In this document: positions 1 to 39,041 of the stretch, one piece after another
How positions within the stretch are numbered: the first letter of the stretch is position 1
How the letters are laid out: each line of letters begins with the position of its first letter
Translations under genes and position numbers: made by a program
The notes under the pieces: generated by a model
Seen by the model: the letters and a program-made list of their open reading frames with translations, nothing else
What the model was told of the DNA's origin: nothing
Database searches by the model: none
Origin: a virus
IMG/VR virus record: IMGVR_UViG_3300045988_101895
Reading direction: 5' to 3' (one strand)
Length of the DNA stretch: 39,041 bases

Positions 1-55
1 CAGCATGGGGCTCCGTTATGGATGCACTTCGGCGTTTCGGTCATTCGGCATTCTC
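1..55. repeat. 55-bp terminal overlap, identical to 38987..39041 (circularisation overlap)
   Basis: Compared base by base: cagcatggggctccgttatggatgcacttcggcgtttcggtcattcggcattctc occurs at both ends. Confidence 0.95.
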
Positions 56-239
56 CATTCTCTAACTGGGCGCGTTGATTCCATGCTTCAATCAATTCTT
101 CTTTGCTCGCGCAGAAAGAATCAAGCGTAAATACCATATCGCACCCCTCACAATAAAGTACAAAATCGCGAAAGTAACTGTACGCCTCGTCCAAGTGGAC
201 GTATCCACCGCAAAACGGGCACGGCTTTAGTTCGGTCAT
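1..239 (-). CDS. N-terminal part of the junction-spanning gene: Lar-like restriction-alleviation zinc ribbon; continues in frame into 38632..39041
   Basis: ATG at 239..237 forms an ATGA overlap with the stop of ORF 236..574. Translation is MTELKPCPFCGGYVHLDEAYSYFRDFVLYCEGCDMVFTLDSFCASKEELIEAWNQRAQLENGECR, then MTETPK... The CPFCGG...CxxC...EAWNxR pattern matches the Lar family as I remember it. I checked every in-frame triplet from 239 down to 42 and found no stop. Confidence 0.6.
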   Translation of the reverse strand, partial: MTELKPCPFCGGYVHLDEAYSYFRDFVLYCEGCDMVFTLDSFCASKEELIEAWNQRAQLENGECRMTETPKCIHNGAPC

Positions 240-574
240 TCGTTCTTTCCCTCCCCGTCCATCTTCGCGCCGCAGTTGGGGCAATAATTTGGCAACAGCT
301 CTGGATTGTCTGTGCCATCGTCTATGCAGTAATCGCACTTTGAGCAACTCCACACATCGTACACCAGTTCACCGTCGGCGTAACCATCAGATTCGCCTAT
401 CCATTCCCCATGCACCACCGGCGCAGCGTCAACAGCGGGCAGCGCGGCGAGCATGTTACACAACTCGACGATGTCATCCACCTGGTCAATATGCTTCCTT
501 CCGGCAGACAGCGCGTCTTTCCCGTACTTTTTGATCGCTTCTATGGCTTCTTTGCGCTCGATCAGTTCGCTCAT
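236..574 (-). CDS. hypothetical protein with C-terminal CxxC...CxxC zinc ribbon
   Basis: Track ORF 236..613. The preferred start is ATG 574 (MSELIERKEAIEAIKKYGK...) because it overlaps the upstream stop as ATGA and follows GGAGGGGCGGGAA. The C-terminus reads CSKCDYC...CPNCGAKM. Confidence 0.6.
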   Translation of the reverse strand: MSELIERKEAIEAIKKYGKDALSAGRKHIDQVDDIVELCNMLAALPAVDAAPVVHGEWIGESDGYADGELVYDVWSCSKCDYCIDDGTDNPELLPNYCPNCGAKMDGEGKNE

Positions 575-1170
575 TTCCCGCCCCTCCATACATAGCTCTC
601 GCTGTCGTGGCACTCATGGCACGTGCAATGGTGCTCACAATCCGCGCAGTCGCAGTCGCACAACACATCCAGCGTATTGTTCACGCAGCTGTTGCATGGG
701 TAGCCGCTCAGCGCCGCCCGCAGAATATCCTCCGCCGCCATCTCTTTCAGCTTGGTGTTTTCTGCTTCGCACTGTTTGTACGCGCCATCACTGATAGCCT
801 GCTCCCGCCGGGCCTTTTTTGCGGCGGTCAGCAGCTCGTCCAGCTTGGCAATGGGCTTCCCGGTCAGTGCCTCGCACAGTTGGCAGTAGAGGCCGTAGGC
901 GGCCAGCGCCCGGTCGGCTTCCGCCGTTTGGGGCTTTCTTGGCGCGGCGGATTGTGTGTCGGCTGTCTTATATTCTTGGTCAATCATGGCCGCAAAGTCT
1001 TCCAGCCCCTTTTCCGCCTCCGCCCGGCTCCCAGCGGGCGCAGCCACGATCTTGTGGCCGCAGCTGAGACAGGTGTAACAGGCCTTCCAGTGGCTTCCGC
1101 CCGGCTCTATGGTCTGGGTGATGATCCGCGTCATGGGGTATCCGCAGCGGCGGCATTTCCTTCGTTCCAT
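571..1170 (-). CDS. hypothetical Cys-rich protein (N-terminal zinc ribbon, C-terminal CxC-rich tail)
   Basis: Track ORF 571..1242. The start MERRKCRRCGYPM at 1170 is preceded by AAAAAAGGAGGAAGGACG. The C-terminus reads CNSCVNNTLDVLCDCDCADCEHHCTCHEC. Confidence 0.6.
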   Translation of the reverse strand: MERRKCRRCGYPMTRIITQTIEPGGSHWKACYTCLSCGHKIVAAPAGSRAEAEKGLEDFAAMIDQEYKTADTQSAAPRKPQTAEADRALAAYGLYCQLCEALTGKPIAKLDELLTAAKKARREQAISDGAYKQCEAENTKLKEMAAEDILRAALSGYPCNSCVNNTLDVLCDCDCADCEHHCTCHECHDSESYVWRGGK

Positions 1171-1187
1171 CGTCCTTCCTCCTTTTT

Positions 1188-1616
1188 TCAATCCGCTCTC
1201 CCCCGAAATATCACCACCGCCGATGGAAACGGCGCACTGCAATTAAGCCCGTTAAATCTAAGCCGTCCCCGCACAAAGCGCACCTCCCCGCGCATAGCGT
1301 AGTCATGCCACCAGCCGGTATCTGTCCGCGCAGGTACGAGGCACACCACCGTCGCACCGCTTTGGGCGGATTCATATGCCTTTTTCATCCATTTTCCGAT
1401 TTCGCGTCCGTATGGCGGGTTCATCCAGCAGGAGCCCCTCCACGTTTTTTCCAGTCCGTCGTCCGCTTTGGTGTAATATTCGGTGCATTTGGCATTTTCC
1501 GGCGTGGCGCATACGTCCACGTCAAAATGGAACTCCGCATCCAGAACCTTAAAAAAATCAAGCGGCGTTTCCCATTCGCAGCTGTTACTTGTGTACATCC
1601 CTTTGTTCATGCCCAT
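1188..1616 (-). CDS. phage DNA N6-adenine methyltransferase (Dam-like, phage Dam family)
   Basis: The translation contains EWETPLDFF...DVCATPENAKC...WMNPPYGREIGKWMKKA...VCLVPARTDTGWWH...VRFVRGRLRF. The NPPY catalytic motif and overall layout fit the phage Dam family. RBS is GGGAGGAAGGACAA-ATG. Confidence 0.85.
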   Translation of the reverse strand: MGMNKGMYTSNSCEWETPLDFFKVLDAEFHFDVDVCATPENAKCTEYYTKADDGLEKTWRGSCWMNPPYGREIGKWMKKAYESAQSGATVVCLVPARTDTGWWHDYAMRGEVRFVRGRLRFNGLNCSAPFPSAVVIFRGRAD

Positions 1617-1635
1617 TTGTCCTTCCTCCCTTGAT

Positions 1636-1664
1636 TTGATTTCTCGTTTTTTTCGTGGTATAAT
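1636..1664 (+). promoter_or_regulatory. sigma-70-type promoter, TTGATT-17 bp-TGgTATAAT (extended -10), rightward
   Basis: -35 TTGATT at 1636-1641, TG at 1656-1657, -10 TATAAT at 1659-1664. It shares the 11-mer GTGGTATAATA with the repressor promoter at 3947-3958. Confidence 0.65.
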
Positions 1665-1670
1665 ACAAGA

Positions 1671-1721
1671 GTCCTATTTCCTTTGGTTCGGGCCTCGGCG
1701 TTTTCGCCGGGGCCTTTTTTT
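1671..1721 (+). ncRNA. candidate ~50-nt small RNA, antisense to the leader of the leftward methyltransferase operon
   Basis: A consensus-like promoter is followed ~25 nt later by an intrinsic terminator, with no ORF between them. The transcript would be fully complementary to the minus-strand RNA just upstream of the Dam RBS. Confidence 0.5.
1691..1721 (+). terminator. rho-independent terminator (plus strand)
   Basis: GGCCTCGGCG-TTTT-CGCCGGGGCC forms a 10-bp stem with one G.U pair, followed by TTTTTTT (1715-1721). On the minus strand no U-run follows the hairpin. Confidence 0.7.
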
Positions 1722-1844
1722 GGTCCCATAAAATAGGCCCTCTTAGAGCGCCGGTGACGTACCAGTCCGCCGCGCGCCAGAGGGCCGCCCGCCCCGAAAA
1801 GATGGTGAAGGGGTAGGGTCGGGGTCATGCCCCTAGGAGGTGAT

Positions 1845-1865
1845 GGCACCCCACGCCTGAGGTGC
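1845..1865 (-). repeat. degenerate copy (R0) of the GGCGTGGnnTGGG hairpin motif
   Basis: The minus strand reads GCACCTCAGGCGTGGGGTGCC, with a GCACC/GGTGC stem. The core resembles R1-R3. Confidence 0.4.
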
Positions 1866-1890
1866 TACCCGGGTGTGTCCGGCCCGGGGT

Positions 1891-1961
1891 TGGTGGGGCC
1901 AGCCGGAGTTGAACCGGCCAGTGCGGGATTCCTGTGTTCCCGTGCCCAAACCGTGCGCCCC
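1891..1961 (-). ncRNA. tRNA-like element B (71 nt, encoded CCA), non-canonical
   Basis: Minus strand: GGGGCGCACGGTTTGGGCACGGGAACACAGGAATCCCGCACTGGCCGGTTCAACTCCGGCTGGCCCCACCA. The T arm is GCCGG-TTCAACT-CCGGC. The 3' end is TGGCCCC-A-CCA, and 5 of 7 acceptor pairs form. The stem CGGGA/TCCCG carries a 9-nt loop. There is no D stem. Confidence 0.45.
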
Positions 1962-2077
1962 ATGAAGTGCCCGTCTGTCCGGGCCGTCAAGCGTCTTTCC
2001 GCTTTGTCACACAACGGAAGGAGAGTTTCCCCCTCTCAAGGATGGACTGACAACCGGCACGTTGACCAGACGCACCG

Positions 2078-2173
2078 TGGTGGGGCGGGCGGGTGTCGAA
2101 CCCGCACCTTCGCCGCGTTAGCACAGCCGCGCGCATTTCGGCGACGTTCTTTCCCTGATGAACTCCCAGCCCC
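2078..2173 (-). ncRNA. tRNA-like element A (96 nt, encoded CCA), with the anticodon loop replaced by a 23-nt loop
   Basis: Minus strand: GGGGCTG-GGA-GTTC-ATCAGGGAAA-GAAC-G-TCGCCG-(23 nt)-CGGCGA-AGGT-GCGGG-TTCGACA-CCCGC-CCGCCCC-A-CCA. The acceptor stem has 6 of 7 pairs. The D arm has a GG loop. The variable region is 4 nt and the T arm is canonical. Confidence 0.5.
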
Positions 2174-2181
2174 ATGTTCGA

Positions 2182-2215
2182 CCCACTCCACGCCTTTGGC
2201 GCGTTGTGGGCTTCG
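2182..2215 (-). repeat. hairpin repeat R1 (34 nt)
   Basis: cccactccacgcctttggcgcgttgtgggcttcg matches R2 at 32 of 34 positions; both differences fall in the loop. The minus strand folds as CCCAC-AA-CGCGCC-loop-GGCGTG-GA-GTGGG. Confidence 0.8.
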
Positions 2216-2228
2216 GCCCTATGCGAGC

Positions 2229-2495
2229 CTATCCCCGCTCAAAGGGGATGACCTCCACGTTCCCGCAGAGCACCGGCTCCGGGCGGCGCAGGGTGTCGAG
2301 CCACGCCGTCAGCTGGGGCTCCAGCTCCTCCGGGGTCTTCCGACGGACGACGGCGTAGGGGAGGCCCCACCACTTCTGGGCCCACGCTTCGCACTCGTTC
2401 AGATAGGCCGGTGACTGGATCGCCCTCATGGCGGCTCTGGCGGTGTCCTGTGCGAGGATCGTCCGGGCCTGTGTGTCCAAGGCCATCGTGCTCAT
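2229..2495 (-). CDS. hypothetical protein (88 aa)
   Basis: Track ORF 2229..2522. The start MSTMALDTQ at 2495 follows AAAAAGGAGGAGACCCC and overlaps the upstream stop as ATGA. Confidence 0.6.
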   Translation of the reverse strand: MSTMALDTQARTILAQDTARAAMRAIQSPAYLNECEAWAQKWWGLPYAVVRRKTPEELEPQLTAWLDTLRRPEPVLCGNVEVIPFERG

Positions 2496-3190
2496 GGGGT
2501 CTCCTCCTTTTTCTCGGCCCACTCCACGCCTGCGGCGCGTTGTGGGCTTCGTCCTGCGCTGGCGCTTCGCGCCGTGCTCGTCCTCGGTTCGCTGCGCTCA
2601 CCCTTTTTTTCGGCCCATTCCACGCCCGCACCGCTGACCGTCGCGGGTCTCCGTCTGTGGGATCTCCCTTTTGGGGGCTGTTCTCGGTCTTGGCGTTTCG
2701 CGCCCTCCGGCAGATATTGAGCCAGCGCCGCCCGGGCGAATGCCTCGGCCTGTTTCCGTTTCACGGCCTTCTGGATCTCCTCCGCCGCGATTTTCCCCAC
2801 GGCCAGCTTGTACACCCGGCAGGGCTCCGGGCAGGTGAGGCAGTCAGCCCCGCAGCTCAGCTCCAGCAGCTCGTGGATCTTGAGCCGCCGCAGCCGCTCC
2901 ATCCCGTACTCGCAGGGGCTCTCGCACTCGATACAGGCTCCGAGGTTCAGCGTCCACCGTTGGTTCGTCCGCCCGTTATCCGCCGTTTTCCGCCCGCGTA
3001 TGTCCACCGGGTAGTGGGCGTTGTAACAGAGCGACTTTTCCAGCGTCTTGACGCTTCGGATCTTTCGGGGGTCGCAGTAGGTGTTGTGCGCGTTGATCGA
3101 CCCCTCCGAAGCAAAGAGGTGAGTCCCGAGGTCAAAGCGGGTCGCCATCTGGCCCGGCACGGCATGGAGGAAGTCATGGCTCTTTATCAT
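2492..3190 (-). CDS. hypothetical Cys-rich protein (possible Zn/Fe-S site); the C-terminal tail is translated through hairpin repeats R3 and R2
   Basis: Track ORF 2492..3262. The start MIKSHDFLHAV at 3190 overlaps the upstream stop as ATGA. Cys motifs: ACIECESPCEYG...SCGADCLTCPEPC. The tail contains AGVEWAEKK twice. Confidence 0.55.
   Translation of the reverse strand: MIKSHDFLHAVPGQMATRFDLGTHLFASEGSINAHNTYCDPRKIRSVKTLEKSLCYNAHYPVDIRGRKTADNGRTNQRWTLNLGACIECESPCEYGMERLRRLKIHELLELSCGADCLTCPEPCRVYKLAVGKIAAEEIQKAVKRKQAEAFARAALAQYLPEGAKRQDREQPPKGRSHRRRPATVSGAGVEWAEKKGERSEPRTSTARSASAGRSPQRAAGVEWAEKKEETP
2518..2551 (-). repeat. hairpin repeat R2 (34 nt)
   Basis: cccactccacgcctgcggcgcgttgtgggcttcg. 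It lies just upstream of the RBS of the 88-aa gene and inside the 3' end of the Cys-rich ORF. Confidence 0.8.
2604..2651 (-). repeat. hairpin repeat R3 (expanded 48-nt variant)
   Basis: cccattccacgcccgcaccgctgaccgtcgcgggtctccgtctgtggg has the same CCCA(C/T)TCCACGCC start and GTGGG end as R1/R2, with an inserted inner stem CCCGC/GCGGG. Confidence 0.6.
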
Positions 3191-3432
3191 AGGAACCACC
3201 ACCGCAGGAAAGCATAGAAAAACATTCCCACCGCCGCCATGAACAGCAGCACGACCTCCCAAGTCTTATCCGGCGGGCACACCGGCGCGGCCATCCGGCG
3301 CAGGCGGCGCTTGTAGCGCAGCAGGTTGAGGCCCGTCCGGGGGATAATCTCGATGCCGTGATAGATAGCCGGGCCTGTCCACGCTCTCAGCGCGGCCCGC
3401 TGGCGGTACGACCTCATTCTCAGCTCCGTCAT
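3187..3432 (-). CDS. hypothetical small membrane protein (C-terminal TM)
   Basis: ATGA overlaps at both ends. The C-terminus WEVVLLFMAAVGMFFYAFLRWWFL is hydrophobic. Confidence 0.6.
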   Translation of the reverse strand: MTELRMRSYRQRAALRAWTGPAIYHGIEIIPRTGLNLLRYKRRLRRMAAPVCPPDKTWEVVLLFMAAVGMFFYAFLRWWFL

Positions 3433-3665
3433 GCTTTCGCCCCCTTGGCCCGGCGCAGGTCGTCCTCCAACCCCTCGAAAAATACGTCCATGGGGCTGAC
3501 CATATAATGGCGGCAGAACGCCTCGATCTCCCGGCTGGTGAAGTCGTTTTTCCCATGGCGCTTGTTGTACAGGGAGGCCATGGAGATCCCCATCGCCTCC
3601 GCCGCGTCGACCATCTTCTCCCCCGTCAGTGCGAGGATGAGGTCGAATCGGGCTTGGTTGAACAT
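3429..3665 (-). CDS. Cro-like/HTH early regulator
   Basis: MFNQARFDLILALTGEKMVDAAEAMGISMASLYNKRHGKNDFTSREIE has a helix-turn-helix pattern. It is the second gene of the leftward early operon, which diverges from the repressor. RBS GGAGGGAGGGAATAGGAC. Confidence 0.6.
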   Translation of the reverse strand: MFNQARFDLILALTGEKMVDAAEAMGISMASLYNKRHGKNDFTSREIEAFCRHYMVSPMDVFFEGLEDDLRRAKGAKA

Positions 3666-3690
3666 GTCCTATTCCCTCCCTCCGCCAGCG

Positions 3691-3849
3691 TCACGCGCTG
3701 GCCTTGTTATCGTCCTTCTGGGCGCTCAGTCGGCCCAGCTCGTAGCCGCTCTGCATGGCGGCGGCTACCGCCATGGCCAGCTCCGCTTCCCGGTCGGTCA
3801 TCTCCGCCGCCTTGGCCATGATGACGCTGGCGATACTGTCTTTACTCAT
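3691..3849 (-). CDS. small hypothetical protein (52 aa), first gene of the leftward operon
   Basis: Not in the ORF track because it is under 60 aa. ATG 3849 follows AGAGGAGGCGGACAGG. Translation: MSKDSIASVIMAKAAEMTDREAELAMAVAAAMQSGYELGRLSAQKDDNKASA, stop at 3691. Confidence 0.5.
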   Translation of the reverse strand: MSKDSIASVIMAKAAEMTDREAELAMAVAAAMQSGYELGRLSAQKDDNKASA

Positions 3850-3880
3850 CCTGTCCGCCTCCTCTCTTGATTACGTGAAC

Positions 3881-3909
3881 ATTATACTTTATCAAATAAA
3901 GTTTGTCAA
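3881..3909 (-). promoter_or_regulatory. main leftward early promoter, perfect TTGACA-17 bp-TATAAT
   Basis: On the minus strand, TTGACA is at 3909..3904 and TATAAT at 3886..3881. It is followed after 3 nt by CACGTAATCAAGAG (3877..3864), the same leader as at 10365-10378. Confidence 0.8.
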
Positions 3910-3929
3910 CGGTTTTTGAACAAAAAATA

Positions 3930-3957
3930 TTGATTAAATGAAGTTTTGTGGTATAAT
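3930..3957 (+). promoter_or_regulatory. rightward repressor promoter, TTGATT-16 bp-TGgTATAAT
   Basis: -35 at 3930-3935, extended TG at 3949-3950, -10 at 3952-3957, 21 nt upstream of the repressor ATG. Confidence 0.7.
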
Positions 3958-3978
3958 ATAGTAGGAAAGGAGGTAAAC

Positions 3979-4356
3979 ATGACATCACTAAGTGAAAGAA
4001 TCAAGGCTGTACGTAAGGCAGCCGGGCTGAATCAGAAGGACTTTGGCACAAAGATCGGTATCGGGATGTCCGCCGTGTCGCTCCTTGAGAGCGGCACGAA
4101 CAACCCGTCAGACCAGACGCTCCGCCTGATCTGCTCCGAGTTCGGTATCTCCCGCCGGTGGCTGGAGACCGGCGATGGGGAGATGATCGACCCGCAGGTG
4201 AGCAGCGACATCCAGTCCATCACCCGCACCATGGAGGGCCAGAGCGAGGCCAAGAAGCGGCTGGTCAGGTTCGTGGTCAACATGCCGCCGGATCTGGCGG
4301 AAGCATTTCTGGCGTATCTGGACAGCCAAACGCAAAAAGAAGACCCCCGGACGTAG
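3979..4356 (+). CDS. CI-like repressor, XRE-family HTH
   Basis: Start MTSLSERIKAVRKAAGLNQKDFGTKIGIGMSAVSLLESGTNNPSDQTLRLICSEFGISRRWLETGDGEM follows AGGAAAGGAGG. It is divergent from the early operon. Confidence 0.8.
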   Translation: MTSLSERIKAVRKAAGLNQKDFGTKIGIGMSAVSLLESGTNNPSDQTLRLICSEFGISRRWLETGDGEMIDPQVSSDIQSITRTMEGQSEAKKRLVRFVVNMPPDLAEAFLAYLDSQTQKEDPRT

Positions 4357-4373
4357 TGTCCGGGGGTCTTCCC
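4337..4373. terminator. bidirectional hairpin terminator between convergent genes
   Basis: GAAGACCCCCGGAC-GTAGT-GTCCGGGGGTCTTC forms a 14-bp stem. The repressor stop codon lies in the loop. An A-run precedes the stem and a short T-rich segment follows it. Confidence 0.65.
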
Positions 4374-4383
4374 TGTTTGGTGG

Positions 4384-5034
4384 TTACTTTAACAGCAGTT
4401 TCAGCAGAATCATGAGCGCCACGATGATCCCAGCCGCGATGATCTTGTCCTTTTTCTGTTTTTCTTTTTTCTCGGCTTCCGCCTGTTTCCGCGCCGCTTC
4501 GGCGCGTTTTTCGGCTTCCGCCCGGTCTTGGATCGCGGCGCGGGCACGCGCGGCTCTGGCCTCTCTTTCCCGGTCGACGATCTCTTGTCTTTTGGCTTTT
4601 TCCAGATCCTCTTTGTGTTTCTCGTCGTATTCCTTTTTTTCCTCGTCGGTCGCCAGAAAGCGCATCACGAGACGCGCGCCGAAGTTGAGTCTTTCGCCGT
4701 CCGCGTCCGTCCCTCCGCCTGACACTTCAAAGCAGCTGACCCCGGCGTATCTGTCCCAGTGGGACAGGACAAAGGGCAGCTCCGTTTTCGGCACATAGCC
4801 GACCATTTCCGGCTCCTCGCCGCCGCGCACCCAGATCTCGACCGCCGGTTGACCCTCAAACTCCGTCAGCTTCGGCCCCACGTCCCGCTCGGCGCTAAAG
4901 CTGTCGTATGGCTCGTCCTCCCAGTAGATCCTCCGCAGGATGGTTTGACGTGACCGACGGCCATTTTTGTGCGTTACTCCCGCAACGTGCATTTCGCAGT
5001 AAAGACAGTTGTCCCTGTACCCGATCAGTGGCAT
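4384..5034 (-). CDS. HIRAN-domain protein with K/E/R/A-rich coiled-coil linker and C-terminal membrane anchor
   Basis: N-terminal HVAGVTHKNGRRSRQTILRRI...EMVGYVPKTELPFVLSHWD resembles the HIRAN fold signature. Residues ~130-195 are a charged helix (EKAKRQEIVDREREARAARARAAIQDRAEAEKRAEAARKQAEAEKKEKQKK). The C-terminus IIAAGIIVALMILLKLLLK is hydrophobic. RBS AGGGAGGAC. Confidence 0.55.
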   Translation of the reverse strand: MPLIGYRDNCLYCEMHVAGVTHKNGRRSRQTILRRIYWEDEPYDSFSAERDVGPKLTEFEGQPAVEIWVRGGEEPEMVGYVPKTELPFVLSHWDRYAGVSCFEVSGGGTDADGERLNFGARLVMRFLATDEEKKEYDEKHKEDLEKAKRQEIVDREREARAARARAAIQDRAEAEKRAEAARKQAEAEKKEKQKKDKIIAAGIIVALMILLKLLLK

Positions 5035-5067
5035 AGACGCGTCCTCCCTATGGTTCTTTTTCTCATT

Positions 5068-5205
5068 TTAACGCGGCTCTGTGGCTTTTTCAATCCCTCC
5101 GCGCAGTTCAAGCAGGGTCTCGGCATAAATTTCCACCTTGTACAGGTCTAATTGGCACAAACTTTCCAGCAGTGCCAGCACGCGGGCGCGGTCGTCGGCG
5201 CTCAT
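5068..5205 (-). CDS. small hypothetical protein (45 aa)
   Basis: MSADDRARVLALLESLCQLDLYKVEIYAETLLELRGGIEKATEPR. The ATG overlaps the stop of the 38-aa ORF as ATGA. Confidence 0.45.
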   Translation of the reverse strand: MSADDRARVLALLESLCQLDLYKVEIYAETLLELRGGIEKATEPR

Positions 5206-5318
5206 CGGCCCACCTCCGCCCGGTACATCATCCGCACGACGCGGTAGATCTTCCGCAGGATCTCCGGCGTGCGGATCTCCTTCACCATCCGCAGGATCTC
5301 CTCCTGATAATTTGTCAT
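5202..5318 (-). CDS. small hypothetical protein (38 aa)
   Basis: Not in the track. ATG 5318 follows GGACGGAGGAATCAC. Translation: MTNYQEEILRMVKEIRTPEILRKIYRVVRMMYRAEVGR. Confidence 0.45.
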   Translation of the reverse strand: MTNYQEEILRMVKEIRTPEILRKIYRVVRMMYRAEVGR

Positions 5319-5340
5319 GTGATTCCTCCGTCCTTTCCTC

Positions 5341-5369
5341 TTGTCTTTTCGGGCGAGCCGTCCTATAAT
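5341..5369 (+). promoter_or_regulatory. rightward promoter for the HTH-TM/integrase operon, TTGTCT-17 bp-TATAAT
   Basis: -35 at 5341-5346 and -10 at 5364-5369. This leaves a ~120-nt leader containing the 16-bp palindrome at 5397-5412. Confidence 0.55.
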
Positions 5370-5396
5370 GGAGCCAGTGCAAGCGCTGGCCGTTGC

Positions 5397-5412
5397 TGAT
5401 ACTGGTGTATCA
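5397..5412. promoter_or_regulatory. 16-bp palindrome TGATACTGGTGTATCA (operator or recombination-site candidate)
   Basis: Perfect 6-bp arms TGATAC/GTATCA with a 4-bp spacer, in the divergent intergenic region of the lysogeny module. Confidence 0.4.
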
Positions 5413-5495
5413 CGTCGTTATGCGCGGACGCAATCCCATCTTTCTGGCGGTCGCCAGCGTTCGACAAATTTTTCTAGGGGAAAGAGGACAGAAAC

Positions 5496-6056
5496 ATGGA
5501 CAAAACCGAACAGGATCCTATGCAGCCGTATGATATGGACGCGCTCCGGGAGCACGTCAGGGCGGAAATGGCCCGGCAGGGCATATCCTCCCAAAAACTG
5601 GCTGATCTGACCATAAACTCGAAAGGCACCATCGACAACTTTTTGAATACTTCGACGGTTCCCGCCTTTGACCGGGTCTTCTCGATCTGTTCGGCGCTGG
5701 GTATTCCGCTGGATCCTCCGCCGGAGGAAGTGGAGGATCCCCAGCCCGAGCCCAGCTATGGCAGCGAGTACGTCCCCGACATGAAGGCCGCCCACCGTCG
5801 TGAAATGGAAGTAATGGAACGGAATGCCGCCGTCACGCTGGAAAACCTGAAAGAGGCCCACGCCGCGGAGATCGAGGCGCGGGAGCAGCACCTCCGCGCC
5901 GAAGTAAAGCAAATGCGCGTCTGGCGCGTGGTGGCGCTGGCCTTGCTTGTGATCTTGGTCGTCATCTGTCTATGGTTTGCTTGGGACGTGACCGGCGGGG
6001 ATCGTGGATTGATCCGCTACGGCCACGCGGCGATCGGCTCGCCGGTCAGAGGGTGA
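5496..6056 (+). CDS. membrane-anchored HTH (XRE-like) protein
   Basis: N-terminal MARQGISSQKLADLTINSKGTIDNFLN looks like an HTH. This is followed by a Pro/Glu linker, a helical region, then the TM segment VWRVVALALLVILVVICLWFAW. The gene stops 4 nt before the integrase ATG. Confidence 0.6.
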   Translation: MDKTEQDPMQPYDMDALREHVRAEMARQGISSQKLADLTINSKGTIDNFLNTSTVPAFDRVFSICSALGIPLDPPPEEVEDPQPEPSYGSEYVPDMKAAHRREMEVMERNAAVTLENLKEAHAAEIEAREQHLRAEVKQMRVWRVVALALLVILVVICLWFAWDVTGGDRGLIRYGHAAIGSPVRG

Positions 6057-6060
6057 GCGT

Positions 6061-7623
6061 ATGAAAGCTGTTATCTACGCCCGTTACTCCTCGGAGAAGC
6101 AGCAGGAGATCAGCATCGAGGGGCAGCTCCGGGTCTGTCAGGAGTTCGCGGCACGGGAGGGCTACGAGGTCGTGGACACGTACACCGACCGCGCCCTGTC
6201 CGCCAGCCGGGACGTGGAGCGCCGGGAGGATTTCCAGCGGATGATCCGGGACAGCAGCCGCCGGGGCTTTGACGTGGTCATCGTCTACAAGTTCAGCCGA
6301 TTCGCCCGGAATCGGTACGACAGTGCCGTCTACAAGGCCCGACTCCGGCAGAACGGCGTGAAGGTGGTCAGCGCGTGCGAGCCCATCAGCGCCAACCCGG
6401 AGGGCGCGCTGATCGAGGGCATTTTTGAGAGCCTCGACGAGTTCTATAGCAAGTCGTTGGCACAGGACGTGACGAGAGGAATGCACGAGAACGCCACCAA
6501 GGCCCTGTCCACCGGCGGCACCATCCCGCTTGGCTATGTGTCCGTTGATAAGCGGCTACAGATCGACCCGGCCACCGCGCCCGCCGTCCGGCTGGCCTTT
6601 GAGCGCTACGCCGATGGCATGAGCCTCGCCCGGATCGCGGACGAGCTGAACGCGCAGGGCTATCGCACCCGGGCCGGGAAGGCGTTCAACCGCTCGTCCT
6701 TTAACGCCCTGCTATCCAACAGGAAGTACATCGGCACCTATCATTATAATGGCGAGGTGGAGCTGGTGGGGCAAGTCCCGCCCATCGTCGACCCCGGCAC
6801 CTTCCGCCGTGTACAGGAGCGGCTCCGCAAAAACACGACGGCCCCCGGGCGCACCAAGGCCACGATCAATTACCTCCTGAGCACGAAGCTCTACTGTGGC
6901 GCGTGCGGCAAGCCCATGGCGGGGGAGAGCGGCCACAACCACTCCGGGACGCGGTACTACTACTACGCGTGCAGCGGGCGCAAGCGCCGCCTCGGGTGCA
7001 AGATGCCCACCCTCCGCAAGGACGACTTGGAGCGGCTGGTGGTGGAGCACGCCCGGGCGCTGTTAAGCCCGGGCAACATCAAGGCACTGGCCCACGCCGC
7101 CGCGGCTGAATATCAGCGTCAGGCCGAGGACGACAGCGCCGCCGTGTCCCTCCGCCGCCAGTTGGACGAGGTGACGCGCTCGCTGGACAACCTCCTGCGC
7201 ATGGTGGAGCAGGGCGCGGTCTCCGCCACGCTGGTGGGGCGCATCAACGAGCTGGAGGGGCGCAAAGCCAGCATCGCCGCCGAGCTGGCCGATGAGCAGC
7301 GCGGCGCGCCCGAGCTGACGGAGGTGGATATCCTGCGGTGGTTATCCTGTTTTGCGGATGGGTGTTTGGAGGATGAGGACTATATGCGGAATGTCATTGA
7401 TATGCTGGTGAATAAGATCGTGGTACAACAAAACCCGAACCAGAAGGTCTCTATCCTCGTGGCCTACAATCTGGCGGGCCGTGGGGATGAGATTTCTGGT
7501 TCGGGTTTGGTGGATGTGGTACACCAAGCCCGGCATAATCCGAACCTTTGCACCAGAGCAACGGAGTCTTGCATGACTTTCCTATTATATCATGGATGCG
7601 CGATATTTCAACTGGCGTCGTAA
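6061..7623 (+). CDS. int: large serine recombinase (phage integrase)
   Basis: MKAVIYARYSSEKQQEISIEGQ carries the catalytic Ser motif of the resolvase domain. It is followed by a recombinase domain, a zinc ribbon (CGACGKPM...YYYYACSGRKRRLGC) and a coiled coil. Length is 520 aa. Confidence 0.9.
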   Translation: MKAVIYARYSSEKQQEISIEGQLRVCQEFAAREGYEVVDTYTDRALSASRDVERREDFQRMIRDSSRRGFDVVIVYKFSRFARNRYDSAVYKARLRQNGVKVVSACEPISANPEGALIEGIFESLDEFYSKSLAQDVTRGMHENATKALSTGGTIPLGYVSVDKRLQIDPATAPAVRLAFERYADGMSLARIADELNAQGYRTRAGKAFNRSSFNALLSNRKYIGTYHYNGEVELVGQVPPIVDPGTFRRVQERLRKNTTAPGRTKATINYLLSTKLYCGACGKPMAGESGHNHSGTRYYYYACSGRKRRLGCKMPTLRKDDLERLVVEHARALLSPGNIKALAHAAAAEYQRQAEDDSAAVSLRRQLDEVTRSLDNLLRMVEQGAVSATLVGRINELEGRKASIAAELADEQRGAPELTEVDILRWLSCFADGCLEDEDYMRNVIDMLVNKIVVQQNPNQKVSILVAYNLAGRGDEISGSGLVDVVHQARHNPNLCTRATESCMTFLLYHGCAIFQLAS

Positions 7624-7651
7624 AAATTCCCCCTGCCGATGTGGCAGGGGG
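7621..7651. terminator. hairpin terminator between the convergent integrase and 7657..8322 genes
   Basis: CCCCCTGCC-GATGT-GGCAGGGGG. On the minus strand it is followed by AATTTTTA. Confidence 0.65.
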
Positions 7652-7656
7652 TCTTG

Positions 7657-8322
7657 CTATTTGCGGACGATATAGCGCAGATAGCGCTCGACCTTGTCCG
7701 GCTGTGCGTCCGAGTCTCGGATGAAGTCGGCGGCCATATCGGCGTAGAAATCCGGGCTGTGGATGCCGTAGCGCTTTGCCGTGGCGGCGTAATCGCTGTA
7801 CATGGCGTTGGCCACCGCGTAGAAGGCCCAGAACTCCGGGCCGTCGGTGGGAAAGCCCTCCTTTTGCGCCAGAGGTTTCAGCGCTTCGGGCGACCACTTG
7901 CCGCCGCGGGGATGGTTGGGATCCGTCCCCTCCATGCTCTGCACCCAGCGCATGGCCGACTCTTGGTCGATCTCGCCGGTTTCTTCCTCCGCCGCTGTGG
8001 GGGAGTCCATCCAGACCGTGCCGGTGGCCTTGATAGCCGTTGGCTTGTGATCGTCCGCGCGAATCATGCCGCCGTCGTAGTGGGCGGCTCCGAATCCGAG
8101 GCGGCCTCCGTCATAGAGACCCGCCCGTGGCGGCTCCGTGTAGTCCGGCTGATGCCGATAGGGATCCGCCGTCATGCGGCGCTCCATCGGGTAGCCGTAG
8201 GCCTCCGTGCGCCGCTCTTCCGGCCAGTCGCGTTCCCTCCGTCTGCGAGTCTCCTCCGGGCGGCGTTCCTCCTCTCCCTCCTCGCGGGGGCGGGTGAGCA
8301 TCCTCATGGTGATACCATTCAC
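7657..8322 (-). CDS. hypothetical protein (221 aa), last gene of the accessory cassette
   Basis: GTG start at 8322, preceded by AGGAGGTGGCACGAC, forming a GTGA overlap with the upstream stop. The N-terminus is R/E-rich and the C-terminus (GPEFWAFYAVANAMYSDYAATAKRYGIHSPDFYADMAADFIRD) looks globular. Confidence 0.55.
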   Translation of the reverse strand: MNGITMRMLTRPREEGEEERRPEETRRRRERDWPEERRTEAYGYPMERRMTADPYRHQPDYTEPPRAGLYDGGRLGFGAAHYDGGMIRADDHKPTAIKATGTVWMDSPTAAEEETGEIDQESAMRWVQSMEGTDPNHPRGGKWSPEALKPLAQKEGFPTDGPEFWAFYAVANAMYSDYAATAKRYGIHSPDFYADMAADFIRDSDAQPDKVERYLRYIVRK

Positions 8323-8726
8323 GTCGTGCCACCTCCTGCCTCAGTGGCGGGAGCCGTCCCGTTGATGGACTCAAGGGCGTTGTTCGGCGCGCAAGCCGGG
8401 CGGCCCAGCAAGCGGAACGTCCCGCCGGTGGCCGTGGTGACGACGACGGTAGAGTACTTGGTGCGCGTGCGGATGCCGCAGGCCGTTACCTGTGCGCAGT
8501 TGCACTTTGTCAGCGGGTACTGGGCCGTCCCCGTGCCGATGGTGACGACTACGGGCGCGTTGATGGTGGCGGTGTCCGGGATGGACTGAGCCACAACGAT
8601 ACAGTACTTCTGACCGTCTCTGTAGTTCCCCGCCGGGAGGTTGATGGTCAGCGTCCCGCCCGCGAAGGTGACCGCCTGAGAGATCACCAGCCGGTCACAG
8701 AGCCGACAAACAGTTTTACAGGCCAT
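8319..8726 (-). CDS. hypothetical Cys-containing beta-rich protein (135 aa)
   Basis: The start MACKTVCRLCDRLVISQAVTFAGGTLTINLPAG is chosen for its spacing from AAAGGAA. ATG 8735 is an alternative. The protein is T/V/A-rich. Confidence 0.5.
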   Translation of the reverse strand: MACKTVCRLCDRLVISQAVTFAGGTLTINLPAGNYRDGQKYCIVVAQSIPDTATINAPVVVTIGTGTAQYPLTKCNCAQVTACGIRTRTKYSTVVVTTATGGTFRLLGRPACAPNNALESINGTAPATEAGGGTT

Positions 8727-8745
8727 GATGTTCATTCCTTTCTCA

Positions 8746-8767
8746 GGGGCGGGATTACTCCCGCCCC
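8746..8767 (-). other. strong intercistronic hairpin GGGGCGGGA-GTAA-TCCCGCCCC
   Basis: A 9-bp GC stem between the 242-aa and 135-aa genes. No U-run follows, so it is more likely an attenuator or processing/stability element than a terminator. Confidence 0.5.
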
Positions 8768-8788
8768 GAATTGTCACCCTTACGGGGA

Positions 8789-9517
8789 TCAGCAGCAGCC
8801 GCAGCCGTTATAGCCCGAGTTACAGCCGCAGCCGGCCACGCGGTTGATGATCCGGTTGGTCTCCTGGCTCATCACGCCCGCCAGATAGTTGTTCTGGTTG
8901 GCCTGACTGGCCGCCAGCTTGAGAGACTGGTTCTCGTCCTGTAGGGTCGCCAGCTTGTCCTGCGTCAGGAAATCCAGCACGGCGCGGGTACCGGCGTTCT
9001 GCGCGTCGATGATATCCCGGGCCGCCGTCTGGACGGTGTTGCGGGTGTCGCACGCCTGCGTCGCCATGTTGTAGTTGATGTCCGCGAAGCCCCGCTCCAT
9101 CTGGCGCTGGGTCTCACAGCAGCACTGCTGATTGGCCGCGCCCATGGTGTAGAGCTGGTGCATGAGGGCCGCCTGCTGGTTGGAACGAGAAAGCTCCGCC
9201 TGAGCAAAGCCGTTGGCCATGCTTTGCTGAACACCGTTTACCAGCTGAGCCTGAGCATAGAGGCCGTCGCAGAGTCCGTTGTTGACTCCGTCGATCTTCC
9301 GTTCGATGTTTGCAAAGTCGCTGGTGAGGACGTAGCCGTCCATCGCCGAGCCCTGTCCGCCCCGGTTACCGCCGAAGCCGCCGTTACCCCAGCCAAACAG
9401 CAGGGCAAAGACCACGATGATCCAGAGCCAGTTTCCATCGCCGAACATCCCGTTGGAGTTGTTTCGGCCCTCGCTTACGCCTACCGCGTAGCCGCTGGAA
9501 AAATCATTATCCGCCAT
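8789..9517 (-). CDS. hypothetical membrane protein, Q/N-rich helical region, Cys-rich C-terminus
   Basis: RBS AAGGAGCGATAACACT. TM segment WLWIIVVFALLFGW is followed by GNGGFGGNRGG. It contains an internal CCC triplet and the C-terminus GCGCNSGYNGCGCC. Confidence 0.6.
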   Translation of the reverse strand: MADNDFSSGYAVGVSEGRNNSNGMFGDGNWLWIIVVFALLFGWGNGGFGGNRGGQGSAMDGYVLTSDFANIERKIDGVNNGLCDGLYAQAQLVNGVQQSMANGFAQAELSRSNQQAALMHQLYTMGAANQQCCCETQRQMERGFADINYNMATQACDTRNTVQTAARDIIDAQNAGTRAVLDFLTQDKLATLQDENQSLKLAASQANQNNYLAGVMSQETNRIINRVAGCGCNSGYNGCGCC

Positions 9518-9575
9518 AGTGTTATCGCTCCTTATCTTATATTCGCAGCGCGGGCCGCGCGCTCCCGCGGGTGCT

Positions 9576-9797
9576 TCATGATCTGATACCCAGACCCCGG
9601 AGGATCGCCTCCGGGCTCGTCCCCCGCTCCCGGGCCATGTTCTCCGCCATCCGGCGCAGCTGGTCGGGAGTCTTACCCTGTACCATTTTGAGGGCTTGGG
9701 CCATCATGGGGTCATTCCCGGCCAGCTGGCTGAGGATCTGGATGGGGTCGCCGCCGCCCTGTGCGGCCTGCAAAAGCATCATGATGGGGTTATTCAT
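9576..9797 (-). CDS. hypothetical small helical protein (73 aa)
   Basis: MNNPIMMLLQAAQGGGDPIQILSQLAGNDPMMAQALKMVQGKTPDQLRRMAENMARERG. Its start overlaps the upstream stop by 8 nt. Confidence 0.55.
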   Translation of the reverse strand: MNNPIMMLLQAAQGGGDPIQILSQLAGNDPMMAQALKMVQGKTPDQLRRMAENMARERGTSPEAILRGLGIRS

Positions 9798-10212
9798 CCG
9801 TCGCCGCCTCCTTCTGAGCGCGGCGGCGCGTCTTGAGCGCGTCGATCTGGCCCGTCAGCTCCGCCACCTGATCCCGCAGGGCCTTCACGTCGCTCTCCAG
9901 CGCGTAGGCCTCCGGGGCCTCTGTTTTGGGCTCTGGCCGGGCGACCCGCCGGTACTCCGCAAAATCGGTCTGGCCCGTCTGGCTGTTAAACAGCTTGGTG
10001 TAGATCGCGCCGTGGCTCACGTCCGGGAAGATCATCAATCCGCCCATGAAATCCACCGGCACGCCCAGCGCCTCCTCCCGGCTGGTGACCATGCGCCCGC
10101 TGAGGCCGCTCTGGGCCTGTTGGGCGGGCTGATAGGCGGGCTGTTGATACGCCGCCTGATACATGGGCGGCTGGTAGGTCTGTGGCATTTGGTAGGGTGG
10201 GAAATTCGCCAT
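9790..10212 (-). CDS. hypothetical protein with P/Q/Y-rich N-terminus and C-terminal coiled coil
   Basis: Track ORF 9790..10314. The start MANFPPYQMPQTYQPPMYQAAYQQPAYQPAQQ at 10212 follows GAAGGGAGCGTGAAAAC. Confidence 0.55.
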   Translation of the reverse strand: MANFPPYQMPQTYQPPMYQAAYQQPAYQPAQQAQSGLSGRMVTSREEALGVPVDFMGGLMIFPDVSHGAIYTKLFNSQTGQTDFAEYRRVARPEPKTEAPEAYALESDVKALRDQVAELTGQIDALKTRRRAQKEAATDE

Positions 10213-10277
10213 GTTTTCACGCTCCCTTCTGGGGATATCTTCCCACAGAAGGGGAGAGAGCGCCATGAAAGGAAGGG

Positions 10278-10308
10278 GCAAATTTCGGGCAAGCCCGCCG
10301 CAAATTTC
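10278..10308. promoter_or_regulatory. two 9-bp direct repeats GCAAATTTC flanking a small hairpin
   Basis: The repeats are at 10278-10286 and 10300-10308, 22 bp start to start, around GGGC-AA-GCCC. They lie upstream of the minus-strand cassette. Confidence 0.35.
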
Positions 10309-10332
10309 ATGCAACTTTTTTCAAAAAAAGTG

Positions 10333-10361
10333 TTGACATAATACGCAATGCGTATTATAAT
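10333..10361 (+). promoter_or_regulatory. perfect consensus promoter TTGACA-17 bp-TATAAT containing a 21-bp palindromic operator
   Basis: -35 at 10333-10338 and -10 at 10356-10361. The palindrome ATAATACGCA-A-TGCGTATTAT spans 10338-10358. The leader CACGTAATCAAGAG at 10365-10378 is identical to 3877..3864. Confidence 0.8.
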
Positions 10362-10422
10362 AAGCACGTAATCAAGAGGGGCCGCAGGCGGGGAAAGCCG
10401 CCGGGCATAGGAGATAGAGACC

Positions 10423-10695
10423 ATGGATAGCAAGATCACCACCAACATCAACCGCAACTACTACATCATCGGCGGACAGTATGAGACCTGCTGCTACGGA
10501 GCCAGCGATACCCTCCGCGGCGCTAAGTGCATCGCCACCCGCAACCGCGAATACTGGGATAACTGGCAGGGCTGGCACAAGCCCAACATCTACAAGGCGG
10601 ACGACGTGCAAGTCATCATCAGCCGCGGCCGCATCACCACGCCGGACGGCTGGGAAGTCATCGTACCCAAGCCCGACGCCGTGCCGGTCTGCTGA
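10423..10695 (+). CDS. hypothetical protein (90 aa)
   Basis: RBS GGAGATAGAGACC. Translation begins MDSKITTNINRNYYIIGGQYETCCYGASDTLRGAKCIATRNREYWDNWQGW. It is the first gene of the plus-strand block. Confidence 0.6.
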   Translation: MDSKITTNINRNYYIIGGQYETCCYGASDTLRGAKCIATRNREYWDNWQGWHKPNIYKADDVQVIISRGRITTPDGWEVIVPKPDAVPVC

Positions 10696-10834
10696 CCATA
10701 CCACAAGCCCCCGCCGGACGGGCCAAAGCCCGGCAAAAAAGGCGAAACGATCGCCGACAGCGTCACGGCCAATGGAAATGTCCGATATTATGTCGAAGAA
10801 TCCTACAATCAGCCGCCAAATCTGATGAACCATC

Positions 10835-10862
10835 TGGAAACACGGAAACTCCATGCTATAAT
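10835..10862 (+). promoter_or_regulatory. possible internal promoter with extended -10 (TGcTATAAT)
   Basis: TG at 10854-10855 and TATAAT at 10857-10862. The -35 (TGGAAA) is weak. Confidence 0.35.
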
Positions 10863-10887
10863 GTACTCACTGGAAGGGAGATATACT

Positions 10888-11061
10888 ATGAGCCCGAACG
10901 ATCTGATAAAAGCCGCGGTAGCCGTGGCACAGCAAAACGGCGCAACCGGCGAACAGGTTGCACAAGTGGAAATCGCCATCCAATATCTGACTAACCCGGA
11001 CTTCCGCGCAGCGTTAGAGGATTATGTCTTCCACGCAACTTATCAACCCAAAACCATCTAA
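10888..11061 (+). CDS. hypothetical small protein (57 aa)
   Basis: Track ORF 10825..11061. The start MSPNDLIKAAVAVAQ follows GGAAGGGAGATATACT. Confidence 0.5.
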   Translation: MSPNDLIKAAVAVAQQNGATGEQVAQVEIAIQYLTNPDFRAALEDYVFHATYQPKTI

Positions 11062-11087
11062 CACACAGCAAAAAGGAGGAAGTAAAA

Positions 11088-11357
11088 ATGACTTACAATC
11101 ATTACCCGCAGAATCTCTGGACTCCCGATGATGTTAAAGATATGGTCAACGATTGGCTGCTGGAGAATAATGACGAGATAACCGATCTCGTCATTGATGG
11201 CGAGCCGTATTACGAGCCTGACAGCTGGCAGCCGGACGGGGATCCGCATTGCGAGCATGGATGCTGGCAGCAGGACGACCATGATGACAAGTGTCGTTAC
11301 ACGCTTGTTGCCGACGCTGATGGCAACATTCAAATATATTACGGTGCTACATTGTGA
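11088..11357 (+). CDS. hypothetical strongly acidic protein (89 aa)
   Basis: RBS AAAAGGAGGAAGTAAAA. The protein is D/E-rich (DDVKDMVNDWLLENNDEITDLVIDGEPYYEPDSWQPDGDPHCEHGCWQQDDHDD). This stretch is visibly AT-richer than its flanks. Confidence 0.6.
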   Translation: MTYNHYPQNLWTPDDVKDMVNDWLLENNDEITDLVIDGEPYYEPDSWQPDGDPHCEHGCWQQDDHDDKCRYTLVADADGNIQIYYGATL

Positions 11358-11400
11358 TGAGGTTCCGCCCCGAAGGTCACGAGGGCAGAAGGAGGACACG

Positions 11401-11649
11401 ATGGGAACCAACGCGACAAAAGAAACACTGACCCGGGAGGCATGGGAAGCACTTACCGCCGGGGAGCGTCGAAGTGTGCTGAAGGTCGAGCAGGCCAAGG
11501 AATACAGCGGCCTGCGTGCCTATCCCACCACCTGCCGCCGGGTGATGGAGCGTATCCCGGAGGACTGGTGGGGCAGGTACACCGCCGAGCACATCGGCCA
11601 GGTCATGCGGCTGCTTCATCAGGCCTATTCCGACGGCAAAAACGATTAA
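11401..11649 (+). CDS. hypothetical protein (82 aa)
   Basis: The start MGTNATKETLTREAWEALTAGERRSVLK follows GAAGGAGGACACG. Confidence 0.6.
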   Translation: MGTNATKETLTREAWEALTAGERRSVLKVEQAKEYSGLRAYPTTCRRVMERIPEDWWGRYTAEHIGQVMRLLHQAYSDGKND

Positions 11650-11662
11650 GGAGGACTGACCC

Positions 11663-12010
11663 ATGACTTTCCAAGACTTCCACCGGCTCTACATCGACGC
11701 GAGCGAGTGCGACACCGCCGAACTCTTCATGGCGGAGTGCGGCGGCTCCGTCGACTTCGCCAGCCCGGAGGACGCAGTGCGCATCCTGACGGCCATTCAC
11801 GCCATCGTTCACGGCGGCGGCGACTTTCGCGCCATCGCGGGTGCCTGCGGCCTGTCTATTCGCGGTCTTGCGCTGCGTCTTAACATCCCGGAGCGGACGG
11901 CCACCTGCTGGACGGCTAACTCTGACAGCAACCACCGCACGGCCTCCCCTTGGGCGCTGCAGCTGATCGCCTACGCCGCCGTCAACTCCATGGAGGCTGA
12001 CGATGTCTAA
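11663..12010 (+). CDS. hypothetical protein (115 aa), possible HTH
   Basis: RBS TAAGGAGGACTGACCC. Contains IAGACGLSIRGLALRLNIPERTA. It ends with the GATGTCTAA stop-start overlap. Confidence 0.6.
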   Translation: MTFQDFHRLYIDASECDTAELFMAECGGSVDFASPEDAVRILTAIHAIVHGGGDFRAIAGACGLSIRGLALRLNIPERTATCWTANSDSNHRTASPWALQLIAYAAVNSMEADDV

Positions 12011-13025
12011 GCGCCGCTATAAGTGCTGGGTGCTTCGCTCTCCCACCGGCGACCTGTACAGGACGGATTCCATCAGCGACTTTGTCAAGGCTCACCCGGA
12101 CGAGTTTCCCAACGCCCCGTTCGCCATACATCAGTTCTATTCCTGCGGAGTTTACGGCTGGGATGTGGTCTCCCGCCAGACGGAGGACGGGGAGCTTGTT
12201 CTGCCGCCCCACCACCAAAACCGCACCTTCTGGACGCTTCTCTCCCCCTCCGGGGAGGTCTACGGCGCGGCCAATCTTACCCAGTTTCTTTTAGACCACC
12301 CGGAGGATTTCCCAAATCCGTCCGCCGCCTCCTGCGCCTTTACACAGGCCTCCGGCACGACCCGCACCGTCTGCGGCTGGTCAGTGCTCCCCAATCCTGT
12401 CTCCTCCGCCCAAATCACCACGTGGCGCAAATGGCGCTGTTACAAGCTCCTGACCTGCAGCGACTGCGGCAGGGAATACACCGGGCATATCAAGACCATC
12501 CGCTGCCCTGAGTGTCAGGCAGAAGCCGACCGCAGGCATAACGCGGAGTATCGTCAGCGCAAGCTGGCCGGGCAGGCGCGGGAGATCGGCAGCACGGCGA
12601 TCTGCGAGCGGTGCGGGGCGGCGTATACCGTGGAATCGGGCCTGCAGCGCTATTGTAAGGCCTGCGCCCCCGCCGCCATCAAGGAGCAGCGCAACCAAAG
12701 CTCCCGCGAGTGGAATCAGGCCGCCTATGCCGACCAGGGGAAGCGGGACGGCAAGAACGAGGCCCGCCGGGTCGTTCCTCTGCCGCATACCTGCACCGTC
12801 TGCGGCAAGACGTTTTACTCGACCGGCGAACCTCTCTACTGCTCCGAGGATTGCCGCCAGAAGGCCCGGAAGGAATATCAGACCCGCTACGATCAGGAGC
12901 GGCGGGATAAGCGCCGGGAGGACGCAAAGGCCCGCTACGCCAAACTTACGCCGGAGGAAAAGGAACAGCGCAACGCAAAGGCCCGCGAGCGCTACGCCAA
13001 ACGAAAGGAGACGCACGATGTCTAA
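12003..13025 (+). CDS. multi-zinc-ribbon protein, paralog 1 (340 aa): two N-terminal W-L-SP-G-Y modules, three CxxC pairs, basic repeat tail
   Basis: MSKRRYKCWVLRSPTGDLYRTDSISDFVKAHPDEFPN and FWTLLSPSGEVYGAANLTQFLLDHPEDFPN form an internal duplication. The CxxC pairs are CSDCG..CPEC, CERCG..CKAC and CTVCG..CSEDC. The tail reads RYAKLTPEEKEQRNAKARERYAKRKE. Confidence 0.7.
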   Translation: MSKRRYKCWVLRSPTGDLYRTDSISDFVKAHPDEFPNAPFAIHQFYSCGVYGWDVVSRQTEDGELVLPPHHQNRTFWTLLSPSGEVYGAANLTQFLLDHPEDFPNPSAASCAFTQASGTTRTVCGWSVLPNPVSSAQITTWRKWRCYKLLTCSDCGREYTGHIKTIRCPECQAEADRRHNAEYRQRKLAGQAREIGSTAICERCGAAYTVESGLQRYCKACAPAAIKEQRNQSSREWNQAAYADQGKRDGKNEARRVVPLPHTCTVCGKTFYSTGEPLYCSEDCRQKARKEYQTRYDQERRDKRREDAKARYAKLTPEEKEQRNAKARERYAKRKETHDV

Positions 13026-14058
13026 TCGCCGCTACAAGTACTGGGTGCTTCGCTCGCCTTCCGGCGATCTCTACAGGACATACTCCCTCAGCGACTTTGT
13101 TAAGGCGCACCCGGAGGAATTCCCCAACGCAAAAGTCGCCGTCCATGGGCTCTACATTGGAAGCGCGGCAAGCGGCTGGATAGTCGTGTACCGGCAAACC
13201 ATGGACGGAGAGATGATCGCTTCGCCGCCCAAGAAAAATCGCAATTTCTGGACGCTTCGTTCCCCCTCCGGGGAAGTCTACGGGGTCTCCAATCTCAGGC
13301 AGTTCCTCCGCGATCATCCAGAGGATTTCCCAAACATCGACACCGCCGCCAGCGCCTTTACTCAGGTCACTGGCACCGCCCGCACCGTCCGTGGCTGGTC
13401 AGTTCTCCCCGACTCGGAGACCTCTGCTAAAGTCTCCACATGGAGCCCAGTTCCCTTTTGCCGCGACTGCGGCCGCGAACTTACCGGGCACATTAGGGTG
13501 ACCCGCTGCCCGGAGTGCCAGAAGGAGGCCAACCGCAGGAATAACGTGGAATACCGCCAGCGCAAGAGAGACGGGAAAGTTCGGGAGATCGGCAGCACGG
13601 ACATCTGCGAGGCGTGCGGCGGAAAATACACCGTGGAATCCGGCTCGCAACGCTACTGTAAGGCGTGCGCCACCGCCGTTGTCCGGGAGAACTGCAGCAA
13701 AAAGTCCCGTGAGCAGAAAATGGCCGTCCTGAACGAGCGCAGCCGGGCCGTCCCCCTTCCGCATACCTGCACCGTCTGTGGCAAGGAATTTTACGCCATC
13801 GGCAAGCCGCTATACTGTTCCGAGGGCTGTCGCCAGAAGGGCAAGAAGCAATACAAGATCCAGTATGATCTGTCGCGGAAGGAAAAGCACCGGGAGTACG
13901 ACAAAAAGCGCTACGCCCAGCGCACCCCGGAGCAAAAAGAACAGCGCAACGCAAAGGCCCGCGAGCGTTGGGCGAATCGCACCCCGGAGCAGATAGAAAA
14001 ACGCAAGGTTCAGGCTCATGAGCGCTACTTGAGGAAAAAAAATAACGCCGGGGAATAA
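13018..14058 (+). CDS. multi-zinc-ribbon protein, paralog 2 (346 aa)
   Basis: Collinear with paralog 1 (MSNRRYKYWVLRSPSGDLYRTYSLSDFVKAHPEEFPN...). It has the same ATGTCTAA junction with the preceding gene. Confidence 0.7.
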   Translation: MSNRRYKYWVLRSPSGDLYRTYSLSDFVKAHPEEFPNAKVAVHGLYIGSAASGWIVVYRQTMDGEMIASPPKKNRNFWTLRSPSGEVYGVSNLRQFLRDHPEDFPNIDTAASAFTQVTGTARTVRGWSVLPDSETSAKVSTWSPVPFCRDCGRELTGHIRVTRCPECQKEANRRNNVEYRQRKRDGKVREIGSTDICEACGGKYTVESGSQRYCKACATAVVRENCSKKSREQKMAVLNERSRAVPLPHTCTVCGKEFYAIGKPLYCSEGCRQKGKKQYKIQYDLSRKEKHREYDKKRYAQRTPEQKEQRNAKARERWANRTPEQIEKRKVQAHERYLRKKNNAGE

Positions 14059-14076
14059 TCCCCGGCGTTGGTTTTT
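14044..14076. terminator. bidirectional rho-independent terminator
   Basis: AACGCCGGGGA-ATAA-TCCCCGGCGTT forms an 11-bp stem. The A-run at 14034-14042 precedes it and TTTTT (14072-14076) follows. The stop codon of paralog 2 lies in the loop. Confidence 0.8.
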
Positions 14077-14269
14077 ACAGGTGGCGTTCTACTGTTCCCC
14101 GCCACCTGTTGACGATGTTCTGCACGGTTCTAGGGCTGATTCCGAGCTCGTCGGCGATCTGCTCGTAGCAGATGCCGTCGAGGTATTTACGTTTCAGCGC
14201 CCTGCGGTCGCGCTCTGAGCGCACCCACAGATCAATGACCCTCTCGTAATCCTGCCGCCCGTGCTCCAT
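14075..14269 (-). CDS. small sigma-70 region-4-like HTH protein (64 aa)
   Basis: RRALKRKYLDGICYEQIADELGISPRTVQNIVNRW resembles the region-4 HTH. It is the last gene of the leftward late operon. Confidence 0.55.
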   Translation of the reverse strand: MEHGRQDYERVIDLWVRSERDRRALKRKYLDGICYEQIADELGISPRTVQNIVNRWRGTVERHL

Positions 14270-14272
14270 GGG

Positions 14273-14725
14273 TTAGCCCTCCGCGGCCTCGGCAGGATCG
14301 GCAGCGGAGGCTTCCTCAGGCGGTTTCGTCTTCTCCCCGGAGGCGAGCTGCTTCAAATCGAGCTGTTTCCACGCGGCTTTCAGCGCGTCCAAGACGACCT
14401 CCGATTCGATGTTAAATCCCATATCTTTCATTCTGTTTAAAGCATATGCCCATTTGTCTTCCCCGAGATACCGGCCCAGCATGGCTTCCGCGGCTTCCAC
14501 GGCGATCTTCGCCGCGTCGATCATATCCCGCTTCTCCAGCCACGGGCGCACGTAGCGCATCCATACCCGCGCCAGCAGGGCGGACATAGCCGCCGCCAGC
14601 GCGCCGATGATCGAGACGACCACCTGCGTCCAATCCACCTGTTTTAGGATGCTTTCCTCCGCCAGCGCCCAGACGGGCGTGAGCAGGAGCACCAGTGCCA
14701 GCAACCATACCATGATCTTCCTCAT
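14273..14725 (-). CDS. holin, LL-H-like family
   Basis: N-terminal TM segments (VWLLALVLLLTPVWALA and VVVSIIGALAAAMSALLARVW) are followed by AAKIAVEAAEAMLGRYLGEDKWAYALNRMKDMGFNI, typical of LL-H holins. It sits in the lysis cassette. Confidence 0.6.
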   Translation of the reverse strand: MRKIMVWLLALVLLLTPVWALAEESILKQVDWTQVVVSIIGALAAAMSALLARVWMRYVRPWLEKRDMIDAAKIAVEAAEAMLGRYLGEDKWAYALNRMKDMGFNIESEVVLDALKAAWKQLDLKQLASGEKTKPPEEASAADPAEAAEG

Positions 14726-15024
14726 TTTTTCTGCTCCTCGCTTTCCAATTTGTTCAGCCTTGTTTCGTGCGCGTCGATCCTGTGATGGGCGGATTTCGCG
14801 CTTTCCTCCACCTTCCCCACCCGAACGGAGAGATTGACGATATCGTTTCGCATGGCCCGCTGTTCCACCCGGATGTCGTCCACTCCGTTAGCGATACCCC
14901 GGAGGGTGCTCTTGACCTCGCCCTGCTCGGACGCTCCGCCCCTCGTGTCCCGGCGGCCTGTGAGGATCAGCATCAGCAGGGCGACGATCATAGCCGCAAA
15001 GGAGATGATTTCGCTTGTAGTCAT
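14722..15024 (-). CDS. lysis-cassette membrane protein (N-terminal TM plus coiled coil)
   Basis: This is the real 3' part of track ORF 14722..15840. The start MTTSEIISFAAMIVALLMLILTG follows GAAAGGAGGTGAGAACGAA. Confidence 0.6.
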   Translation of the reverse strand: MTTSEIISFAAMIVALLMLILTGRRDTRGGASEQGEVKSTLRGIANGVDDIRVEQRAMRNDIVNLSVRVGKVEESAKSAHHRIDAHETRLNKLESEEQKK

Positions 15025-15086
15025 TTCGTTCTCACCTCCTTTCCGGCATGAACTTTCATATTTTCTTGATTTAATGGTACATAGTT

Positions 15087-15800
15087 TCATCCTTGTACCA
15101 AAAACCGCGACATCATCCACCCCGTCCGCCGGATTCCGTCGGTGCACAGCGCCGTGATCTGTGACCATTCCTCGCCCGGCTGGCGGATAGTAACAGGTGT
15201 GTCGCTCCGCACGTGCCAGTACAGGTTTTCGCCCTGACTGGGCTTGTTCCGCAGCTTCACGGGCAGACCGTTTTCGGCGTACACGGTGGCCTCCGTCATG
15301 GGGCCTAATGGTTCCACCGGCTGGGGAGCGCTTTCCGCCTCCCACGGGCTGGCCCAGTGCGTCCACGGGTAATCCCTGACCGGCTGATGCACCACGCCGT
15401 AGGCCGTACCCCTGGCATGGACGCAGGTGCCGTCCCCCAGCGCAAGGCCGGTGTGCTGCATGATGGAGCCTTTCTGGCGGTACAGGTACACCACCTCGCC
15501 CTCCGGCAGGCTGTCGATGGTGCCCTTGCGCTTCCACGGGCCTTTCCGCCACTGGCTGGTGGCCCCGCTGGGCAGCTCCACCCCCGCCGCCTTGGCGGAA
15601 AAGCGGGTCAGTTGGGCGCAGTCCCACACAGGCCGCCCGTCCCACTTGGCCCCGGTGACAAGGATGTTCTGGGCCTGATCGGGGTATTGGGCTGCCTGCT
15701 GCCGCCGGAAGGCCGCTGTGCACGTCTGGCCCTTGGCCCCGTAGATATACCCCTGTCCGATCTTCGACCGGGCAAAGGCAGCAGCTCTCTCGCCGGTCAT
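15087..15800 (-). CDS. endolysin: NlpC/P60 peptidase with C-terminal SH3-like domain
   Basis: GYIYGAKGQ...WDCAQL (catalytic Cys)...HTGLALGDGTCVHA (His) mark the peptidase. The C-terminal ATVYAENGLPVKLRNKPS...GWMMSRFL is SH3b-like. Confidence 0.8.
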   Translation of the reverse strand: MTGERAAAFARSKIGQGYIYGAKGQTCTAAFRRQQAAQYPDQAQNILVTGAKWDGRPVWDCAQLTRFSAKAAGVELPSGATSQWRKGPWKRKGTIDSLPEGEVVYLYRQKGSIMQHTGLALGDGTCVHARGTAYGVVHQPVRDYPWTHWASPWEAESAPQPVEPLGPMTEATVYAENGLPVKLRNKPSQGENLYWHVRSDTPVTIRQPGEEWSQITALCTDGIRRTGWMMSRFLVQG

Positions 15801-15886
15801 AGCTCGCTCCTTCCCGCCGCCAGCAGTGCGGCCACAACAAAGCCGACGATCCCGCCTACCACAAAGCCGACCACAAAGCCGATCAT
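15797..15886 (-). CDS. 29-aa hydrophobic micro-ORF (possible lysis accessory/holin-like peptide)
   Basis: MIGFVVGFVVGGIVGFVVAALLAAGRSEL. It has ATGA overlaps with both neighbours. Confidence 0.4.
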   Translation of the reverse strand: MIGFVVGFVVGGIVGFVVAALLAAGRSEL

Positions 15887-16299
15887 GCCGTCACTTCCTT
15901 CCACAGGCTTTCCGTTCCGACTGCGCCCGGCTCCCAAACATTATTGTCTACAAGGCTTTCCCACGTCTTGCCGTTGTGCGTTACCTTGTCTCCCTTGGCG
16001 TATGGGTTGGTGCTGTCCGGCTGTACCCATGGCAGGATAGTGCCGCTGGGGTCGGTCAGCACCTTGGCCCACAGGCTTGGCGCGTCGGTGGGTGTCCATG
16101 TGGCTTGTGCTGTGTGTGCCGTTAGGCATCGGTACAGTTCGCCGCTGTAGCGCACCCGGTCTCCCACGGCATAGGCGGCTTCCTCATCCCAATCCGGGAA
16201 CAGTCCCGGCACGGTCAGCGCCTGTTCGTCCGTCAGCATGGCCCCGGCCTTGTCCATCGTCGCCCGGACGATCTTCGCCGCTTCATAAAACTTTCCCAC
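15883..16299 (-). CDS. carbohydrate-binding (CBM5/12-like) tail-associated protein
   Basis: GTG start follows AGGAGGTGGAATAA. YAVGDRVRYSGELYRCLTAHTAQATWTPTDAPSLWAKV and YAKGDKVTHNGKTWESLVDNNVWEPG are two chitin-binding-type repeats. Confidence 0.6.
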   Translation of the reverse strand: MGKFYEAAKIVRATMDKAGAMLTDEQALTVPGLFPDWDEEAAYAVGDRVRYSGELYRCLTAHTAQATWTPTDAPSLWAKVLTDPSGTILPWVQPDSTNPYAKGDKVTHNGKTWESLVDNNVWEPGAVGTESLWKEVTA

Positions 16300-16554
16300 T
16301 TATTCCACCTCCTGTTCTGTGGTCACGCCCAGCAGCTCAAGCGCCGCCTGCATGTCCTCCGCGTCCTTCTGGGCCTGTTCCAAAGCCGTCAGGACGCGCT
16401 CCCCGTCCCGGTAGAAGTCCGTCCCGTCGTAGGTGTCGCCGATGGCCACTGGCAAGTCTCCGCATGGCACGGCGGACGGGAAGTCCTCCGCATTGGCCGA
16501 GTAGAGCCAGATAATGTTGGTCACGACTCCGTTTTCAATCAATGCATAGTTCAT
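16300..16554 (-). CDS. hypothetical tail-fibre-associated protein (84 aa)
   Basis: This is the real 3' part of track ORF 16300..16992. The start MNYALIENGVVTNIIWLYSANAEDFP carries a motif common next to phage fibre genes. Confidence 0.55.
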   Translation of the reverse strand: MNYALIENGVVTNIIWLYSANAEDFPSAVPCGDLPVAIGDTYDGTDFYRDGERVLTALEQAQKDAEDMQAALELLGVTTEQEVE

Positions 16555-16558
16555 TTTT

Positions 16559-17341
16559 TTACCCTCTGTGGTTTCGGATGATGACGATCCCCGAGCCGCC
16601 CGCGCCGGTGGTCGTTCCGTTAGCGGCTCCGCCTCCGCCGCCTGTATTGGTTTCTCCACTTGTACCATTACCCGCGCCGCCTCCGCCATTACCACCGGCC
16701 CCGACGGTCGAGCCCCATCCGCCGCCGCCGCCCGCGTACAAGTCGCCTGTGGACTCGCCGAATTCCCGCGTCGTCGTCCCCTGTCCGGCTCCGCCAGACC
16801 AGTACTGGGAGGCTCCGCCGTCGGCACCGTCCGCGCCGCCAGCGCCGCCCGCCACGTTCCCTTGTCCGGCTTTCCCGCCCGTGGCTCCGCCGCCGGATGC
16901 ACCTCCGCTTCCTTCACCGGCTCCCTGTTGGCTCCACGATTTTCCACCTTGTCCTCCATTAGCGGATACACCCAGCGCGGACGTTGTCCCACCGTCGTTT
17001 CCCTTTACGCTGGCGTTCCCGGCCACGCCAGCGCCTCCCGCGCCGATCACGACTGGGTAGGCCACTCCCTTGGAGACGGTCTTGGTCTCGGTCGCCGTGT
17101 AACCTCCGCCCCCGCCGAAGCCAACGCCGCCGCCGGAAGCTCCGCCGCCGACGCAGAATACATCTACTCCGCCCTTGGCGTTCCCCAACTTGGTAAAGGT
17201 CAGCGTCCCGCTGGTGAGCAGCTTGATCCGCCAGTTTCCGCCTCCGTCGTCGATCAAGGAGGCGTTACCTGTGTACGTGTACTCCGGCATTCCTGTTCCG
17301 CCCCCGGCGTTCCCGCCGGGAAAGTAACTGATAATGCTCAT
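16559..17341 (-). CDS. glycine-rich tail fibre/receptor-binding protein
   Basis: Start MSIISYFPGG at 17341. Long GGxGxG tracts. It lies downstream of the BppU-like fibre. Confidence 0.65.
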   Translation of the reverse strand: MSIISYFPGGNAGGGTGMPEYTYTGNASLIDDGGGNWRIKLLTSGTLTFTKLGNAKGGVDVFCVGGGASGGGVGFGGGGGYTATETKTVSKGVAYPVVIGAGGAGVAGNASVKGNDGGTTSALGVSANGGQGGKSWSQQGAGEGSGGASGGGATGGKAGQGNVAGGAGGADGADGGASQYWSGGAGQGTTTREFGESTGDLYAGGGGGWGSTVGAGGNGGGGAGNGTSGETNTGGGGGAANGTTTGAGGSGIVIIRNHRG

Positions 17342-17342
17342 G

Positions 17343-18635
17343 TCATCCCACCTCCATGATGAGGATCGGCAGCGCCGCCTCCGGTTTGTCGCCAAAGGCG
17401 CTGACGGTGATACTTCCCGCCGCCTGAGCCGTGGCCAGCAGCATGGCGGCGGCAGCCGCTTCCATCTCTTCCGCCGTTACCGTCGGCGCTAGGCCCACGA
17501 TCAGGTGAGCGTCCGCCGCCAGCCCCGTCACGGTCACGGTCTGGGTGTATGGAGCGCTGTCGCCCGTCCAGCCCGCCGCCGTCAGGGTGGCGGTATGTTC
17601 GGTGGCTCCGCCCTGTGGCCGCGCCTCCAGCGCCGCCAGCTTGGCCTGTACCGTCTCTCCGTCCGCAGCGGCGATATCCGCCGCGCCCAACGTGACCGCG
17701 CCGTTCTCCGGGCTTTTCCCATTCACCGTGGCTACCTTTGCGGCCACGGTATCTTTGATGCTTGTCAGGCTGGCTCCCACTGTCTGACTCTCCCCGGACG
17801 CGACCGTGATCTGATCCGCCGTCGGCATGGGGTGGACGTGGTTACCGCGCGACAGCCCGTTGGCCGTACCGGGCGACGCTGTCCCCAGCGCCTCCGGCGT
17901 ACCCTCGTAGTAGTCCACACCGTCCACCGCGCCCGTGTCGCCCCGTGGAATCACCAGATTCAGCACCGGCTCCTCCGCCGTCCCGGTAAAGCTGGCGCTG
18001 GCCTGTGTCCCCGGTGCTCCGGTGGTCACCGTCCCCATGGTGAGGTTTGGGGTCGCGCCCGTCGCTCCCTGTGGGCCGGTCGCTCCCTGTGGGCCGGTGG
18101 GGCCTTGAGGCCCTTGAGGGCCGGTGAACTCGCCGTCTGCCTTGGCCTGTAGGAGTTCATTTTTTGCCGCCGTGGCCGCAGCCGCCGCGGCGTTACAGTT
18201 GGCAATGGCCTGTTCCAGATCGCCGTAGCTTGGGATGGAGCCGCTGGGGTCGATGATAACGCCGTCGCCGCCCCGCTCCACATAGCCGGACAGCCGCATC
18301 AGGCTCCGCTCCCGGCTCCCGTCGTTACAGCGGATGATGAGGACGAAGCTCCCGGCGTACTTGTAGCACTGATCCAGCAGGGGGATGGTGATCGTCCCGC
18401 CGCTGACCGTCCCGGCACAGCGGATCTTCGCCCCGTCCACGGGGCGCTCAAACTCGCCGAATGCCGTCGCCCCGGTCAGGGTCGCCGCCTGTCCGCCCTT
18501 GGTGACGGCCAGCACCACCGTGTCCGCCAGCTTGTCGTTCTGGATGAGCAGCCCCGGCACGTTGAGATTGACCAGCGGGTCGTTCAGCTCGATTTCATAC
18601 CGCGCTACCCGCGCAACGCTCTCCGCCATGGTCAT
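17343..18635 (-). CDS. baseplate upper protein (BppU-like N-terminus) with collagen-like Gly-X-Y stalk
   Basis: The N-terminal ~130 aa resemble BppU. GPQGPQGPTGPQGATGPQGATG is encoded at ~18054-18122. Confidence 0.7.
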   Translation of the reverse strand: MTMAESVARVARYEIELNDPLVNLNVPGLLIQNDKLADTVVLAVTKGGQAATLTGATAFGEFERPVDGAKIRCAGTVSGGTITIPLLDQCYKYAGSFVLIIRCNDGSRERSLMRLSGYVERGGDGVIIDPSGSIPSYGDLEQAIANCNAAAAAATAAKNELLQAKADGEFTGPQGPQGPTGPQGATGPQGATGATPNLTMGTVTTGAPGTQASASFTGTAEEPVLNLVIPRGDTGAVDGVDYYEGTPEALGTASPGTANGLSRGNHVHPMPTADQITVASGESQTVGASLTSIKDTVAAKVATVNGKSPENGAVTLGAADIAAADGETVQAKLAALEARPQGGATEHTATLTAAGWTGDSAPYTQTVTVTGLAADAHLIVGLAPTVTAEEMEAAAAAMLLATAQAAGSITVSAFGDKPEAALPILIMEVG

Positions 18636-18889
18636 CCCTCCTTCGCCAGCTCGACCAGCACGTTTGCGCCGTTTCGGCTGATCCCGTTGAGCCGGGAGTA
18701 GCCCGCGAAGTGCTTGTTTCCCTGATCCTCGTCGATCCGCTCCAGCCAGTCCAGCCCGTCAAATTCCGCGGCGATCTCCGGCAGCCGCCGCCCGTCCGCG
18801 TATTGGAGCATCACGAGGTCTCCGAGCTGTGTCGGCCCGCCCAGATAGGCCGCTTCGTATTCGTGTCCCTTACTCGTCTTGATTTTCAT
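18632..18889 (-). CDS. hypothetical tail protein (85 aa)
   Basis: RBS GGAGGCGAGCCGAA. Overlaps its neighbours. Confidence 0.55.
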   Translation of the reverse strand: MKIKTSKGHEYEAAYLGGPTQLGDLVMLQYADGRRLPEIAAEFDGLDWLERIDEDQGNKHFAGYSRLNGISRNGANVLVELAKEG

Positions 18890-19025
18890 TTCGGCTCGCC
18901 TCCGTTATGGTTTTCAGCAACTCCCGCAATGTCTGGATGCTGGCCAGCAGGTAGTTGAGACTGTTTTCCCCGTGGGTGTCCACCTTGTTCAGCGCTTGGA
19001 TGACGTTCTCAATGATCTCTTTCAT
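18870..19025 (-). CDS. small hypothetical protein (51 aa)
   Basis: MKEIIENVIQALNKVDTHGENSLNYLLASIQTLRELLKTITEASRNENQDE. The ATG overlaps the upstream TGA by 1 nt. Confidence 0.45.
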   Translation of the reverse strand: MKEIIENVIQALNKVDTHGENSLNYLLASIQTLRELLKTITEASRNENQDE

Positions 19026-20872
19026 CAGTCGTCTATGGCCCTCCCTAAATACACAACTTCCTTGGATGACACGCTCCCGTTGGAGTTCTTTTTGGGGGTG
19101 AGGACGGTCATGTGGGCATTGCTCCCGTTCTGGTCTTTGTAGTAGATCGTTCCTTCCACGTAGCGTGGGAACGAAACGCCTGTTACAAAGGTCTTGGTTT
19201 TCCATCCGCAGTCGTAGTTGATAAGCGACACGTTGGTCGCCTGAAAGGTCTGTGTGGTCAGATTGTTGATGTCCATCCGCTTGGCTTGAGCCGTCCCCGC
19301 GAAAAACTTGTTGATGTTGGCCACTTCCGCGCTCAGATCGCTGGCCGTCACGTATCCCTTGAGGTTGACTTTGTTGGCGCTGATGGTGATGCTTTCGCTG
19401 GTCTGGTTGATGGAAGAGATCACGCCGTTTTTGGATACCTTCAGCTGGATCTCGGCGGCCTGACCGTCTATGCGGATGTTGGCGGACGATATCGCCTCGC
19501 CGTTGGCTTCCACCTTGGCCACAAGGCCGATGGTGGTATCCGAGCCGTTGAGCAGGATCTCCGTGCTGCTCAGACGCTCCCCTTGGCTGGCTAGGAGCTT
19601 TTCATTGGCCGTGATCCGCACCGTGGCCTTTTCCAGCTTGATTTCCGTCTCGCTGATCTTGTTGGCCTGCTCGTTTATGGCGATGGTGTGGAGGCGGATC
19701 AAGTCCATGTTCTCCACGATCAGCTCCTTATTCTTCTCAGCGCTGTTCCCGGCCCGGCCAGCGCCGCCCCGGGCCTTGGCAAGGTCGCTCTTGATGCTGG
19801 CGATCTGTTTTGTCAGGCTCTTTTTCCACTCGTCCTTCTCCGCGCCCAGCTTGATCTTGGTCTCCTCCGGGCGCACGTAGTCGCGCTCGATGTCCACCAC
19901 TTGGCTGGTAAATGTCTCCCCCTGTCTGGTGATGACCGCCACCAGATCGTAGAGCCGGATCTTACGGTGGCTCTGGCCGGGCAGCATCTCCATATCTTGA
20001 ACAGTGGCCGTCCCGCCGATGATGGGTTCCCGCTGGGCTTCCAGCGCCTCCCACGTCTTTTCCAGCAGTTCGCCCGCGTCTGTGATCTGTTGGTCGCTGA
20101 AGACCATTTCTTTCCGCCCGTACTTGGCCAGCGCGGCCTCGTCGGCGATCCACGTCTGGCCGGACGGTTTGTCCGCCGGGTCTCCGCCCGCCTTGCTCCA
20201 CGTCACGCCCGCAATGGTCAGCCGGGACGGGTCGTTTCCTTCGCCGGTGGCCTTACCCACGCCGTAGGCCACCGTGCAGGGGCTCCCCGTCCGGGTCAGA
20301 TACACGCTCCCCGCGTCGGTGGCGCTGTCGAAGATACGGCCCCGGAAGATGGGCTCCATCTCCTGTAGGTCAATGCAGCGGGCCGTGATGGCTCCGCCGC
20401 TGAAATCGTAATAGGGCACGACCCGCACCGCGCACGCCGTCGCCATGTCCCGCAACGCTTCCCACGCCGTCTGGTAATACACCGTCAGTGTGGCTTTCCG
20501 CTTCCCGGCAGCGGTGGCCCGGATCTCCCACGCCGTCCCCGCCAGCAGCGCCGCCGCACCGTCCGCCGGGGCGCTGTCCGTCAGCTCCACGTGTTCGATC
20601 ACCTTTTCCGTCAGTTCCGCCGCCGCCGCGTCCGTGGCGGTGATCCGCGTCACGGCCAGCAGGTCGTCCTCCTCCGTCTCGTCCACCTCAAAGAGGCGGA
20701 AACGCCCGTCCACACACCTAAAGCCGAGAAATTCCCCCGGGCGCACGCCTGCGCCCATGGTGACCTCGGCCTCCAGCTCATAGTCTTCCTCCTTGTGGAC
20801 GAGCTCACTCACGCCTCCGGGCAGCACTTTCCGCACCCTCCGCGCCGCGTCGAAGATATACACTACATCCAT
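19025..20872 (-). CDS. tail-associated (Tal-like) minor structural protein with C-terminal coiled coil
   Basis: Track ORF 19025..21145. The start MDVVYIFDAARRVRKVLPGG at 20872 is typical of the prophage-tail N-terminal region. It lies directly after Dit. Confidence 0.7.
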   Translation of the reverse strand: MDVVYIFDAARRVRKVLPGGVSELVHKEEDYELEAEVTMGAGVRPGEFLGFRCVDGRFRLFEVDETEEDDLLAVTRITATDAAAAELTEKVIEHVELTDSAPADGAAALLAGTAWEIRATAAGKRKATLTVYYQTAWEALRDMATACAVRVVPYYDFSGGAITARCIDLQEMEPIFRGRIFDSATDAGSVYLTRTGSPCTVAYGVGKATGEGNDPSRLTIAGVTWSKAGGDPADKPSGQTWIADEAALAKYGRKEMVFSDQQITDAGELLEKTWEALEAQREPIIGGTATVQDMEMLPGQSHRKIRLYDLVAVITRQGETFTSQVVDIERDYVRPEETKIKLGAEKDEWKKSLTKQIASIKSDLAKARGGAGRAGNSAEKNKELIVENMDLIRLHTIAINEQANKISETEIKLEKATVRITANEKLLASQGERLSSTEILLNGSDTTIGLVAKVEANGEAISSANIRIDGQAAEIQLKVSKNGVISSINQTSESITISANKVNLKGYVTASDLSAEVANINKFFAGTAQAKRMDINNLTTQTFQATNVSLINYDCGWKTKTFVTGVSFPRYVEGTIYYKDQNGSNAHMTVLTPKKNSNGSVSSKEVVYLGRAIDD

Positions 20873-21591
20873 TCGTTCCGCCAACTCGCTTCCATTTGGC
20901 CGCCGTCCGTGCTGGTGATCTTGTGTACCCCCGGCGTAAAGCCGGGCCGCCACAGACTGGCCGTATAGTCGATCAGGCTCTCCGCGTGGGATCCGTTTAC
21001 GGTCAGGCTCCCGCCCTTGGTGTCCATCTCCACAACCGCCTCCGCCGTGAGCGTCCCCACCAGCGTCAGAAAGGCTTTCCCGTCCAGTTTCCACACCAGC
21101 CCGTCGCTTTTCGCCGCGAGGGTCTGGCGGATAGTGGGGCGGCATACCCCGTCCCCGCTGACGGCCATTTCCGCGCCTCCCGTCCCGCTGGCCCGGCTGA
21201 TATAGGTGTCATGGGCATAGGGGCGGGGGAGGATGAACGTCACGTCCACCGTGGCAAAGCCGAAGGTAAACTCCGGCGCGGAGATACTTCCCAGCACCGC
21301 CTCGTAGGCTTTCCCCGGCCAGTGGGTCGGCTCCAGCTCTCCCACGCCGTCCCCGGAACTGGCAGCCCATCGGGCCAGCCGCGACCGGGCCTCCCACGCG
21401 TCGTCCCGCGTCCGACAGGCAATATTGATCCGCGCCACATACTCCCCTTGTTCCGTCCGCACCGCCGCGAAGGTCTCGCCGTCCCATCCTTGGACGGTCT
21501 CCACCGTCCGCTCCGGGCAGCCCGGCGGGATCTCCTTACTGATACTGATCCGCGGGTGGATGTCCCGCACGTCCACGCCGTTAAACCTCAT
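20863..21591 (-). CDS. distal tail protein (Dit)
   Basis: MRFNGVDVRDIHPRISISKEIPPG... It sits immediately after the tape measure gene. RBS GGAGGGAGCGAG. Confidence 0.7.
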   Translation of the reverse strand: MRFNGVDVRDIHPRISISKEIPPGCPERTVETVQGWDGETFAAVRTEQGEYVARINIACRTRDDAWEARSRLARWAASSGDGVGELEPTHWPGKAYEAVLGSISAPEFTFGFATVDVTFILPRPYAHDTYISRASGTGGAEMAVSGDGVCRPTIRQTLAAKSDGLVWKLDGKAFLTLVGTLTAEAVVEMDTKGGSLTVNGSHAESLIDYTASLWRPGFTPGVHKITSTDGGQMEASWRNEWM

Positions 21592-21603
21592 CTCGCTCCC
21601 TCC

Positions 21604-23601
21604 TTACGGCAGCCGAGACGCGCGGCTCGACTGTTGGCCCTGTATGGCGCTGATATCGCTGGCCGTGGCCCGCGCCACCTCGCGCCCGTTGATATTCAGC
21701 GGGATTGTCACGCTCAGGCGGTTCCGCCCCAGCGCCCCGCCGAAGTATCCGCCGTTACTCAGGCTGTACGATGGCACGGCCCCCAGCCCGCTCCCAAGGC
21801 TGGCCGCCGCCGCATTGATACGGTTGACCCAGTCCACCGTCGTAATATACGCCGCCGCGAATCCCTTACTCATCCCGTTTTGGGCGCTGATCCCCACGTT
21901 CTGGCCCGCCACGGCGGCATTCGCCCCGGCTGTATTCATCCCGTCGGTCAGCGACGTGTCCAGACTGTCGCTCATGTCCATCCCCAGTTTTCCCATCTCG
22001 TCGATGACCTGTTGTTTCTGCTCGTCCGTCAGCCCCAGCTGTTTCAGTCGGTTTGCGGCCTCGTCCTCTCCGCCCAGTGTCCACCCACTTGTCAGCAGGT
22101 CAATGGCGTTCTGTAGGCTCTCGTCGTCCAGCAGCGCGCCCTCCGCCTCTCCGATGAGTGCTTTCGCGTATTCGCTTCCGGCACTTTTCCCGGCCGCTAT
22201 AGCCGCTTTTTGGGCTTCATAGTCGTTCGGGAGATATTTTTCCATTGTTTCTTTACTTGGCTGATTTTTCAGAGAGCCCTCTACCGCCGCCCGTGCTTCT
22301 TCGTCCGACTCTCCCGCGTGGGTTCCAAAGATCCCAAAGATCCCCAGATCGTGAATGTCGTCGATAACGCCGACCGCTTTTCGCGCCACCGCTCCGATTT
22401 TTTCCACGATGTCTTCCAGCACCGGCATCAGGTCGTCTATGGTGTCGCCAAGCAGTTTCACGACCTCCGTCATCTCTACGGTCATTGTCGTCGTCAGCGG
22501 CTCCAGCTTTTCCGAGACTCCGGCCCACGCGTCGGCCAACTCCAGCTGTGCTTTCGCCGCATCCTGTAGGCTCGACGTTTTCTCGTTGTATGAATCCAGA
22601 TTGGATTTATATCCTTTCGGGGCTACGTAGGTCAGCGCCGCAATGGCCTTGGCCTCCGTCGTTCCCGCGTCGCTCATTACTTTTTCGAGTTCCTCGACGC
22701 TCCCGCCCATTTTTTCCACAAAATTTGCGAATGCGCCCGTAGGTTTCCCTGTCGCCACCGACTCCTGGAAGTCGCCGGACAGCTGCTCAAGTTTAAGGGT
22801 GTCCTTAAACATGATCGAAGCATAGGAGAATATATCCGTTGCTTTCTCCATCCAGTCGGCAGTAAGGCCCGTTTGCATCAGGTTTGTCATTGCTTCAACA
22901 GAACCGTCGAAGTCGCCCGAGAACGCCGCCATGTTGAACAGCATCTCTTTCATGGCATCCTTGTTGTGCTTTCCAGCTTCTGCGGCTACCTCGTATTGCT
23001 CCATGACACGGCGGTAGTCACGGTTGCTCTCCACAAATTCCGTCATGCCCTGTACAGCGCTGGAAATGGTTTGCGTCACCGTAGCAGCCACCTGAAAGCC
23101 TACGCTCCCCTTGATACTCCCGATGTCCTGCTGTAGGTTTTCGATTAGGTCTTTTACGCTCTTGTTGGCTTCCTCCGCTCCGTCTCCGATCCCGTCCTCG
23201 ATCTGTTTTCCGACGCGTCTACTGTCCCGCCCAAACTCCTCCGCCTCCTTGTCCGTGTCTTGGAGGCCTTTTTTCATGGTCATCAGTTTGGCGGTGGCAT
23301 TGCTCAGCTTGATTCGCCACTCGTCCGTTTTCGCACTGTTGTTTCCGTATACGGCGGCGCTTTGCCGCACCGCATTGACCAGCGCGTCCACGACCTGCTC
23401 CTGCTGGGCGATCTGTTCTTTTAGGTTCCGACTTTTCTCCGTGTAGTATTGCTGTGCGTCGCCCGTTACCTTAAATTCGGTCGCAGCCGCTTTCAGGTCT
23501 GCGTCCATAACGCGCAGATTTCGGCTCGCGTCCGCCAGCGCCTGCTTAAAGGCTTGTTCGCCGTCCAGTGCAATGCTGGTCTTGATCTCCCGCACCGCCA
23601 T
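21604..23601 (-). CDS. tail tape measure protein
   Basis: 665 aa, alpha-helical, downstream of the G/GT chaperones. Confidence 0.85.
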   Translation of the reverse strand: MAVREIKTSIALDGEQAFKQALADASRNLRVMDADLKAAATEFKVTGDAQQYYTEKSRNLKEQIAQQEQVVDALVNAVRQSAAVYGNNSAKTDEWRIKLSNATAKLMTMKKGLQDTDKEAEEFGRDSRRVGKQIEDGIGDGAEEANKSVKDLIENLQQDIGSIKGSVGFQVAATVTQTISSAVQGMTEFVESNRDYRRVMEQYEVAAEAGKHNKDAMKEMLFNMAAFSGDFDGSVEAMTNLMQTGLTADWMEKATDIFSYASIMFKDTLKLEQLSGDFQESVATGKPTGAFANFVEKMGGSVEELEKVMSDAGTTEAKAIAALTYVAPKGYKSNLDSYNEKTSSLQDAAKAQLELADAWAGVSEKLEPLTTTMTVEMTEVVKLLGDTIDDLMPVLEDIVEKIGAVARKAVGVIDDIHDLGIFGIFGTHAGESDEEARAAVEGSLKNQPSKETMEKYLPNDYEAQKAAIAAGKSAGSEYAKALIGEAEGALLDDESLQNAIDLLTSGWTLGGEDEAANRLKQLGLTDEQKQQVIDEMGKLGMDMSDSLDTSLTDGMNTAGANAAVAGQNVGISAQNGMSKGFAAAYITTVDWVNRINAAAASLGSGLGAVPSYSLSNGGYFGGALGRNRLSVTIPLNINGREVARATASDISAIQGQQSSRASRLP

Positions 23602-24136
23602 TACTCGTCACTCCAATCCGCAAGGCGCTTTCTCTTGATCCCGTGCAGCTGGTCGTCATAATCCCGCCGCTGCAAATATAGCTCCATGATTATTGACGGC
23701 GGGGTAGTGAGCGCCTCCGCCCGACTGAGCCCCGCCGTCAGCCCGTAGCCCAAGAATCTGATTGCTTTCAGGCTTCGGCGTTCGTTTTTTTTTCGAGCTC
23801 TTCCAGCACCACGTCCGTAGCGCCCTCCGGCTCGTCTTCGTCCCGGGTCATACCTTCCACAAAGGCCGTTTTCGCCAGCATGGCGGCCTTGCTGGCCTGT
23901 TTTGGGGTCAGGTGCTCCCGCAGCCAGTCCACCGTCACAGGCTCGCTCCCCCGGTCTCCCGCCGTGGCCGTGATGGCCGCCAGCTCCATACTGACCTCCA
24001 TTGGCCGCTCGTTTTCTTCCAGCCGCCGGTTCATTTCGCTCAGGCTTCCGAAGGCCGCCTCCACGTCGAACCACGCCTGTAGATCAAAGGCGAAGCGCAG
24101 CTCGCGCCCCGCCGCTTTCATTTTCAGCTCGGCCAT
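23601..24136 (-). CDS. tail assembly chaperone GT (-1 frameshift fusion product)
   Basis: The G frame ends ...EELEKKTNAEA*. The -1 frame continues KKNERRSLKAIRFLGYGLTAG... to stop 23601. Confidence 0.65.
23768..24136 (-). CDS. tail assembly chaperone G
   Basis: Start MAELKMKAAGRELRFAFDLQAWFDVEAAFGS. It lies between the major tail and tape measure genes. Confidence 0.7.
   Translation of the reverse strand: MAELKMKAAGRELRFAFDLQAWFDVEAAFGSLSEMNRRLEENERPMEVSMELAAITATAGDRGSEPVTVDWLREHLTPKQASKAAMLAKTAFVEGMTRDEDEPEGATDVVLEELEKKTNAEA
23785..23793 (-). promoter_or_regulatory. slippery A9 run for the G/GT -1 frameshift
   Basis: The minus strand reads CTC GAA AAA AAA ACG. A -1 slip gives AAC GAA CGC, which is the T-frame sequence. 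Confidence 0.65.
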
Positions 24137-24138
24137 TT

Positions 24139-24729
24139 TTAAGCCCCCGCCACGTTGGCCTTGGTGTCCAGCCACGCAATCGCCTTGGACTCCTCCGTAA
24201 AGTCTGCGTAGTCCCGGAACTTGTTTTTGCCGGTGGAATCGTTGACCACGGCCATGATGTTGCCGTTGAGGGTAGGAGTCTGCCACGTGATGCTCCCCGC
24301 CTTGGTGTTGGCCGTCTCGTTGGCCATGGAAAGCTGGGTCTTGTGATACCAGTACGCCCGATAGCTCTCAACGCTGTTGAGCCGCCGCACCCGGTAGTAG
24401 CCAAGGCCCACATAGGGCGCAGCCTCGCCCGTCTCATGGAAGACCGTCGGAGTTTGGCTTTCTCCTGCAGTCTTTTTGACCCCTAGGATTTTTTCCGCCG
24501 CGTCGTCGCTGATATCGTCAATGTTGAGGTCAATGGTTCCGCCCGTGATGCTGTTGTCGCTCTCCTTGAGCGCGTCGTTAGCATACAGGCCCTCGGTGTT
24601 GCGGTTGATGGTCACCGTCGCACTGATCGCCGCGCCGATCTCCACGCCCGCGTCATAGGTCACAGCCTGACCGGCCACTTCCGTTTTGATCGGGGCGGCT
24701 ACAACGTGCTTCATGCCCACAAATGCCAT
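24139..24729 (-). CDS. major tail protein
   Basis: 196 aa, beta-rich, immediately upstream of the chaperones. Confidence 0.75.
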   Translation of the reverse strand: MAFVGMKHVVAAPIKTEVAGQAVTYDAGVEIGAAISATVTINRNTEGLYANDALKESDNSITGGTIDLNIDDISDDAAEKILGVKKTAGESQTPTVFHETGEAAPYVGLGYYRVRRLNSVESYRAYWYHKTQLSMANETANTKAGSITWQTPTLNGNIMAVVNDSTGKNKFRDYADFTEESKAIAWLDTKANVAGA

Positions 24730-25161
24730 TTAGAGTCCACTCCTTTCAATTTCTTTGCTCATGATGTACTCCATGGCATCTATCGCCTTTGGAGTCCCTG
24801 ATTCTTCGATTTCGTCCACAAAGTGGTCGCCTTTTTTGCTTTTCCAGCCGTAGTGCAGCACAAACGCCTTTTCGGCGTTTCTGACCGGCTTTTTCCGATG
24901 CTCTTTTCTTTCTGCTCCCTGCGGGTAGACTTGGATTTCTAGGTTTCCGTCCTTGTTGATTTTGGGCTTTGTCGCCTTGACGCTCCGCAGCATTGCACCG
25001 GTCTCTACGTGGCCTCTGGCAATGATGACCCGATTCCACGTCCCGATCAGGATCAGCGCGCCCGCGTGCAGCATATCCTCCGCCATTGGGCCGGTTTTCT
25101 GGCCCAGCAGCTCCAGCCCTTTTGCGATGCCGTCTATGCCCTGCACATGGAAATTAGCCAT
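24730..25161 (-). CDS. HK97 gp10-like tail-completion/neck protein
   Basis: Start MANFHVQGIDGIAKGLELLG... Position and the GHVETGAMLRS motif fit this family. Confidence 0.6.
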   Translation of the reverse strand: MANFHVQGIDGIAKGLELLGQKTGPMAEDMLHAGALILIGTWNRVIIARGHVETGAMLRSVKATKPKINKDGNLEIQVYPQGAERKEHRKKPVRNAEKAFVLHYGWKSKKGDHFVDEIEESGTPKAIDAMEYIMSKEIERSGL

Positions 25162-25162
25162 C

Positions 25163-25477
25163 TCACCACACCTCGCAGTCAAAGAGATGGCGAATCACCA
25201 GATCCTCGCCGTCGCCCTCGCTGTCCATCAGGTACTCCACGGCCACGTTGTCCCGGTGCTGTAGCAGGTCATAGAGCGCCGCCGCGATCTCGTCGTACTC
25301 GTCCCGCGTGTATCGCTCCACCTGTACTTTCCATCCGCCCTGATTGATACCATCCGCCGAAGCGTCGATGCGCTCATACTCGGCCCACGTGGTATAGTTC
25401 CCGCGCTTGGCGCTGACGTGGTGCTTAACGTCCGGGTCTACCGTCGCCAGCAGCCGCCCAAACTCCGGCAGTGTCAT
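25163..25477 (-). CDS. head-tail joining module protein (function unassigned)
   Basis: 104 aa, located within the connector gene set. Confidence 0.5.
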   Translation of the reverse strand: MTLPEFGRLLATVDPDVKHHVSAKRGNYTTWAEYERIDASADGINQGGWKVQVERYTRDEYDEIAAALYDLLQHRDNVAVEYLMDSEGDGEDLVIRHLFDCEVW

Positions 25478-25830
25478 GCTTCCACCGCCTTTAACGTCAG
25501 GTCGGTAATGGGCTGGCCGTTATCGTCGTCGTGACCGTGATAGGCCCGCGTCACGTCGTAGCGCACGCCGGTTTTCGGTAGTTCGGTCACGTCGCCCAGC
25601 ACTACCACCGCGTGGTTGTCGATCTTTCGATTTTGGAGGATCCGGATCCGCGAGCTGGCCTCCGTGTCCTCTCGTTTCCCGTTGGGATTCACGGGCACGG
25701 TCTCAAAGTCCAGTTCCCCGTACCAGCTCTTTGCCAGTACGGTGTATTCGTATTTCGGCATTCCGCCGCCCTCTGATACGTCCTCCCGCTGAAACACAGT
25801 GCAGATACCACTATCAAGGAGCATCCTCAT
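25474..25830 (-). CDS. head closure/head-tail adaptor protein
   Basis: Track ORF 25474..25875, start MRMLLDSGICTVFQRED. Position and size are typical of this family. Confidence 0.6.
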   Translation of the reverse strand: MRMLLDSGICTVFQREDVSEGGGMPKYEYTVLAKSWYGELDFETVPVNPNGKREDTEASSRIRILQNRKIDNHAVVVLGDVTELPKTGVRYDVTRAYHGHDDDNGQPITDLTLKAVEA

Positions 25831-26104
25831 GCACCGCCCTTTCCGCCAGCCAGCGTTCCCGCCGGTATTGGGCAAGCCACGGAGGCATGGCCCCCGCGCT
25901 GTCCCTGTTCTGGTATCGCCACACGGCCAGATTCGTGAGGAGGAACGCGTCGTCGGCGCTTCCCTCCCGGATGGTGATCCCCGTCCGCTTGAGTTCTTCC
26001 TCCGCCGCGTCGATCAGCACCAGCAGGTAGTCGTCCATACTGGTATCGCTCTGTAAGCGGTTTAGACGGGATTTGACCAGCGACAGCACCGTCGTTTTGT
26101 CCAT
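25814..26104 (-). CDS. gp6-like head-tail connector protein
   Basis: MDKTTVLSLVKSRLNRLQSDTSMDDYLLVLIDAAEEELKRTGI. The N-terminal pattern is typical of this family. Confidence 0.7.
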   Translation of the reverse strand: MDKTTVLSLVKSRLNRLQSDTSMDDYLLVLIDAAEEELKRTGITIREGSADDAFLLTNLAVWRYQNRDSAGAMPPWLAQYRRERWLAERAVHEDAP

Positions 26105-26127
26105 GTGCGCCCTCCTTTCTGGAAATA

Positions 26128-26158
26128 GGGGAGCGGGCGTTATTCGCGCCCGCTCCCG
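26128..26158 (-). terminator. hairpin attenuator/terminator after the capsid gene
   Basis: The minus strand reads GGGAGCGGGCG-CGAATAA-CGCCCGCTCCC followed by CTATTTCC. Confidence 0.5.
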
Positions 26159-26162
26159 TCTC

Positions 26163-26447
26163 TTAGCTCTTAGTGACCGTCACCTTGTAGGTTCGCACGG
26201 TCGTACCGTAGGTCACCTTGATCGTCAGCACGTTAGCGCCGGTCGCCCACGTGGCAGAGCCTCCGTTGGTCACCGCCGTAGCGCCGTTTTTGATCTCGAT
26301 CTTCGCGCCAGCTTTTGCCGCCGTGGCGGTCACTTTGGCGGACGCTCCTGTGGTGGTGCTGGTGTATTCCAGCGTCTCCGGGTTAAATTTTGGAGACAGG
26401 CTCAGCGACCCTACTTCCAGCTTTTGCAGGGCCGCATTTAAGGGTTT
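26163..26447 (-). CDS. Ig-like (cadherin-like beta-sandwich) C-terminal extension of the capsid protein, reachable only by a -1 frameshift
   Basis: The -1 frame is open from 26474 to the stop at 26163. Translation is LNAALQKLEVGSLSLSPKFNPETLEYTSTTTGASAKVTATAAKAGAKIEIKNGATAVTNGGSATWATGANVLTIKVTYGTTVRTYKVTVTKS. No ATG lies upstream of the domain, and the only GTG would truncate it. Confidence 0.55.
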   Translation of the reverse strand, partial: KPLNAALQKLEVGSLSLSPKFNPETLEYTSTTTGASAKVTATAAKAGAKIEIKNGATAVTNGGSATWATGANVLTIKVTYGTTVRTYKVTVTKS

Positions 26448-27862
26448 GCGGTATCGCTGGCAAAGGTCACGTCGTCAGCGTCCGGCGCAGTACCGGCGAT
26501 GCCGATACCGACGAAGCCCTCCGCGATCACGGGCTTACCGTCGTAGCGGGCCGTACCGCGGAATACGGTCTGATCCTCGACGAAACGGTAGTGCTCACTG
26601 GTGGCCAGCTGCACGCCCGCGCGCTCGGCCAGCACATACAGCTCGCCGTAGCCGCCGATGATCTGGTTGTCCGGGATGAAGTTGAGGGTCTCGATCGCGC
26701 CGCCGATGACCGGCATCACGTCCTGCATACCCGTTACCAGCGCACCGGCGCTGTTGAGGCTCATGGCCTCCACGGTCAGCTTGAGCTTGGTCGCCTCGTT
26801 CATGGTCCAGAACTTCGCACCACTGGCGTAATCGTTTCTGGTCGCGCCGCTGATCGTCGCGATCTCCTTAAACAGCTCCACGCCGGTCTTGTTGGTGATG
26901 GCCTTGAGGTTGGTGGTATGCAGATCGGCCCACGTCCGCTCGTTGGTGGAGTAGTCGCTGGGCTTGCTGGTCTGTGCAAGTCTGGTCACGATACCTAGCG
27001 GCATTTTGGTGCCCGTGCCGTACAGGATTGCCTTGTCCAGCGCCAGACCGATGGCCCGGCCAATGGCGGTCAGTACCTCCGTGGCCAGCGCCACGTCGCT
27101 GTCCTCAAGGAGCGCATTGCAGACGGGGATAAAGCCGCCCACCTTGTAACCGTCCATCTCCACGTTTGTGAAGGTCAGGGCCAGCTCGTTGAGCTTGGCG
27201 CACATTTCCGTCCACACGGCCTCCGGGATAGCGCCCGCCACCAGCATGCGGCTAGTGCCCGGCACCTGACGCACGGTTACATGCTTGAGCAGCTTGCTGC
27301 TTTCGGCGGTCTGCTGTCGGATAATGCCCAGCATCACGTCCGGGATCGTCAGATCGCCGCCGGTGATGCTCCGCTTTTCGCGGCCTACTTCGCGCAGCGT
27401 CCGCAGGAAGCCTTTCACATCCTCCCGCGCAAAAAATGCGTCTCTCTCCTGTACGTCCATTCCAAAGAATTTCCGATTCTCCATAGGTTTTTCAGCCTTC
27501 CTTTCTTTGCGGTCTTCCGCCTTTTTGCCGGTGGAGGCGCTGCGCTCGTTGATTTCTTCCAGCTCCTTTTCCAGCTCCGCAATCTGGGCCTTGATGGCCT
27601 GTCGCTTGGTCTCGTGTTCTTCTTCCTCCGCTGCCAGCGTTTTGTCGTCCTCCTCGTACTTGGCAAGTTCGCCGTCCAGCGCTTCCTTTTCTTCCGGGCT
27701 GGTTTCCTCGGTTACTTCCTCCACCGCTTCCGTCAGTTCCGCCTCGCGGCGCTCCATTTCGACCCTGCGCTCCCGCAGTTCGGCCTCTTTTGTTTCCTCC
27801 GCCGCCAGCTCTTTGTTCAGATCCCCGATCTTTTTACCGAGGATGACCTGTCTCAATGCCAT
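26438..27862 (-). CDS. major capsid protein, HK97 fold, with N-terminal coiled-coil scaffold-like domain
   Basis: Track ORF 26438..28168, start MALRQVILGKKIGDLNKELAAEE at 27862. It lies downstream of the protease. Confidence 0.85.
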   Translation of the reverse strand: MALRQVILGKKIGDLNKELAAEETKEAELRERRVEMERREAELTEAVEEVTEETSPEEKEALDGELAKYEEDDKTLAAEEEEHETKRQAIKAQIAELEKELEEINERSASTGKKAEDRKERKAEKPMENRKFFGMDVQERDAFFAREDVKGFLRTLREVGREKRSITGGDLTIPDVMLGIIRQQTAESSKLLKHVTVRQVPGTSRMLVAGAIPEAVWTEMCAKLNELALTFTNVEMDGYKVGGFIPVCNALLEDSDVALATEVLTAIGRAIGLALDKAILYGTGTKMPLGIVTRLAQTSKPSDYSTNERTWADLHTTNLKAITNKTGVELFKEIATISGATRNDYASGAKFWTMNEATKLKLTVEAMSLNSAGALVTGMQDVMPVIGGAIETLNFIPDNQIIGGYGELYVLAERAGVQLATSEHYRFVEDQTVFRGTARYDGKPVIAEGFVGIGIAGTAPDADDVTFASDTANP

Positions 27863-28431
27863 TCTTTTTTCAGCCTCGCTTTCATCCGCTCTTTCCAGAG
27901 CTCGATCTGCCTTTTTTGGATTTCCTGATATTCCGCCGCCCGGGCGGAAATGGCGGTCTCCTTGTACGCCGGGAACGTTACGCAGGACACCTCGTAGAGC
28001 TTTACGCGCTCGATTGTCCAATGGACGGCCCCAGTTCCCGGATCCACGTCCGTCCGCTCTTGGAGGATGTCGAAACCGAAGGAGCATTGGCTCACGTCGC
28101 CCCGTTGTACCCGCGCATACAGGTTCATTGCGTCGCTGTCCTGCTCGTTGATCTCGATGCTGCCCCACAGGCCGTGCTCGTCCACTCGCAGCGTCATAGT
28201 GCCAGCCGTCGTGCGGCCCAGCACCAGACGCGTCTCGTGGTCAATCAGTGCTCGGATATCTCCGTCCAGCGTCCCGTCAAAGGCGTGGCGGTCGATGCTT
28301 TCCGTCGCCCCGTCAAAGATCTCGTAGTTGCTGTCGAACACGGCAAAGTAACCCTCGATTTTCTTTTTGCCGTTTTCCTCCCGCGTTTCAAAGCGAGTCG
28401 CGCCGCCACGGGTCTGTCGTTCACTCCTCAT
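27853..28431 (-). CDS. prohead maturation protease (HK97 family)
   Basis: Start [10 protein letters not shown] follows GGGAGGAGGTGAGAGCG. Contains IEGYFAVFDS...IDHETRLVLGRT...YEVSCVTFPAY. Confidence 0.8.
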   Translation of the reverse strand: MRSERQTRGGATRFETREENGKKKIEGYFAVFDSNYEIFDGATESIDRHAFDGTLDGDIRALIDHETRLVLGRTTAGTMTLRVDEHGLWGSIEINEQDSDAMNLYARVQRGDVSQCSFGFDILQERTDVDPGTGAVHWTIERVKLYEVSCVTFPAYKETAISARAAEYQEIQKRQIELWKERMKARLKKEWH

Positions 28432-29623
28432 CGCTCTCACCTCCTCCCACGAGTTTGCCTTGATCTCCCAGACGATTCGCTGGAATGTAGTTTTCCAGCG
28501 CCAGCAGCTCGTCCATATCAGGATCTGGCGCAAAGCCCAGCCAGTCGCGCCACTCATTCCGCCGCAGGGCCATGCGGTCGACCATCTCTTTGCCCGCGTT
28601 GACCAGCTCGCCGATGTCGTAATTGAGTAGGCTTCGATGGTTAAATCGCCAATACAGATCCGGCGAATACAGGAGCTTTTTCGTCAATTCCTGTTCAATG
28701 CTCTTTGCTACGGCCATGACCCGGGTGGACACGAACCAGTTGAATTCCTCCCGCTTGAACTCGCCCACGCCCACCAGAAAAGGCGGTACGCCCATCATGG
28801 CCGCCACCGCCCGTTTGTCCAGTTCCAGCCCTTGTTTGATTGCCAGATCGTTCAGTGTCAGCGGTTTTACCTGTTCCACGCTGAAAGCCTCCGCCGGTAT
28901 CATCCACGGCTGCCCCGTGTCGCTGGCATCCAGATATTGCTCCCGCAGTTTTGCACGGCCCTCCTTGCTGGCGAATTCCTCCGTCAGGCCGTCCACCTTG
29001 ACGATGATCGACGGAGCCGGGCTTTTCATAATTGCTTCTTTTGTTGCGTTTGTCTGCCTTAGGCTCCGCACCACGTCCCGTAGCGCCACCTCAAAGCCTT
29101 TCCCTTGCCACGGCTGTTCTGGGTCTGGACGCAGGAGGAAGTGCAGCACTTCGTCCGGGCGGTACTCTCGCCCGCCCACTCGCACCCTGTAGCTCTCGCC
29201 CTCTTGTCGGAAGCTCGTCATGGACGGCGGCACAGGCCGCAGGTTCTCCAACAGTTCGCCATTGTACTGCGGAATGGTTACCTGATTTCCGCGCAGGATC
29301 AACGTTGACACCAGCAAGGACATAAACGTCGCCCGCGTCATGTTCGCGTTTGGCGCTATGTCCAGCTTTTTGGCCAGCTCGTTTTTCACCCGCACGTCCC
29401 CCCGGTCTGTATTTTGCATTAGATGGATCGTCATGCAGGAGATCAGGTCGGCGTATACCCCGGCGCACATTTGCACCTCCGGACATGCTGTCACCGGCTT
29501 GTAGCCGTCCCCGCACAGGATCGTCCACGCATCCGGCGAGCACAGCACCCCAGACCGTTTAGCGGGCGCGTCTCTGCTTCTTTTGCCCTTTGCCCACTTA
29601 CTCATCCAACCAGCTTTTTGCAT
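28421..29623 (-). CDS. portal protein (HK97 family)
   Basis: 400 aa. RBS GGAGAGGATAAGCG. It lies between the large terminase and the protease. Confidence 0.85.
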
Positions 29624-31376
29624 CGCTTATCCTCTCCATGTCTTCCAGCATCCGTATCACCGCAAAGACCGACGCGTCAAACAGGTCGATCCTGTGCTGT
29701 GGCTGGATCTTCTCGTATTGGATCATGTCGTCCGTTTTTTCGATGGCCCGGACGTTTTGCACACAGTACTCGTATGCCTCGCTTCCTAGGTAATACAGGT
29801 GATTATTCTTCACCTGACTTTCGATGTGTCGGAAGCCTTCGCTCTTTTTGTAAAAGTACTGCGGCTGATCGACAATTCGGAAGCCCGCCCGTTTCATTTC
29901 TAGGAAATATTCGCGGCAGAACTTTCGATCGTGCCCGACTTGGCGGATCTTGAATCCATCCTTTTTCCGGGCCTTGTACCAGTTTACGACGGTCGTCGCG
30001 TCGTTGGTCGGCGCGTTGCACATATCCAGCCAGCCATCGTCCCGCCAGCCGAACAGGGGAATATTGTCCTCGTCCGCCTTTTTGGCTGCCGCTACGATTG
30101 GGAACCATGCATGTGTGATGATGATATCGATCCCGTTATAGTGTCCCACCAGCGCCGCCGCCGTCAGGTCGTGCAGTTTGGACAGGTCTGTTCCGCCATA
30201 CCAGTCCGCGCGCAGCGCCGCAAGTGCCCGCATTTTTCTTTCCGTCGGCCACTCTGGCTTGATTCCCAGCACTTCCTCCGCCCGCCTGTTGCTTCGCCGG
30301 AACTCCTCCACGTCAAAGTACGCCTTGAGCGCCGCCGTGAAGCGGTTTAGCGACTTGGCAAAGAAATCCTTTCGCTGCTGCGGGTCGTTTTGGGCCTGCA
30401 GGGCATCGTTCATGATGTCCGCGGGCCGAATCGTGATCCCGTAGTTTGGGTTTGCTTTTTGGTGCTGGATCGGCGATGTGAAATCTACTTCTCCGTCTTC
30501 GTCTGCGTCGGCGCAGCACACGAAGATAAAATACGCGTCGTCCTCCACTGTCCCGTTGAGGATCTTGCGGCAATACTCCAACCGCTGTGCACAAAAGCCC
30601 GTCCCGTCGTCGCCCGCCGTGGTGATACCGATCACCAGCTTATTGGTGTACGCCTTTGTCGCCTCTTTGAGGATGTTATACTGCTTCGGCGTTTTGTAGG
30701 CGTGGATTTCGTCGGCGATGACGATATTACAGTTAAACGAGTCCTGTTTGTCCGGGTTGGATGCCAGCGCGTTCAGACTGATGGAGCCTCCCGCCAGATT
30801 CTCATGGCTGATACTGTGCCCGAAACTGTTGTTGAGTATCTTCCAGCCGTCCGCCTCCGCCTCTTTTCGGCTGCCGTATAGGCTGTTTTCGATATTGTAG
30901 CGCCAGTTATCAAAGCTTTCCATGGCCTGTTTAAGGGCCGCGCCTACAACGTACACCTTCGCCCCACTGGCCCTTTCGAGGATCGCCAGCCCGTAGGCAA
31001 TCGCCGCCGCGAACAGCGTTTTGCTGTTTTTCCGCGGGATGAAGATAAACGCCTCTTTTACCAGCCGCTCCTCCGTCCCCGGCTTGAAGAAGATCAGCAT
31101 GGCGTACAAGCAGAACTTTTGCCAAGGCTCAAGTAAAAAGGGCTTGCCGCGCATTGGCTCTCCCTTTAGGTTTTCCCCTTGCCTGTGTTTGAACGTCGCC
31201 TCGATGATCCCAATCACGAAATCCGCGTCCTTGGTCTTGATGTCGTACTTCCCGCTCTCCACCATTTCCGCGAATCGCCTACACCCAAGCTTCAGATCCC
31301 GGCAGGCTATCCGCTCCCCGTTGAGTACGCTCTGCACGTAGTTCCATACTGTTTCCGCATATTTGCCCCTCATCAT
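29598..31376 (-). CDS. terL: terminase large subunit
   Basis: 592 aa with ATPase and nuclease halves. ATGA overlap with the small subunit. Confidence 0.9.
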
Positions 31377-31822
31377 CCGCTCAACGCCTTCAACGCCTCA
31401 CCTAGCGTGCTTTTCTTTTCTTTTGCCATAGCCGCCTCGTTGATCCTTTTGAGCGCCGCAGGGGTAAGTCCTAGCTCGCGCTCATGGGCTAGCAGCTGCG
31501 TGTAGACCTCGTCTCTCGCCTGTAAGAAAGGGTTTTTGACGAAGTTTTTTGCTCCGGCCTTGTTGGTGTGCGTGACGACTACGTTCCCGCCGGATTTTTC
31601 GAACGCCGCCTCGATCTCGTCCATCTGAACGTACAATTTCGCCGTCCGATTGATGGCCTCCATGTATTGCGGCTTGTACGTCCCCAGCTTTTGCATCCGC
31701 TCGATGATCGTCCGTTTTTTTCGTTCCATCGGCGTGCGTCTTGCGGATTTTTCCCCGGCTTTTTCGGGCTCTTTGTCCGTGCGCGCTCGCGCGCGCGCGT
31801 CATTGGAAGCTTTTGGCTCCAA
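31373..31822 (-). CDS. terS: terminase small subunit (P27-like)
   Basis: The C-terminal [43 protein letters not shown] fits the P27 family. The start is uncertain. TTG 31822 follows AAGGAGAGGGGG. ATG 31729 (MERKKRT) has no RBS. Confidence 0.6.
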
Positions 31823-31922
31823 CTCGGCTTTACCCCCTCTCCTTAAAAATCCCCCGCGCATATAAGAGAGGCCCGCCCCCGGTCGGCCACCCTCCCAAAA
31901 TGGGAGTGGAGGGGTGGGGGGG

Positions 31923-32207
31923 TTACCTCCGTCCACCCTTTTCCGGGTGAGCGCGGTTGTGGCAATCAGCGCACAGGGCGCGGCCGTTGGCGACGACGTA
32001 GGCCAGCTCCGGGTGCTCGTCGAGGTGCTGGATGTGATGGGCGACGGTCGCCGGTATCGGCAACCCATCCTTACCGACGCGGCCATAGCGTGCGCACTCC
32101 TCGCACAGGCCATGAGCACGGCGCAGCACCTTCTCGCGCCACGCTTTGTGGCGAGCTCGGTCGTAGTGTGGATTCTTTTCAGCGTATTTCATACGGTTTA
32201 CATCCAT
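31923..32207 (-). CDS. HNH endonuclease (terminase-associated)
   Basis: CEECARYGR...AHHIQHL...CADCHNRAH. The start MDVNRMKY follows GGAGGCGGCT. Confidence 0.8.
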   Translation of the reverse strand: MDVNRMKYAEKNPHYDRARHKAWREKVLRRAHGLCEECARYGRVGKDGLPIPATVAHHIQHLDEHPELAYVVANGRALCADCHNRAHPEKGGRR

Positions 32208-32264
32208 AGCCGCCTCCAACAAAACAGGGAGCTAGCCGTGAGGCCGCTCCCTTGTGTGATCCCG

Positions 32265-32283
32265 CTGATATCAGTATATCAGT
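32265..32283. promoter_or_regulatory. palindrome CTGATATCAG overlapping the tandem 8-mer ATATCAGT ATATCAGT
   Basis: Lies upstream of the HNH/terminase late genes. It is a candidate late-activator site. Confidence 0.35.
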
Positions 32284-32431
32284 ATTTTCGTTGCATGGCG
32301 TTGCAACCTTTCATCTTCCGCTCGGTTCGGATGATGTATTTTGTCAGGTCTCGCCGCGGGTACGGGCTGTTCGTTTTCCGCAGTGCCTCCCTCGCCCGCT
32401 GGATTTTTTCGCGTTGTTCTGTTTCAAACCG

Positions 32432-32460
32432 TTGACACATAACGATTTTAGCTGTAAAGT
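32432..32460 (+). promoter_or_regulatory. promoter TTGACA-17 bp-TAAAGT for the counter-oriented 143-aa gene
   Basis: -35 at 32432-32437 and -10 at 32455-32460, 22 nt upstream of ATG 32483. Confidence 0.5.
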
Positions 32461-32482
32461 TCCAAACGAAAGGAGCGATCGT

Positions 32483-32914
32483 ATGAAACTGATCCAGCTT
32501 AATGTCACCTCTCCATTCCGGTATTTATGGCTTAAAAGAGTCGATGGTGTCGATTTGTCTCAGCACTGCGCTCGTTGTCTGCTCGGCCCCTATGATCGTC
32601 ATATCAAAGGCGGTGTCACCGAGGCGCATGACTTGGAGCTTGGCGATGGTGTTTACTACCTCTGCGGCGTGTCAAGCAGCTTCAAGTATGAGCTGAACTA
32701 CCATCTGGCCGTAGTACCGTGCGCCGGTTCCACCGTCGTTGACGACCACAACGGCGTTCATGTGGTAATCGAGGGCGCAAGACGAGTTACATTCGGGTCG
32801 GAAGATATTGACGCAGGCGACCCGCATTGCAGCGTCAAGGCGTTCTGCACGTGCCGCAACTGGCAGTTTGCCCATCACTATGCAGCAAGCCAGCGCGACG
32901 GCAAGCCGCTATAA
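32483..32914 (+). CDS. hypothetical protein (143 aa), counter-oriented, with its own promoter
   Basis: RBS AAAGGAGCGATCGT. Translation begins MKLIQLNVTSPFRYLWLKRVDGVDLSQHCARCLLGPYDRHIKGG... Its 3' end overlaps the convergent ParB-MTase ORF by 80 nt. Confidence 0.55.
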   Translation: MKLIQLNVTSPFRYLWLKRVDGVDLSQHCARCLLGPYDRHIKGGVTEAHDLELGDGVYYLCGVSSSFKYELNYHLAVVPCAGSTVVDDHNGVHVVIEGARRVTFGSEDIDAGDPHCSVKAFCTCRNWQFAHHYAASQRDGKPL

Positions 32915-34244
32915 TGTCCGCCTGTCTGCCGTAGCTCCTGCCGCTGGGCAGCGGCAGGTCAAACTCAAAGCTCAATGCAGCTATCAGATCATCGTCTGGC
33001 AGCTGCATTGTTTTGTGCATGGCCGTTTGATAGCTGTCCCCATGTTTGCCCCATGCCATGGCGTCGATCACAAAGCCGTTTTGCTTTGCAAGGTCTTGGA
33101 CTTGCTCTTTTGTCTGGTAGTGCTGATAATACCAGTTGCCTTTGCGGTATGTGGCCGTGAAGCCGTCGGCATCCATGAACTCCGAGAATCTTTTGCTCAG
33201 GGTTATGGATCGCTTTGACCGCAGCTTATCCTCCGCCCTGTCTCGTGGCCTGCCGCTGATGAAGCACTTGCCAATCCCGAACAGGTTAAGGCATCCCATC
33301 ACGCTTTTTTCGGCCTGCAGACTGTCAACGCTGTTCATGACGCTGTCGCACACAACAACGTCAAACGGCCCGTTGGTCTCGATCTCCCTGCAGAGCCTGT
33401 CGATCATTGCATTTCCGGCCGCCACGTCGATGACCGCACCGTTGTTGTTGAAAAATTCAATGCCGACGGCTCGCCTGTGTTTTGCCAGCTGGCTGATGTA
33501 ACCACCCTTGCCGCAGCCGAAATCCAGCACTGACAGTTGCGGCTTGTCTTGCAAATAAGGGAGCACCATGGTTTCGTACAGCATACTACTGTACGGCTTT
33601 TTCCCCTTCTTTTGCCTCTCCGGGTCTCTATACAGCTGGGCCAAGCCTTGCACGTAGGTATTGCGTTTCAGGCTGTCATAGGAATACACGCCGTATTCTT
33701 TGTTCAGGTATCCTTGATCGTCCTTTTTCTCCAATCCGTAAGCGGTCACCGGCTTACCCAGCAATGAGCATGCTTTGACGTAATCCCCCCCGCAAATGAC
33801 GCTTTCACCCTCGACAACGCAGCTGAACACATTCCCATATTTCAGCATCATGATGCATAATTGTTTGACGCTTTCCGCGTTTGATGTGATGGGCCTGAAC
33901 TCGTCCGCTGGTTTCTCGGCGTACCCCTCGAAAGGCTTACCGGTGTATTTTGCGCTGCTGGGGTTTGTCGCGTTGGCGTTATGGAGCTGGTTGAAGCGTA
34001 TTTCGTCGCCGATGTCCAGATTTTCGACGAATTGCACCGGTACAGCGTTAAGTCCAAGTTGTCTGGCCGCGTTTGTCCGCTGGTGGCCCGCAATAATTAC
34101 GTTATTCGCCTTGTTAACGATCACAGGCATAACAAATCCCAGCTCTTGGATGCTTTCCATGAGCTGTTCTTTCTGCTTCTCGCTGATCTTACGCGGGTTG
34201 TACTCTGCTGGTTTGATTTTGTCTATGCCGATAAAATCAATCAT
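32835..34244 (-). CDS. ParB-like N-terminal domain fused to a class I SAM-dependent methyltransferase
   Basis: IDKIKPAEYNPRKISEKQKEQLMESIQELGFVMPVIVNK...IIAGHQR is the ParB/Srx-type part. VLDFGCGKGGYISQL is the SAM-binding motif I. I did not see a DPPY/NPPY motif. Confidence 0.7.
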   Translation of the reverse strand: MIDFIGIDKIKPAEYNPRKISEKQKEQLMESIQELGFVMPVIVNKANNVIIAGHQRTNAARQLGLNAVPVQFVENLDIGDEIRFNQLHNANATNPSSAKYTGKPFEGYAEKPADEFRPITSNAESVKQLCIMMLKYGNVFSCVVEGESVICGGDYVKACSLLGKPVTAYGLEKKDDQGYLNKEYGVYSYDSLKRNTYVQGLAQLYRDPERQKKGKKPYSSMLYETMVLPYLQDKPQLSVLDFGCGKGGYISQLAKHRRAVGIEFFNNNGAVIDVAAGNAMIDRLCREIETNGPFDVVVCDSVMNSVDSLQAEKSVMGCLNLFGIGKCFISGRPRDRAEDKLRSKRSITLSKRFSEFMDADGFTATYRKGNWYYQHYQTKEQVQDLAKQNGFVIDAMAWGKHGDSYQTAMHKTMQLPDDDLIAALSFEFDLPLPSGRSYGRQADIIAACRRAGLLHSDGQTASCGTCRTP

Positions 34245-34794
34245 GCAATAAACTCCTCACAAAACCGAAACTAACGCCATTCAGGTCTACGTAACGTTCC
34301 AGTTTTTCTGTTATTTCGGCGTATTCTTCCTCCGTCATGCCTATTGTCTGCTTGTCGATCATCATTTTGTGTTCCATTGCCGCTGTTGTGCTCCCGACCT
34401 GATCGATCGGTTCAACGTCTTGCAGCTCTTCGATGTTATCAAACCCAAACAGGCTCATATCCAGCTCGCCGATCCCGGCCAGCTCCTCCTCCAAGGCGGA
34501 GAAATCCCACTCGGCCAGTTCGCCGGTCTTGTTGTCGGCCAGCCGGTAGGCCCTGACCTGTTCGTCCGTCAGTTTTCCGGCCACCACGACGGGCACCTCT
34601 GTCAGCCCCAGCTTTTTCGCGGCCTTGTAACGGGTGTGACCGGCGATGATCACGCCGTCCCGGTCTACCACGATGGGCTGTTGGAATCCAAACTCCCGGA
34701 TGCTTTCGGCCACCGCGCCCACGGCTCCGTCGTTGACGCGCGGGTTGTTCTCATAGGGCCGGATCTCCTCGATCCCCTTGATGATGATCTCCAT
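34237..34794 (-). CDS. ParB-like nuclease-domain protein
   Basis: Start MEIIIKGIEEIRPYENNPRVNDGAVGAVAESIREFGFQQPIVVDRDGVIIAGHTRYKAAKKLG follows GAAGGAGGGAACATC. Confidence 0.8.
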   Translation of the reverse strand: MEIIIKGIEEIRPYENNPRVNDGAVGAVAESIREFGFQQPIVVDRDGVIIAGHTRYKAAKKLGLTEVPVVVAGKLTDEQVRAYRLADNKTGELAEWDFSALEEELAGIGELDMSLFGFDNIEELQDVEPIDQVGSTTAAMEHKMMIDKQTIGMTEEEYAEITEKLERYVDLNGVSFGFVRSLLHD

Positions 34795-34807
34795 GATGTT
34801 CCCTCCT

Positions 34808-35284
34808 TCACGTTTCCTTCCGTTCCTCCGCCAGTCTGGCGTTAATCGTGACCAGCGCGTCGCCGTGCCAGCGCCACGCGGTGACCTTGTCGCAGCACAT
34901 GGCGGCGGCGACGGCTTCCCAGCGCTGGCCACGCAGGTAGCGCCGGATGATGACCTCCCGCTGGTTGGCCGTCTCCGGCCATGTGAGCATCTCCCGGAGG
35001 CGGCGCAGCTCGGCGGCCAGCGCCTCGTCCAGAGCGGCCAGCTCCTGACGCGCATCCGCGGCGCTCATCGCGTCCTCCGCCATGCGGTCATAGCTGGCAG
35101 CGCCGCCCGCCGCCTTGTAGGGCTTGAGCCGCACCGTGCAGGACGTGGCTCGGGCGTAGTGCTCCTCCACCTCCCGCTCTACCTCCTCCCGCTGGCGCAG
35201 CAGGGAGCGGTAGCCCCGCAGGGCCTCCTTGGCAGGATTCGGCGGCTTTTGGGTTTCAGGTCTGTAGGGATGTTCACTTTCCAC
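34808..35284 (-). CDS. ArpU/RinA-like late-gene regulator (sigma region-4-like HTH)
   Basis: GTG start follows GGAGGGAGG. The C-terminal REVIIRRYLRGQRWEAVAAAMCCDKVTAWRWHGDAL is HTH-like. Confidence 0.5.
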   Translation of the reverse strand: MESEHPYRPETQKPPNPAKEALRGYRSLLRQREEVEREVEEHYARATSCTVRLKPYKAAGGAASYDRMAEDAMSAADARQELAALDEALAAELRRLREMLTWPETANQREVIIRRYLRGQRWEAVAAAMCCDKVTAWRWHGDALVTINARLAEERKET

Positions 35285-35678
35285 TCTCCCCGCCTCCCTC
35301 CAGATACGCCTCGATGGCTTCCGCCGCCCGCTCCCAGCCGTGGCACAGGCTGACGGCGTACCCCTCCGCCATGAGCGCGTCCATCCACGCCACCTGTTCC
35401 GGGGTCGCCCGTCCGCTCCGCTCCCGCTTTAGCTCGATGTACAGGCCGTGGCAGCCGCCCCGGGCCACCGGCAGACACACGTCAGGCACGCCCTTTTTCA
35501 GCCCCTCGGCCTTCATCCGGGCCCCGGTCTTGACGCTCCTTTTCCCCTCGTTGGGGATGTGGTAGAGCAGGTTTAGCTCCGGGCGCGCTCCCGCCGCCAT
35601 CCGCGCCCACTGGAAGAGCCGCTGTTGTTCCACGCTTTCCGTCGGCTCGGGGATGGCTTCCCTTGGATTTTTTGGCAT
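35274..35678 (-). CDS. VRR-NUC domain nuclease
   Basis: EQQRLFQWARMAA...LLYHIPNEGKRS...GLKKGVPDVCLPVARGGCHGLYIELKRERGRATPEQVAWMDALMAEGYAV. RBS GAAGGGAGGAAAACGGA. Confidence 0.75.
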   Translation of the reverse strand: MPKNPREAIPEPTESVEQQRLFQWARMAAGARPELNLLYHIPNEGKRSVKTGARMKAEGLKKGVPDVCLPVARGGCHGLYIELKRERSGRATPEQVAWMDALMAEGYAVSLCHGWERAAEAIEAYLEGGGESGK

Positions 35679-36456
35679 TCCGTTTTCCTCCCTTCGGCGG
35701 TTTCGGCTCCCATTTCTCCGCCATACAGGCGTAATCCACGTAGTAATAGCCCAGCACGTCCACGCCGAAGCGCCAGTCCGGCAGCAGCCGGTAGCCCTTG
35801 GGCGGCTTTGGCTCGCCCAGACGGGGCTTTGGCGCTGGTTTGACCTTCTCCACGGGCCGGGCAAGGTTCCGGCTGGCGTGCCAGCGGCGCTGATATTTCC
35901 TCCGCGGGGTCTTGGGTGCCGGGTCGCCGTGCTCGTCCGTCTTCCGGCGGCACTCCTTGTGGTCGGTCGTCAGGTAACGGGCCAGCTCCCGGTAGTTGTT
36001 CTGGTCTTCCAGCGTGGAGACCGCTACCCGGCCCCGGTCTCCCCAGACCCTGACCAGCTGATCCAGCGTCAGGCCGCCGTTTAGGATCAGGTGGGTATGC
36101 CAGCGCCCCTGTTCCTCCGTCACGGCGATATACTTCAGCTCGGAGAGGCCCAGCCGCTTCCGTATCCGCTTGAGCCTGGCGATCAGGTTCCGTTCCTCCC
36201 GGAGCGCGTCCGCCTCGGTGATCCGCTCCCGGTGGGTGACGGTGACGAAGAGATCCCCCGCCGCCCGGCTGAAATTACACAGTACCAGCCGGAGGAGCTT
36301 TTTCCACGCGGCGACGGAGTTCAGCTCCTCCTGATACTCGGTGGTGTCCCGCTCCACCGGGCCCCTTGGGGTCTGTTTCCCCGGCGACCGCAGGGCATGG
36401 TAGCGGTACACCTCCAGATACGGCCCCGACTGGATCCGTTTCTCGTAATAGCCCAT
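35482..36456 (-). CDS. HUH-type (rolling-circle Rep-like) replication initiator candidate
   Basis: Start MGYYEKRIQSGPYLEVYRY follows AAAGGAGAAGAAAGGGAC. WHTHLILNG is a HUH motif and NNYRELARYL holds candidate Tyr residues. The last ~65 codons overlap VRR-NUC out of frame. Confidence 0.45.
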   Translation of the reverse strand: MGYYEKRIQSGPYLEVYRYHALRSPGKQTPRGPVERDTTEYQEELNSVAAWKKLLRLVLCNFSRAAGDLFVTVTHRERITEADALREERNLIARLKRIRKRLGLSELKYIAVTEEQGRWHTHLILNGGLTLDQLVRVWGDRGRVAVSTLEDQNNYRELARYLTTDHKECRRKTDEHGDPAPKTPRRKYQRRWHASRNLARPVEKVKPAPKPRLGEPKPPKGYRLLPDWRFGVDVLGYYYVDYACMAEKWEPKPPKGGKRNAKKSKGSHPRADGKRGTTAALPVGADGGGSAPGAKPALPHPQRGEKERQDRGPDEGRGAEKGRA

Positions 36457-36725
36457 GTCCCTTTCTTCTCCTTTGGTTCTTTCTCCCGGGAGGGCCAAGG
36501 GCGAGTGGGGGAAACCTGACGTTTCCCCCGGTCGCCCTATGGCGTACCCCCTCCCCTTTTGTCGGCCCGCCCCGCTTCGCGTCGCGGGCTTCGGCCTCCG
36601 GGAGCCTTTGCGGCTGTCCTCGGCCTCGGCTCCCGATGGTCGCCCTCCTAATATATGCATACCCGTGCATATGTGCGTATAGTTAATTGTGTTACAGGGT
36701 CGTATAGGGCGCTATCCGCCCCGCG
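36457..36725. other. structured intergenic region upstream of Rep: GC hairpins plus an AT-rich island with GTGC(A/G)TAT and CGTATAG repeats (origin candidate)
   Basis: GGGGGAAAC-CTGAC-GTTTCCCCC, GCCCGC...GCGGGC and CGGGAGCC...GGCTCCCG stems. The AT-rich island is taatatatgcatacccgtgcatatgtgcgtatagttaattgtg. Confidence 0.4.
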
Positions 36726-36962
36726 TCATTTCGGCGCGTAAAACCCGCACTTGTCGTCCAGCACCCCCGCCACCGTACCGAAGGCCGCGCATTCCCGCCC
36801 GATCTTGAGATAGAAGGTCGGGCGGTAGTGGGCGCAGCGCTGGCAGCAGAGAGGGATTCGTTTTGTCGGCCCGCGTCCTTCTGGGGCGCTTGGCTCGGCA
36901 CTATCTGTAGGCTCCGCATGTGTTTCTACTATATATAGAGGGTCACGGTTCATACCAGTCAC
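36726..36962 (-). CDS. hypothetical small Cys-containing protein (78 aa)
   Basis: GTG start follows GGGAGGTCACGG. Contains CCQRCAHY...C...C. Confidence 0.5.
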   Translation of the reverse strand: MTGMNRDPLYIVETHAEPTDSAEPSAPEGRGPTKRIPLCCQRCAHYRPTFYLKIGRECAAFGTVAGVLDDKCGFYAPK

Positions 36963-37164
36963 CCGTGACCTCCCACGCGTCGGAGATCAGGTCGTCCGCG
37001 TCCGGGTTCCACCGCACGGCGGGCGGGCGCCTGCTTCCCTCCACCCAGATCAGGCAGCAGTCCGGCGAGGTCTCCGGCTTGATGATGATCCGCCGGTCGT
37101 ACCAGCGCCGGGCAATGTTCTTTCCCTCCGCCATGGCTCGGCGGGTGGCCTCGGTGATGGTCAT
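36943..37164 (-). CDS. DUF2829-like protein (Tad2-like candidate)
   Basis: MTITEATRRAMAEGKNIARRWYDRRIIIKPETSPDCCLIWVEGSRRPPAVRWNPDADDLISDAWEVTGDW. The N-terminal A..G..I.R..W and C-terminal W.P...DL...W.V match the DUF2829 pattern as I remember it. ATGA overlap upstream. Confidence 0.5.
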   Translation of the reverse strand: MTITEATRRAMAEGKNIARRWYDRRIIIKPETSPDCCLIWVEGSRRPPAVRWNPDADDLISDAWEVTGDWYEP

Positions 37165-37790
37165 TCCTCTTTTTCCTCCCCGGCATACAGCGCCCGCTCC
37201 CGCTGGATGGCGCGGGCCTTGTCGCAGATCCGGCCCAGCTGGGCCGCGGTCTTCTCGTCGCTTCCCCAGTCGATGTTCTGGGCGATGGCGGCCACGTTCT
37301 GCATCCCCAGCTTGACGACGATCACGCGCTTGGCCTCGCCGGTCTTGTCGTCCCAGCCGGTCTCCCGCAGCCAGTACGTGTGCTCGCTGGTCAGTCCGAT
37401 GGGCTTCAGGTATTCCGGGCGGATGGCATAGCACTCGTCCCGCAGCGGCTCCAGCAGAAACTTGTACTCCCCGCCGCCGGTGATAAGCTGAATGCCCATC
37501 TCCTCCAGCGGGCGGTCGCTGTCCATGTTGTCCTCCATCATCGCCGTCAGAAGGGTGCTGTCCGCGTCCGTCGTCAGCACTTGGCAGTCTTTCCACTTTT
37601 CCCGGGGCACGTCCAGCACCGCCAGCAGCGTCTCCTCGTCCATGACGGGCAGTCCGTCCATTGGGTAGATCGCCCGCCCCCACACGCTCAGGTGCTGGCG
37701 GACGATCATGTCCCCACCTCCGTAGCAGTTGATGAGCGTCAGGTTGTCGGCATTCTTTCCGATCAGCTTTTGCAGCCCTTTGATGGTCAT
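37161..37790 (-). CDS. hypothetical protein (209 aa)
   Basis: Track ORF 37161..37967. The start MTIKGLQKLIGKNADNL follows GGGAGGGAAAAAGA. Confidence 0.6.
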   Translation of the reverse strand: MTIKGLQKLIGKNADNLTLINCYGGGDMIVRQHLSVWGRAIYPMDGLPVMDEETLLAVLDVPREKWKDCQVLTTDADSTLLTAMMEDNMDSDRPLEEMGIQLITGGGEYKFLLEPLRDECYAIRPEYLKPIGLTSEHTYWLRETGWDDKTGEAKRVIVVKLGMQNVAAIAQNIDWGSDEKTAAQLGRICDKARAIQRERALYAGEEKEE

Positions 37791-37957
37791 TCTTTTTCCC
37801 TCCCTATCCAGTCCACGATATTTTTGGCCGTCAGCACCGCCCAATAGCTGACGATCCACGGCCACATGCTCACCCCGGCGGCCAGCCCCGCGCACACGGT
37901 CAGGGCGATAGCGGCCAGCGCCAGCACCAGCAGGGCAGATATATGCTTGCAGGTCAT
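37787..37957 (-). CDS. small two-TM membrane protein (56 aa)
   Basis: Not in the track. MTCKHISALLVLALAAIALTVCAGLAAGVSMWPWIVSYWAVLTAKNIVDWIGREKE. ATGA overlaps at both ends. Confidence 0.45.
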   Translation of the reverse strand: MTCKHISALLVLALAAIALTVCAGLAAGVSMWPWIVSYWAVLTAKNIVDWIGREKE

Positions 37958-38628
37958 AGCGTTTCAACCTCCGCTTTTCCGGCCCACTGTTCCGCCATGG
38001 CGCGGGCGATGCCGGGGAATGTTTTCGAGCGCGTTTTCATGTCGCGTTCTTTGCGGCCCTGGAATCGCCTGTAGTTGCCATTTGCGTCTTTGCATCCGCC
38101 GTTTACGTAAGGCGTGTGCTCTGCGATGATTTTTGTCGGGATCAGCGGCGGCAAGTTTTTAATCCACAGGCATGTGCGCTTGCTGTATGGATGTCCATAC
38201 TCATAAGGCTGTATCGCCTGGGAGTACGGCGGCAGTTGCACAAGCCGCATCGGCGTTGGATTCTCAATGGCGATCCTGTCAATGTCCGCCGTCCAGAAGG
38301 CCATAAAAAACTCTTTTGCCTCCATGGCCTTTGCATATCTTTCCAAAACAATTTCTCCGTTTACTCTCATCCGGACGGCTCCCGCGTTTGTAAGATATGT
38401 GCACGGCGGATGAGCAATCAGCATATCCCACTTTGGGACGCAGTGCGTTTCTCCGTCCATTGTTACGATTGTCCCGCCCTTCAGCGATTCCAGCGCATCT
38501 CCCATGATGTGCCATTCTGGGTGCCCGCCAGACGGCTCCTGCAGGTCGCATGAGTATGCTTCGTGTCCCAGGCGTCGCATCTCAGTGCATACTGCCTGAG
38601 ATTCTTCACATGCTATCAGTATTTTCAG
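37954..38628 (-). CDS. DNA cytosine-C5 methyltransferase-like protein; non-ATG (CTG) start or 5'-disrupted
   Basis: AHPPCTYLTNAG is a PPC motif, IENP is ENV-like, and TFPGIARAMAEQW follows. The in-frame extension upstream of the track ATG reads (L)KILIACEESQAVCTE, back to the stop of the upstream gene. The coupled ATG at 38635 is out of frame. Confidence 0.6.
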   Translation of the reverse strand: MKILIACEESQAVCTEMRRLGHEAYSCDLQEPSGGHPEWHIMGDALESLKGGTIVTMDGETHCVPKWDMLIAHPPCTYLTNAGAVRMRVNGEIVLERYAKAMEAKEFFMAFWTADIDRIAIENPTPMRLVQLPPYSQAIQPYEYGHPYSKRTCLWIKNLPPLIPTKIIAEHTPYVNGGCKDANGNYRRFQGRKERDMKTRSKTFPGIARAMAEQWAGKAEVETL

Positions 38629-38631
38629 GGT

Positions 38632-39041
38632 TCATTCCTCACACTTCTCCGCCGCCATCTGCTCCGGCGTAGGCTTCCGGGGCCAGCAGCGCCATTCTTT
38701 CCCGTATTTTTCGCTTCTGTCCGTTGCTATCCACTCGGAAAGGACAGGTCTGTCGAAAACATCAGGTGGGATAACCGCAAGAATCCATCTGGAAATAGCG
38801 CATTCTTCCTTTAACTCTGCCCACAGCGGTTCGGCATCCGGCCCTTTTGCGCAATGCGCCCGCACCTCTTCCAGCGTCAGCGGCCGCATTTCCGGCTCGG
38901 CGCGGTGTAGGGCGGCGGAAAGGGCTTCCACCTGCGTCTTTTTAGTCGGCCATGGGGCGGCGCATGGCCCGTTTGGCATACATCTACAGCATGGGGCTCC
39001 GTTATGGATGCACTTCGGCGTTTCGGTCATTCGGCATTCTC
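38632..39041 (-). CDS. C-terminal part of the junction-spanning Lar-like gene
   Basis: Track ORF 38632..39030 (MTETPKCIHNGAPCC...YGKEWRCWPRKPTPEQMAAEKCEE). The same frame stays open through the 55-bp overlap up to ATG 239, giving 197 aa in total. Confidence 0.6.
   Translation of the reverse strand, partial: ECRMTETPKCIHNGAPCCRCMPNGPCAAPWPTKKTQVEALSAALHRAEPEMRPLTLEEVRAHCAKGPDAEPLWAELKEECAISRWILAVIPPDVFDRPVLSEWIATDRSEKYGKEWRCWPRKPTPEQMAAEKCEE
38987..39041. repeat. 55-bp terminal overlap, identical to 1..55
   Basis: Base-by-base identity with the window start. Confidence 0.95.

What the first reader, a model, noticed from the sequence alone, without database searches (positions are those of the whole stretch)
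1891..2173. Two tandem tRNA-like RNAs with encoded CCA but no usable anticodon loop, embedded in the early operon
The elements lie on the minus strand between the 88-aa gene and the Dam gene.
- Element A (2173->2078, 96 nt) has an acceptor stem GGGGCTG/CCGCCCC-A-CCA. It has a D arm GTTC-ATCAGGGAAA-GAAC, a 4-nt variable region and a canonical T arm GCGGG-TTCGACA-CCCGC. Its anticodon stem (TCGCCG/CGGCGA) is capped by a 23-nt loop instead of 7 nt.
- Element B (1961->1891, 71 nt) has the T arm GCCGG-TTCAACT-CCGGC and the 3' end TGGCCCC-A-CCA. It has only 5 acceptor pairs, no D stem, and a 5-bp stem with a 9-nt loop (ACACAGGAA).
- The 5' end of A (GGGGCUG GGAGUUCAUCAGGGA) also resembles, from memory, the tmRNA 5' end (GGGGxxx..GGAUUCGACxGGGA).

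Neither element looks able to decode. Possible roles are RNase P/Z punctuation of the >30-kb leftward transcript, decoys for tRNA-targeting defence nucleases, or aminoacylatable tmRNA-like mimics. I cannot choose between these from sequence alone.
Basis: partly seen in the sequence, partly recalled or inferred. Interest (0 to 1): 0.8.

Follow-up and report, generated by a model that had tools for sequence, protein, structure and literature searches.

The report
Non-decoding tRNA mimics flanking phage RNAs
Two conserved tRNA-shaped RNAs that cannot read codons flank a small conserved RNA in a gut phage's early operon, in the positions where other phages carry real tRNAs, so they most likely act as cutting signals for the host's tRNA-processing enzymes.

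Summary
Element A (2173->2078, minus strand) scores above the Rfam tRNA threshold. Its 'anticodon' arm is a 6-bp stem capped by a 23-nt loop. Element B (1961->1891) keeps only an acceptor stem, a T-like arm and ACCA. Both recur in about 25 gut-phage contigs. A's stem is fully compensated between two subtypes while a 19-nt loop core never changes.

The slot is modular. At least seven tRNA-like designs, down to a 46-nt minihelix, plus a genuine tRNA-Met, alternate with conserved non-coding RNAs.

The A-B spacer ('S') carries a two-hairpin motif (loops GAAAGA and GACAGA). The motif has no Rfam match and occurs in at least 119 viral stretches across phyla. In other phages a real tRNA starts 5-10 nt after it, always on the same strand. 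S also lies between real tRNAs there.

Best reading (about 0.5): A and B are non-decoding tRNA mimics cut by RNase P and the 3'-end maturation enzymes. The cuts punctuate the early transcript and release S and a downstream RNA, X. The tmRNA-like and intron-tRNA readings fail their tests. A decoy role is not excluded. What S does (small RNA or put-like antiterminator) is unresolved. No expression data exist.

The parts
2078..2173 (-). Element A: a tRNA-shaped RNA. It has an acceptor stem of 7 pairs plus one bulge or mismatch, a D arm, a 6-bp 'anticodon' stem with a 23-nt loop, a 4-nt variable region, a canonical T arm, discriminator A and encoded CCA.
   Evidence: Rfam tRNA 35.8 bits against a gathering score of 29, with a 25-nt loop insertion. 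14 distinct variants occur in about 25 contigs. 99.2% of cells are paired. Four pairs carry changes on both sides, all in the anticodon-like stem, and 0/500 shuffles reach the observed score. The loop core AUGCGCGCGGCUGUGCUAA is invariant.
1962..2077 (-). S RNA, the 'spacer' between A and B. It consists of a 5' hairpin (2077->2055), a CU-rich anti-Shine-Dalgarno-like stretch with a small hairpin (2047->2016), the conserved two-hairpin core, and a 7-nt tail ACUUCAU that ends at B's +1.
   Evidence: Sequence and fold. The spacer is conserved wherever A is followed by another tRNA-like element. In sister phages it is always bracketed by tRNA-like elements or real tRNAs.
1969..2009 (-). Two-hairpin core of S: UGAC-AAAG-[CG GAAAGA CG]-CUU-GACG-GCC-[CG GACAGA CG]-GGC.
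   Evidence: The exact 37-nt pattern is in 30 viral and 5 genome contigs. The generalised pattern is in at least 119 viral stretches. The outer stem pairs covary (96% paired, 35 doubly changed cells, 0/500 shuffles). It has no Rfam match. There is a single copy in the window.
1891..1961 (-). Element B: a reduced tRNA-like RNA. It has a 5-bp acceptor stem, an unpaired 12-nt 'D region', a hairpin with the loop ACACAGGAA, a T-like arm GCCGG-UUCAACU-CCGGC, discriminator A and encoded CCA.
   Evidence: Sequence. The same element occurs in at least 10 contigs. The diverged copy B' in L041 has a compensated 2:71 pair and a restored 6:67 pair. B starts 10 nt after the S core, the position taken by real tRNAs elsewhere. 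Caveat: an alternative rod-like fold is more stable.
1728..1890 (-). X RNA. It has two small 5' hairpins, a single-stranded CAUCACCUCCUA (like the 16S rRNA 3' end; 1845->1834), the hairpin GGGG-CAUGA-CCCC, the hairpin CCCUACCCC...GGGGCGGG, and a long terminal hairpin (1786->1736) followed by UAUUUUAU.
   Evidence: The fold has z = -2.1 in the window and -2.9 in the L041 homologue, with the same three-hairpin layout. X is present in 13 viral loci and always starts directly after the CCA of a tRNA-like element. A terminator-like call covers 1749->1737.
3881..3909 (-). Predicted early leftward promoter (TTGACA-17-TATAAT, 12/12 matches). It would drive the transcript through the cro-like gene, the 81-aa, 256-aa and 88-aa ORFs and into A-S-B-X.
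   Evidence: Consensus scan. The cro-like HTH ORF is at 3665-3429 and the divergent repressor at 3946-4356. This is a prediction only.

Best explanation
A and B are non-decoding tRNA mimics. They keep the part of a tRNA that the tRNA-maturation machinery reads: the stacked acceptor and T-arm helices, the discriminator and an encoded CCA.

Proposed sequence of events:
1. They are transcribed as part of the early leftward operon. The promoter is predicted at 3909->3881.
2. Host RNase P cuts 5' of G2173/2172 (A) and 5' of G1961 (B). 3'-end maturation trims at the CCA ends (2078 and 1891).
3. The cuts separate the upstream cro...88-aa mRNA from the non-coding block. They give the S RNA (2077->1962) a 3' end 7 nt after its second hairpin. 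They give the X RNA (1890->about 1728) its 5' end.
4. A and B are released as stable tRNA-sized by-products. They may have a further role of their own, because A's 19-nt loop core is invariant.

Shown:
- The structures, their conservation and their covariation.
- The strict alternation of tRNA-like elements with conserved non-coding RNAs.
- The equivalence of B's position to that of real tRNAs in other phages.

Inferred:
- Transcription from the predicted promoter, the cleavage events, and that releasing S and X is the selected purpose.

What S does is open. The two candidates are a small RNA with an anti-Shine-Dalgarno-like seed and a put-like antiterminator.
For: 1. A is tRNA-shaped by a covariance model, except for the loop.
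2. Structure is under selection. A1 and A2 differ at every pair of the 6-bp stem yet stay paired. L008 carries a further compensated pair. The D stem never varies, the T stem has one G-C to G-U change, and the acceptor stem has two single unpaired cells.
3. Seven or more different tRNA-like designs occupy the same slots: A1, A2, B, C, D, E, F and G, where G is a 46-nt acceptor/T-arm minihelix. All keep an acceptor stem, a T-like arm and NCCA. The exceptions are the B and G copies that precede the long RNA L, which lack CCA. The 'anticodon' part is free to vary or vanish. This points to a generic 'top-half' function.
4. In about 15 architectures every conserved non-coding RNA (S, X, L) is bracketed by tRNA-like elements or real tRNAs. 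In L041 a genuine tRNA-Met (59 bits) sits where A sits.
5. In unrelated phages the S core is followed at 5-10 nt by a bona fide tRNA (Met, Gly, Gln, or a long-arm type). 32 of 142 S sites have an ARAGORN tRNA within 400 nt, all 32 on the same strand, against 3.7% for random positions.
6. S also lies between real tRNAs: Leu-S-Gln and Lys-S-Gln.
7. CCA-ending acceptor/T-arm modules are about 21 times denser within 250 nt of S than elsewhere.
8. Where no tRNA follows, S is often followed by a U-run (12 distinct sites). That is another way to end an RNA just after hairpin 2.
9. Nearly all modules have U at -1, usually within (A)CAU|G, and an ACCA directly after the acceptor stem. From established knowledge of bacterial RNase P, both features favour cleavage. 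The RCCA dependence of non-tRNA substrates is also stated in the abstract of PMC12710915, listed.
10. No conserved ORF spans the region. The 62-aa ORF over A is destroyed by the module swaps.
Against: - There is no expression or end-mapping data of any kind, so cleavage is inferred.
- A's acceptor stem carries a bulge or mismatch. B has only 5 acceptor pairs and a more stable alternative fold. The T-loop of B' (UUCGGCU) has G at position 58, which is not a canonical T-loop.
- A stable hairpin begins immediately after A's CCA. This would hinder exonucleolytic 3' trimming, so S's 5' end may not be formed at 2077.
- The invariance of A's 19-nt loop core and of B's loop motif ACACAGG is not explained by a pure punctuation role.
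- About 15 distinct S sites lie directly in front of a ribosome-binding site, and many others precede a further hairpin. This fits a cis-acting leader better than a released small RNA. In that case the tRNA adjacency could reflect co-location in compact tRNA clusters rather than processing.
- The loci are related to one another, so the enrichment figures count non-independent events.
Confidence: 0.5

Rival explanations
1. A and B are trans-acting tRNA mimics with a function of their own. They could be decoys or sponges for host factors or defence toxins that recognise tRNA shape or the acceptor/CCA end. Alternatively they could be regulators that act through their conserved loops. Their adjacency to S and X would then be incidental.
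For: - A's 19-nt loop core stays invariant while the closing stem is completely exchanged.
- B's loop motif ACACAGG is conserved in the diverged copy B'.
- All designs keep the acceptor stem plus ACCA, which is what toxins aimed at the acceptor end would bind.
- A persists without S in L004 and L060.
Against: - The loops differ completely between interchangeable module types: a 23-nt loop, 9-nt and 7-nt loops, or no arm at all in G. A loop-specific function cannot be the common denominator.
- No convincing complementary target for the loops was found in the window.
- There is only one copy of each element per genome, which is few for a sponge.
- The strict alternation with conserved RNAs is left unexplained.
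Confidence: 0.2
2. The tRNA-like elements are not cleaved off. They act as folding insulators or protective caps (a natural 'tRNA scaffold') that keep S and X correctly folded and shield them from exonucleases inside a long mRNA.
For: - S's first hairpin starts at the nucleotide after A's CCA, leaving no single-stranded trailer.
- The imperfect acceptor stems of A and B could make them poor RNase P substrates.
Against: - Encoded ACCA and U(-1) are conserved across nearly all designs. These are features of processing substrates, not of mere insulators.
- Real tRNAs occupy the same positions elsewhere, and real tRNAs are certainly processed.
Confidence: 0.1
3. A and B are decaying relics of former phage tRNA genes and have no present function.
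For: - Other phages carry real tRNAs in the equivalent positions.
- The anticodon regions are destroyed.
Against: - 99% of base-pair cells are maintained over 11 distinct variants, with changes on both sides confined to one stem.
- The A1/A2 stem exchange cannot be neutral drift, given an otherwise almost identical element.
- C and D show 5 compensated pairs.
- ACCA is retained throughout.
Confidence: 0.07
4. The elements are functional adaptor RNAs. A would be a decoding tRNA with a short intron. Alternatively A and B would be aminoacylatable tmRNA-like molecules.
For: - With its threshold lowered to 80%, ARAGORN calls A 'tRNA-Val(aac) with an 18-nt intron' and B 'tRNA-Leu(cag)', and proposes permuted tmRNAs.
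- There is a weak tmRNA_permuted hit in sister locus L007 (14.4 bits, E=1.5).
Against: - Nothing is called at default thresholds.
- The sixth stem pair covaries (G-C in A1, C-G in A2). The stem is therefore 6 bp and the loop 22-23 nt, which is not a 5-bp stem with a 37/38 intron.
- The phage is bacterial: its terminase is closest to Bacillota phages, and it has sigma-70 promoters. From established knowledge, bacteria have no tRNA splicing endonuclease.
- G3:C70 replaces the G3.U70 alanine identity pair.
- No tmRNA model hits the window at E<=10.
- There is no tag frame, and the 'tag' proposed at the lowered threshold would start inside A's acceptor strand.
Confidence: 0.03

Closest known systems
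MALAT1/mascRNA and MEN-beta/menRNA: tRNA-like structures that direct RNase P to form the 3' end of an upstream non-coding RNA
   Same: A non-decoding tRNA-like fold lies immediately downstream of a structured non-coding RNA. RNase P cleavage at its 5' side would create the upstream RNA's 3' end and release a small tRNA-like by-product. See the abstracts of PMC8457004 and PMC4824109, listed.
   Different: Those are eukaryotic nuclear lncRNAs, with one tRNA-like element per transcript and CCA added after transcription. Here the setting is a bacterial phage operon. The tRNA-likes lie on both sides, CCA is encoded, and the designs are interchangeable. Cleavage has not been demonstrated.
tRNA punctuation of polycistronic transcripts (mitochondria) and regulatory RNAs derived from bacterial tRNA-operon spacers (for example the 3'ETS of leuZ; from my own knowledge)
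   Same: Functional RNAs are defined by the tRNA-processing cuts on either side. In other phages S is literally an inter-tRNA spacer (Leu-S-Gln and Lys-S-Gln).
   Different: In this phage family the punctuating elements no longer decode. They have been reduced to processing-competent shapes, and they sit inside a protein-coding early operon rather than a tRNA operon.
Phage P1/P7 C4 and P4 CI antisense RNAs, and the small stable RNAs of the T4 tRNA cluster. All are matured from early transcripts by RNase P (from my own knowledge).
   Same: They are temperate-phage early-operon RNAs whose ends are made by RNase P through a tRNA-like acceptor helix plus CCA.
   Different: No match to Rfam C4 (RF01695) or any other family. 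In C4 and CI the regulatory RNA is itself the RNase P substrate and its loops pair with targets in the same operon. No such targets were found here, and the conserved RNA (S) is separate from the tRNA-like elements.
Canonical phage-encoded tRNAs
   Same: A has the full cloverleaf layout and T-loop and scores above the tRNA family threshold. It occupies the slot used by tRNA-Met in L041.
   Different: There is no 7-nt anticodon loop, no U33 and no anticodon. The acceptor stem is imperfect. ARAGORN does not call it.
tmRNA tRNA-like domain
   Same: A G-rich 5' end (GGGGC...), a T arm, ACCA, and for B a missing D stem.
   Different: No G3.U70, no tag frame, no pseudoknot body and no tmRNA model hit. 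The elements are 71 and 96 nt, against about 350 nt for a tmRNA.
HK022 put RNA (relevant to S, not to A or B)
   Same: Two stem-loops in the early transcript of a temperate phage. The activity of put does not need the tether to the elongation complex (PMC9378689), so release by RNase P would be tolerated. S usually lies after cro-like genes and before replication genes or terminator-like hairpins. One phage, L138, has two copies in two divergent intergenic regions.
   Different: The S core is about 41 nt, against about 70 nt for put. No sequence similarity was tested. RNA polymerase binding is untested. Many S copies are followed by a U-run or a tRNA rather than lying next to a promoter.

Membership tests
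tRNA (Rfam RF00005; decoding tRNA) | Cloverleaf scored by the family covariance model at or above its gathering score | tested here: met
   A scores 35.8 bits against a gathering score of 29. B has no hit at E<=10, so this feature is met for A only.
tRNA (Rfam RF00005; decoding tRNA) | 5-bp anticodon stem with a 7-nt loop carrying U33 and an anticodon | tested here: not met
   A has a 6-bp covarying stem with a 22-23-nt loop, and the covariance model inserts 25 nt. B has a 5-bp stem with the 9-nt loop ACACAGGAA.
tRNA (Rfam RF00005; decoding tRNA) | Called by a standard tRNA gene finder at default settings | tested here: not met
   ARAGORN finds 0 genes in the window and in 9 loci, 8 of them sister phages. 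Calls appear only at an 80% threshold, with a non-canonical 'intron'.
tRNA (Rfam RF00005; decoding tRNA) | Aminoacylation and decoding on the ribosome | not testable with these tools
   Needs biochemistry.
tmRNA | Match to a tmRNA covariance model (standard or permuted) | tested here: not met
   No tmRNA family hits window 1600-2700 at E<=10. In sister locus L007 the tmRNA_permuted model gives 14.4 bits against a gathering score of 47, E=1.5.
tmRNA | G3.U70 alanine identity pair in the acceptor stem | tested here: not met
   Position 3:70 is G-C in A, B, C, D and G.
tmRNA | Tag reading frame and pseudoknots between the two halves of the tRNA-like domain | tested here: not met
   A is 96 nt and B is 71 nt, which leaves no room for them. 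ARAGORN finds no tmRNA at default settings. The tags proposed at the lowered threshold start inside A's acceptor strand.
RNase P-directed tRNA-like processing signal (mascRNA type; tRNA punctuation) | Stacked acceptor and T-arm helices with a T-loop | tested here: met
   A has 7 acceptor pairs (one bulge) plus a 5-bp T stem and the loop UUCGACA. B has 5 plus 5-6 pairs and the loop UUCAACU, but an alternative fold exists.
RNase P-directed tRNA-like processing signal (mascRNA type; tRNA punctuation) | RCCA directly after the acceptor stem and a favourable -1 nucleotide | tested here: met
   Both elements have ACCA. Nearly all modules in all loci have U(-1) within (A)CAU|G.
RNase P-directed tRNA-like processing signal (mascRNA type; tRNA punctuation) | The element abuts a conserved RNA whose end it would define, and is interchangeable with real tRNAs | tested here: met
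   B starts 10 nt after the S core. Real tRNAs start 5-10 nt after the S core at 24 distinct sites. tRNA-Met replaces A in L041.
RNase P-directed tRNA-like processing signal (mascRNA type; tRNA punctuation) | Demonstrated cleavage and discrete products | not testable with these tools
   No transcriptome data are available. RACE, Northern blots or an in vitro RNase P assay are needed.
C4/CI-type phage antisense RNA (RF01695) | Covariance-model match, and loops complementary to sites in the same operon | tested here: not met
   No Rfam hit. The duplex scan of the loops against both strands of the window found only GC-rich matches at chance level, apart from the trivial self-antisense.
put-type antiterminator RNA (for the spacer S) | Two stem-loops in the early transcript, upstream of terminators | tested here: inconclusive
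   Two covarying hairpins. S often lies after cro-like genes and before replication genes or hairpins. It also lies directly before tRNAs, U-runs or ribosome-binding sites. Promoter proximity could not be established.
put-type antiterminator RNA (for the spacer S) | Binds RNA polymerase and suppresses termination without protein factors | not testable with these tools
   Needs a reporter or in vitro transcription assay.

The most novel reading that the evidence does not exclude
The spacer S is a previously undescribed, widespread class of phage RNA found in phages of Bacillota and Neisseriaceae. It acts on the transcription machinery as a put-like, protein-independent antiterminator. The flanking tRNAs or tRNA mimics are a dedicated release mechanism: RNase P excises the antiterminator from the nascent transcript so that it can stay on the polymerase. 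In this phage lineage real tRNAs have been stripped down to non-decoding 'cut-here' modules.
Probability: 0.15. Interest if true: 0.85.

Novelty: new variant of a known kind. Interest (0 to 1): 0.62.

Why it matters
tRNA-like structures used only as processing signals are textbook cases in mitochondria and for MALAT1. In bacteria and phages they are known only as scattered cases, such as C4/CI and the spacers of tRNA operons.

This locus would add three things:
- A phage lineage in which the tRNA 'top half' plus CCA has been kept, diversified into at least seven designs and shuffled as cassettes, while decoding was abandoned. That would be a natural dissection of what the tRNA-maturation machinery needs.
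- A conserved two-hairpin RNA motif with no Rfam match, found in at least 119 viral stretches across phyla and physically coupled to tRNA 5' ends. This gives RNA biologists a concrete, testable candidate for a new small RNA or antiterminator class.
- A practical warning for annotation. Such elements are missed by ARAGORN and by fast Rfam scans, or would be mislabelled as pseudo-tRNAs, and the RNAs between them are overlooked.

Tried and rejected
1. Targets for the loops. An RNAduplex scan of the A, B and C/D loops against both strands of the window found only GC-rich matches at chance level. An 8-9-nt complementarity of A's loop to the 16S 530 region, noticed by eye, was judged chance.
2. Host prophage search. 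The exact A loop has no match in 185,579 species genomes. The host genus remains unknown. The terminase points to Bacillota phages.
3. attP reading of B (a 3' tRNA or tmRNA fragment). Rejected because the phage integrase is a large serine recombinase and B is swapped for other modules in sister phages.
4. tmRNA and permuted tmRNA. Only noise-level hits or hits at a lowered threshold.
5. Intron-containing tRNA. Rejected because the 6-bp stem covaries.
6. Coding potential. The 62-aa and 49-aa ORFs over A and B are not conserved across the module swaps.
7. Known RNA families for S, X and the long RNA L. None in Rfam 15.
8. Annotated phage genomes. S occurs only in one unannotated prophage record, BK070131, and not in E. 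coli genomes.
9. Literature search by sequence and by topic. Nothing describes these elements.
10. A consistent promoter just upstream of S. Not demonstrable from a position profile.
11. tRNA-related enzymes encoded by the phage. None found among the early ORFs.
Full report
OBSERVATION

Element A (2173->2078, 96 nt) has these parts:
- Acceptor strands GGGGCUG / CCGCCCC.
- A D arm GUUC-AUCAGGGAAA-GAAC.
- A stem UCGCCG/CGGCGA closed by a 23-nt loop.
- A 4-nt variable region.
- A canonical T arm GCGGG-UUCGACA-CCCGC.
- Discriminator A and an encoded CCA.

Element B (1961->1891, 71 nt) has these parts:
- Five acceptor pairs and no D stem.
- A hairpin with the 9-nt loop ACACAGGAA.
- A T-like arm GCCGG-UUCAACU-CCGGC.
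- ACCA at the 3' end.

Both lie between the 88-aa ORF (2495-2229) and a Dam methyltransferase gene (1616-1188; PF05869, E=2e-28).

IS IT MORE THAN CHANCE?

ARAGORN finds nothing. The fast Rfam run at gathering thresholds also finds nothing. With permissive filters, A matches the tRNA family at 35.8 bits, above the gathering score of 29. The model places a 25-nt insertion where the 7-nt anticodon loop belongs. The E-value is 1.4e-5 for the region and 4.8e-4 for the whole window, where A is the only hit of any family.

Folding energies are not exceptional for this GC-rich sequence, with z about -0.9 for both elements. The case therefore rests on the covariance model and on comparative data. B has no model hit of its own. 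Its 3' 28 nt are 79% identical to A's.

CONSERVATION AND COVARIATION

Exact-pattern scans recovered A in 9 IMG/VR contigs of 8.5-39 kb (most 37-39 kb) and in 14 metagenome stretches, where the source is named mostly human gut. They recovered B in at least 10 contigs. There are 14 distinct A variants.

On 11 of these variants, 99.2% of base-pair cells are standard pairs. Four pairs carry changes on both sides, all in the anticodon-like stem, and none of 500 shuffles reaches the observed score.

Two subtypes exist. A1 has the stem UCGCCG/CGGCGA and A2 has GCACUC/GAGUGC. Every pair is exchanged, including the sixth, so the stem really is 6 bp and the loop 22-23 nt. The 19-nt loop core AUGCGCGCGGCUGUGCUAA is unchanged. 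The D stem never varies and the T stem has a single G-C to G-U change. The sixth nucleotide of the acceptor 5' strand varies (U, C or A) and is best read as a bulge or mismatch.

B has one diverged relative, B' in L041. B' has a compensated 2:71 pair and a restored 6:67 pair. However, RNAalifold and the minimum-free-energy fold prefer an alternative rod-like fold for B. The T-loop of B' also has G at position 58. B is therefore less securely 'tRNA-like' than A.

A MODULAR SLOT

Sister phages carry different elements in the same place:
- A-S-B-X: the window, L006, L008, L010 and others.
- A-S-A-X: L001.
- C-S-A-X: L002, L005 and L003.
- A-X: L004 and L060.
- A-S-B(no CCA)-L-D-X: L007 and L063.
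- A2-S-D'-X: L030, L054 and L058.
- A2-S-G-...: L062 and L160.
- E-X'-tRNA-Met-S-B'-L'-F: L041.
- F'-S-...-tRNA-Gly: L046.

C and D lack a D arm. They have 7 acceptor pairs, a middle stem of 8-9 bp with a 7-nt loop, a T-like arm and ACCA, with five compensated pairs. G is a 46-nt acceptor/T-arm minihelix with no anticodon arm at all.

All designs keep the acceptor stem, a T-like arm and NCCA. The CCA is missing only in the B and G copies that precede the long RNA L. Nearly all have U at -1, within (A)CAU|G. What varies freely is the part a decoding tRNA needs.

In L041 a genuine tRNA-Met (CAU; ARAGORN, and 59 bits in Rfam) occupies A's slot.

THE SPACER IS ITSELF A CONSERVED RNA

The 116 nt between A and B (S, 2077->1962) contains four parts:
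- A 5' hairpin.
- A CU-rich anti-Shine-Dalgarno-like stretch (CCUU..., CUCUCCUUCC).
- A two-hairpin core at 2009->1969: UGAC-AAAG-CG[GAAAGA]CG-CUU-GACG-GCC-CG[GACAGA]CG-GGC.
- A 7-nt tail that ends at B's +1.

A 41-nt stretch of S was the only similarity to any deposited phage record, the unrelated prophage BK070131. The exact 37-nt pattern occurs in 30 IMG/VR contigs and 5 species genomes: uncultured Clostridiales and Eubacteriales, Candidatus Limiplasma, Eikenella longinqua and an Alloprevotella bin. Their GC content ranges from 48% to 61%.

There are 81 distinct versions. The unfixed outer stem pairs covary: 96% of cells are paired, 35 cells are changed on both sides, and 0 of 500 shuffles reach the observed score. 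L160 even has a fully compensated hairpin-1 stem.

No Rfam family matches S. No paper in the library carries the sequence. The window has one copy.

S IS COUPLED TO tRNAs ELSEWHERE

Among 142 S sites in the fetched loci, 32 have an ARAGORN tRNA within 400 nt. Random positions give 3.7%. All 32 tRNAs are on the same strand as S. Typically the tRNA starts 5-10 nt after the S core. The tRNAs are tRNA-Met, tRNA-Gly, tRNA-Gln and a long-arm tRNA.

In three lineages S is the spacer between two real tRNAs: Leu-30 nt-S-8 nt-Gln and Lys-37 nt-S-9 nt-Gln. CCA-ending acceptor/T-arm modules are about 21 times denser within 250 nt of S than elsewhere in the same loci.

Of 109 distinct S sites:
- 24 are followed by a real tRNA.
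- At least 16 are followed by a tRNA-like element.
- 12 are followed by a U-run.
- The rest are followed by another hairpin, or by a ribosome-binding site about 20 nt downstream.

In the window B begins 10 nt after the S core. This is the position that real tRNAs take. These counts include related loci and are not independent events.

SURROUNDINGS

The phage is temperate. It encodes a large serine recombinase (6061-7623), an HTH repressor (3946-4356), a cro-like ORF (3665-3429), replication-initiator and ParB-like genes, and terminase subunits. Its large terminase is closest to those of Bacillota phages.

A perfect consensus promoter on the minus strand (3909->3881) faces the operon that contains A-S-B.

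Downstream of B lies X (1890->about 1728). It has a single-stranded CAUCACCUCCUA, three hairpins, and a long terminal hairpin followed by UAUUUUAU. The same layout recurs in L041. X occurs in 13 viral loci and always begins right after the CCA of a tRNA-like element. In L041 a tRNA-Met follows it 8 nt later.

No tRNA-related enzyme is encoded among the early ORFs scanned.

MECHANISM PROPOSED

Shown:
- A, and less securely B, are conserved structured tRNA mimics that cannot decode.
- They alternate with conserved non-coding RNAs.
- They are interchangeable with one another and with real tRNAs.

Inferred, from the established substrate rules of bacterial RNase P (acceptor/T-arm stack, 3' RCCA, U at -1) and of tRNA 3' maturation:
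- The early transcript is cut 5' of G2173/2172 and G1961, and trimmed at CCA 2078 and 1891.
- The cuts detach the upstream mRNA, give S its 3' end just after hairpin 2, and give X its 5' end.
- A and B are released as by-products.

I put about 0.75 on A and B being RNase P substrates in vivo. I put about 0.5 on punctuation and maturation of the neighbouring RNAs being the selected function.

The function of S is open, with two readings:
- A small RNA with a conserved 3' scaffold and a CCUCC seed. The tRNA or the U-run right after hairpin 2 favours this.
- A put-like cis-acting antiterminator. Several observations favour this. S usually lies after cro-like genes and before replication genes or hairpins. 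L138 has two copies. The loops are invariant across phyla. The activity of HK022 put does not need the RNA tether (PMC9378689).

RIVAL READINGS

- An independent decoy or regulator role for A and B (0.2). This is kept alive by A's invariant loop. It is weakened because interchangeable modules share no loop, and because no targets were found.
- Uncleaved insulators or caps (0.1).
- Functionless relics (0.07). The covariation contradicts this.
- Intron-containing tRNA or tmRNA-like molecules (0.03). These fail several tests. Position 3:70 is G-C. There is no tmRNA model hit. Calls appear only at lowered thresholds. The 14.4-bit permuted-tmRNA hit in L007 is at noise level.

COMPARISON WITH KNOWN SYSTEMS AND NOVELTY

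The elements work most like mascRNA/MALAT1 and like tRNA punctuation. The nearest bacterial relatives are regulatory RNAs derived from tRNA-operon spacers and the RNase P-matured phage RNAs C4 and CI. These elements are members of none of those families.

A meets the tRNA family's structural score but fails its defining anticodon-loop feature. It should be described as a tRNA mimic, not as a tRNA.

I rate the finding as a new variant of a known kind. The S motif appears to be undescribed.

LIMITS

- There are no expression data.
- The host is unknown.
- Only two A subtypes and two B versions have been sampled.
- The loci are related to one another.
- The S search fixed the loops, so loop invariance is partly by construction. 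The exceptions are the first, exact-pattern hits across phyla and the L160 variant.

Noticed in passing
window 1969-2009 (minus strand); L020-L159: A two-hairpin RNA motif (loops GAAAGA and GACAGA, conserved 5' UGRCAAA and linker UGRC) occurs in at least 119 viral stretches and 5 species genomes across Bacillota and Neisseriaceae. It has no Rfam match. Its outer stems covary. It usually lies after cro-like genes and before replication, Rha, ParB or Ogr genes. It is often directly upstream of tRNAs.
   Followed up: yes
window 1728-1890 (minus strand); L041 7072-7177: The conserved 'X' RNA downstream of B has a single-stranded CAUCACCUCCUA (like the 16S rRNA 3' end), three hairpins, and a terminal hairpin followed by UAUUUUAU. 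It occurs in 13 viral loci and always starts right after the CCA of a tRNA-like element. Its function is unknown.
   Followed up: partly
window 1636-1722 (plus strand): An extended -10 promoter (TTGATT-17-TATAAT, preceded by TG) is followed about 25 nt later by a strong intrinsic terminator (1690-1715 plus U7). This predicts an RNA of about 50 nt that is antisense to the leader of the Dam gene and convergent with the early operon. It is conserved in sister phages.
   Followed up: partly
window 2178-2218 and 2514-2554, plus a partial copy around 2600-2625: A repeated element of about 41 nt (GAAGCCCACAACGCGCCNNAGGCGUGGAGUGGG...) is built of GNA-triloop mini-hairpins (of the GCGAAGC type). It is inserted at different places in sister phages, including inside the 3' end of the 256-aa ORF and inside X. 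It looks like a small mobile or expandable repeat.
   Followed up: partly
L007 (reverse strand) about 9300-9590; also L063, L062, L161 and L041 7395-7660: A conserved RNA of about 290 nt ('L') sits between a CCA-less B or G and a D or F element in some sister phages. It contains an internal CCA-less tRNA-like fold and a CU-rich CCCUCUCCUU stretch. It has no Rfam match and no conserved ORF.
   Followed up: partly
L066, L074, L087, L089, L128, L134, L150, L157 (about 9 nt after the S core): A 90-nt long-arm tRNA follows S in one phage lineage. Its anticodon differs between close relatives (GUU, GCU or GUA). Its loop has A rather than U at position 33, which suggests another non-standard or hypervariable tRNA.
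   Followed up: no
L138 4849 and 5428: Two copies of the S motif lie 580 nt apart in the same orientation. Each is in a divergent intergenic region about 45 nt upstream of a ribosome-binding site. The arrangement resembles the putL/putR or nutL/nutR pairs.
   Followed up: no
window 3881-3957: A back-to-back promoter pair sits in the immunity region. A perfect TTGACA-17-TATAAT faces left towards the cro-like ORF. A TG-extended promoter faces right towards the HTH repressor.
   Followed up: no

Follow-up and report, generated by a model that had tools for sequence, protein, structure and literature searches.

A predicted tail-anchored HIRAN-like protein is swappable cargo of a prophage lysogeny region and a candidate exclusion factor

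Prophage genes expressed from the lysogeny module often decide which phages and which foreign DNA enter the cell; in gut Clostridia, such functions are, to our knowledge, almost entirely unknown. The locus described here raises this question in a specific form: what does a predicted membrane protein with a HIRAN-like domain do between a phage repressor and an integrase, and do the two tiny proteins encoded directly upstream of it act with it? The preliminary description of this DNA knew of no role for such a protein, and this still holds, no function having been demonstrated for proteins of this kind, including in the paper on the pneumococcal gene thaL (PMC12637031).

The window (the whole stretch of 39,041 nucleotides that was analysed) comes from a gut temperate phage. 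The features of its lysogeny region are as follows:

3946..4356, plus strand: CI-like HTH_3 repressor, transcribed towards the cargo gene (HTH_3 E 3.9e-13, and repressor PHROGs)
4336..4374, both strands: terminator hairpin that serves the cargo operon and the repressor gene facing it
4384..5034, minus strand: tail-anchored HIRAN-like protein of 216 aa (the cargo gene)
4390..4446, minus strand: predicted C-terminal transmembrane anchor (residues 197-215)
4450..4647, minus strand: charged E/R/K-rich helix, a spacer (residues ~130-195, from the sequence and the full-length model)
4651..5007, minus strand: HIRAN-like domain (residues ~10-128 of the 216-aa protein)
5065..5093, minus strand: promoter-like site (consensus match) shortly before the cargo gene, within the 3'-terminal part of ORF-b
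5068..5205, minus strand: ORF-b, small helical protein of 45 aa
5202..5318, minus strand: ORF-a, small helical protein of 38 aa
5319..5495: control region from which the small-ORF operon and the HTH-membrane/integrase operon diverge
5496..6056, plus strand: XRE-type HTH protein of 186 aa with a C-terminal transmembrane segment (HTH_3 E 5.5e-4; phrog_3 repressor E 2e-8)
6061..7623, plus strand: large serine integrase (Resolvase, Recombinase and Zn_ribbon_recom domains; phrog_95 E 8e-121)

The three minus-strand reading frames and their translations are as first described, as is the ATGA overlap, in which the stop of ORF-a is shared with the start of ORF-b. A strong ribosome-binding site had been noted for ORF-a; GGAGG-type sites in fact lie 6-8 nt upstream of ORF-a, ORF-b and the 216-aa ORF alike. 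ORF-b is the ATG-initiated portion of a 104-aa ORF with a TTG start (5068..5382), and its stop is separated from the start of the cargo gene by 33 nt, with no terminator called in between. The terminator at the far end of the cargo gene, proposed to be bidirectional, is a GC-rich hairpin of 15-17 pairs, 10 of them G-C, and is called terminator-like on both strands. The promoter-like site (5093..5065, TTGAAA-17-TAAAAT) matches the consensus in 10/12 positions and is kept as TTG[AA/CC]A-17-TAA[A/G]AT in sister phages with differing cargo genes; this conservation may merely reflect the coding sequence of ORF-b, and the element is considered a candidate promoter. In the divergent control region, a promoter-like site is found on the plus strand (5341-5369), the minus strand yielded no consensus promoter call, and a repeat scan returned weak inverted repeats but nothing stronger. 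An Rfam search of the whole window found no RNA elements. The 216-aa gene lies between the HTH_3 repressor and the HTH-membrane and integrase genes, which agrees with the lysogeny-region position originally assigned to it; within the window it has the same direction as the lytic genes, opposite to repressor and integrase. The CI-like repressor itself ranges from 50 to 99% identity across sister phages.

Comparison with related phages shows that the 216-aa gene is cargo, probably of the moron type, in a swappable slot of the lysogeny region. Among ten contexts with an identical ORF-a, the 216-aa gene is present in four (4/10), and a signal-peptide protein of 283 or 290 aa takes its place in the other six (6/10). 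More broadly, the third position can be taken, in sister phages whose ORF-a is identical and whose ORF-b, HTH-membrane protein and integrase are near-identical, either by a signal-peptide gene (product of 283, 290 or 306 aa) or by genes for a GNAT-like and a Big_2-like protein; the 216-aa gene is also missing in L055, L061, L062, L064 and L065. Whatever the cargo type, the stretch that links the stop of ORF-b to the ATG of the cargo gene is conserved. The gene thus shows the presence/absence polymorphism among near-identical phages that marks a moron, and the moron-type location suggested for it at the outset is borne out. As for signals of its own, the terminator is present and the promoter-like site is a consensus match.

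The same comparison speaks against the claim that the tiny proteins are coupled specifically to the HIRAN-like protein, as an identical ORF-a is followed by other third genes and each part occurs without the other. The HIRAN-like gene lacks the small ORFs in the unrelated prophages L047, L048 and L050; conversely, L098-L105 have the small-ORF pair, the HTH-membrane gene and a tyrosine integrase, without a HIRAN-like gene. Where both parts do occur, they may be arranged independently: the small ORF(s) and the HIRAN-like gene lie on opposite strands in L051 and L052, and in L053, which has the same gene order and a HIRAN-like protein 38% identical to the present one, a terminator and a promoter (TTGACT-17-TGnTATAAT) lie between them. 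The proposed check of co-occurrence among the three genes gave a different partner: the small ORFs travel not with the HIRAN-like gene but with the HTH-membrane gene, absent from the preliminary description, which is found in every locus that has ORF-a and ORF-b, phages with tyrosine integrases included.

Their conservation marks ORF-a and ORF-b as real small coding genes under strong constraint. The identical ORF-a protein occurs on 946 contigs, its codon changes comprise 6 synonymous and 2 non-synonymous ones (~24% synonymous expected), and the motif I..MV..I.....L.K[IL]Y..V.R[MI]Y is retained in homologues at 30-47% identity. In ORF-b, 16 changes are synonymous and 29 non-synonymous, most of the latter in the C-terminal tail; homologues occur in L065, L053 and L051. 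More distant homologues of both retain a shared motif, and the same gene lengths and order are repeated in many independent contigs. The preliminary expectation that the small ORFs are conserved thus holds. Searches of both proteins against Pfam, PHROGs, PADLOC and NCBIfam returned low-complexity noise only. Functionally, the two appear to form a conserved unit of their own together with the divergent HTH-membrane regulator, the cargo gene sharing their expression context. A role of the pair as excision factor for the serine integrase was also considered; it is weakened by the occurrence of the pair with tyrosine integrases.

The HIRAN-like gene is part of a family strongly tied to lysogeny modules, a position that recurs in independent prophage lineages whose integrases and transposases are of several types (serine integrases, tyrosine integrases, DDE transposases). 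In L047, L048 and L050 it has the repressor (or ImmA) on one side and a tyrosine integrase on the other, all read in the same direction; it begins 14 nt past an HTH+S24 repressor in L048, and directly follows an ImmA-type protease gene within a regulatory operon in L050. In L052 it follows the repressor. In phages with rve-type transposases it points away from a run of leftward genes that holds the transposase and starts with an HTH_3 gene (L072) or with a 96-aa ORF (L024).

The family comprises at least 348 clusters at 50% identity, is unannotated, and comes from temperate phages and prophages of Bacillota (hosts among Oscillospiraceae, Lachnospiraceae and Bacillaceae). Metagenomes and MAGs are the only known sources of both the phage and the family: in 50,697 GenBank phage records, tblastn with the protein and with the family consensus found no homologue, and megablast of the region found no match. 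A transmembrane segment outside the domain is present in 196 of 255 members (77%) and absent from the remaining 59. Among 89 forms with two such segments, 88 have a cytoplasmic domain by the positive-inside rule, and the tail-anchored members (n=22) all end within 8 residues after the segment. The modules joined to the domain are diverse, namely one or two transmembrane helices, a TM2 domain, a C-terminal anchor, or zinc ribbons; in further members the fusion partner is an RNase_T 3'-5' exonuclease, an SNase nuclease or a BRCT domain, and these three partners suggest a link to nucleic acids.

The 216-aa protein itself, whose exact sequence is present on 34 contigs and which has 11 close homologues, was predicted from the start to have a charged helix some 65 residues long and a hydrophobic anchor at the C-terminus, and both are present. 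The full-length AlphaFold2 model shows a continuous helix over residues 141-215, and the 19 residues of the transmembrane segment (197-215) have a mean Kyte-Doolittle hydropathy of 2.56, are preceded by KKEKQKKDK and are followed by a single residue; the prediction of a tail-anchored, membrane-tethered protein is thereby supported. Based on a 12-sequence alignment, the full-length model is poor in the domain (pLDDT 43-48 at residues 21-40) and its Foldseek search was uninformative; the domain was therefore modelled again alone, from a 48-sequence alignment, yielding a pLDDT of 95.5 over residues ~10-128 and the element order b1-helix-b2-b3-b4-helix-b5-b6.

This domain is probably a distant relative of HIRAN, as far as remote homology can tell. 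The HIRAN fold is a b1-b2-b3-b4-a1-b5-b6 barrel, and apart from the extra helix after b1 the order in the model fits it. A profile of the family aligns by hhalign to 19 Pfam-verified HIRAN proteins of the LfeInf type over 96 columns, nearly the whole domain, with 61% probability and E 8e-5 (the target profile having a Neff of only 1.7); the probability is 37% against the single sequence and only 5% against the HLTF HIRAN sequence. Foldseek of the domain model against BFVD matches the LfeInf HIRAN protein at E 4.3e-4, as well as a helicase and a Pol III alpha protein (TM 0.51-0.55), and weak matches to Pfam HIRAN (PF08797, gathering score 24.7 bits) at E<=0.01 occur in 8 of 150 family members, the best at 5.8e-5. 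Direct searches gave nothing comparable. A Pfam scan of the 216-aa protein has no HIRAN match even at E<=1; PHROGs, PADLOC and NCBIfam return no match to the domain beyond low-complexity noise; precomputed PF08797 matches are absent from the best 120 family members; the family profiles find no HIRAN among PDB sequences by hmmsearch; Foldseek of the pLDDT 95 domain model against the PDB has nothing at E<=0.001, HLTF HIRAN being absent from the best 50 matches listed; and tblastn of the LfeInf HIRAN protein in the phage collection retrieves itself only.

Compared with HIRAN domains as found in HLTF/Rad5 and in standalone bacterial and phage proteins (e.g. Lactobacillus phage LfeInf gp044), the present domain is of similar size and strand/helix order, and shares a first strand of the form VxG(V/T)T(F/H) and a core of the form A(V/I)xV ... 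(I/V)GY(L/V)PK. It differs in scoring below the Pfam threshold, in being tethered to the membrane as a rule, and in having invariant RQ and GGG motifs of its own, with K/R..RQ inside the conserved, basic-rich GVT.KNGR.SRQTILR. A further difference concerns the hallmark motif of HIRAN, NxYDxNA, whose Asp contacts the 3'-OH in HLTF. At this site hhalign pairs 'EPDNQYDSNAVKV' with 'LTEFEGQPAVEIW', so that NxYDxNA is aligned to an invariant EGxPA, with the Asp opposite the family-invariant Gly61 and the Tyr opposite Glu; binding of 3'-OH DNA ends can thus not be assumed. The preliminary assignment of an N-terminal HIRAN-like domain has suggestive remote links on its side (the hhalign profile match and the Foldseek match in BFVD), but no direct Pfam match and no hallmark motif.

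The explanation that best covers these observations as a whole, and which on balance we hold to be probable, is that the cargo gene encodes a tethered HIRAN-like domain that serves as a DNA-directed exclusion or defence factor made by the lysogen. We infer expression in lysogens, binding of nucleic acid and an exclusion function: the 216-aa protein would be produced in the lysogen, its ~65-residue charged helix would keep the HIRAN-like domain at the cytoplasmic face of the inner membrane, the domain would there bind entering nucleic acid (superinfecting phage DNA, possibly also transforming or conjugating DNA), and the DNA so bound would thereby be excluded or restricted. Capture of incoming DNA ends at the membrane, as first proposed, is a possible form of this mechanism, though one weakened by the alignment of the motif carrying the 3'-OH-binding Asp of HLTF to the invariant EGxPA. 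Against exclusion or defence speak the weak HIRAN membership, the direction of the gene, which is that of the lytic genes, and the lack of a match to any known defence model (no family at E<=1 among the known and candidate models of PADLOC-DB). A wider reading, which we advance tentatively, takes the two units of the locus jointly: the family would be a widespread class of prophage gatekeepers, stationed at the cytoplasmic mouth of DNA-entry routes and capturing or marking DNA ends there, and ORF-a and ORF-b with the HTH-membrane protein would separately form a small-protein switch for integration and excision. Such gatekeepers would exclude superinfecting phages, and might block natural transformation, shielding the prophage from recombinational deletion ('chromosomal curing').

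Other explanations fit less of the evidence. One conserved domain with alternative modules mimics the sensor and variable-effector logic of many defence proteins, and pairs of HipA and HIRAN are listed as candidate defence system PDC-M03 (PMC13245101, PMC11706625), so that the HIRAN-like domain might sense phage DNA ends or replication intermediates and the attached module kill or arrest the cell by abortive infection; a single tail anchor ending a 65-residue rigid helix is, however, an unlikely pore former, 59 of the 255 members have no transmembrane segment (a count of such segments, irrespective of other modules), and the 216-aa protein has no PADLOC match, all of which makes this route unlikely. 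It is likewise rather improbable that the domain is not functionally HIRAN-like and is instead a protein- or ligand-binding module, the protein being a lysogenic-conversion factor that acts on a host membrane process unrelated to DNA. The missing hallmark motif, the absence of a HIRAN structure from the best 50 PDB matches listed and the secreted or surface proteins that alternate in the slot, as is typical of conversion genes, would all suit such a factor, but basic residues abound in the family's own motif, the two nucleases and the BRCT domain among the fusion partners suggest a link to nucleic acids, and profile and fold both link the domain to genuine HIRAN proteins.

A service to the phage's own DNA, be it membrane anchoring of the genome, of replication or of injected DNA, or relay of a DNA-damage signal to the lysis-lysogeny switch, would agree with the lytic orientation of the gene in the window, with its place directly after an ImmA-type protease gene in the regulatory operon of L050, and with a layout of anchor, helical spacer and nucleic-acid-type domain that resembles phi29 p16.7. 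It is distinctly improbable for a gene that is dispensable, being replaced by one for a secreted protein in about half of the near-identical phages, and that in other lineages is co-directional with repressor and integrase, not with replication genes. The idea of a dedicated three-component system, made up of ORF-a, ORF-b and the HIRAN-like protein with the tiny proteins as regulators, chaperones or antitoxin-like partners, has the ATGA coupling, the 33-nt spacing without a called terminator and the same gene order in close relatives and L053 in its favour, but appears very improbable, being largely refuted by the comparative data (unrelated third genes behind an identical ORF-a, opposite strands in L051 and L052, an intervening terminator and promoter in L053, and the occurrence of each part alone in L098-L105 and in L047, L048 and L050).

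A large unannotated family tied to lysogeny, of consistent predicted architecture (a nucleic-acid-type domain tethered at the inner membrane face), provides testable candidates for exclusion or defence in abundant human-gut phages. The slot is polymorphic in nature, about half of the phages having the HIRAN-like gene there and the others one for a secreted protein, and it constitutes a natural experiment for gauging the effect of the HIRAN-like gene. The second unit, with two ultra-conserved tiny proteins and a membrane-anchored HTH regulator beside the integrase, may be the more unusual of the two.

Among described systems, the nearest by description is thaL of phiRMV8, which was named in a 2025 paper on pneumococcus that did not study its function (PMC12637031). 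Like the product of thaL, the present protein is a membrane-anchored HIRAN-type protein of a prophage lysogeny module, encoded beside the repressor, if the remote homology is accepted; unlike it, again as compared by description, it is tail-anchored, has a long charged helix and does without the HIRAN hallmark motif. The present family has no BLAST-level relative in the 50,697 GenBank phage records, so that canonical HIRAN may be the family to which thaL belongs. A further prokaryotic HIRAN-type protein in a context of conflict or defence is HipI, which partners HipA-like kinases in the candidate defence system PDC-M03 (PMC11706625, PMC13245101). It differs in being soluble and paired with a kinase toxin; no gene for a HipA-like kinase is found among the examined neighbours of the HIRAN-like gene.

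In architecture, the closest parallel is p16.7 of the Bacillus phage phi29, an early replication protein of a lytic phage with an N-terminal anchor: in both proteins a membrane anchor is followed by a helical or coiled-coil spacer and a cytoplasmic nucleic-acid-binding domain (here a predicted one), whereas the DNA-binding fold of p16.7 is unrelated, its anchor is at the opposite end, and it is not encoded by a swappable gene of a lysogeny module. In position, the parallel is with the superinfection-exclusion proteins encoded between integrase and repressor in prophages of Gram-positive bacteria, such as lactococcal Sie2009 and Ltp of Streptococcus thermophilus TP-J34. These too are small, membrane-associated, dispensable and variably present products of the same part of the lysogeny module, the likeness being one of position; unlike Ltp, which is an extracellular lipoprotein, the present protein is predicted to turn its folded domain towards the cytoplasm.

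In the window, a temperate phage genome of ~39 kb in its excised form, the minus strand carries almost all genes; the features that concern us here are:

3946..4356, plus strand: CI-like repressor
4336-4374: GC-rich hairpin of 15-17 bp, scoring as a terminator on both strands
5034..4384, minus strand: 216-aa ORF
5205..5068, minus strand: ORF-b, 45 aa
5318..5202, minus strand: ORF-a, 38 aa
5496..6056, plus strand: XRE-type HTH protein, 186 aa, with a C-terminal transmembrane segment
6061..7623, plus strand: serine integrase

The three minus-strand ORFs between repressor and integrase form an operon, just as the preliminary description had it: the ORF-a stop overlaps the ORF-b start in ATGA, a GGAGG-type ribosome-binding site stands 6-8 nt 5' of each of the three, and the 216-aa ORF ends 10 nt from the bidirectional terminator. 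The 186-aa HTH-membrane gene, absent from that description, lies between this operon and the integrase, divergent from ORF-a. For the repressor, the ATG near 3979 is a more probable start than the TTG at 3946; it gives the 125 aa called in the related loci L001 and L004. The repressor/early-lytic switch region (window 3850-3990) has two facing promoters, a perfect TTGACA-17-TATAAT at 3909..3881 (minus strand) and one at 3930..3957 (plus strand), and repeats resembling TTGATTAnnTGAA, which could be operators. Directly downstream of the integrase, a 221-aa ORF occupies 7657-8322 on the minus strand; its counterparts at the same position in sister phages match DUF7841 (PF25223).

In integrated copies (L107, L113 at 1265-2758), the integrase has 497 aa rather than 520: the sequences diverge after '...GTGGTACACCA' (window ~7490-7623, the integrase 3' end) into sequence that resembles a host tRNA gene's 3' half. 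This seems to put the attachment site within the integrase ORF, so that the last ~30 integrase residues would be exchanged on integration. L113, a 58 kb contig, appears to hold a short prophage remnant, which keeps the integrase, HTH-membrane gene, ORF-a/b, cargo, repressor and a few early genes, followed by a DUF7841 fragment and a host ABC-transporter gene. The early genes of sister phages include an AcrIC5-family (anti-CRISPR) homologue, a weak Tad2-like (anti-Thoeris) match and a MazG gene (L004 340-567; L002 11775-11996 and 11446-11778).

The N-terminal domain of the 216-aa protein had been described as HIRAN-like. Direct scans find no HIRAN match to the protein in Pfam, and PHROGs, PADLOC and NCBIfam return nothing for the folded domain; among 150 family members, eight match Pfam HIRAN at E<=0.01 (best 5.8e-5). 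The domain, modelled poorly with 12 sequences and at pLDDT 95.5 with 48 domain sequences, has the element order strand, helix, three strands, helix, two strands. Foldseek with the latter model against BFVD ranks two family members first and next a Lactobacillus phage LfeInf 'HIRAN domain-containing protein' (E 4.3e-4), a genuine Pfam HIRAN (31.1 bits vs a cut-off of 24.7); it also returns a helicase and a Pol III alpha protein at TM 0.51-0.55. Against the PDB, the domain model has no match at E<=0.001, nor is any HIRAN among the best 50 matches listed. Relatives of the LfeInf protein were gathered, all but two with a precomputed PF08797 match; with the comparison set of 18 PF08797-annotated relatives plus the LfeInf protein, hhalign aligns the family profile at 61% probability (E 8e-5, 96 columns spanning the domain), with the LfeInf single sequence at 37%, and with HLTF HIRAN at only 5%. 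In the hhalign alignment, the HIRAN hallmark 'NQYDSNA' falls on a family-invariant 'EGQPA', and the hallmark Asp, which contacts the 3'-OH in HLTF, on Gly61 of the 216-aa protein; the family's own signature is GVT(F/H)KNGR.SRQTILR with invariant R29 and Q30, G79, and GGG at 106-108. The remote profile and Foldseek links thus make the HIRAN-like assignment probably right, although a direct Pfam match and the hallmark residues are missing: the domain is probably a divergent branch of the HIRAN fold, for which HLTF-like ligand-binding chemistry cannot be assumed.

The proposed C-terminal anchor is borne out by a hydropathy scan, which places a single transmembrane segment at residues 197-215, with KKEKQKKDK just before it and one residue after it; the 216-aa product is thus tail-anchored, with most of the protein, including the domain, facing the cytoplasm. 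The E/R/K-rich stretch between domain and anchor (residues 130-195) is consistent with a rigid spacer: residues 141 to 215 form one continuous helix in the full-length model, and by helix geometry ~65 residues would hold the HIRAN-like domain ~10 nm off the bilayer.

The protein belongs to a sizeable uncharacterised family, for which a domain profile search of 1.84 billion representatives returns 348 clusters at 50% identity (E<=0.001). None of the 120 best members has a precomputed Pfam HIRAN match, and every named one is a 'hypothetical protein'; the family is thus unannotated. Tail anchors like that of the window protein are found in 22 of 255 members, all with <=8 residues past the transmembrane segment, while two N-terminal transmembrane helices occur in 89 (the domain being on the cytoplasmic side in 88 of these, judged by positive charges), one in 83, three in 2 and none in 59. 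Genomic hosts are Oscillospiraceae, Lachnospiraceae, other Clostridia and one Bacillaceae.

The strongest functional clue is the association with lysogeny control. In L047, a Konateibacter prophage, the lysogeny module has the HIRAN-like gene immediately upstream of a tyrosine integrase and in the same direction; a CI-type HTH gene is farther upstream on the same strand, with a leftward Cro-like HTH gene in between. In L048 it begins 14 nt past an HTH+Peptidase_S24 repressor, with an integrase downstream; in L050, a single strand runs from HTH through an ImmA-type protease and the HIRAN-like gene to the integrase; in L052 it comes after the repressor. Where the phage has an rve-type transposase, the HIRAN-like gene diverges from a leftward run that holds the transposase and opens with an HTH_3 gene (L072) or a 96-aa ORF (L024). 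The association therefore holds across three integration systems, and most lineages have the gene in the orientation of genes that lysogens express; the tie to both membranes and lysogeny modules is family-wide. As a separate observation, L024, L072 and L075 carry HTH_38 plus rve (IS30-like DDE) transposases instead of an integrase beside their HIRAN-like genes, which suggests that transposable temperate phages exist in Oscillospiraceae.

We propose that the 216-aa protein would be made in lysogens and act on nucleic acid at the inner membrane face; its simplest target would be foreign DNA on entry, and the outcome superinfection exclusion or restriction. An abortive-infection sensor-effector, for which the variation of attached modules across the family would speak, is unlikely. 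A conversion function that does not involve nucleic acid is quite unlikely: family members are joined not only to TM2 domains and zinc ribbons but also to an SNase nuclease, a BRCT domain and an RNase_T 3'-5' exonuclease (P0094), and these last three fusions speak for a role connected with nucleic acids. That the protein handles the phage's own DNA or switch is distinctly improbable. The three-gene system of ORF-a, ORF-b and HIRAN-like protein, as originally proposed, is very improbable, since the tiny proteins do not behave as partners of the HIRAN-like protein in the loci compared.

In both L051 and L052, the HIRAN-like gene is on the strand opposite the small ORF(s), which are divergent from the HTH/integrase operon; in L053, it is set apart from the small ORFs by a terminator and a TTGACT-17-TGnTATAAT promoter; and L098-L105 have ORF-a/b homologues (with an ATGA-type overlap), a 42%-identical HTH-membrane protein and a tyrosine integrase, and no HIRAN-like gene. 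In L055, L061, L062, L064 and L065, ORF-a, ORF-b, HTH-membrane protein and integrase are all kept, and the third position holds 283-306 aa signal-peptide proteins, or a GNAT-like plus a Big_2-like protein. Even an identical ORF-a is accompanied by the 216-aa gene in only 4 of 10 distinct contexts, the other six having a 283- or 290-aa gene. The 216-aa gene is a dispensable, polymorphic cargo gene, and the constant unit is the HTH-membrane regulator with the two divergent tiny proteins. The junction from the ORF-b stop to the cargo ATG (TTG..A-17-TAAAAT, then a GGGAG ribosome-binding site) is conserved in this phage group whatever the cargo, which makes co-transcription with ORF-a/b plausible; judged from these comparisons, the operon is structural and the coupling of the small ORFs to the cargo not functional. 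Alternative cargo follows ORF-b in L055, L061, L064, L106, L108-L110, L112 and L113; in L062; and in L065. It consists of proteins of 283 or 290 aa whose signal peptide is lipoprotein-like (MKRFLAALLCAVVLCAAAPAVA...), a signal-peptide protein of ~276 aa (called at 306 aa), or a GNAT-like 205-aa protein with a 292-aa protein that looks like a secreted Big_2-type.

The small ORFs themselves are conserved and, on sequence grounds, real genes. Distinct codon changes in ORF-a across 20 loci are 6 synonymous vs 2 non-synonymous (~24% synonymous expected), the motif I..MV..I.....L.K[IL]Y..V.R[MI]Y persists in its homologues of 30-50% identity, and the exact 38-aa sequence is found on 946 contigs; ORF-b is constrained over residues 1-32 with a free tail, and has recognisable homologues in L065, L053 and L051. 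Counted as distinct sequences per 90% cluster, ORF-a has only 18, ORF-b 104, the 216-aa protein 196 and the HTH-membrane protein 490. The divergent unit (window 5202-6056; also L053, L051, L065, L098-L105) occurs with serine and tyrosine integrases, the HTH-membrane gene co-transcribed with the integrase and opposed by the pair of translationally coupled helical proteins; the unit, for which no family annotation exists, may act as a small-protein switch governing integration, excision or lysogeny.

HIRAN proteins are known from HLTF and Rad5. The 216-aa gene would resemble Sie2009- and Ltp-type exclusion genes by position only, and its product phi29 p16.7 by architecture only. Elsewhere, HIRAN proteins stand alone in phage replication modules (PMC6469090) or are partners of HipA, as HipI or PDC-M03 (PMC11706625, PMC13245101). 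For a membrane-anchored HIRAN protein in a lysogeny module, which the preliminary description took to have no described role, the only account found in the literature is thaL of the pneumococcal prophage phiRMV8, named once, without functional work (PMC12637031). Both the concept and the name of a lysogeny-associated transmembrane HIRAN protein are thus already known, and the 216-aa protein is probably a variant of that kind.

Follow-up and report, generated by a model that had tools for sequence, protein, structure and literature searches.

A separately regulated accessory gene module conserved in thousands of tailed phages of gut Firmicutes

The minus-strand gene cassette beside the integrase gene in the virus record IMGVR_UViG_3300045988_101895 belongs to a portable accessory module carried by tailed phages of gut Firmicutes, of which it makes up the structural part. 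The module is conserved and separately regulated in thousands of these phages. It is apparently part of the equipment of the phage, building a protein assembly anchored in the membrane, rather than the private cargo of one prophage or a spore-surface set. Positions given below are those of the window, the whole 39,041 nt stretch of DNA that was analysed. A preliminary description of the window had recorded five genes. The cassette has six, as g0 (14075–14269) has been severed from the others by an inserted plus-strand block. The order in the full module is g0, an intrinsic terminator, a module-specific promoter-like region, an optional papain-like protein of approximately 125 aa, g1, g2, g3, a hairpin, g4, g5 and an optional small HExxH protein. 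The features of the window are:

14075–14269, minus strand: g0, a 64-aa sigma-70 region 4-like helix-turn-helix protein, directly after the holin gene (14273–14725)
14035–14069, minus strand: intrinsic terminator after g0, with an 11-bp GC stem and U8, also terminating a convergent plus-strand ORF
10423–14058, plus strand: inserted block of about 3.6 kb with several small ORFs, outside the module and splitting g0 from g1
10213–10422, both strands: divergent control region upstream of g1
9790–10212, minus strand: g1, 140 aa, with a P/Q/Y-rich N-terminus, a conserved globular core of about 55 aa and a C-terminal amphipathic/coiled-coil helix
9576–9797, minus strand: g2, 73 aa, Met/Gln-rich and helical, overlapping the end of g1 by 8 nt
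8789–9517, minus strand: g3, 242 aa, a predicted single-pass membrane protein and the hallmark of the module
8746–8767, minus strand: GC hairpin, GGGGCGGGA-GUAA-UCCCGCCCC, with a 9-bp stem and no U-run, directly before the g4 ribosome-binding site
8319–8726, minus strand: g4 (form a), 135 aa, beta-rich, with 8 Cys, starting MACKTVCRLCDRL
7657–8322, minus strand: g5 (form a), 221 aa, with an R/E-rich disordered N-terminus and a C-terminal DUF7841 domain; its start overlaps the g4 stop (GTGA)
7629–7651, both strands: bidirectional terminator-like hairpin between g5 and the convergent integrase gene, in the expected attP interval

The five ORFs first described, g1 to g5, are all real genes under purifying selection. 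Their dN/dS values against relatives are 0.07–0.25, with the integrase in an equal range, and their GC3 is 0.79–0.82 with a normal GC1>GC2 pattern. The reported linkage by overlaps holds for g1/g2 (8 nt) and g4/g5 (4 nt), while g2 and g3 are separated by a 58 nt spacer and g3 and g4 by one of 62 nt. The unusual compositions were as described. Residues 1–34 of g1 are 65% P, Q or Y, a heptad pattern is present at residues 101–136, and the globular core shows the pattern VTSREEA..VDF..G..FPD....IYTK in the family alignment. The g2 family was detected in 82 loci and the g2 position is always filled by an ORF of 57–110 aa. The members of the g3 family have an uncharged or acidic N-terminal tail, a TM helix, a Gly/Trp-rich juxtamembrane stretch, a helical domain of about 170 aa in which a CCC triplet is invariant, and a Cys-rich C-terminal tail. 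In the window, the hydrophobic helix (approximately residues 30–43) is followed by GNGGFGGNRGG, the CCC is at 132–134 and the tail is GCGCNSGYNGCGCC; the conserved APYPVPAYQVANPL segment is missing from this copy. Topology statistics found almost no Lys or Arg on either side of the single hydrophobic helix. A type IV pilin or signal peptide at the g3 N-terminus was considered and rejected, as there is no basic n-region and no pilin-type leader. A RiPP, bacteriocin or metallothionein in the Cys/Gly-rich tail was also rejected, as modification enzymes are absent and g3 is a 240-aa membrane protein. No signal peptide or lipobox is visible in the sequences of g1, g2, g4 or g5. R and E make up 45% of the first 60 residues of g5.

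The cassette is conserved as a unit, with the order g1-g2-g3-g4-g5 kept in all of the approximately 160 loci that were fetched. Among 156 loci, g1 was present in 152, g3 in 154 and one of the two forms of g4 in 149. The carriers are phages of Oscillospiraceae, Lachnospiraceae and related Firmicutes, with a GC content of 33–64%, and the g3 family alone comprises at least 7,976 clusters at 90% identity, or 2,075 clusters at 50%. The most conserved protein of the module is g4, which is 63–75% identical in loci where g3 identity is about 40%; form a has 4,839 relatives and invariant Cys residues. In 115 loci g4a is swapped for a second form, g4b. Profile-profile comparison did not detect homology between g4a and g4b (probability 0.3%), or between the two forms of g5, g5a and g5b.

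The sixth gene, g0, is the usual upstream partner of the module and, on the basis of its sequence, a candidate regulator. An HMM built from the g0 of other loci matched the window ORF at 14075–14269 (E=1.2e-19), and the g0 of locus L035 matched Pfam Sigma70_r4 (6.7e-5). In 101 loci g0 was found no more than 2.5 kb upstream of g1, and in other lineages only 0.1–0.5 kb separates it from the first module gene. The block that separates them in the window includes two paralogous Zn-ribbon/HNH-like genes (12003–13025 and approximately 13022–14058) with weak matches to HNH PHROGs. The terminator after g0 has a dG of -23.5 kcal/mol (z -6.0; a stability reached by 0 of 200 shuffled sequences), and the same layout of g0 stop, hairpin and T-run was found in 48 of 62 non-redundant lineages. 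In other lineages the terminator is followed by a module-specific promoter-like box, TTTTT-RTGCRAWAAT-WT, which has a good -10 element and no recognisable -35. As this box occurs only once per genome, upstream of the module, it was ruled out as the general late promoter of the phage. The minus strand of the control region in the window has a T7 run (10323–10329) followed by two GAAATTTGC repeats (10300–10308 and 10278–10286); related lineages have a T-run with RTGCRAWAATWT, or two to four phased direct repeats, in the equivalent place. A perfect sigma-70 promoter (10333–10361) overlapping the palindrome ATAATACGCAtTGCGTATTAT is found on the plus strand. An Rfam scan of positions 7400–10700 found nothing.

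The 9-bp GC hairpin between g3 and g4, noted from the outset, is real and its position is conserved. A stable hairpin was found just past the g3 stop in 74–90% of 124 non-redundant lineages, with unrelated sequences, some including a U-run. The mean best dG after g3 is -18.5 kcal/mol, compared with -13.4 kcal/mol in a coding control. The retention of position across lineages with unrelated sequences, together with a dG below that of the control, indicates a conserved feature rather than a chance one. The hairpin is likely an attenuator or a stabiliser of the mRNA 3' end, raising the abundance of g1–g3 above that of g4–g5. A second hairpin in the g2–g3 spacer was examined and rejected, as this spacer folds no better than shuffled sequence (z=0.58).

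The genomic settings of the module vary. In the window, the cassette lies at the prophage end between the plus-strand block (10423–14058) and a serine integrase gene (6061–7623), as originally reported, and many relatives are alike. The usual site is after the lysis genes or beside the integrase, and g0 accompanies the module in three settings: after the lysis genes (the window, L083-85 and Butyrivibrio virus Ceridwen), inside the head genes (Dulem virus 35) and beside the integrase (Dulem virus 39). In two lineages the module is between the portal and major capsid genes, and in one it directly follows the receptor-binding protein gene. The identifiable upstream neighbours, available for 46 lineages, are mostly holins (10) and endolysin domains (about 20), and a XhlA-like gene is found just upstream in 13 loci. 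An integrase gene is present within a few kb in 52 of 159 loci. Lysis genes on one side and attP/int on the other flank the module in the window, L083-85, Dulem virus 33 and a Vescimonas prophage. Comparison of the integrated (L083) and free (L084/85) forms of a related phage placed the junction between the end of the module and the 3' end of int. The module accompanies differing sets of head genes. In the window, a GC content of 62–67% is common to the module and the tail-fibre, lysis and integrase segment, while that of the head and packaging genes is 53–61%.

No functional annotation of any part of the module, or of the whole, was found in the libraries searched. When the five proteins and about 140 diverse relatives were scanned against Pfam, NCBIfam, PHROGs and PADLOC, only DUF7841 and PHROGs without a function were returned. 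The view that no family could be assigned thus stands almost completely for characterised families, the exception being g5, the only one of the five proteins to match a Pfam family (DUF7841, PF25223; 59.1 bits against a cut-off of 25.2, E=6e-16, profile positions 13–112 of 114). This domain was matched by 9 of 11 g5a relatives scanned, and is the sole domain of the 40 relatives of g5. A literature search for DUF7841 found nothing. The PHROGs touched by the module (16490, 21718, 20016, 36614, 28802 and 3754) are all catalogued without a function; they include 16490, matched by g3 over its full length (E=9.5e-38, residues 15–229), and 21718, matched by g1 (2.2e-5; 1e-29 to 1e-32 for other g1 members). 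No match was found for g2 or its relatives in the Pfam and PHROG scans. The PADLOC-DB 2.0 HMMs did not match g1–g5, g4b, g5b, g6, the papain-like protein or g0, no module protein matched the PHROG structural families, and profile searches of PDB sequences with g1, g3, g4a and g4b gave only chance-level matches. AlphaFold2 predicted three long helices for g3 (69-sequence alignment, pLDDT about 44) and reached a pLDDT of 45 for g4 (37-sequence alignment). With alignments this shallow both models are too poor for a fold search.

Among known systems, the accessory lytic-cassette proteins XhlA, XepA and YomS of Bacillus prophages, encoded next to the holin and endolysin (PMC6834076), are similar in being extra genes of unclear mechanism beside lysis genes in Firmicutes phages, and in combining small beta-sandwich proteins with a membrane-associated protein. 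Unlike XepA and YomS, the module has its own candidate regulator and promoter and is not always beside lysis genes, and the XepA and YomS chains were not matched at E<=10 when the g4a, g4b, g3 and g1 profiles were run against all PDB sequences. No match to holin families was found for g3 in Pfam or PHROGs, and the phage has its own holin (14273–14725). In the spanins of phages of Gram-negative bacteria, the i-spanin has an N-terminal TM helix, a coiled-coil domain and linking cysteines. The g3 protein shares the N-terminal TM helix, a long helical domain and conserved Cys, and its gene is often just after the holin and endolysin genes. However, the hosts here are monoderm Firmicutes, neither a lipoprotein partner nor a gene pair of the embedded or overlapping kind is present, and g3 is larger, with a Gly/Trp-rich juxtamembrane segment and a Cys-rich tail.

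The explanation we prefer, held tentatively and with somewhat less than an even chance of being correct, is that this is an accessory module under g0 control which operates during the lytic cycle, assembles on a g3 membrane anchor and acts on the host envelope or membrane late in infection. Its timing, the dependence on g0, the topology of g3 and complex formation are all inferred from sequence. In this scheme transcription of a lytic-cycle operon would end with g0, which in the window follows the holin gene, and the terminator behind g0 would block read-through. The module would fire from its own promoter, which has no recognisable -35 and would probably need g0. The g3 protein would insert in the cytoplasmic membrane as an abundant anchor, and g1 and g2, translationally coupled and lacking signal peptides, would bind to it, g1 having a Tyr/Pro/Gln-rich tail. 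The products of the genes downstream of the hairpin, g4 (a putative beta-sandwich) and g5 (with an Arg/Glu-rich tail and a helical DUF7841 domain), would be made in smaller amounts and complete the assembly, which may be held together by the Cys clusters of g3 and g4. It would act at the end of infection in egress, lysis support or exclusion, and be neither a virion part nor a lysogen surface factor.

Several observations favour this explanation. Synteny is kept in every fetched locus and the five genes are under purifying selection. The module is present in Ceridwen, which has no integrase and has been observed only in the lytic cycle, in a Butyrivibrio host (PMC7372960). Also consistent are the presence of g0 in all three genomic settings, the g0 terminator in 48 of 62 lineages with the single-copy box behind it, the predominance of holins and endolysin domains upstream, and the independence of the module from virion type. 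The single hydrophobic helix of g3 and the lack of visible signal peptides in the other four proteins fit assembly on a membrane anchor, the positional conservation of the hairpin fits the proposed stoichiometry, and the module shares its GC content with the tail-fibre, lysis and integrase segment. However, the link to lysis genes may merely reflect the end of a late operon, as it is absent in the head-gene and integrase-side arrangements, and the existence of g4 and g5 each in two forms without detectable homology makes one fixed complex less likely.

Morons are autonomous promoter-gene-terminator units of temperate phages, such as bor and lom of lambda and gp15 of HK97, and a cassette of this kind, expressed from its own promoter in the prophage to alter the lysogen envelope, for example in superinfection exclusion or aggregation, is a real possibility, though not a probable one. 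As judged from sequence, terminators flank the module on both sides and the box with its good -10 is a putative promoter of its own. The module also includes a membrane protein and is mobile between positions, in late operons or near the prophage end, as in the window, L083-85, Dulem virus 33 and the Vescimonas prophage. With roughly one third of loci beside an integrase gene, lysogenic conversion fits this layout equally well, which weakens the preferred explanation. On the other hand, morons are typically patchy, while here six to eight genes keep one order, come with a dedicated candidate regulator and are conserved at 30–45% identity across host families and over thousands of phages, including the integrase-free Ceridwen. 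In addition, an export signal is missing from four of the five proteins, g0 is located in lytic-cycle operons and the promoter has no -35 element. The cassette is not cargo peculiar to this prophage; it is a deeply conserved syntenic phage module, in order in approximately 160 of 160 loci and with its own candidate regulator. A role in the virion, as head decoration, fibres or ejection proteins with a membrane-inserting component, is unlikely. It would account for the lineages with the module between the portal/minor capsid and scaffold/major capsid genes or directly after the receptor-binding protein gene, for the very strong conservation of g4, as in self-assembling structural proteins, and for a hairpin past an abundant gene, which is typical of major structural genes; g4b also resembles the trimeric domain seen on BclA fibres. 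However, the module is independent of head and tail gene type, is set apart from the structural operon by insulation and a candidate regulator of its own, finds no match among the PHROG structural families, combines long disordered low-complexity regions with a membrane anchor, and is missing from most related siphophages.

We consider it quite improbable that the module is a new system of anti-phage defence or abortive infection carried by prophages, in which g3 would be the membrane effector. Hot spots of defence genes are known at prophage ends, and a membrane protein with optional small peptidases (papain-like and HExxH) would suit such a role, but no component was matched by PADLOC, nuclease, NTPase and sensor domains are absent, the contexts are exclusively phage and include a lytic one, and the stoichiometry control and low-complexity proteins look structural. 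Least likely of all, and very improbable, is a set of spore-surface or exosporium-like proteins modifying the spores of the lysogen. The composition is rich in Cys, Tyr and Gln, many host clades form spores, and the preliminary impression of spore-surface proteins has a small basis in sub-threshold matches of g4b to BclA_C (PF18573), the C1q/TNF-like trimeric head of Bacillus exosporium fibres. Three of 23 g4b members matched over nearly the full domain length (best E=7.9e-8, about 30 bits), all below the gathering cut-off of 38 bits. That basis does not extend to the window, where g4a, without detectable homology to g4b, gave no BclA_C match at E<=0.01, and neither did 11 diverse g4a relatives. 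Nor was there any Pfam match to the endospore appendage subunits (Ena, DUF3992), and the g4a profile found nothing at E<=10 among PDB sequences. Collagen repeats are absent from the module proteins, no sporulation-sigma promoter was recognised, and the Ceridwen host, Butyrivibrio fibrisolvens, is not known to sporulate. A literature search for BclA-like prophage genes found no relevant work.

A more speculative form of the late-acting module, which we regard as doubtful, is a previously unrecognised "very late" class, in which g0, as a dedicated region 4-like activator, would switch on a self-assembling protein coat or condensate nucleated at the membrane. The Tyr-rich tail of g1 and the Arg-rich tail of g5 would be multivalent stickers, g3 the membrane anchor, and the Cys-rich g4 would cap or cross-link the assembly. 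If true, this would be a new phage-built cell structure for egress, protection of progeny or exclusion of competitors, for which the known systems of lysis, exclusion and the virion offer no homologue.

In the gut phages of humans and animals, the module is one of the more widespread gene sets that lack annotation. When it is defined as a single unit, with a dedicated candidate regulator, a unique promoter-like box, putative stoichiometry control and a fourth and a fifth gene that are interchangeable, the six to eight "hypothetical proteins" scattered over each genome become one system open to testing. If a role in egress or exclusion is correct, it would represent a new lytic-cycle step for phages of monoderm anaerobes, and the g0/box pair could serve as a portable expression switch for Clostridia. 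Experiments are feasible as there are two cultured carriers, a prophage in Vescimonas fastidiosa MM35 and Ceridwen on B. fibrisolvens DSM 3071, the latter being the sole cultured phage carrier found in a literature search.

All five ORFs of the minus-strand cassette at 7657–10212 (g1, 9790–10212; g2, 9576–9797; g3, 8789–9517; g4, 8319–8726; g5, 7657–8322) were found, with every sequence feature claimed for them in the preliminary description. Their GC3 is 0.79–0.82, the codon-position pattern is normal, and dN/dS values against three relatives are 0.07–0.25, the same range as for the integrase. The 9-bp GC hairpin at 8746–8767 is also real and lies just 5′ of the g4 ribosome-binding site. The overlaps said to link the genes were confirmed for g1/g2 (8 nt) and g4/g5 (4 nt), while about 60 nt separate the genes at the other two junctions. 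The module is larger than the five genes first described, as it also includes g0, a small sigma-70 region-4-like HTH gene at 14075–14269. The window itself is a complete-looking siphophage genome of about 39 kb.

Main features of the window outside the module
6061–7623, plus strand, large serine integrase
14273–14725, minus strand, holin
19025–21145, minus strand, Tal
21604–23601, minus strand, tape measure
24139–24729, minus strand, major tail protein
26438–28168, minus strand, major head protein (576 aa, unusually long; PHROG match to residues 99–563)
28421–29623, minus strand, portal
29598–31376, minus strand, large terminase
minus strand, tail-fibre-like genes
plus strand, repressor-like genes

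Clustered at 90%, the g3 family numbers at least 7,976 relatives, and an exhaustive HMM search recovered 2,075 clusters at 50% identity, all of them stand-alone proteins of 100–340 aa; g4 has 4,839 relatives. About 160 loci were fetched from IMG/VR, GTDB genomes, GenBank phages and PLSDB, and conservation of the module in a fixed order across these phage loci marks it as common phage equipment rather than private cargo. When 156 loci were searched with iterative HMMs, g1 was present in 152, g3 in 154 and a g4 in 149, and the order g1-g2-g3-g4-g5 was invariable. The g4 genes comprised 34 of the type in the window (g4a) and 115 of an alternative form (g4b). No homology was detectable between g4a and g4b, nor between g5a, the DUF7841 form, and the alternative g5b, and mixed combinations of the g4 and g5 forms exist among the loci. 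The invariant core is thus g1-g2-g3, one small beta-rich protein containing Cys, and one protein that combines a charged disordered region with a helical domain. The GC content of the loci ranges from 33% to 64%. Hosts named in the genome records are mainly Oscillospiraceae, Lachnospiraceae and Ruminococcus, with some Bacilli-class MAGs; the few carriers assigned to Bacteroidales or Collinsella bins lie on contigs of phage size and are probably mis-binned.

The only module protein with a curated family match was g5 (DUF7841, 59 bits), and a literature search on DUF7841 returned nothing. Matches of g3, g1 and g4b were to PHROGs without an assigned function, NCBIfam and PADLOC gave no matches for the module proteins, and PDB sequence searches with g1, g3, g4a and g4b found no relatives; the libraries searched gave no functional annotation for the module families. 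AlphaFold2 modelled both g4 and g3 with low confidence, which did not warrant a fold search. The g3 protein has one hydrophobic helix with Gly/Asn/Trp-rich flanks, both of which contain hardly any Lys or Arg. Its many invariant residues include the CCC triplet, and a PxPxPAYxVxNP motif and a terminal Cys cluster are also conserved. In the window, the C-terminus of g3 (8789–8860) has lost 14 residues, APYPVPAYQVANPL, through an in-frame 42-nt deletion; these are present in all close relatives and form part of the family-wide PxPxPAYxVxNP motif. No export signals were found in g1, g2, g4 or g5.

The position of the module in the phage genome varies. Upstream neighbours were identifiable in 46 lineages and are mainly holins (10 matches, six Pfam holin families) and endolysin domains (about 20 matches to Amidase_2, Amidase_3, NlpC/P60, PG_binding_1, SH3_3, M23, CHAP, NAGPA and others). 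An integrase is convergent and downstream in 27 of 159 loci and co-directional and upstream in 25. Host genes come directly after the module in the prophage at locus L083, which abuts the smpB region, and in Vescimonas fastidiosa MM35. The latter is a cultured isolate (L163, accession NZ_AP023416.1, about 249.7–254.5 kb) in which the prophage holin and amidase are followed by g1–g5 and then by host ldh, miaB and mutL; RefSeq lists all of its module genes as hypothetical. Dulem virus 35 and bajarodcaudo virus 2 carry the module, with g0, between the portal/minor capsid and scaffold/major capsid genes, and in Dulem virus 36 it directly follows the receptor-binding protein. The cultured Butyrivibrio virus Ceridwen has g0, a papain-like gene, g1, a g2-like gene, g3 and g4b. 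A papain-like protein of about 125 aa (phrog_3754) is an optional member just 5′ of g1 in 51 loci, and a small HExxH protein (M78/SprT-like) lies 3′ of g5b in about 65.

In 101 loci, g0 was found no more than 2.5 kb upstream of g1, and one member matched Pfam Sigma70_r4 (6.7e-5). The g0 of the window is a 64-aa ORF directly after the holin gene (g0 HMM, E=1.2e-19), with a strong intrinsic terminator (14035–14069; dG −23.5, z −6.0, U8) on its 3′ side. A GC hairpin and T-run follow the g0 stop codon in 48 of 62 non-redundant lineages, and in many of these the terminator is directly followed by a box, TTTTT-(A/G)TGC(G/A)A(A/T)AAT-(A/T)T. The promoter-like region carries a T-run with RTGCRAWAATWT, or repeats. 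The 3′ end of the box is a TATAAT-like hexamer, 15–25 nt 5′ of the ribosome-binding site that serves the first module gene, and its −35 position falls within the hairpin. A single copy of the box exists in the complete genome of Dulem virus 35, and 15 of 16 matching loci have it immediately 5′ of the module and on the same strand; the box is therefore module-specific, and a general late promoter was ruled out on the same grounds. In other lineages, two to four phased direct repeats take its place. In the window, a T7 run is followed by two copies of GAAATTTGC (10300–10308 and 10278–10286), with no other copies in the window.

In 74–90% of 124 lineages a hairpin of unrelated sequence, sometimes with a U-run, also follows g3, which suggests that g1–g3 are needed in larger amounts than g4–g5. 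At the far end, a bidirectional terminator-like hairpin (7629–7651, a 10-bp GC inverted repeat) closes the module against the convergent integrase. Comparison of copies of a related phage, the integrated L083 with the free L084 and L085 (about 12010–12060), placed attP in the interval that separates the end of the module from the integrase 3′ end; the equivalent interval in the window, 7623–7657, contains this inverted repeat.

In other lineages g0 lies 0.1–0.5 kb from the first module gene, and the 3.6-kb plus-strand block (10423–14058) that separates g0 from g1 in the window thus appears to be a mobile insertion into the module control region. Its promoter, a perfect TTGACA-17-TATAAT of sigma-70 type from 10333 (plus strand), overlaps the palindrome ATAATACGCAtTGCGTATTAT. 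The block encodes several small ORFs and two paralogous proteins of about 340 aa (12003–13025 and about 13022–14058) with repeated CxxC Zn-ribbons and weak HNH-family matches. HNH-like genes have also entered the module in other phages; they separate g4 from g5 in Ceridwen and g2 from g3 in Dulem virus 33, and they follow g5b in L056 (8283–9302). Insertions of HNH or Zn-ribbon endonuclease-like genes, within the module or next to it, recur among unrelated phages (L157, 7425–8288; L159, 4169–4720; L056). Such repeated insertion is typical of homing endonucleases targeting conserved genes.

Together, these data show a portable, selectively maintained and separately controlled accessory module of Firmicutes phages. 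Autonomous accessory cassettes are a known kind of element in phage genomes; what is new is the protein content, the dedicated regulator and box, and the breadth. In every arrangement g0 would be the last gene of an operon that is presumably active in the lytic cycle, followed by a terminator, and expression from the module promoter would depend on g0. Given this position, the terminator and a genome-unique box without a −35 element, the simplest model is a g0-dependent burst of module expression late or very late in infection. The products would assemble on g3 as a membrane anchor and, as infection ends, the resulting assembly would act on the envelope of the host. We put this sequence of events forward tentatively, as quite possible.

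The preliminary description instead saw a moron or lysogenic-conversion cassette. Both the att-proximal position and the layout of terminator, promoter and terminator agree with this reading, which we consider rather doubtful. Ceridwen has no integrase or excisionase and has been seen only in the lytic cycle (PMC7372960). A virion-associated role for the module proteins is unlikely, and a new defence system is less likely again. Conversion of the spore surface, also raised by the preliminary description, is highly improbable: the g4a of the window has no match to the BclA C-terminal domain, and the Ceridwen host is not known to sporulate. Near-full-length but sub-threshold matches to this domain were obtained for 3 of 23 g4b members.

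A group of phages of about 58 kb (L056, L057 and L065, about 2900–3360) encodes a fusion of a g0-like HTH with a Tn916-type excisionase domain (Pfam Tn916-Xis, 1.2e-26). The fusion gene lies upstream of an integrase, which in turn precedes the module, and it hints that g0-type regulators and excision control are linked. In the window, a 234-aa ORF (27853–28557) overlaps that of the major head protein, which may include a fused or extended N-terminal (protease or scaffold) region. The genome is also compositionally mosaic, with a GC content of 62–67% in the tail-fibre, lysis, module and integrase segments (6–10 kb and 15–22 kb) and 53–61% in the head, packaging and replication segments (22–34 kb), which suggests recombination between phages whose hosts differ in GC content.

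Follow-up and report, generated by a model that had tools for sequence, protein, structure and literature searches.

The window analysed here is the whole stretch of 39,041 nucleotides of virus DNA deposited as IMG/VR record IMGVR_UViG_3300045988_101895. It contains an operon in which a consensus promoter is followed by four small ORFs, a gene for an XRE-type HTH protein (hereafter the partner), two longer genes (ORF A and ORF B), and an intrinsic terminator (Table 1). ORF A and ORF B are collinear paralogs, with 62% identity across 335 residues (BLASTP, E 2e-152) and DNA-level repeats of 72-80% identity that span their entire length. The junction GATGTCTAA is seen twice (12002-12010 and 13017-13025), and both times the stop codon (TAA) of one gene overlaps the start codon (ATG) of the gene that follows; the original prediction of a paralogous pair with a duplicated 5' junction is thus borne out. 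The longest open frame for ORF B is 12727..14058 (443 aa), but this extension depends solely on an in-frame ATG further upstream, and the start at 13018 is backed by homologs and by an AAGGAG ribosome-binding site. Both genes are intact and under purifying selection, with dN/dS values of 0.29 between ORF A and ORF B, 0.13 between ORF A and its ortholog, and 0.12-0.24 within domains, in keeping with the expectation that neither copy is a decaying pseudogene. A DNA search of a phage collection with the 2-kb region as query gave no match.

Table 1. Features of the operon, with positions in the window.
Feature	Position	Strand	Remark
Operon promoter, TTGACA-17 nt-TATAAT	10333..10361	+	12/12 consensus positions
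Perfect 10-1-10 palindrome, ATAATACGCA-A-TGCGTATTAT (21 bp), putative operator	10338..10358	.	In promoter spacer, overlaps -10 element
Small ORFs (10423..11649)	10423-10695, 10825-11061, 11088-11357, 11401-11649	+	Variable 'cargo' part
XRE-type HTH partner, 115 aa	11663..12010	+	Stop overlaps ORF A start; matches phrog_25567
ORF A	12003..13025	+	340 aa
ORF A modules	12027-12167 and 12231-12386	+	aa 9-55 and 77-128
ORF A zinc ribbons 1-2 core	12456-12665	+	
ORF A ribbon 3 (treble-clef type)	12792-12854	+	
ORF A basic helical tail	12855-13022	+	
ORF B	13018..14058	+	346 aa
ORF B modules	13042-13185 and 13249-13404	+	aa 9-56 and 78-129
ORF B ribbons 1-2 core	13459-13668	+	
ORF B ribbon 3	13768-13830	+	
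ORF B basic tail, two 19-aa repeats	Repeats start 13909 and 13966	+	Ends NAGE
Bidirectional intrinsic terminator	14043..14070	.	Strong; G+C-rich stem of 12 bp, with runs of T on both strands

In each protein, two N-terminal modules precede three ribbons and a Lys/Arg-rich tail. The ribbons are present as foreseen but are not all of the form CxxC...CxxC, the third being CxxC...CxxxC (YCSxxC, treble-clef/FCS type); the Cys pairs of ORF A are 152/155, 168/171, 201/204, 218/221, 264/267, and 280/284, with equivalents in ORF B. The tail does carry the RYA..TPE unit, although this is repeated in ORF B (two units) and single in ORF A, together with a repeated, bZIP-like hairpin motif (RN.KARERYAKRK). 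This zinc-ribbon/tail half holds 46-51 K+R versus 26-29 D+E (net charge +17 to +25), and its AF2 model (pLDDT 94.4) consists of three ribbon-plus-long-helix units and a terminal helical hairpin. The ribbons presumably bind zinc. As judged from sequence comparison, the zinc-ribbon core and basic tail form a large unnamed family, with 672 representatives when the threshold is E<=1e-3 and at least 776 clusters when it is E<=1e-5, in which the 12 Cys are all invariant or nearly so. The family occurs on phages and mobilisable elements whose hosts are Bacillota of the gut and rumen. Its members have 0 to 6 extra AcrVA3-like modules (see below), and some are fused to DNA-binding domains (XRE HTH, an HTH_17-like excisionase-type HTH, AP2). 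The nucleic-acid-binding role originally suggested is plausible given the charge and these fusions, and ORF A and ORF B are probably non-enzymatic proteins of this kind, with DNA as the likely ligand.

For the zinc-ribbon core, we found no homolog that has been characterised. When its model was compared with the PDB by Foldseek, no global match was significant, and the single local match was that of ribbon 3 (CxxCGKxF...YCSxxC plus helix) to YacG (TM 0.65, 41 residues, E 0.94); the matches to Hpy99I, CTCF, and ribosomal zinc ribbons were dismissed (probability <=0.23). The Pfam family DZR_2 (PF18912), pre-assigned to some members of the zinc-ribbon family, scored 13.9 and 17.1 bits against a cut-off of 27, and DUF2116 (PF09889) was seen in relatives, at sub-threshold scores only. 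The Pfam matches to Ecl1 and NDUF_C2 reflect chance resemblance to YCSxxC and HPEDFPN. Besides these and PHROG 1271, the searches of Pfam, NCBIfam, PHROGs, and PADLOC with both proteins returned only sub-threshold zinc-ribbon noise. An HNH motif that might be concealed in ribbon 1 (CxxC-12-CxxC plus His) lacked Pfam support and was rejected because a beta-beta-alpha-metal finger requires a longer spacing. Our literature search on zinc-ribbon anti-CRISPRs in Clostridia prophages retrieved nothing relevant.

The N-terminal modules number two per protein, as predicted, but they measure ~50 aa with a period of 68 aa instead of ~75 aa. For these modules, the statement that no named family could be recognised does not hold: profile and model comparisons indicate that they are homologs of AcrVA3 and of the DNA-binding modules that recur within homing endonucleases. 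The module profile retrieves AcrVA3 (9kja_A) with hmmsearch (E 5e-5) and hhalign (9KJA, 96.3% probability), and the AF2 model of the modules (pLDDT 77) matches 9kja with a Foldseek probability of 0.99 (TM 0.53, rmsd 2.9 A). I-HmuI takes rank 3 in this structure search. In BFVD, a library of predicted viral structures, the Foldseek matches are mostly homing endonucleases and NUMOD-type proteins, the best of them the homing endonucleases of Bacillus phages Grass and Moonbeam (E 8e-5 and 1e-4), with numerous HNH/NUMOD proteins behind them. A sequence search of ORF A against the PDB gave nothing under E 0.1, and only two fragments were recovered when the short module profile was used in a word-indexed search. 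Homology to a characterised family had been named beforehand as an outcome that would speak against the original prediction; the modules show such homology.

Neither protein has a nuclease domain over the cut-offs of Pfam, NCBIfam, or PADLOC, and HNH, GIY-YIG, LAGLIDADG, and other nuclease families are absent from the Pfam matches even at E<=10 and from those of NCBIfam. The match to PHROG 1271 ('HNH endonuclease') is limited to profile positions 115-260, the middle of this profile, which is matched by the zinc-ribbon/tail part of ORF A and ORF B. AcrVA3 itself reportedly acts on dsDNA, not on Cas12, and resembles the DNA-binding part of I-HmuI (PMC13001698); its nuclease activity was described in a single in vitro study that used at least 2 uM of protein, and it has no catalytic motif. 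The basic patch that AcrVA3 reportedly uses (R50, R58, K59, K64, K88, K93) is mostly unconserved in the modules of ORF A and ORF B: the insert bearing R58/K59/K64 is missing, K93 is replaced in ORF A, and an acidic HPE(D/E)FPN loop takes the place of the patch. The N-terminal half of ORF A is also net acidic. Hence, these modules may bind protein rather than DNA.

The prediction that ORF A and ORF B close a counter-oriented operon under a consensus promoter is confirmed (Table 1), the promoter being of sigma-70 type, and equivalent near-consensus promoters lie upstream of other zinc-ribbon/HTH operons (loci L001, L002, L006, L010, L012, L014, L018, L021, L024, L028, L030-L032, and L035). The palindrome is unique in the window even when 3 mismatches are allowed (0 matches expected), and it is kept in L018-L021. 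Distant loci have analogous centred palindromes, whose half-site varies together with helix 3 of the partner HTH: TATCW goes with ATACGCA, and TIEDW with CCACGCA. Because operator and recognition helix change together, the regulation is directly testable. The partner probably represses the promoter at the palindrome, and acr promoters are described as carrying inverted repeats over the -10 element (bioRxiv 10.64898/2026.07.27.740549). Between the promoter and the first gene, no structured leader RNA was detected, the hairpin being no better than shuffled sequence (z -0.35), and the single Rfam match is sub-threshold and falls on the terminator. The terminator stem encodes the final residues of ORF B, NAGE, an ending that is found in related operons on whichever gene comes last (P0001, P0004, P0007, P0011/12, and the 142-aa HTH protein of L006).

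Homologs of the partner adjoin the zinc-ribbon gene, upstream or downstream, in many loci (L001, L002, L012, L014, L018-21, L024-26, L028, L032, L035, and L044), and members of the partner family reach the Pfam HTH_3 cut-off. The partner is fused to the zinc-ribbon protein in L031, and HTH fusions are also found in P0019/P0022. When genome loci were picked by the zinc core alone, via a tight core alignment, 9 of 28 had the partner adjacent, near, or fused, and 19 had no recognisable partner nearby. The HTH and zinc-ribbon genes are constant at the 3' end of the cassette, and the small ORFs upstream of them differ among relatives, their families being shuffled among related cassettes. The zinc-ribbon gene behaves as a constant part of the cassette and not as swappable cargo. 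It is present in one or two copies in close relatives; thus, the pair is not obligatory. The four small ORFs of the window received no function from Pfam, PHROG, or PADLOC; the third (11088-11357) is very acidic (21 D/E versus 3 K/R).

The cassette occupies the accessory region between integrase and lysis genes, which is where prophages keep defence genes. Elsewhere, short two-ribbon forms of the family adjoin housekeeping genes in Selenomonas.

Taking together the architecture, homologies, gene linkage, promoter and operator design, and purifying selection described above, we infer that ORF A and ORF B are enzyme-free nucleic-acid-binding proteins of an autoregulated, acr-aca-like accessory cassette, with a role in counter-defence or in establishment of the element (probability of about 45%). 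The dimer of the partner HTH would bind the palindromic operator and shut the very strong promoter after a burst of expression, like Aca proteins at acr promoters. ORF A and ORF B would bind nucleic acid without catalysis, most probably dsDNA, along the basic ribbon-helix array, and their N-terminal modules would supply a second recognition surface, for DNA or protein. The purpose would be counter-defence or element establishment through the occupation or masking of DNA, akin to the DNA-centred action reported for AcrVA3, and the second gene copy could provide a second specificity. The anti-defence cargo originally proposed fits the design of the operon (strong promoter, operator, co-encoded HTH, variable small acidic ORFs) and the link to AcrVA3. 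Anti-defence proteins are usually narrow in distribution and swappable. The zinc-ribbon gene, in contrast, has a wide distribution and is conserved together with the regulator, which suits a regulatory role at least as well as an anti-defence one.

Such a role is the core of the first alternative, which we regard as a serious if somewhat unlikely one. Here, the zinc-ribbon protein and its XRE partner would make up a two-component, Aca-like regulator, the ribbon protein binding DNA or the mRNA leader beside the HTH dimer, and the payload would be the variable small, mostly acidic ORFs upstream. This would account for the co-conservation of the two genes in either order or as fusions, and for their constant 3' position, the place of aca genes, behind variable ORFs; regulators are the conserved genes of acr operons (bioRxiv 10.64898/2026.07.27.740549). 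Some family members also lie just upstream of late/terminase genes (one upstream of terminase in L016) or adjoin a sigma-factor-like gene, positions that are typical of regulators. However, a co-repressor of 340 aa that carries 0 to 6 extra AcrVA3-like modules and comes in tandem copies would be elaborate, the HTH dimer alone accounts for the single palindrome, and the partner is not recognisable near the zinc-ribbon gene in the majority of the 28 genome loci.

A toxin-antitoxin, abortive-infection, or exclusion module that the prophage expresses is improbable. The XRE protein would then serve as both antitoxin and repressor, with the basic zinc-ribbon protein as the toxin, acting, for example, by blocking gyrase or coating the nucleoid, as might be suspected from a translationally coupled gene pair that is putatively autoregulated through an operator inside the promoter, from the accessory integrase-lysis region (with a PemK/SocA pair nearby in L005), and from the likeness of ribbon 3 to the zinc finger of YacG, an inhibitor of gyrase. 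Yet this likeness concerns 41 residues of a generic treble clef, PADLOC gave no match for either paralog, the partner, or any of the four small ORFs, gene order varies and fusions occur, one 'antitoxin' would face two 'toxin' copies, and the operon holds several further ORFs.

We consider it very improbable that the proteins are accessory factors of a phage integrase, i.e., a recombination directionality factor or an architectural protein of att sites. A large serine recombinase is indeed encoded a few kb away in the window and in L001, L002, L006, and L050, and homologs in Paenibacillus phages are annotated as 'TnpX site-specific recombinase', but near-identical cassettes lie beside a tyrosine integrase in L018 and L019, and the family also adjoins relaxase/MobC genes and is found in a phage with ParA and no integrase nearby. 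Moreover, the window's own serine recombinase has no BLASTP similarity to ORF A or ORF B, and the TnpX label has no resolvase domain behind it, both resolvase catalytic and recombinase domains being absent from the two proteins in Pfam. Finally, functionless, decaying remnants of homing endonucleases would explain a domain repertoire equal to that of such enzymes minus the nuclease, and frameshifted ORF B-type variants occur in other assemblies (P0008 and P0023), but this deserves hardly any credence given two intact copies, low dN/dS, zinc ligands all kept across hundreds of clusters, and a conserved partner and promoter design.

The preferred reading, counter-defence or element establishment by DNA-binding proteins, can be taken one step further, tentatively and as a somewhat unlikely extension. 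The zinc-ribbon protein and its XRE partner, expressed from a consensus promoter that has a palindrome at its centre, might represent a cassette not described before and widespread among the mobile elements of gut Bacillota. Its array of AcrVA3-type modules and ribbon-helix units would neutralise the defences of the host through the binding or masking of DNA or of a defence protein, not by direct nuclease inhibition, and tandem shuffled copies would widen the range of targets. Independently of this, the analysis defines a large unnamed family, currently mis-annotated as 'HNH endonuclease' or 'TnpX recombinase', which has a conserved partner and a conserved promoter and operator design. The cassette also flags accessory loci in gut bacteria that are hard to culture, and the variable small acidic ORFs of these loci are promising candidates for new anti-defence genes.

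Among known systems, the small treble-clef fingers of the YacG/DUF2116/FCS type and Pfam DZR_2 resemble one part of ORF A and ORF B. Ribbon 3 superposes on YacG, and DZR_2, DUF2116, and Ecl1 are detected sub-threshold, but the match covers one small ribbon only, all Pfam scores are under the curated cut-offs, and the GyrB-binding tail of YacG is not evident. Homing endonucleases (the C-terminal region of I-HmuI, NUMOD-type modules, MobE, phage HNH or 'intron-associated' endonucleases) likewise string tandem small DNA-binding modules on linkers. In contrast to them, ORF A and ORF B have no HNH, GIY-YIG, or other nuclease domain, their genes are neither in nor beside a homing target gene, and their zinc-ribbon core is a conserved independent family. 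The likeness to acr-aca operons lies in the very strong promoter whose -10 element is covered by an inverted repeat, the small HTH regulator within the operon, the variable small genes upstream, and the accessory region by the lysis genes. The differences are that a second large protein is conserved beside the HTH, that the latter belongs to no recognised Aca family, as far as this can be tested, and that the AcrVA3-like modules are the sole link to an Acr. AcrVA3, from mobile elements of Moraxella bovoculi (PDB 9KJA; PMC13001698), differs in being a free-standing single module of ~110 aa, with a 15-residue insert and a basic patch where ORF A and ORF B have the acidic loop, whereas these fuse two modules to a 200-aa zinc-ribbon region. 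It shares with each of their modules the profile W.L..P.G..Y...NL..F ... GW and a beta-beta-alpha-alpha-beta fold, and all are encoded in small operons on mobile elements. AcrVA3, a poorly understood anti-CRISPR, thereby gains a family context: it seems to be a single, free-standing version of a module that gut Clostridia phages assemble in series on a zinc-ribbon scaffold.

ORF A and ORF B align from end to end with 62% identity (E = 2e-152; 72-80% identity at the DNA level), follow a GGAG-type ribosome-binding site in both cases, and start at the same ATGTCTAA stop/start overlap, which bears out the original prediction of tandem collinear paralogs with a duplicated 5' junction. Each protein carries two N-terminal modules of consensus W.L.SP.G..Y...(N/S)(L/I)..F...HP(E/D)(E/D)FPN...GW, six Cys pairs, and a basic repeat tail. 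The two predicted modules are thus present in both proteins, with a core of about 50 aa and a period of 68 aa instead of the expected ~75 aa. The three predicted ribbons correspond to the six Cys pairs, except that the third is CxxC...CxxxC (YCSxxC) and not CxxC...CxxC. A 443-aa call for ORF B is an artefact of an in-frame ATG further upstream.

Coordinates of the features in the window and of palindromes at homologous loci (L numbers)
Feature	Position	Strand	Remarks
Large serine recombinase	6061-7623
DUF7841 protein	7657-8322	-
PHROG 16490 protein	8789-9517	-
Promoter	10333-10361		12/12 consensus; operon start
Perfect 10-1-10 palindrome, putative operator	10338-10358		in promoter spacer; unique in window
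Operon	10423-14058	+	between integrase and lysis genes; converges on lysis genes
ORF A	12003-13025	+	340 aa
ORF B	13018-14058	+	346 aa
Bidirectional terminator	14043-14070		operon end
Holin	14273-14725
NlpC/P60 lysin	15087-15800
Palindrome, L001	4502-4522
Palindrome, L012	5623-5637
Palindrome, L024	about 4547-4567
Palindrome, L032	about 1389-1409

The zinc-ribbon half belongs to a large family without a name. An exhaustive HMMER search retrieved 672 representatives (E<=1e-3), nearly all aligned only over residues about 147-300, and none of the 776 clusters found by a profile search (E<=1e-5) has a name. The typical member has about 230 aa, four ribbons, and a conserved C-terminal motif (AMTPEE..YR..NA.ARENYKKRKE); every Cys ligand is invariant or almost invariant, as are several Arg, Gly, Gln, and Tyr positions. 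The labels currently attached to the family, "HNH endonuclease" (PHROG 1271, Blautia phage Montmirail) and "TnpX site-specific recombinase" (Paenibacillus larvae phages), look like mis-annotations. No nuclease or other enzyme domain was detected in either ORF. The AF2 model of this half (pLDDT 94.4) shows three units, each a ribbon plus a long helix, and ends in a helical hairpin; Foldseek found no global match to it in the PDB, and only ribbon 3 could be superposed, on the zinc finger of YacG. The half is rich in basic residues (46-51 Lys and Arg vs 26-29 Asp and Glu), and the domains fused to family members (XRE HTH, excisionase-type HTH, AP2) are each DNA-binding. ORF A and ORF B would bind nucleic acid without catalysis, via this basic ribbon-helix array. 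In Paenibacillus phage BN12 (L008, 4851-5684), the zinc-ribbon gene and the gene before it are in the same frame, a stop codon and one codon apart, and a tblastn match to ORF A spans both; here the gene may be split or read through.

The view that the proteins match no named family fails for the N-terminal modules. A profile of 23 modules matched one PDB sequence, 9kja_A (E = 5e-5; hhalign probability 96.3%), and the AF2 model of residues 1-145 (pLDDT 77; beta-beta-alpha-alpha-beta in each module) matched 9KJA with Foldseek (probability 0.99, TM 0.53, rmsd 2.9 A), I-HmuI being the third match. 9KJA is the anti-CRISPR AcrVA3, reported to be a monomer, to look like the DNA-binding part of I-HmuI, and to act on dsDNA without binding Cas12 (PMC13001698). 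We treat its nuclease activity with caution because it was claimed from assays done in vitro with at least 2 uM protein, and the protein has no catalytic motif (PMC13001698). Since the same model matches almost exclusively homing endonucleases and NUMOD-type proteins in BFVD (predicted viral protein structures), the modules belong to a class of homing-endonuclease-associated modules, of which AcrVA3 is a free-standing example. Yet the basic patch of AcrVA3 is largely absent from ORF A and ORF B, which have an acidic HPE(D/E)FPN loop instead, and the N-terminal half of ORF A is net acidic; these modules may therefore recognise protein and not DNA. The module is mobile: among close homologues its copy number is zero, one, or two, a 690-aa protein has six (five retrieved by the motif scan), and one protein lacking zinc ribbons has 4-5.

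The 115-aa gene 5' of ORF A encodes an XRE-type HTH protein, whose homologues in many independent loci adjoin the zinc-ribbon gene directly, either upstream or downstream of it and in most cases with an overlap. In a genome scan of 28 loci chosen by the zinc-ribbon core alone, this partner was adjacent, near, or fused in nine; in L031 the two form a single polypeptide, and in L044 the third adjacent gene encodes an AcrVA3-like module protein. The small ORFs upstream vary, as several unrelated, mostly acidic families are shuffled among cassettes, and the 3' end of the operon, with the HTH and zinc-ribbon genes, stays constant. One of them (11088-11357; 89 aa, 21 Asp/Glu vs 3 Lys/Arg) contains a 39-nt tandem duplication (repeat 11196-11273) and has homologues in L006, L021, L050, and L051; it matched no family and is a candidate DNA mimic or protein of the anti-restriction type. 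Another neighbour that recurs beside zinc-ribbon genes is a very acidic protein of ~140 aa (HEATH_29 family), found in a Paenibacillus phage, two MAG loci, and Blautia phage Montmirail (L009 4160-4585, L028 4528-4977, L031 5287-5727, L011 631-963). In a related phage (L001 5259-5957), an extra gene between partner and zinc-ribbon gene encodes a 232-aa protein with two LTG.RFG.L.V...C.CDCG modules and an AP2-like domain, another homing-endonuclease-type DNA-binding protein without nuclease.

The operon does start at a consensus promoter, as had been proposed, and in at least 10 other loci from unrelated assemblies the zinc-ribbon/partner operons follow a near-consensus promoter that likewise has a centred palindrome. 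The palindromes are of the types CCAC(G/T)CA-N-TG(C/A)GTGG or ATACGCA-N-TGCGTAT, and half-site and partner helix 3 appear to vary together: ATACGCA occurs with TATCW, CCACGCA with TIEDW and SVEDW, and CCACTCA with TVENW and SAENW. This covariation points to the partner as an autorepressor, which would gate an expression burst of the operon. The terminator stem doubles as coding sequence for the final NAGE of the last gene, whatever that gene is. Because this ending occurs on differing, non-homologous last genes of related operons (ORF B, P0001, P0004, P0007, P0011/12, and the 142-aa HTH gene of L006), gene ends appear to have been recombined at the terminator.

By analogy with AcrVA3 and given the operon design, our tentatively preferred reading is a payload for counter-defence or establishment, which would work on DNA (probability about 45%). 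The main rival, which we regard as rather unlikely, takes the small acidic ORFs as the payload and the zinc-ribbon protein as a co-regulator with the partner. A toxin-antitoxin or exclusion function fits the data less well and is improbable.

The window resembles a temperate phage genome, and the placement of the cassette relative to integrase and lysis genes is common to distant homologues in L001, L002, L006, and Paenibacillus and Blautia phages. An accessory factor of the integrase is a very doubtful role and a poorer fit, as near-identical cassettes adjoin a tyrosine integrase in L018/L019, so that the cassette does not go with one type of integrase. That integrase (L018/L019 1-221) lies at the place equivalent to the serine recombinase, with accessory and lysis regions almost the same, indicating that the integration module was swapped. 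Four or five minus-strand genes between integrase and operon (7657-10314) are kept in L001, L006, L018, and L050. Neighbours in other genomes include relaxase, NikA, MobC, and SSB genes, and the family is therefore carried by mobile elements generally. The hosts are Oscillospiraceae, Lachnospiraceae, Ruminococcus, Selenomonas/Veillonellaceae, and Erysipelotrichales.

Both genes are under purifying selection. The dN/dS is 0.29 between ORF A and ORF B, whose split is old (dS 0.83), 0.13 between ORF A and a 94% identical orthologue, and 0.12-0.24 inside modules and ribbons, with relaxation only in linkers. Judged from these sequence comparisons, both copies are functional genes; that they are remnants of a dead homing endonuclease fits poorly and is the least likely reading of all. 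The pair is optional: the two do not always co-occur, close phage relatives having a single copy (343 or 380 aa; L018-L021) or other pairings (340+380 in L050, 339+357 in L051/52), and wherever there are two, the A-type gene is first. ORF B-type genes are frameshifted in two other assemblies (P0008, on a 39,059-bp contig, and P0023), where either the second copy is being lost in some lineages or the assemblies are in error. One of these frameshifts is a 1-nt deletion after ...CTVCGKEFY, equivalent to about 13793 in the window.

Each part of the system is already known in kind, namely the homing-endonuclease/AcrVA3 modules, the zinc ribbons, and the acr-aca-like layout of the operon. In the libraries and literature searched, no description turned up of their combination, of how large the unnamed family of zinc-ribbon proteins is, or of its conserved partner and operator. 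The predicted autorepression by the partner follows the logic by which Aca proteins are described as controlling acr promoters.
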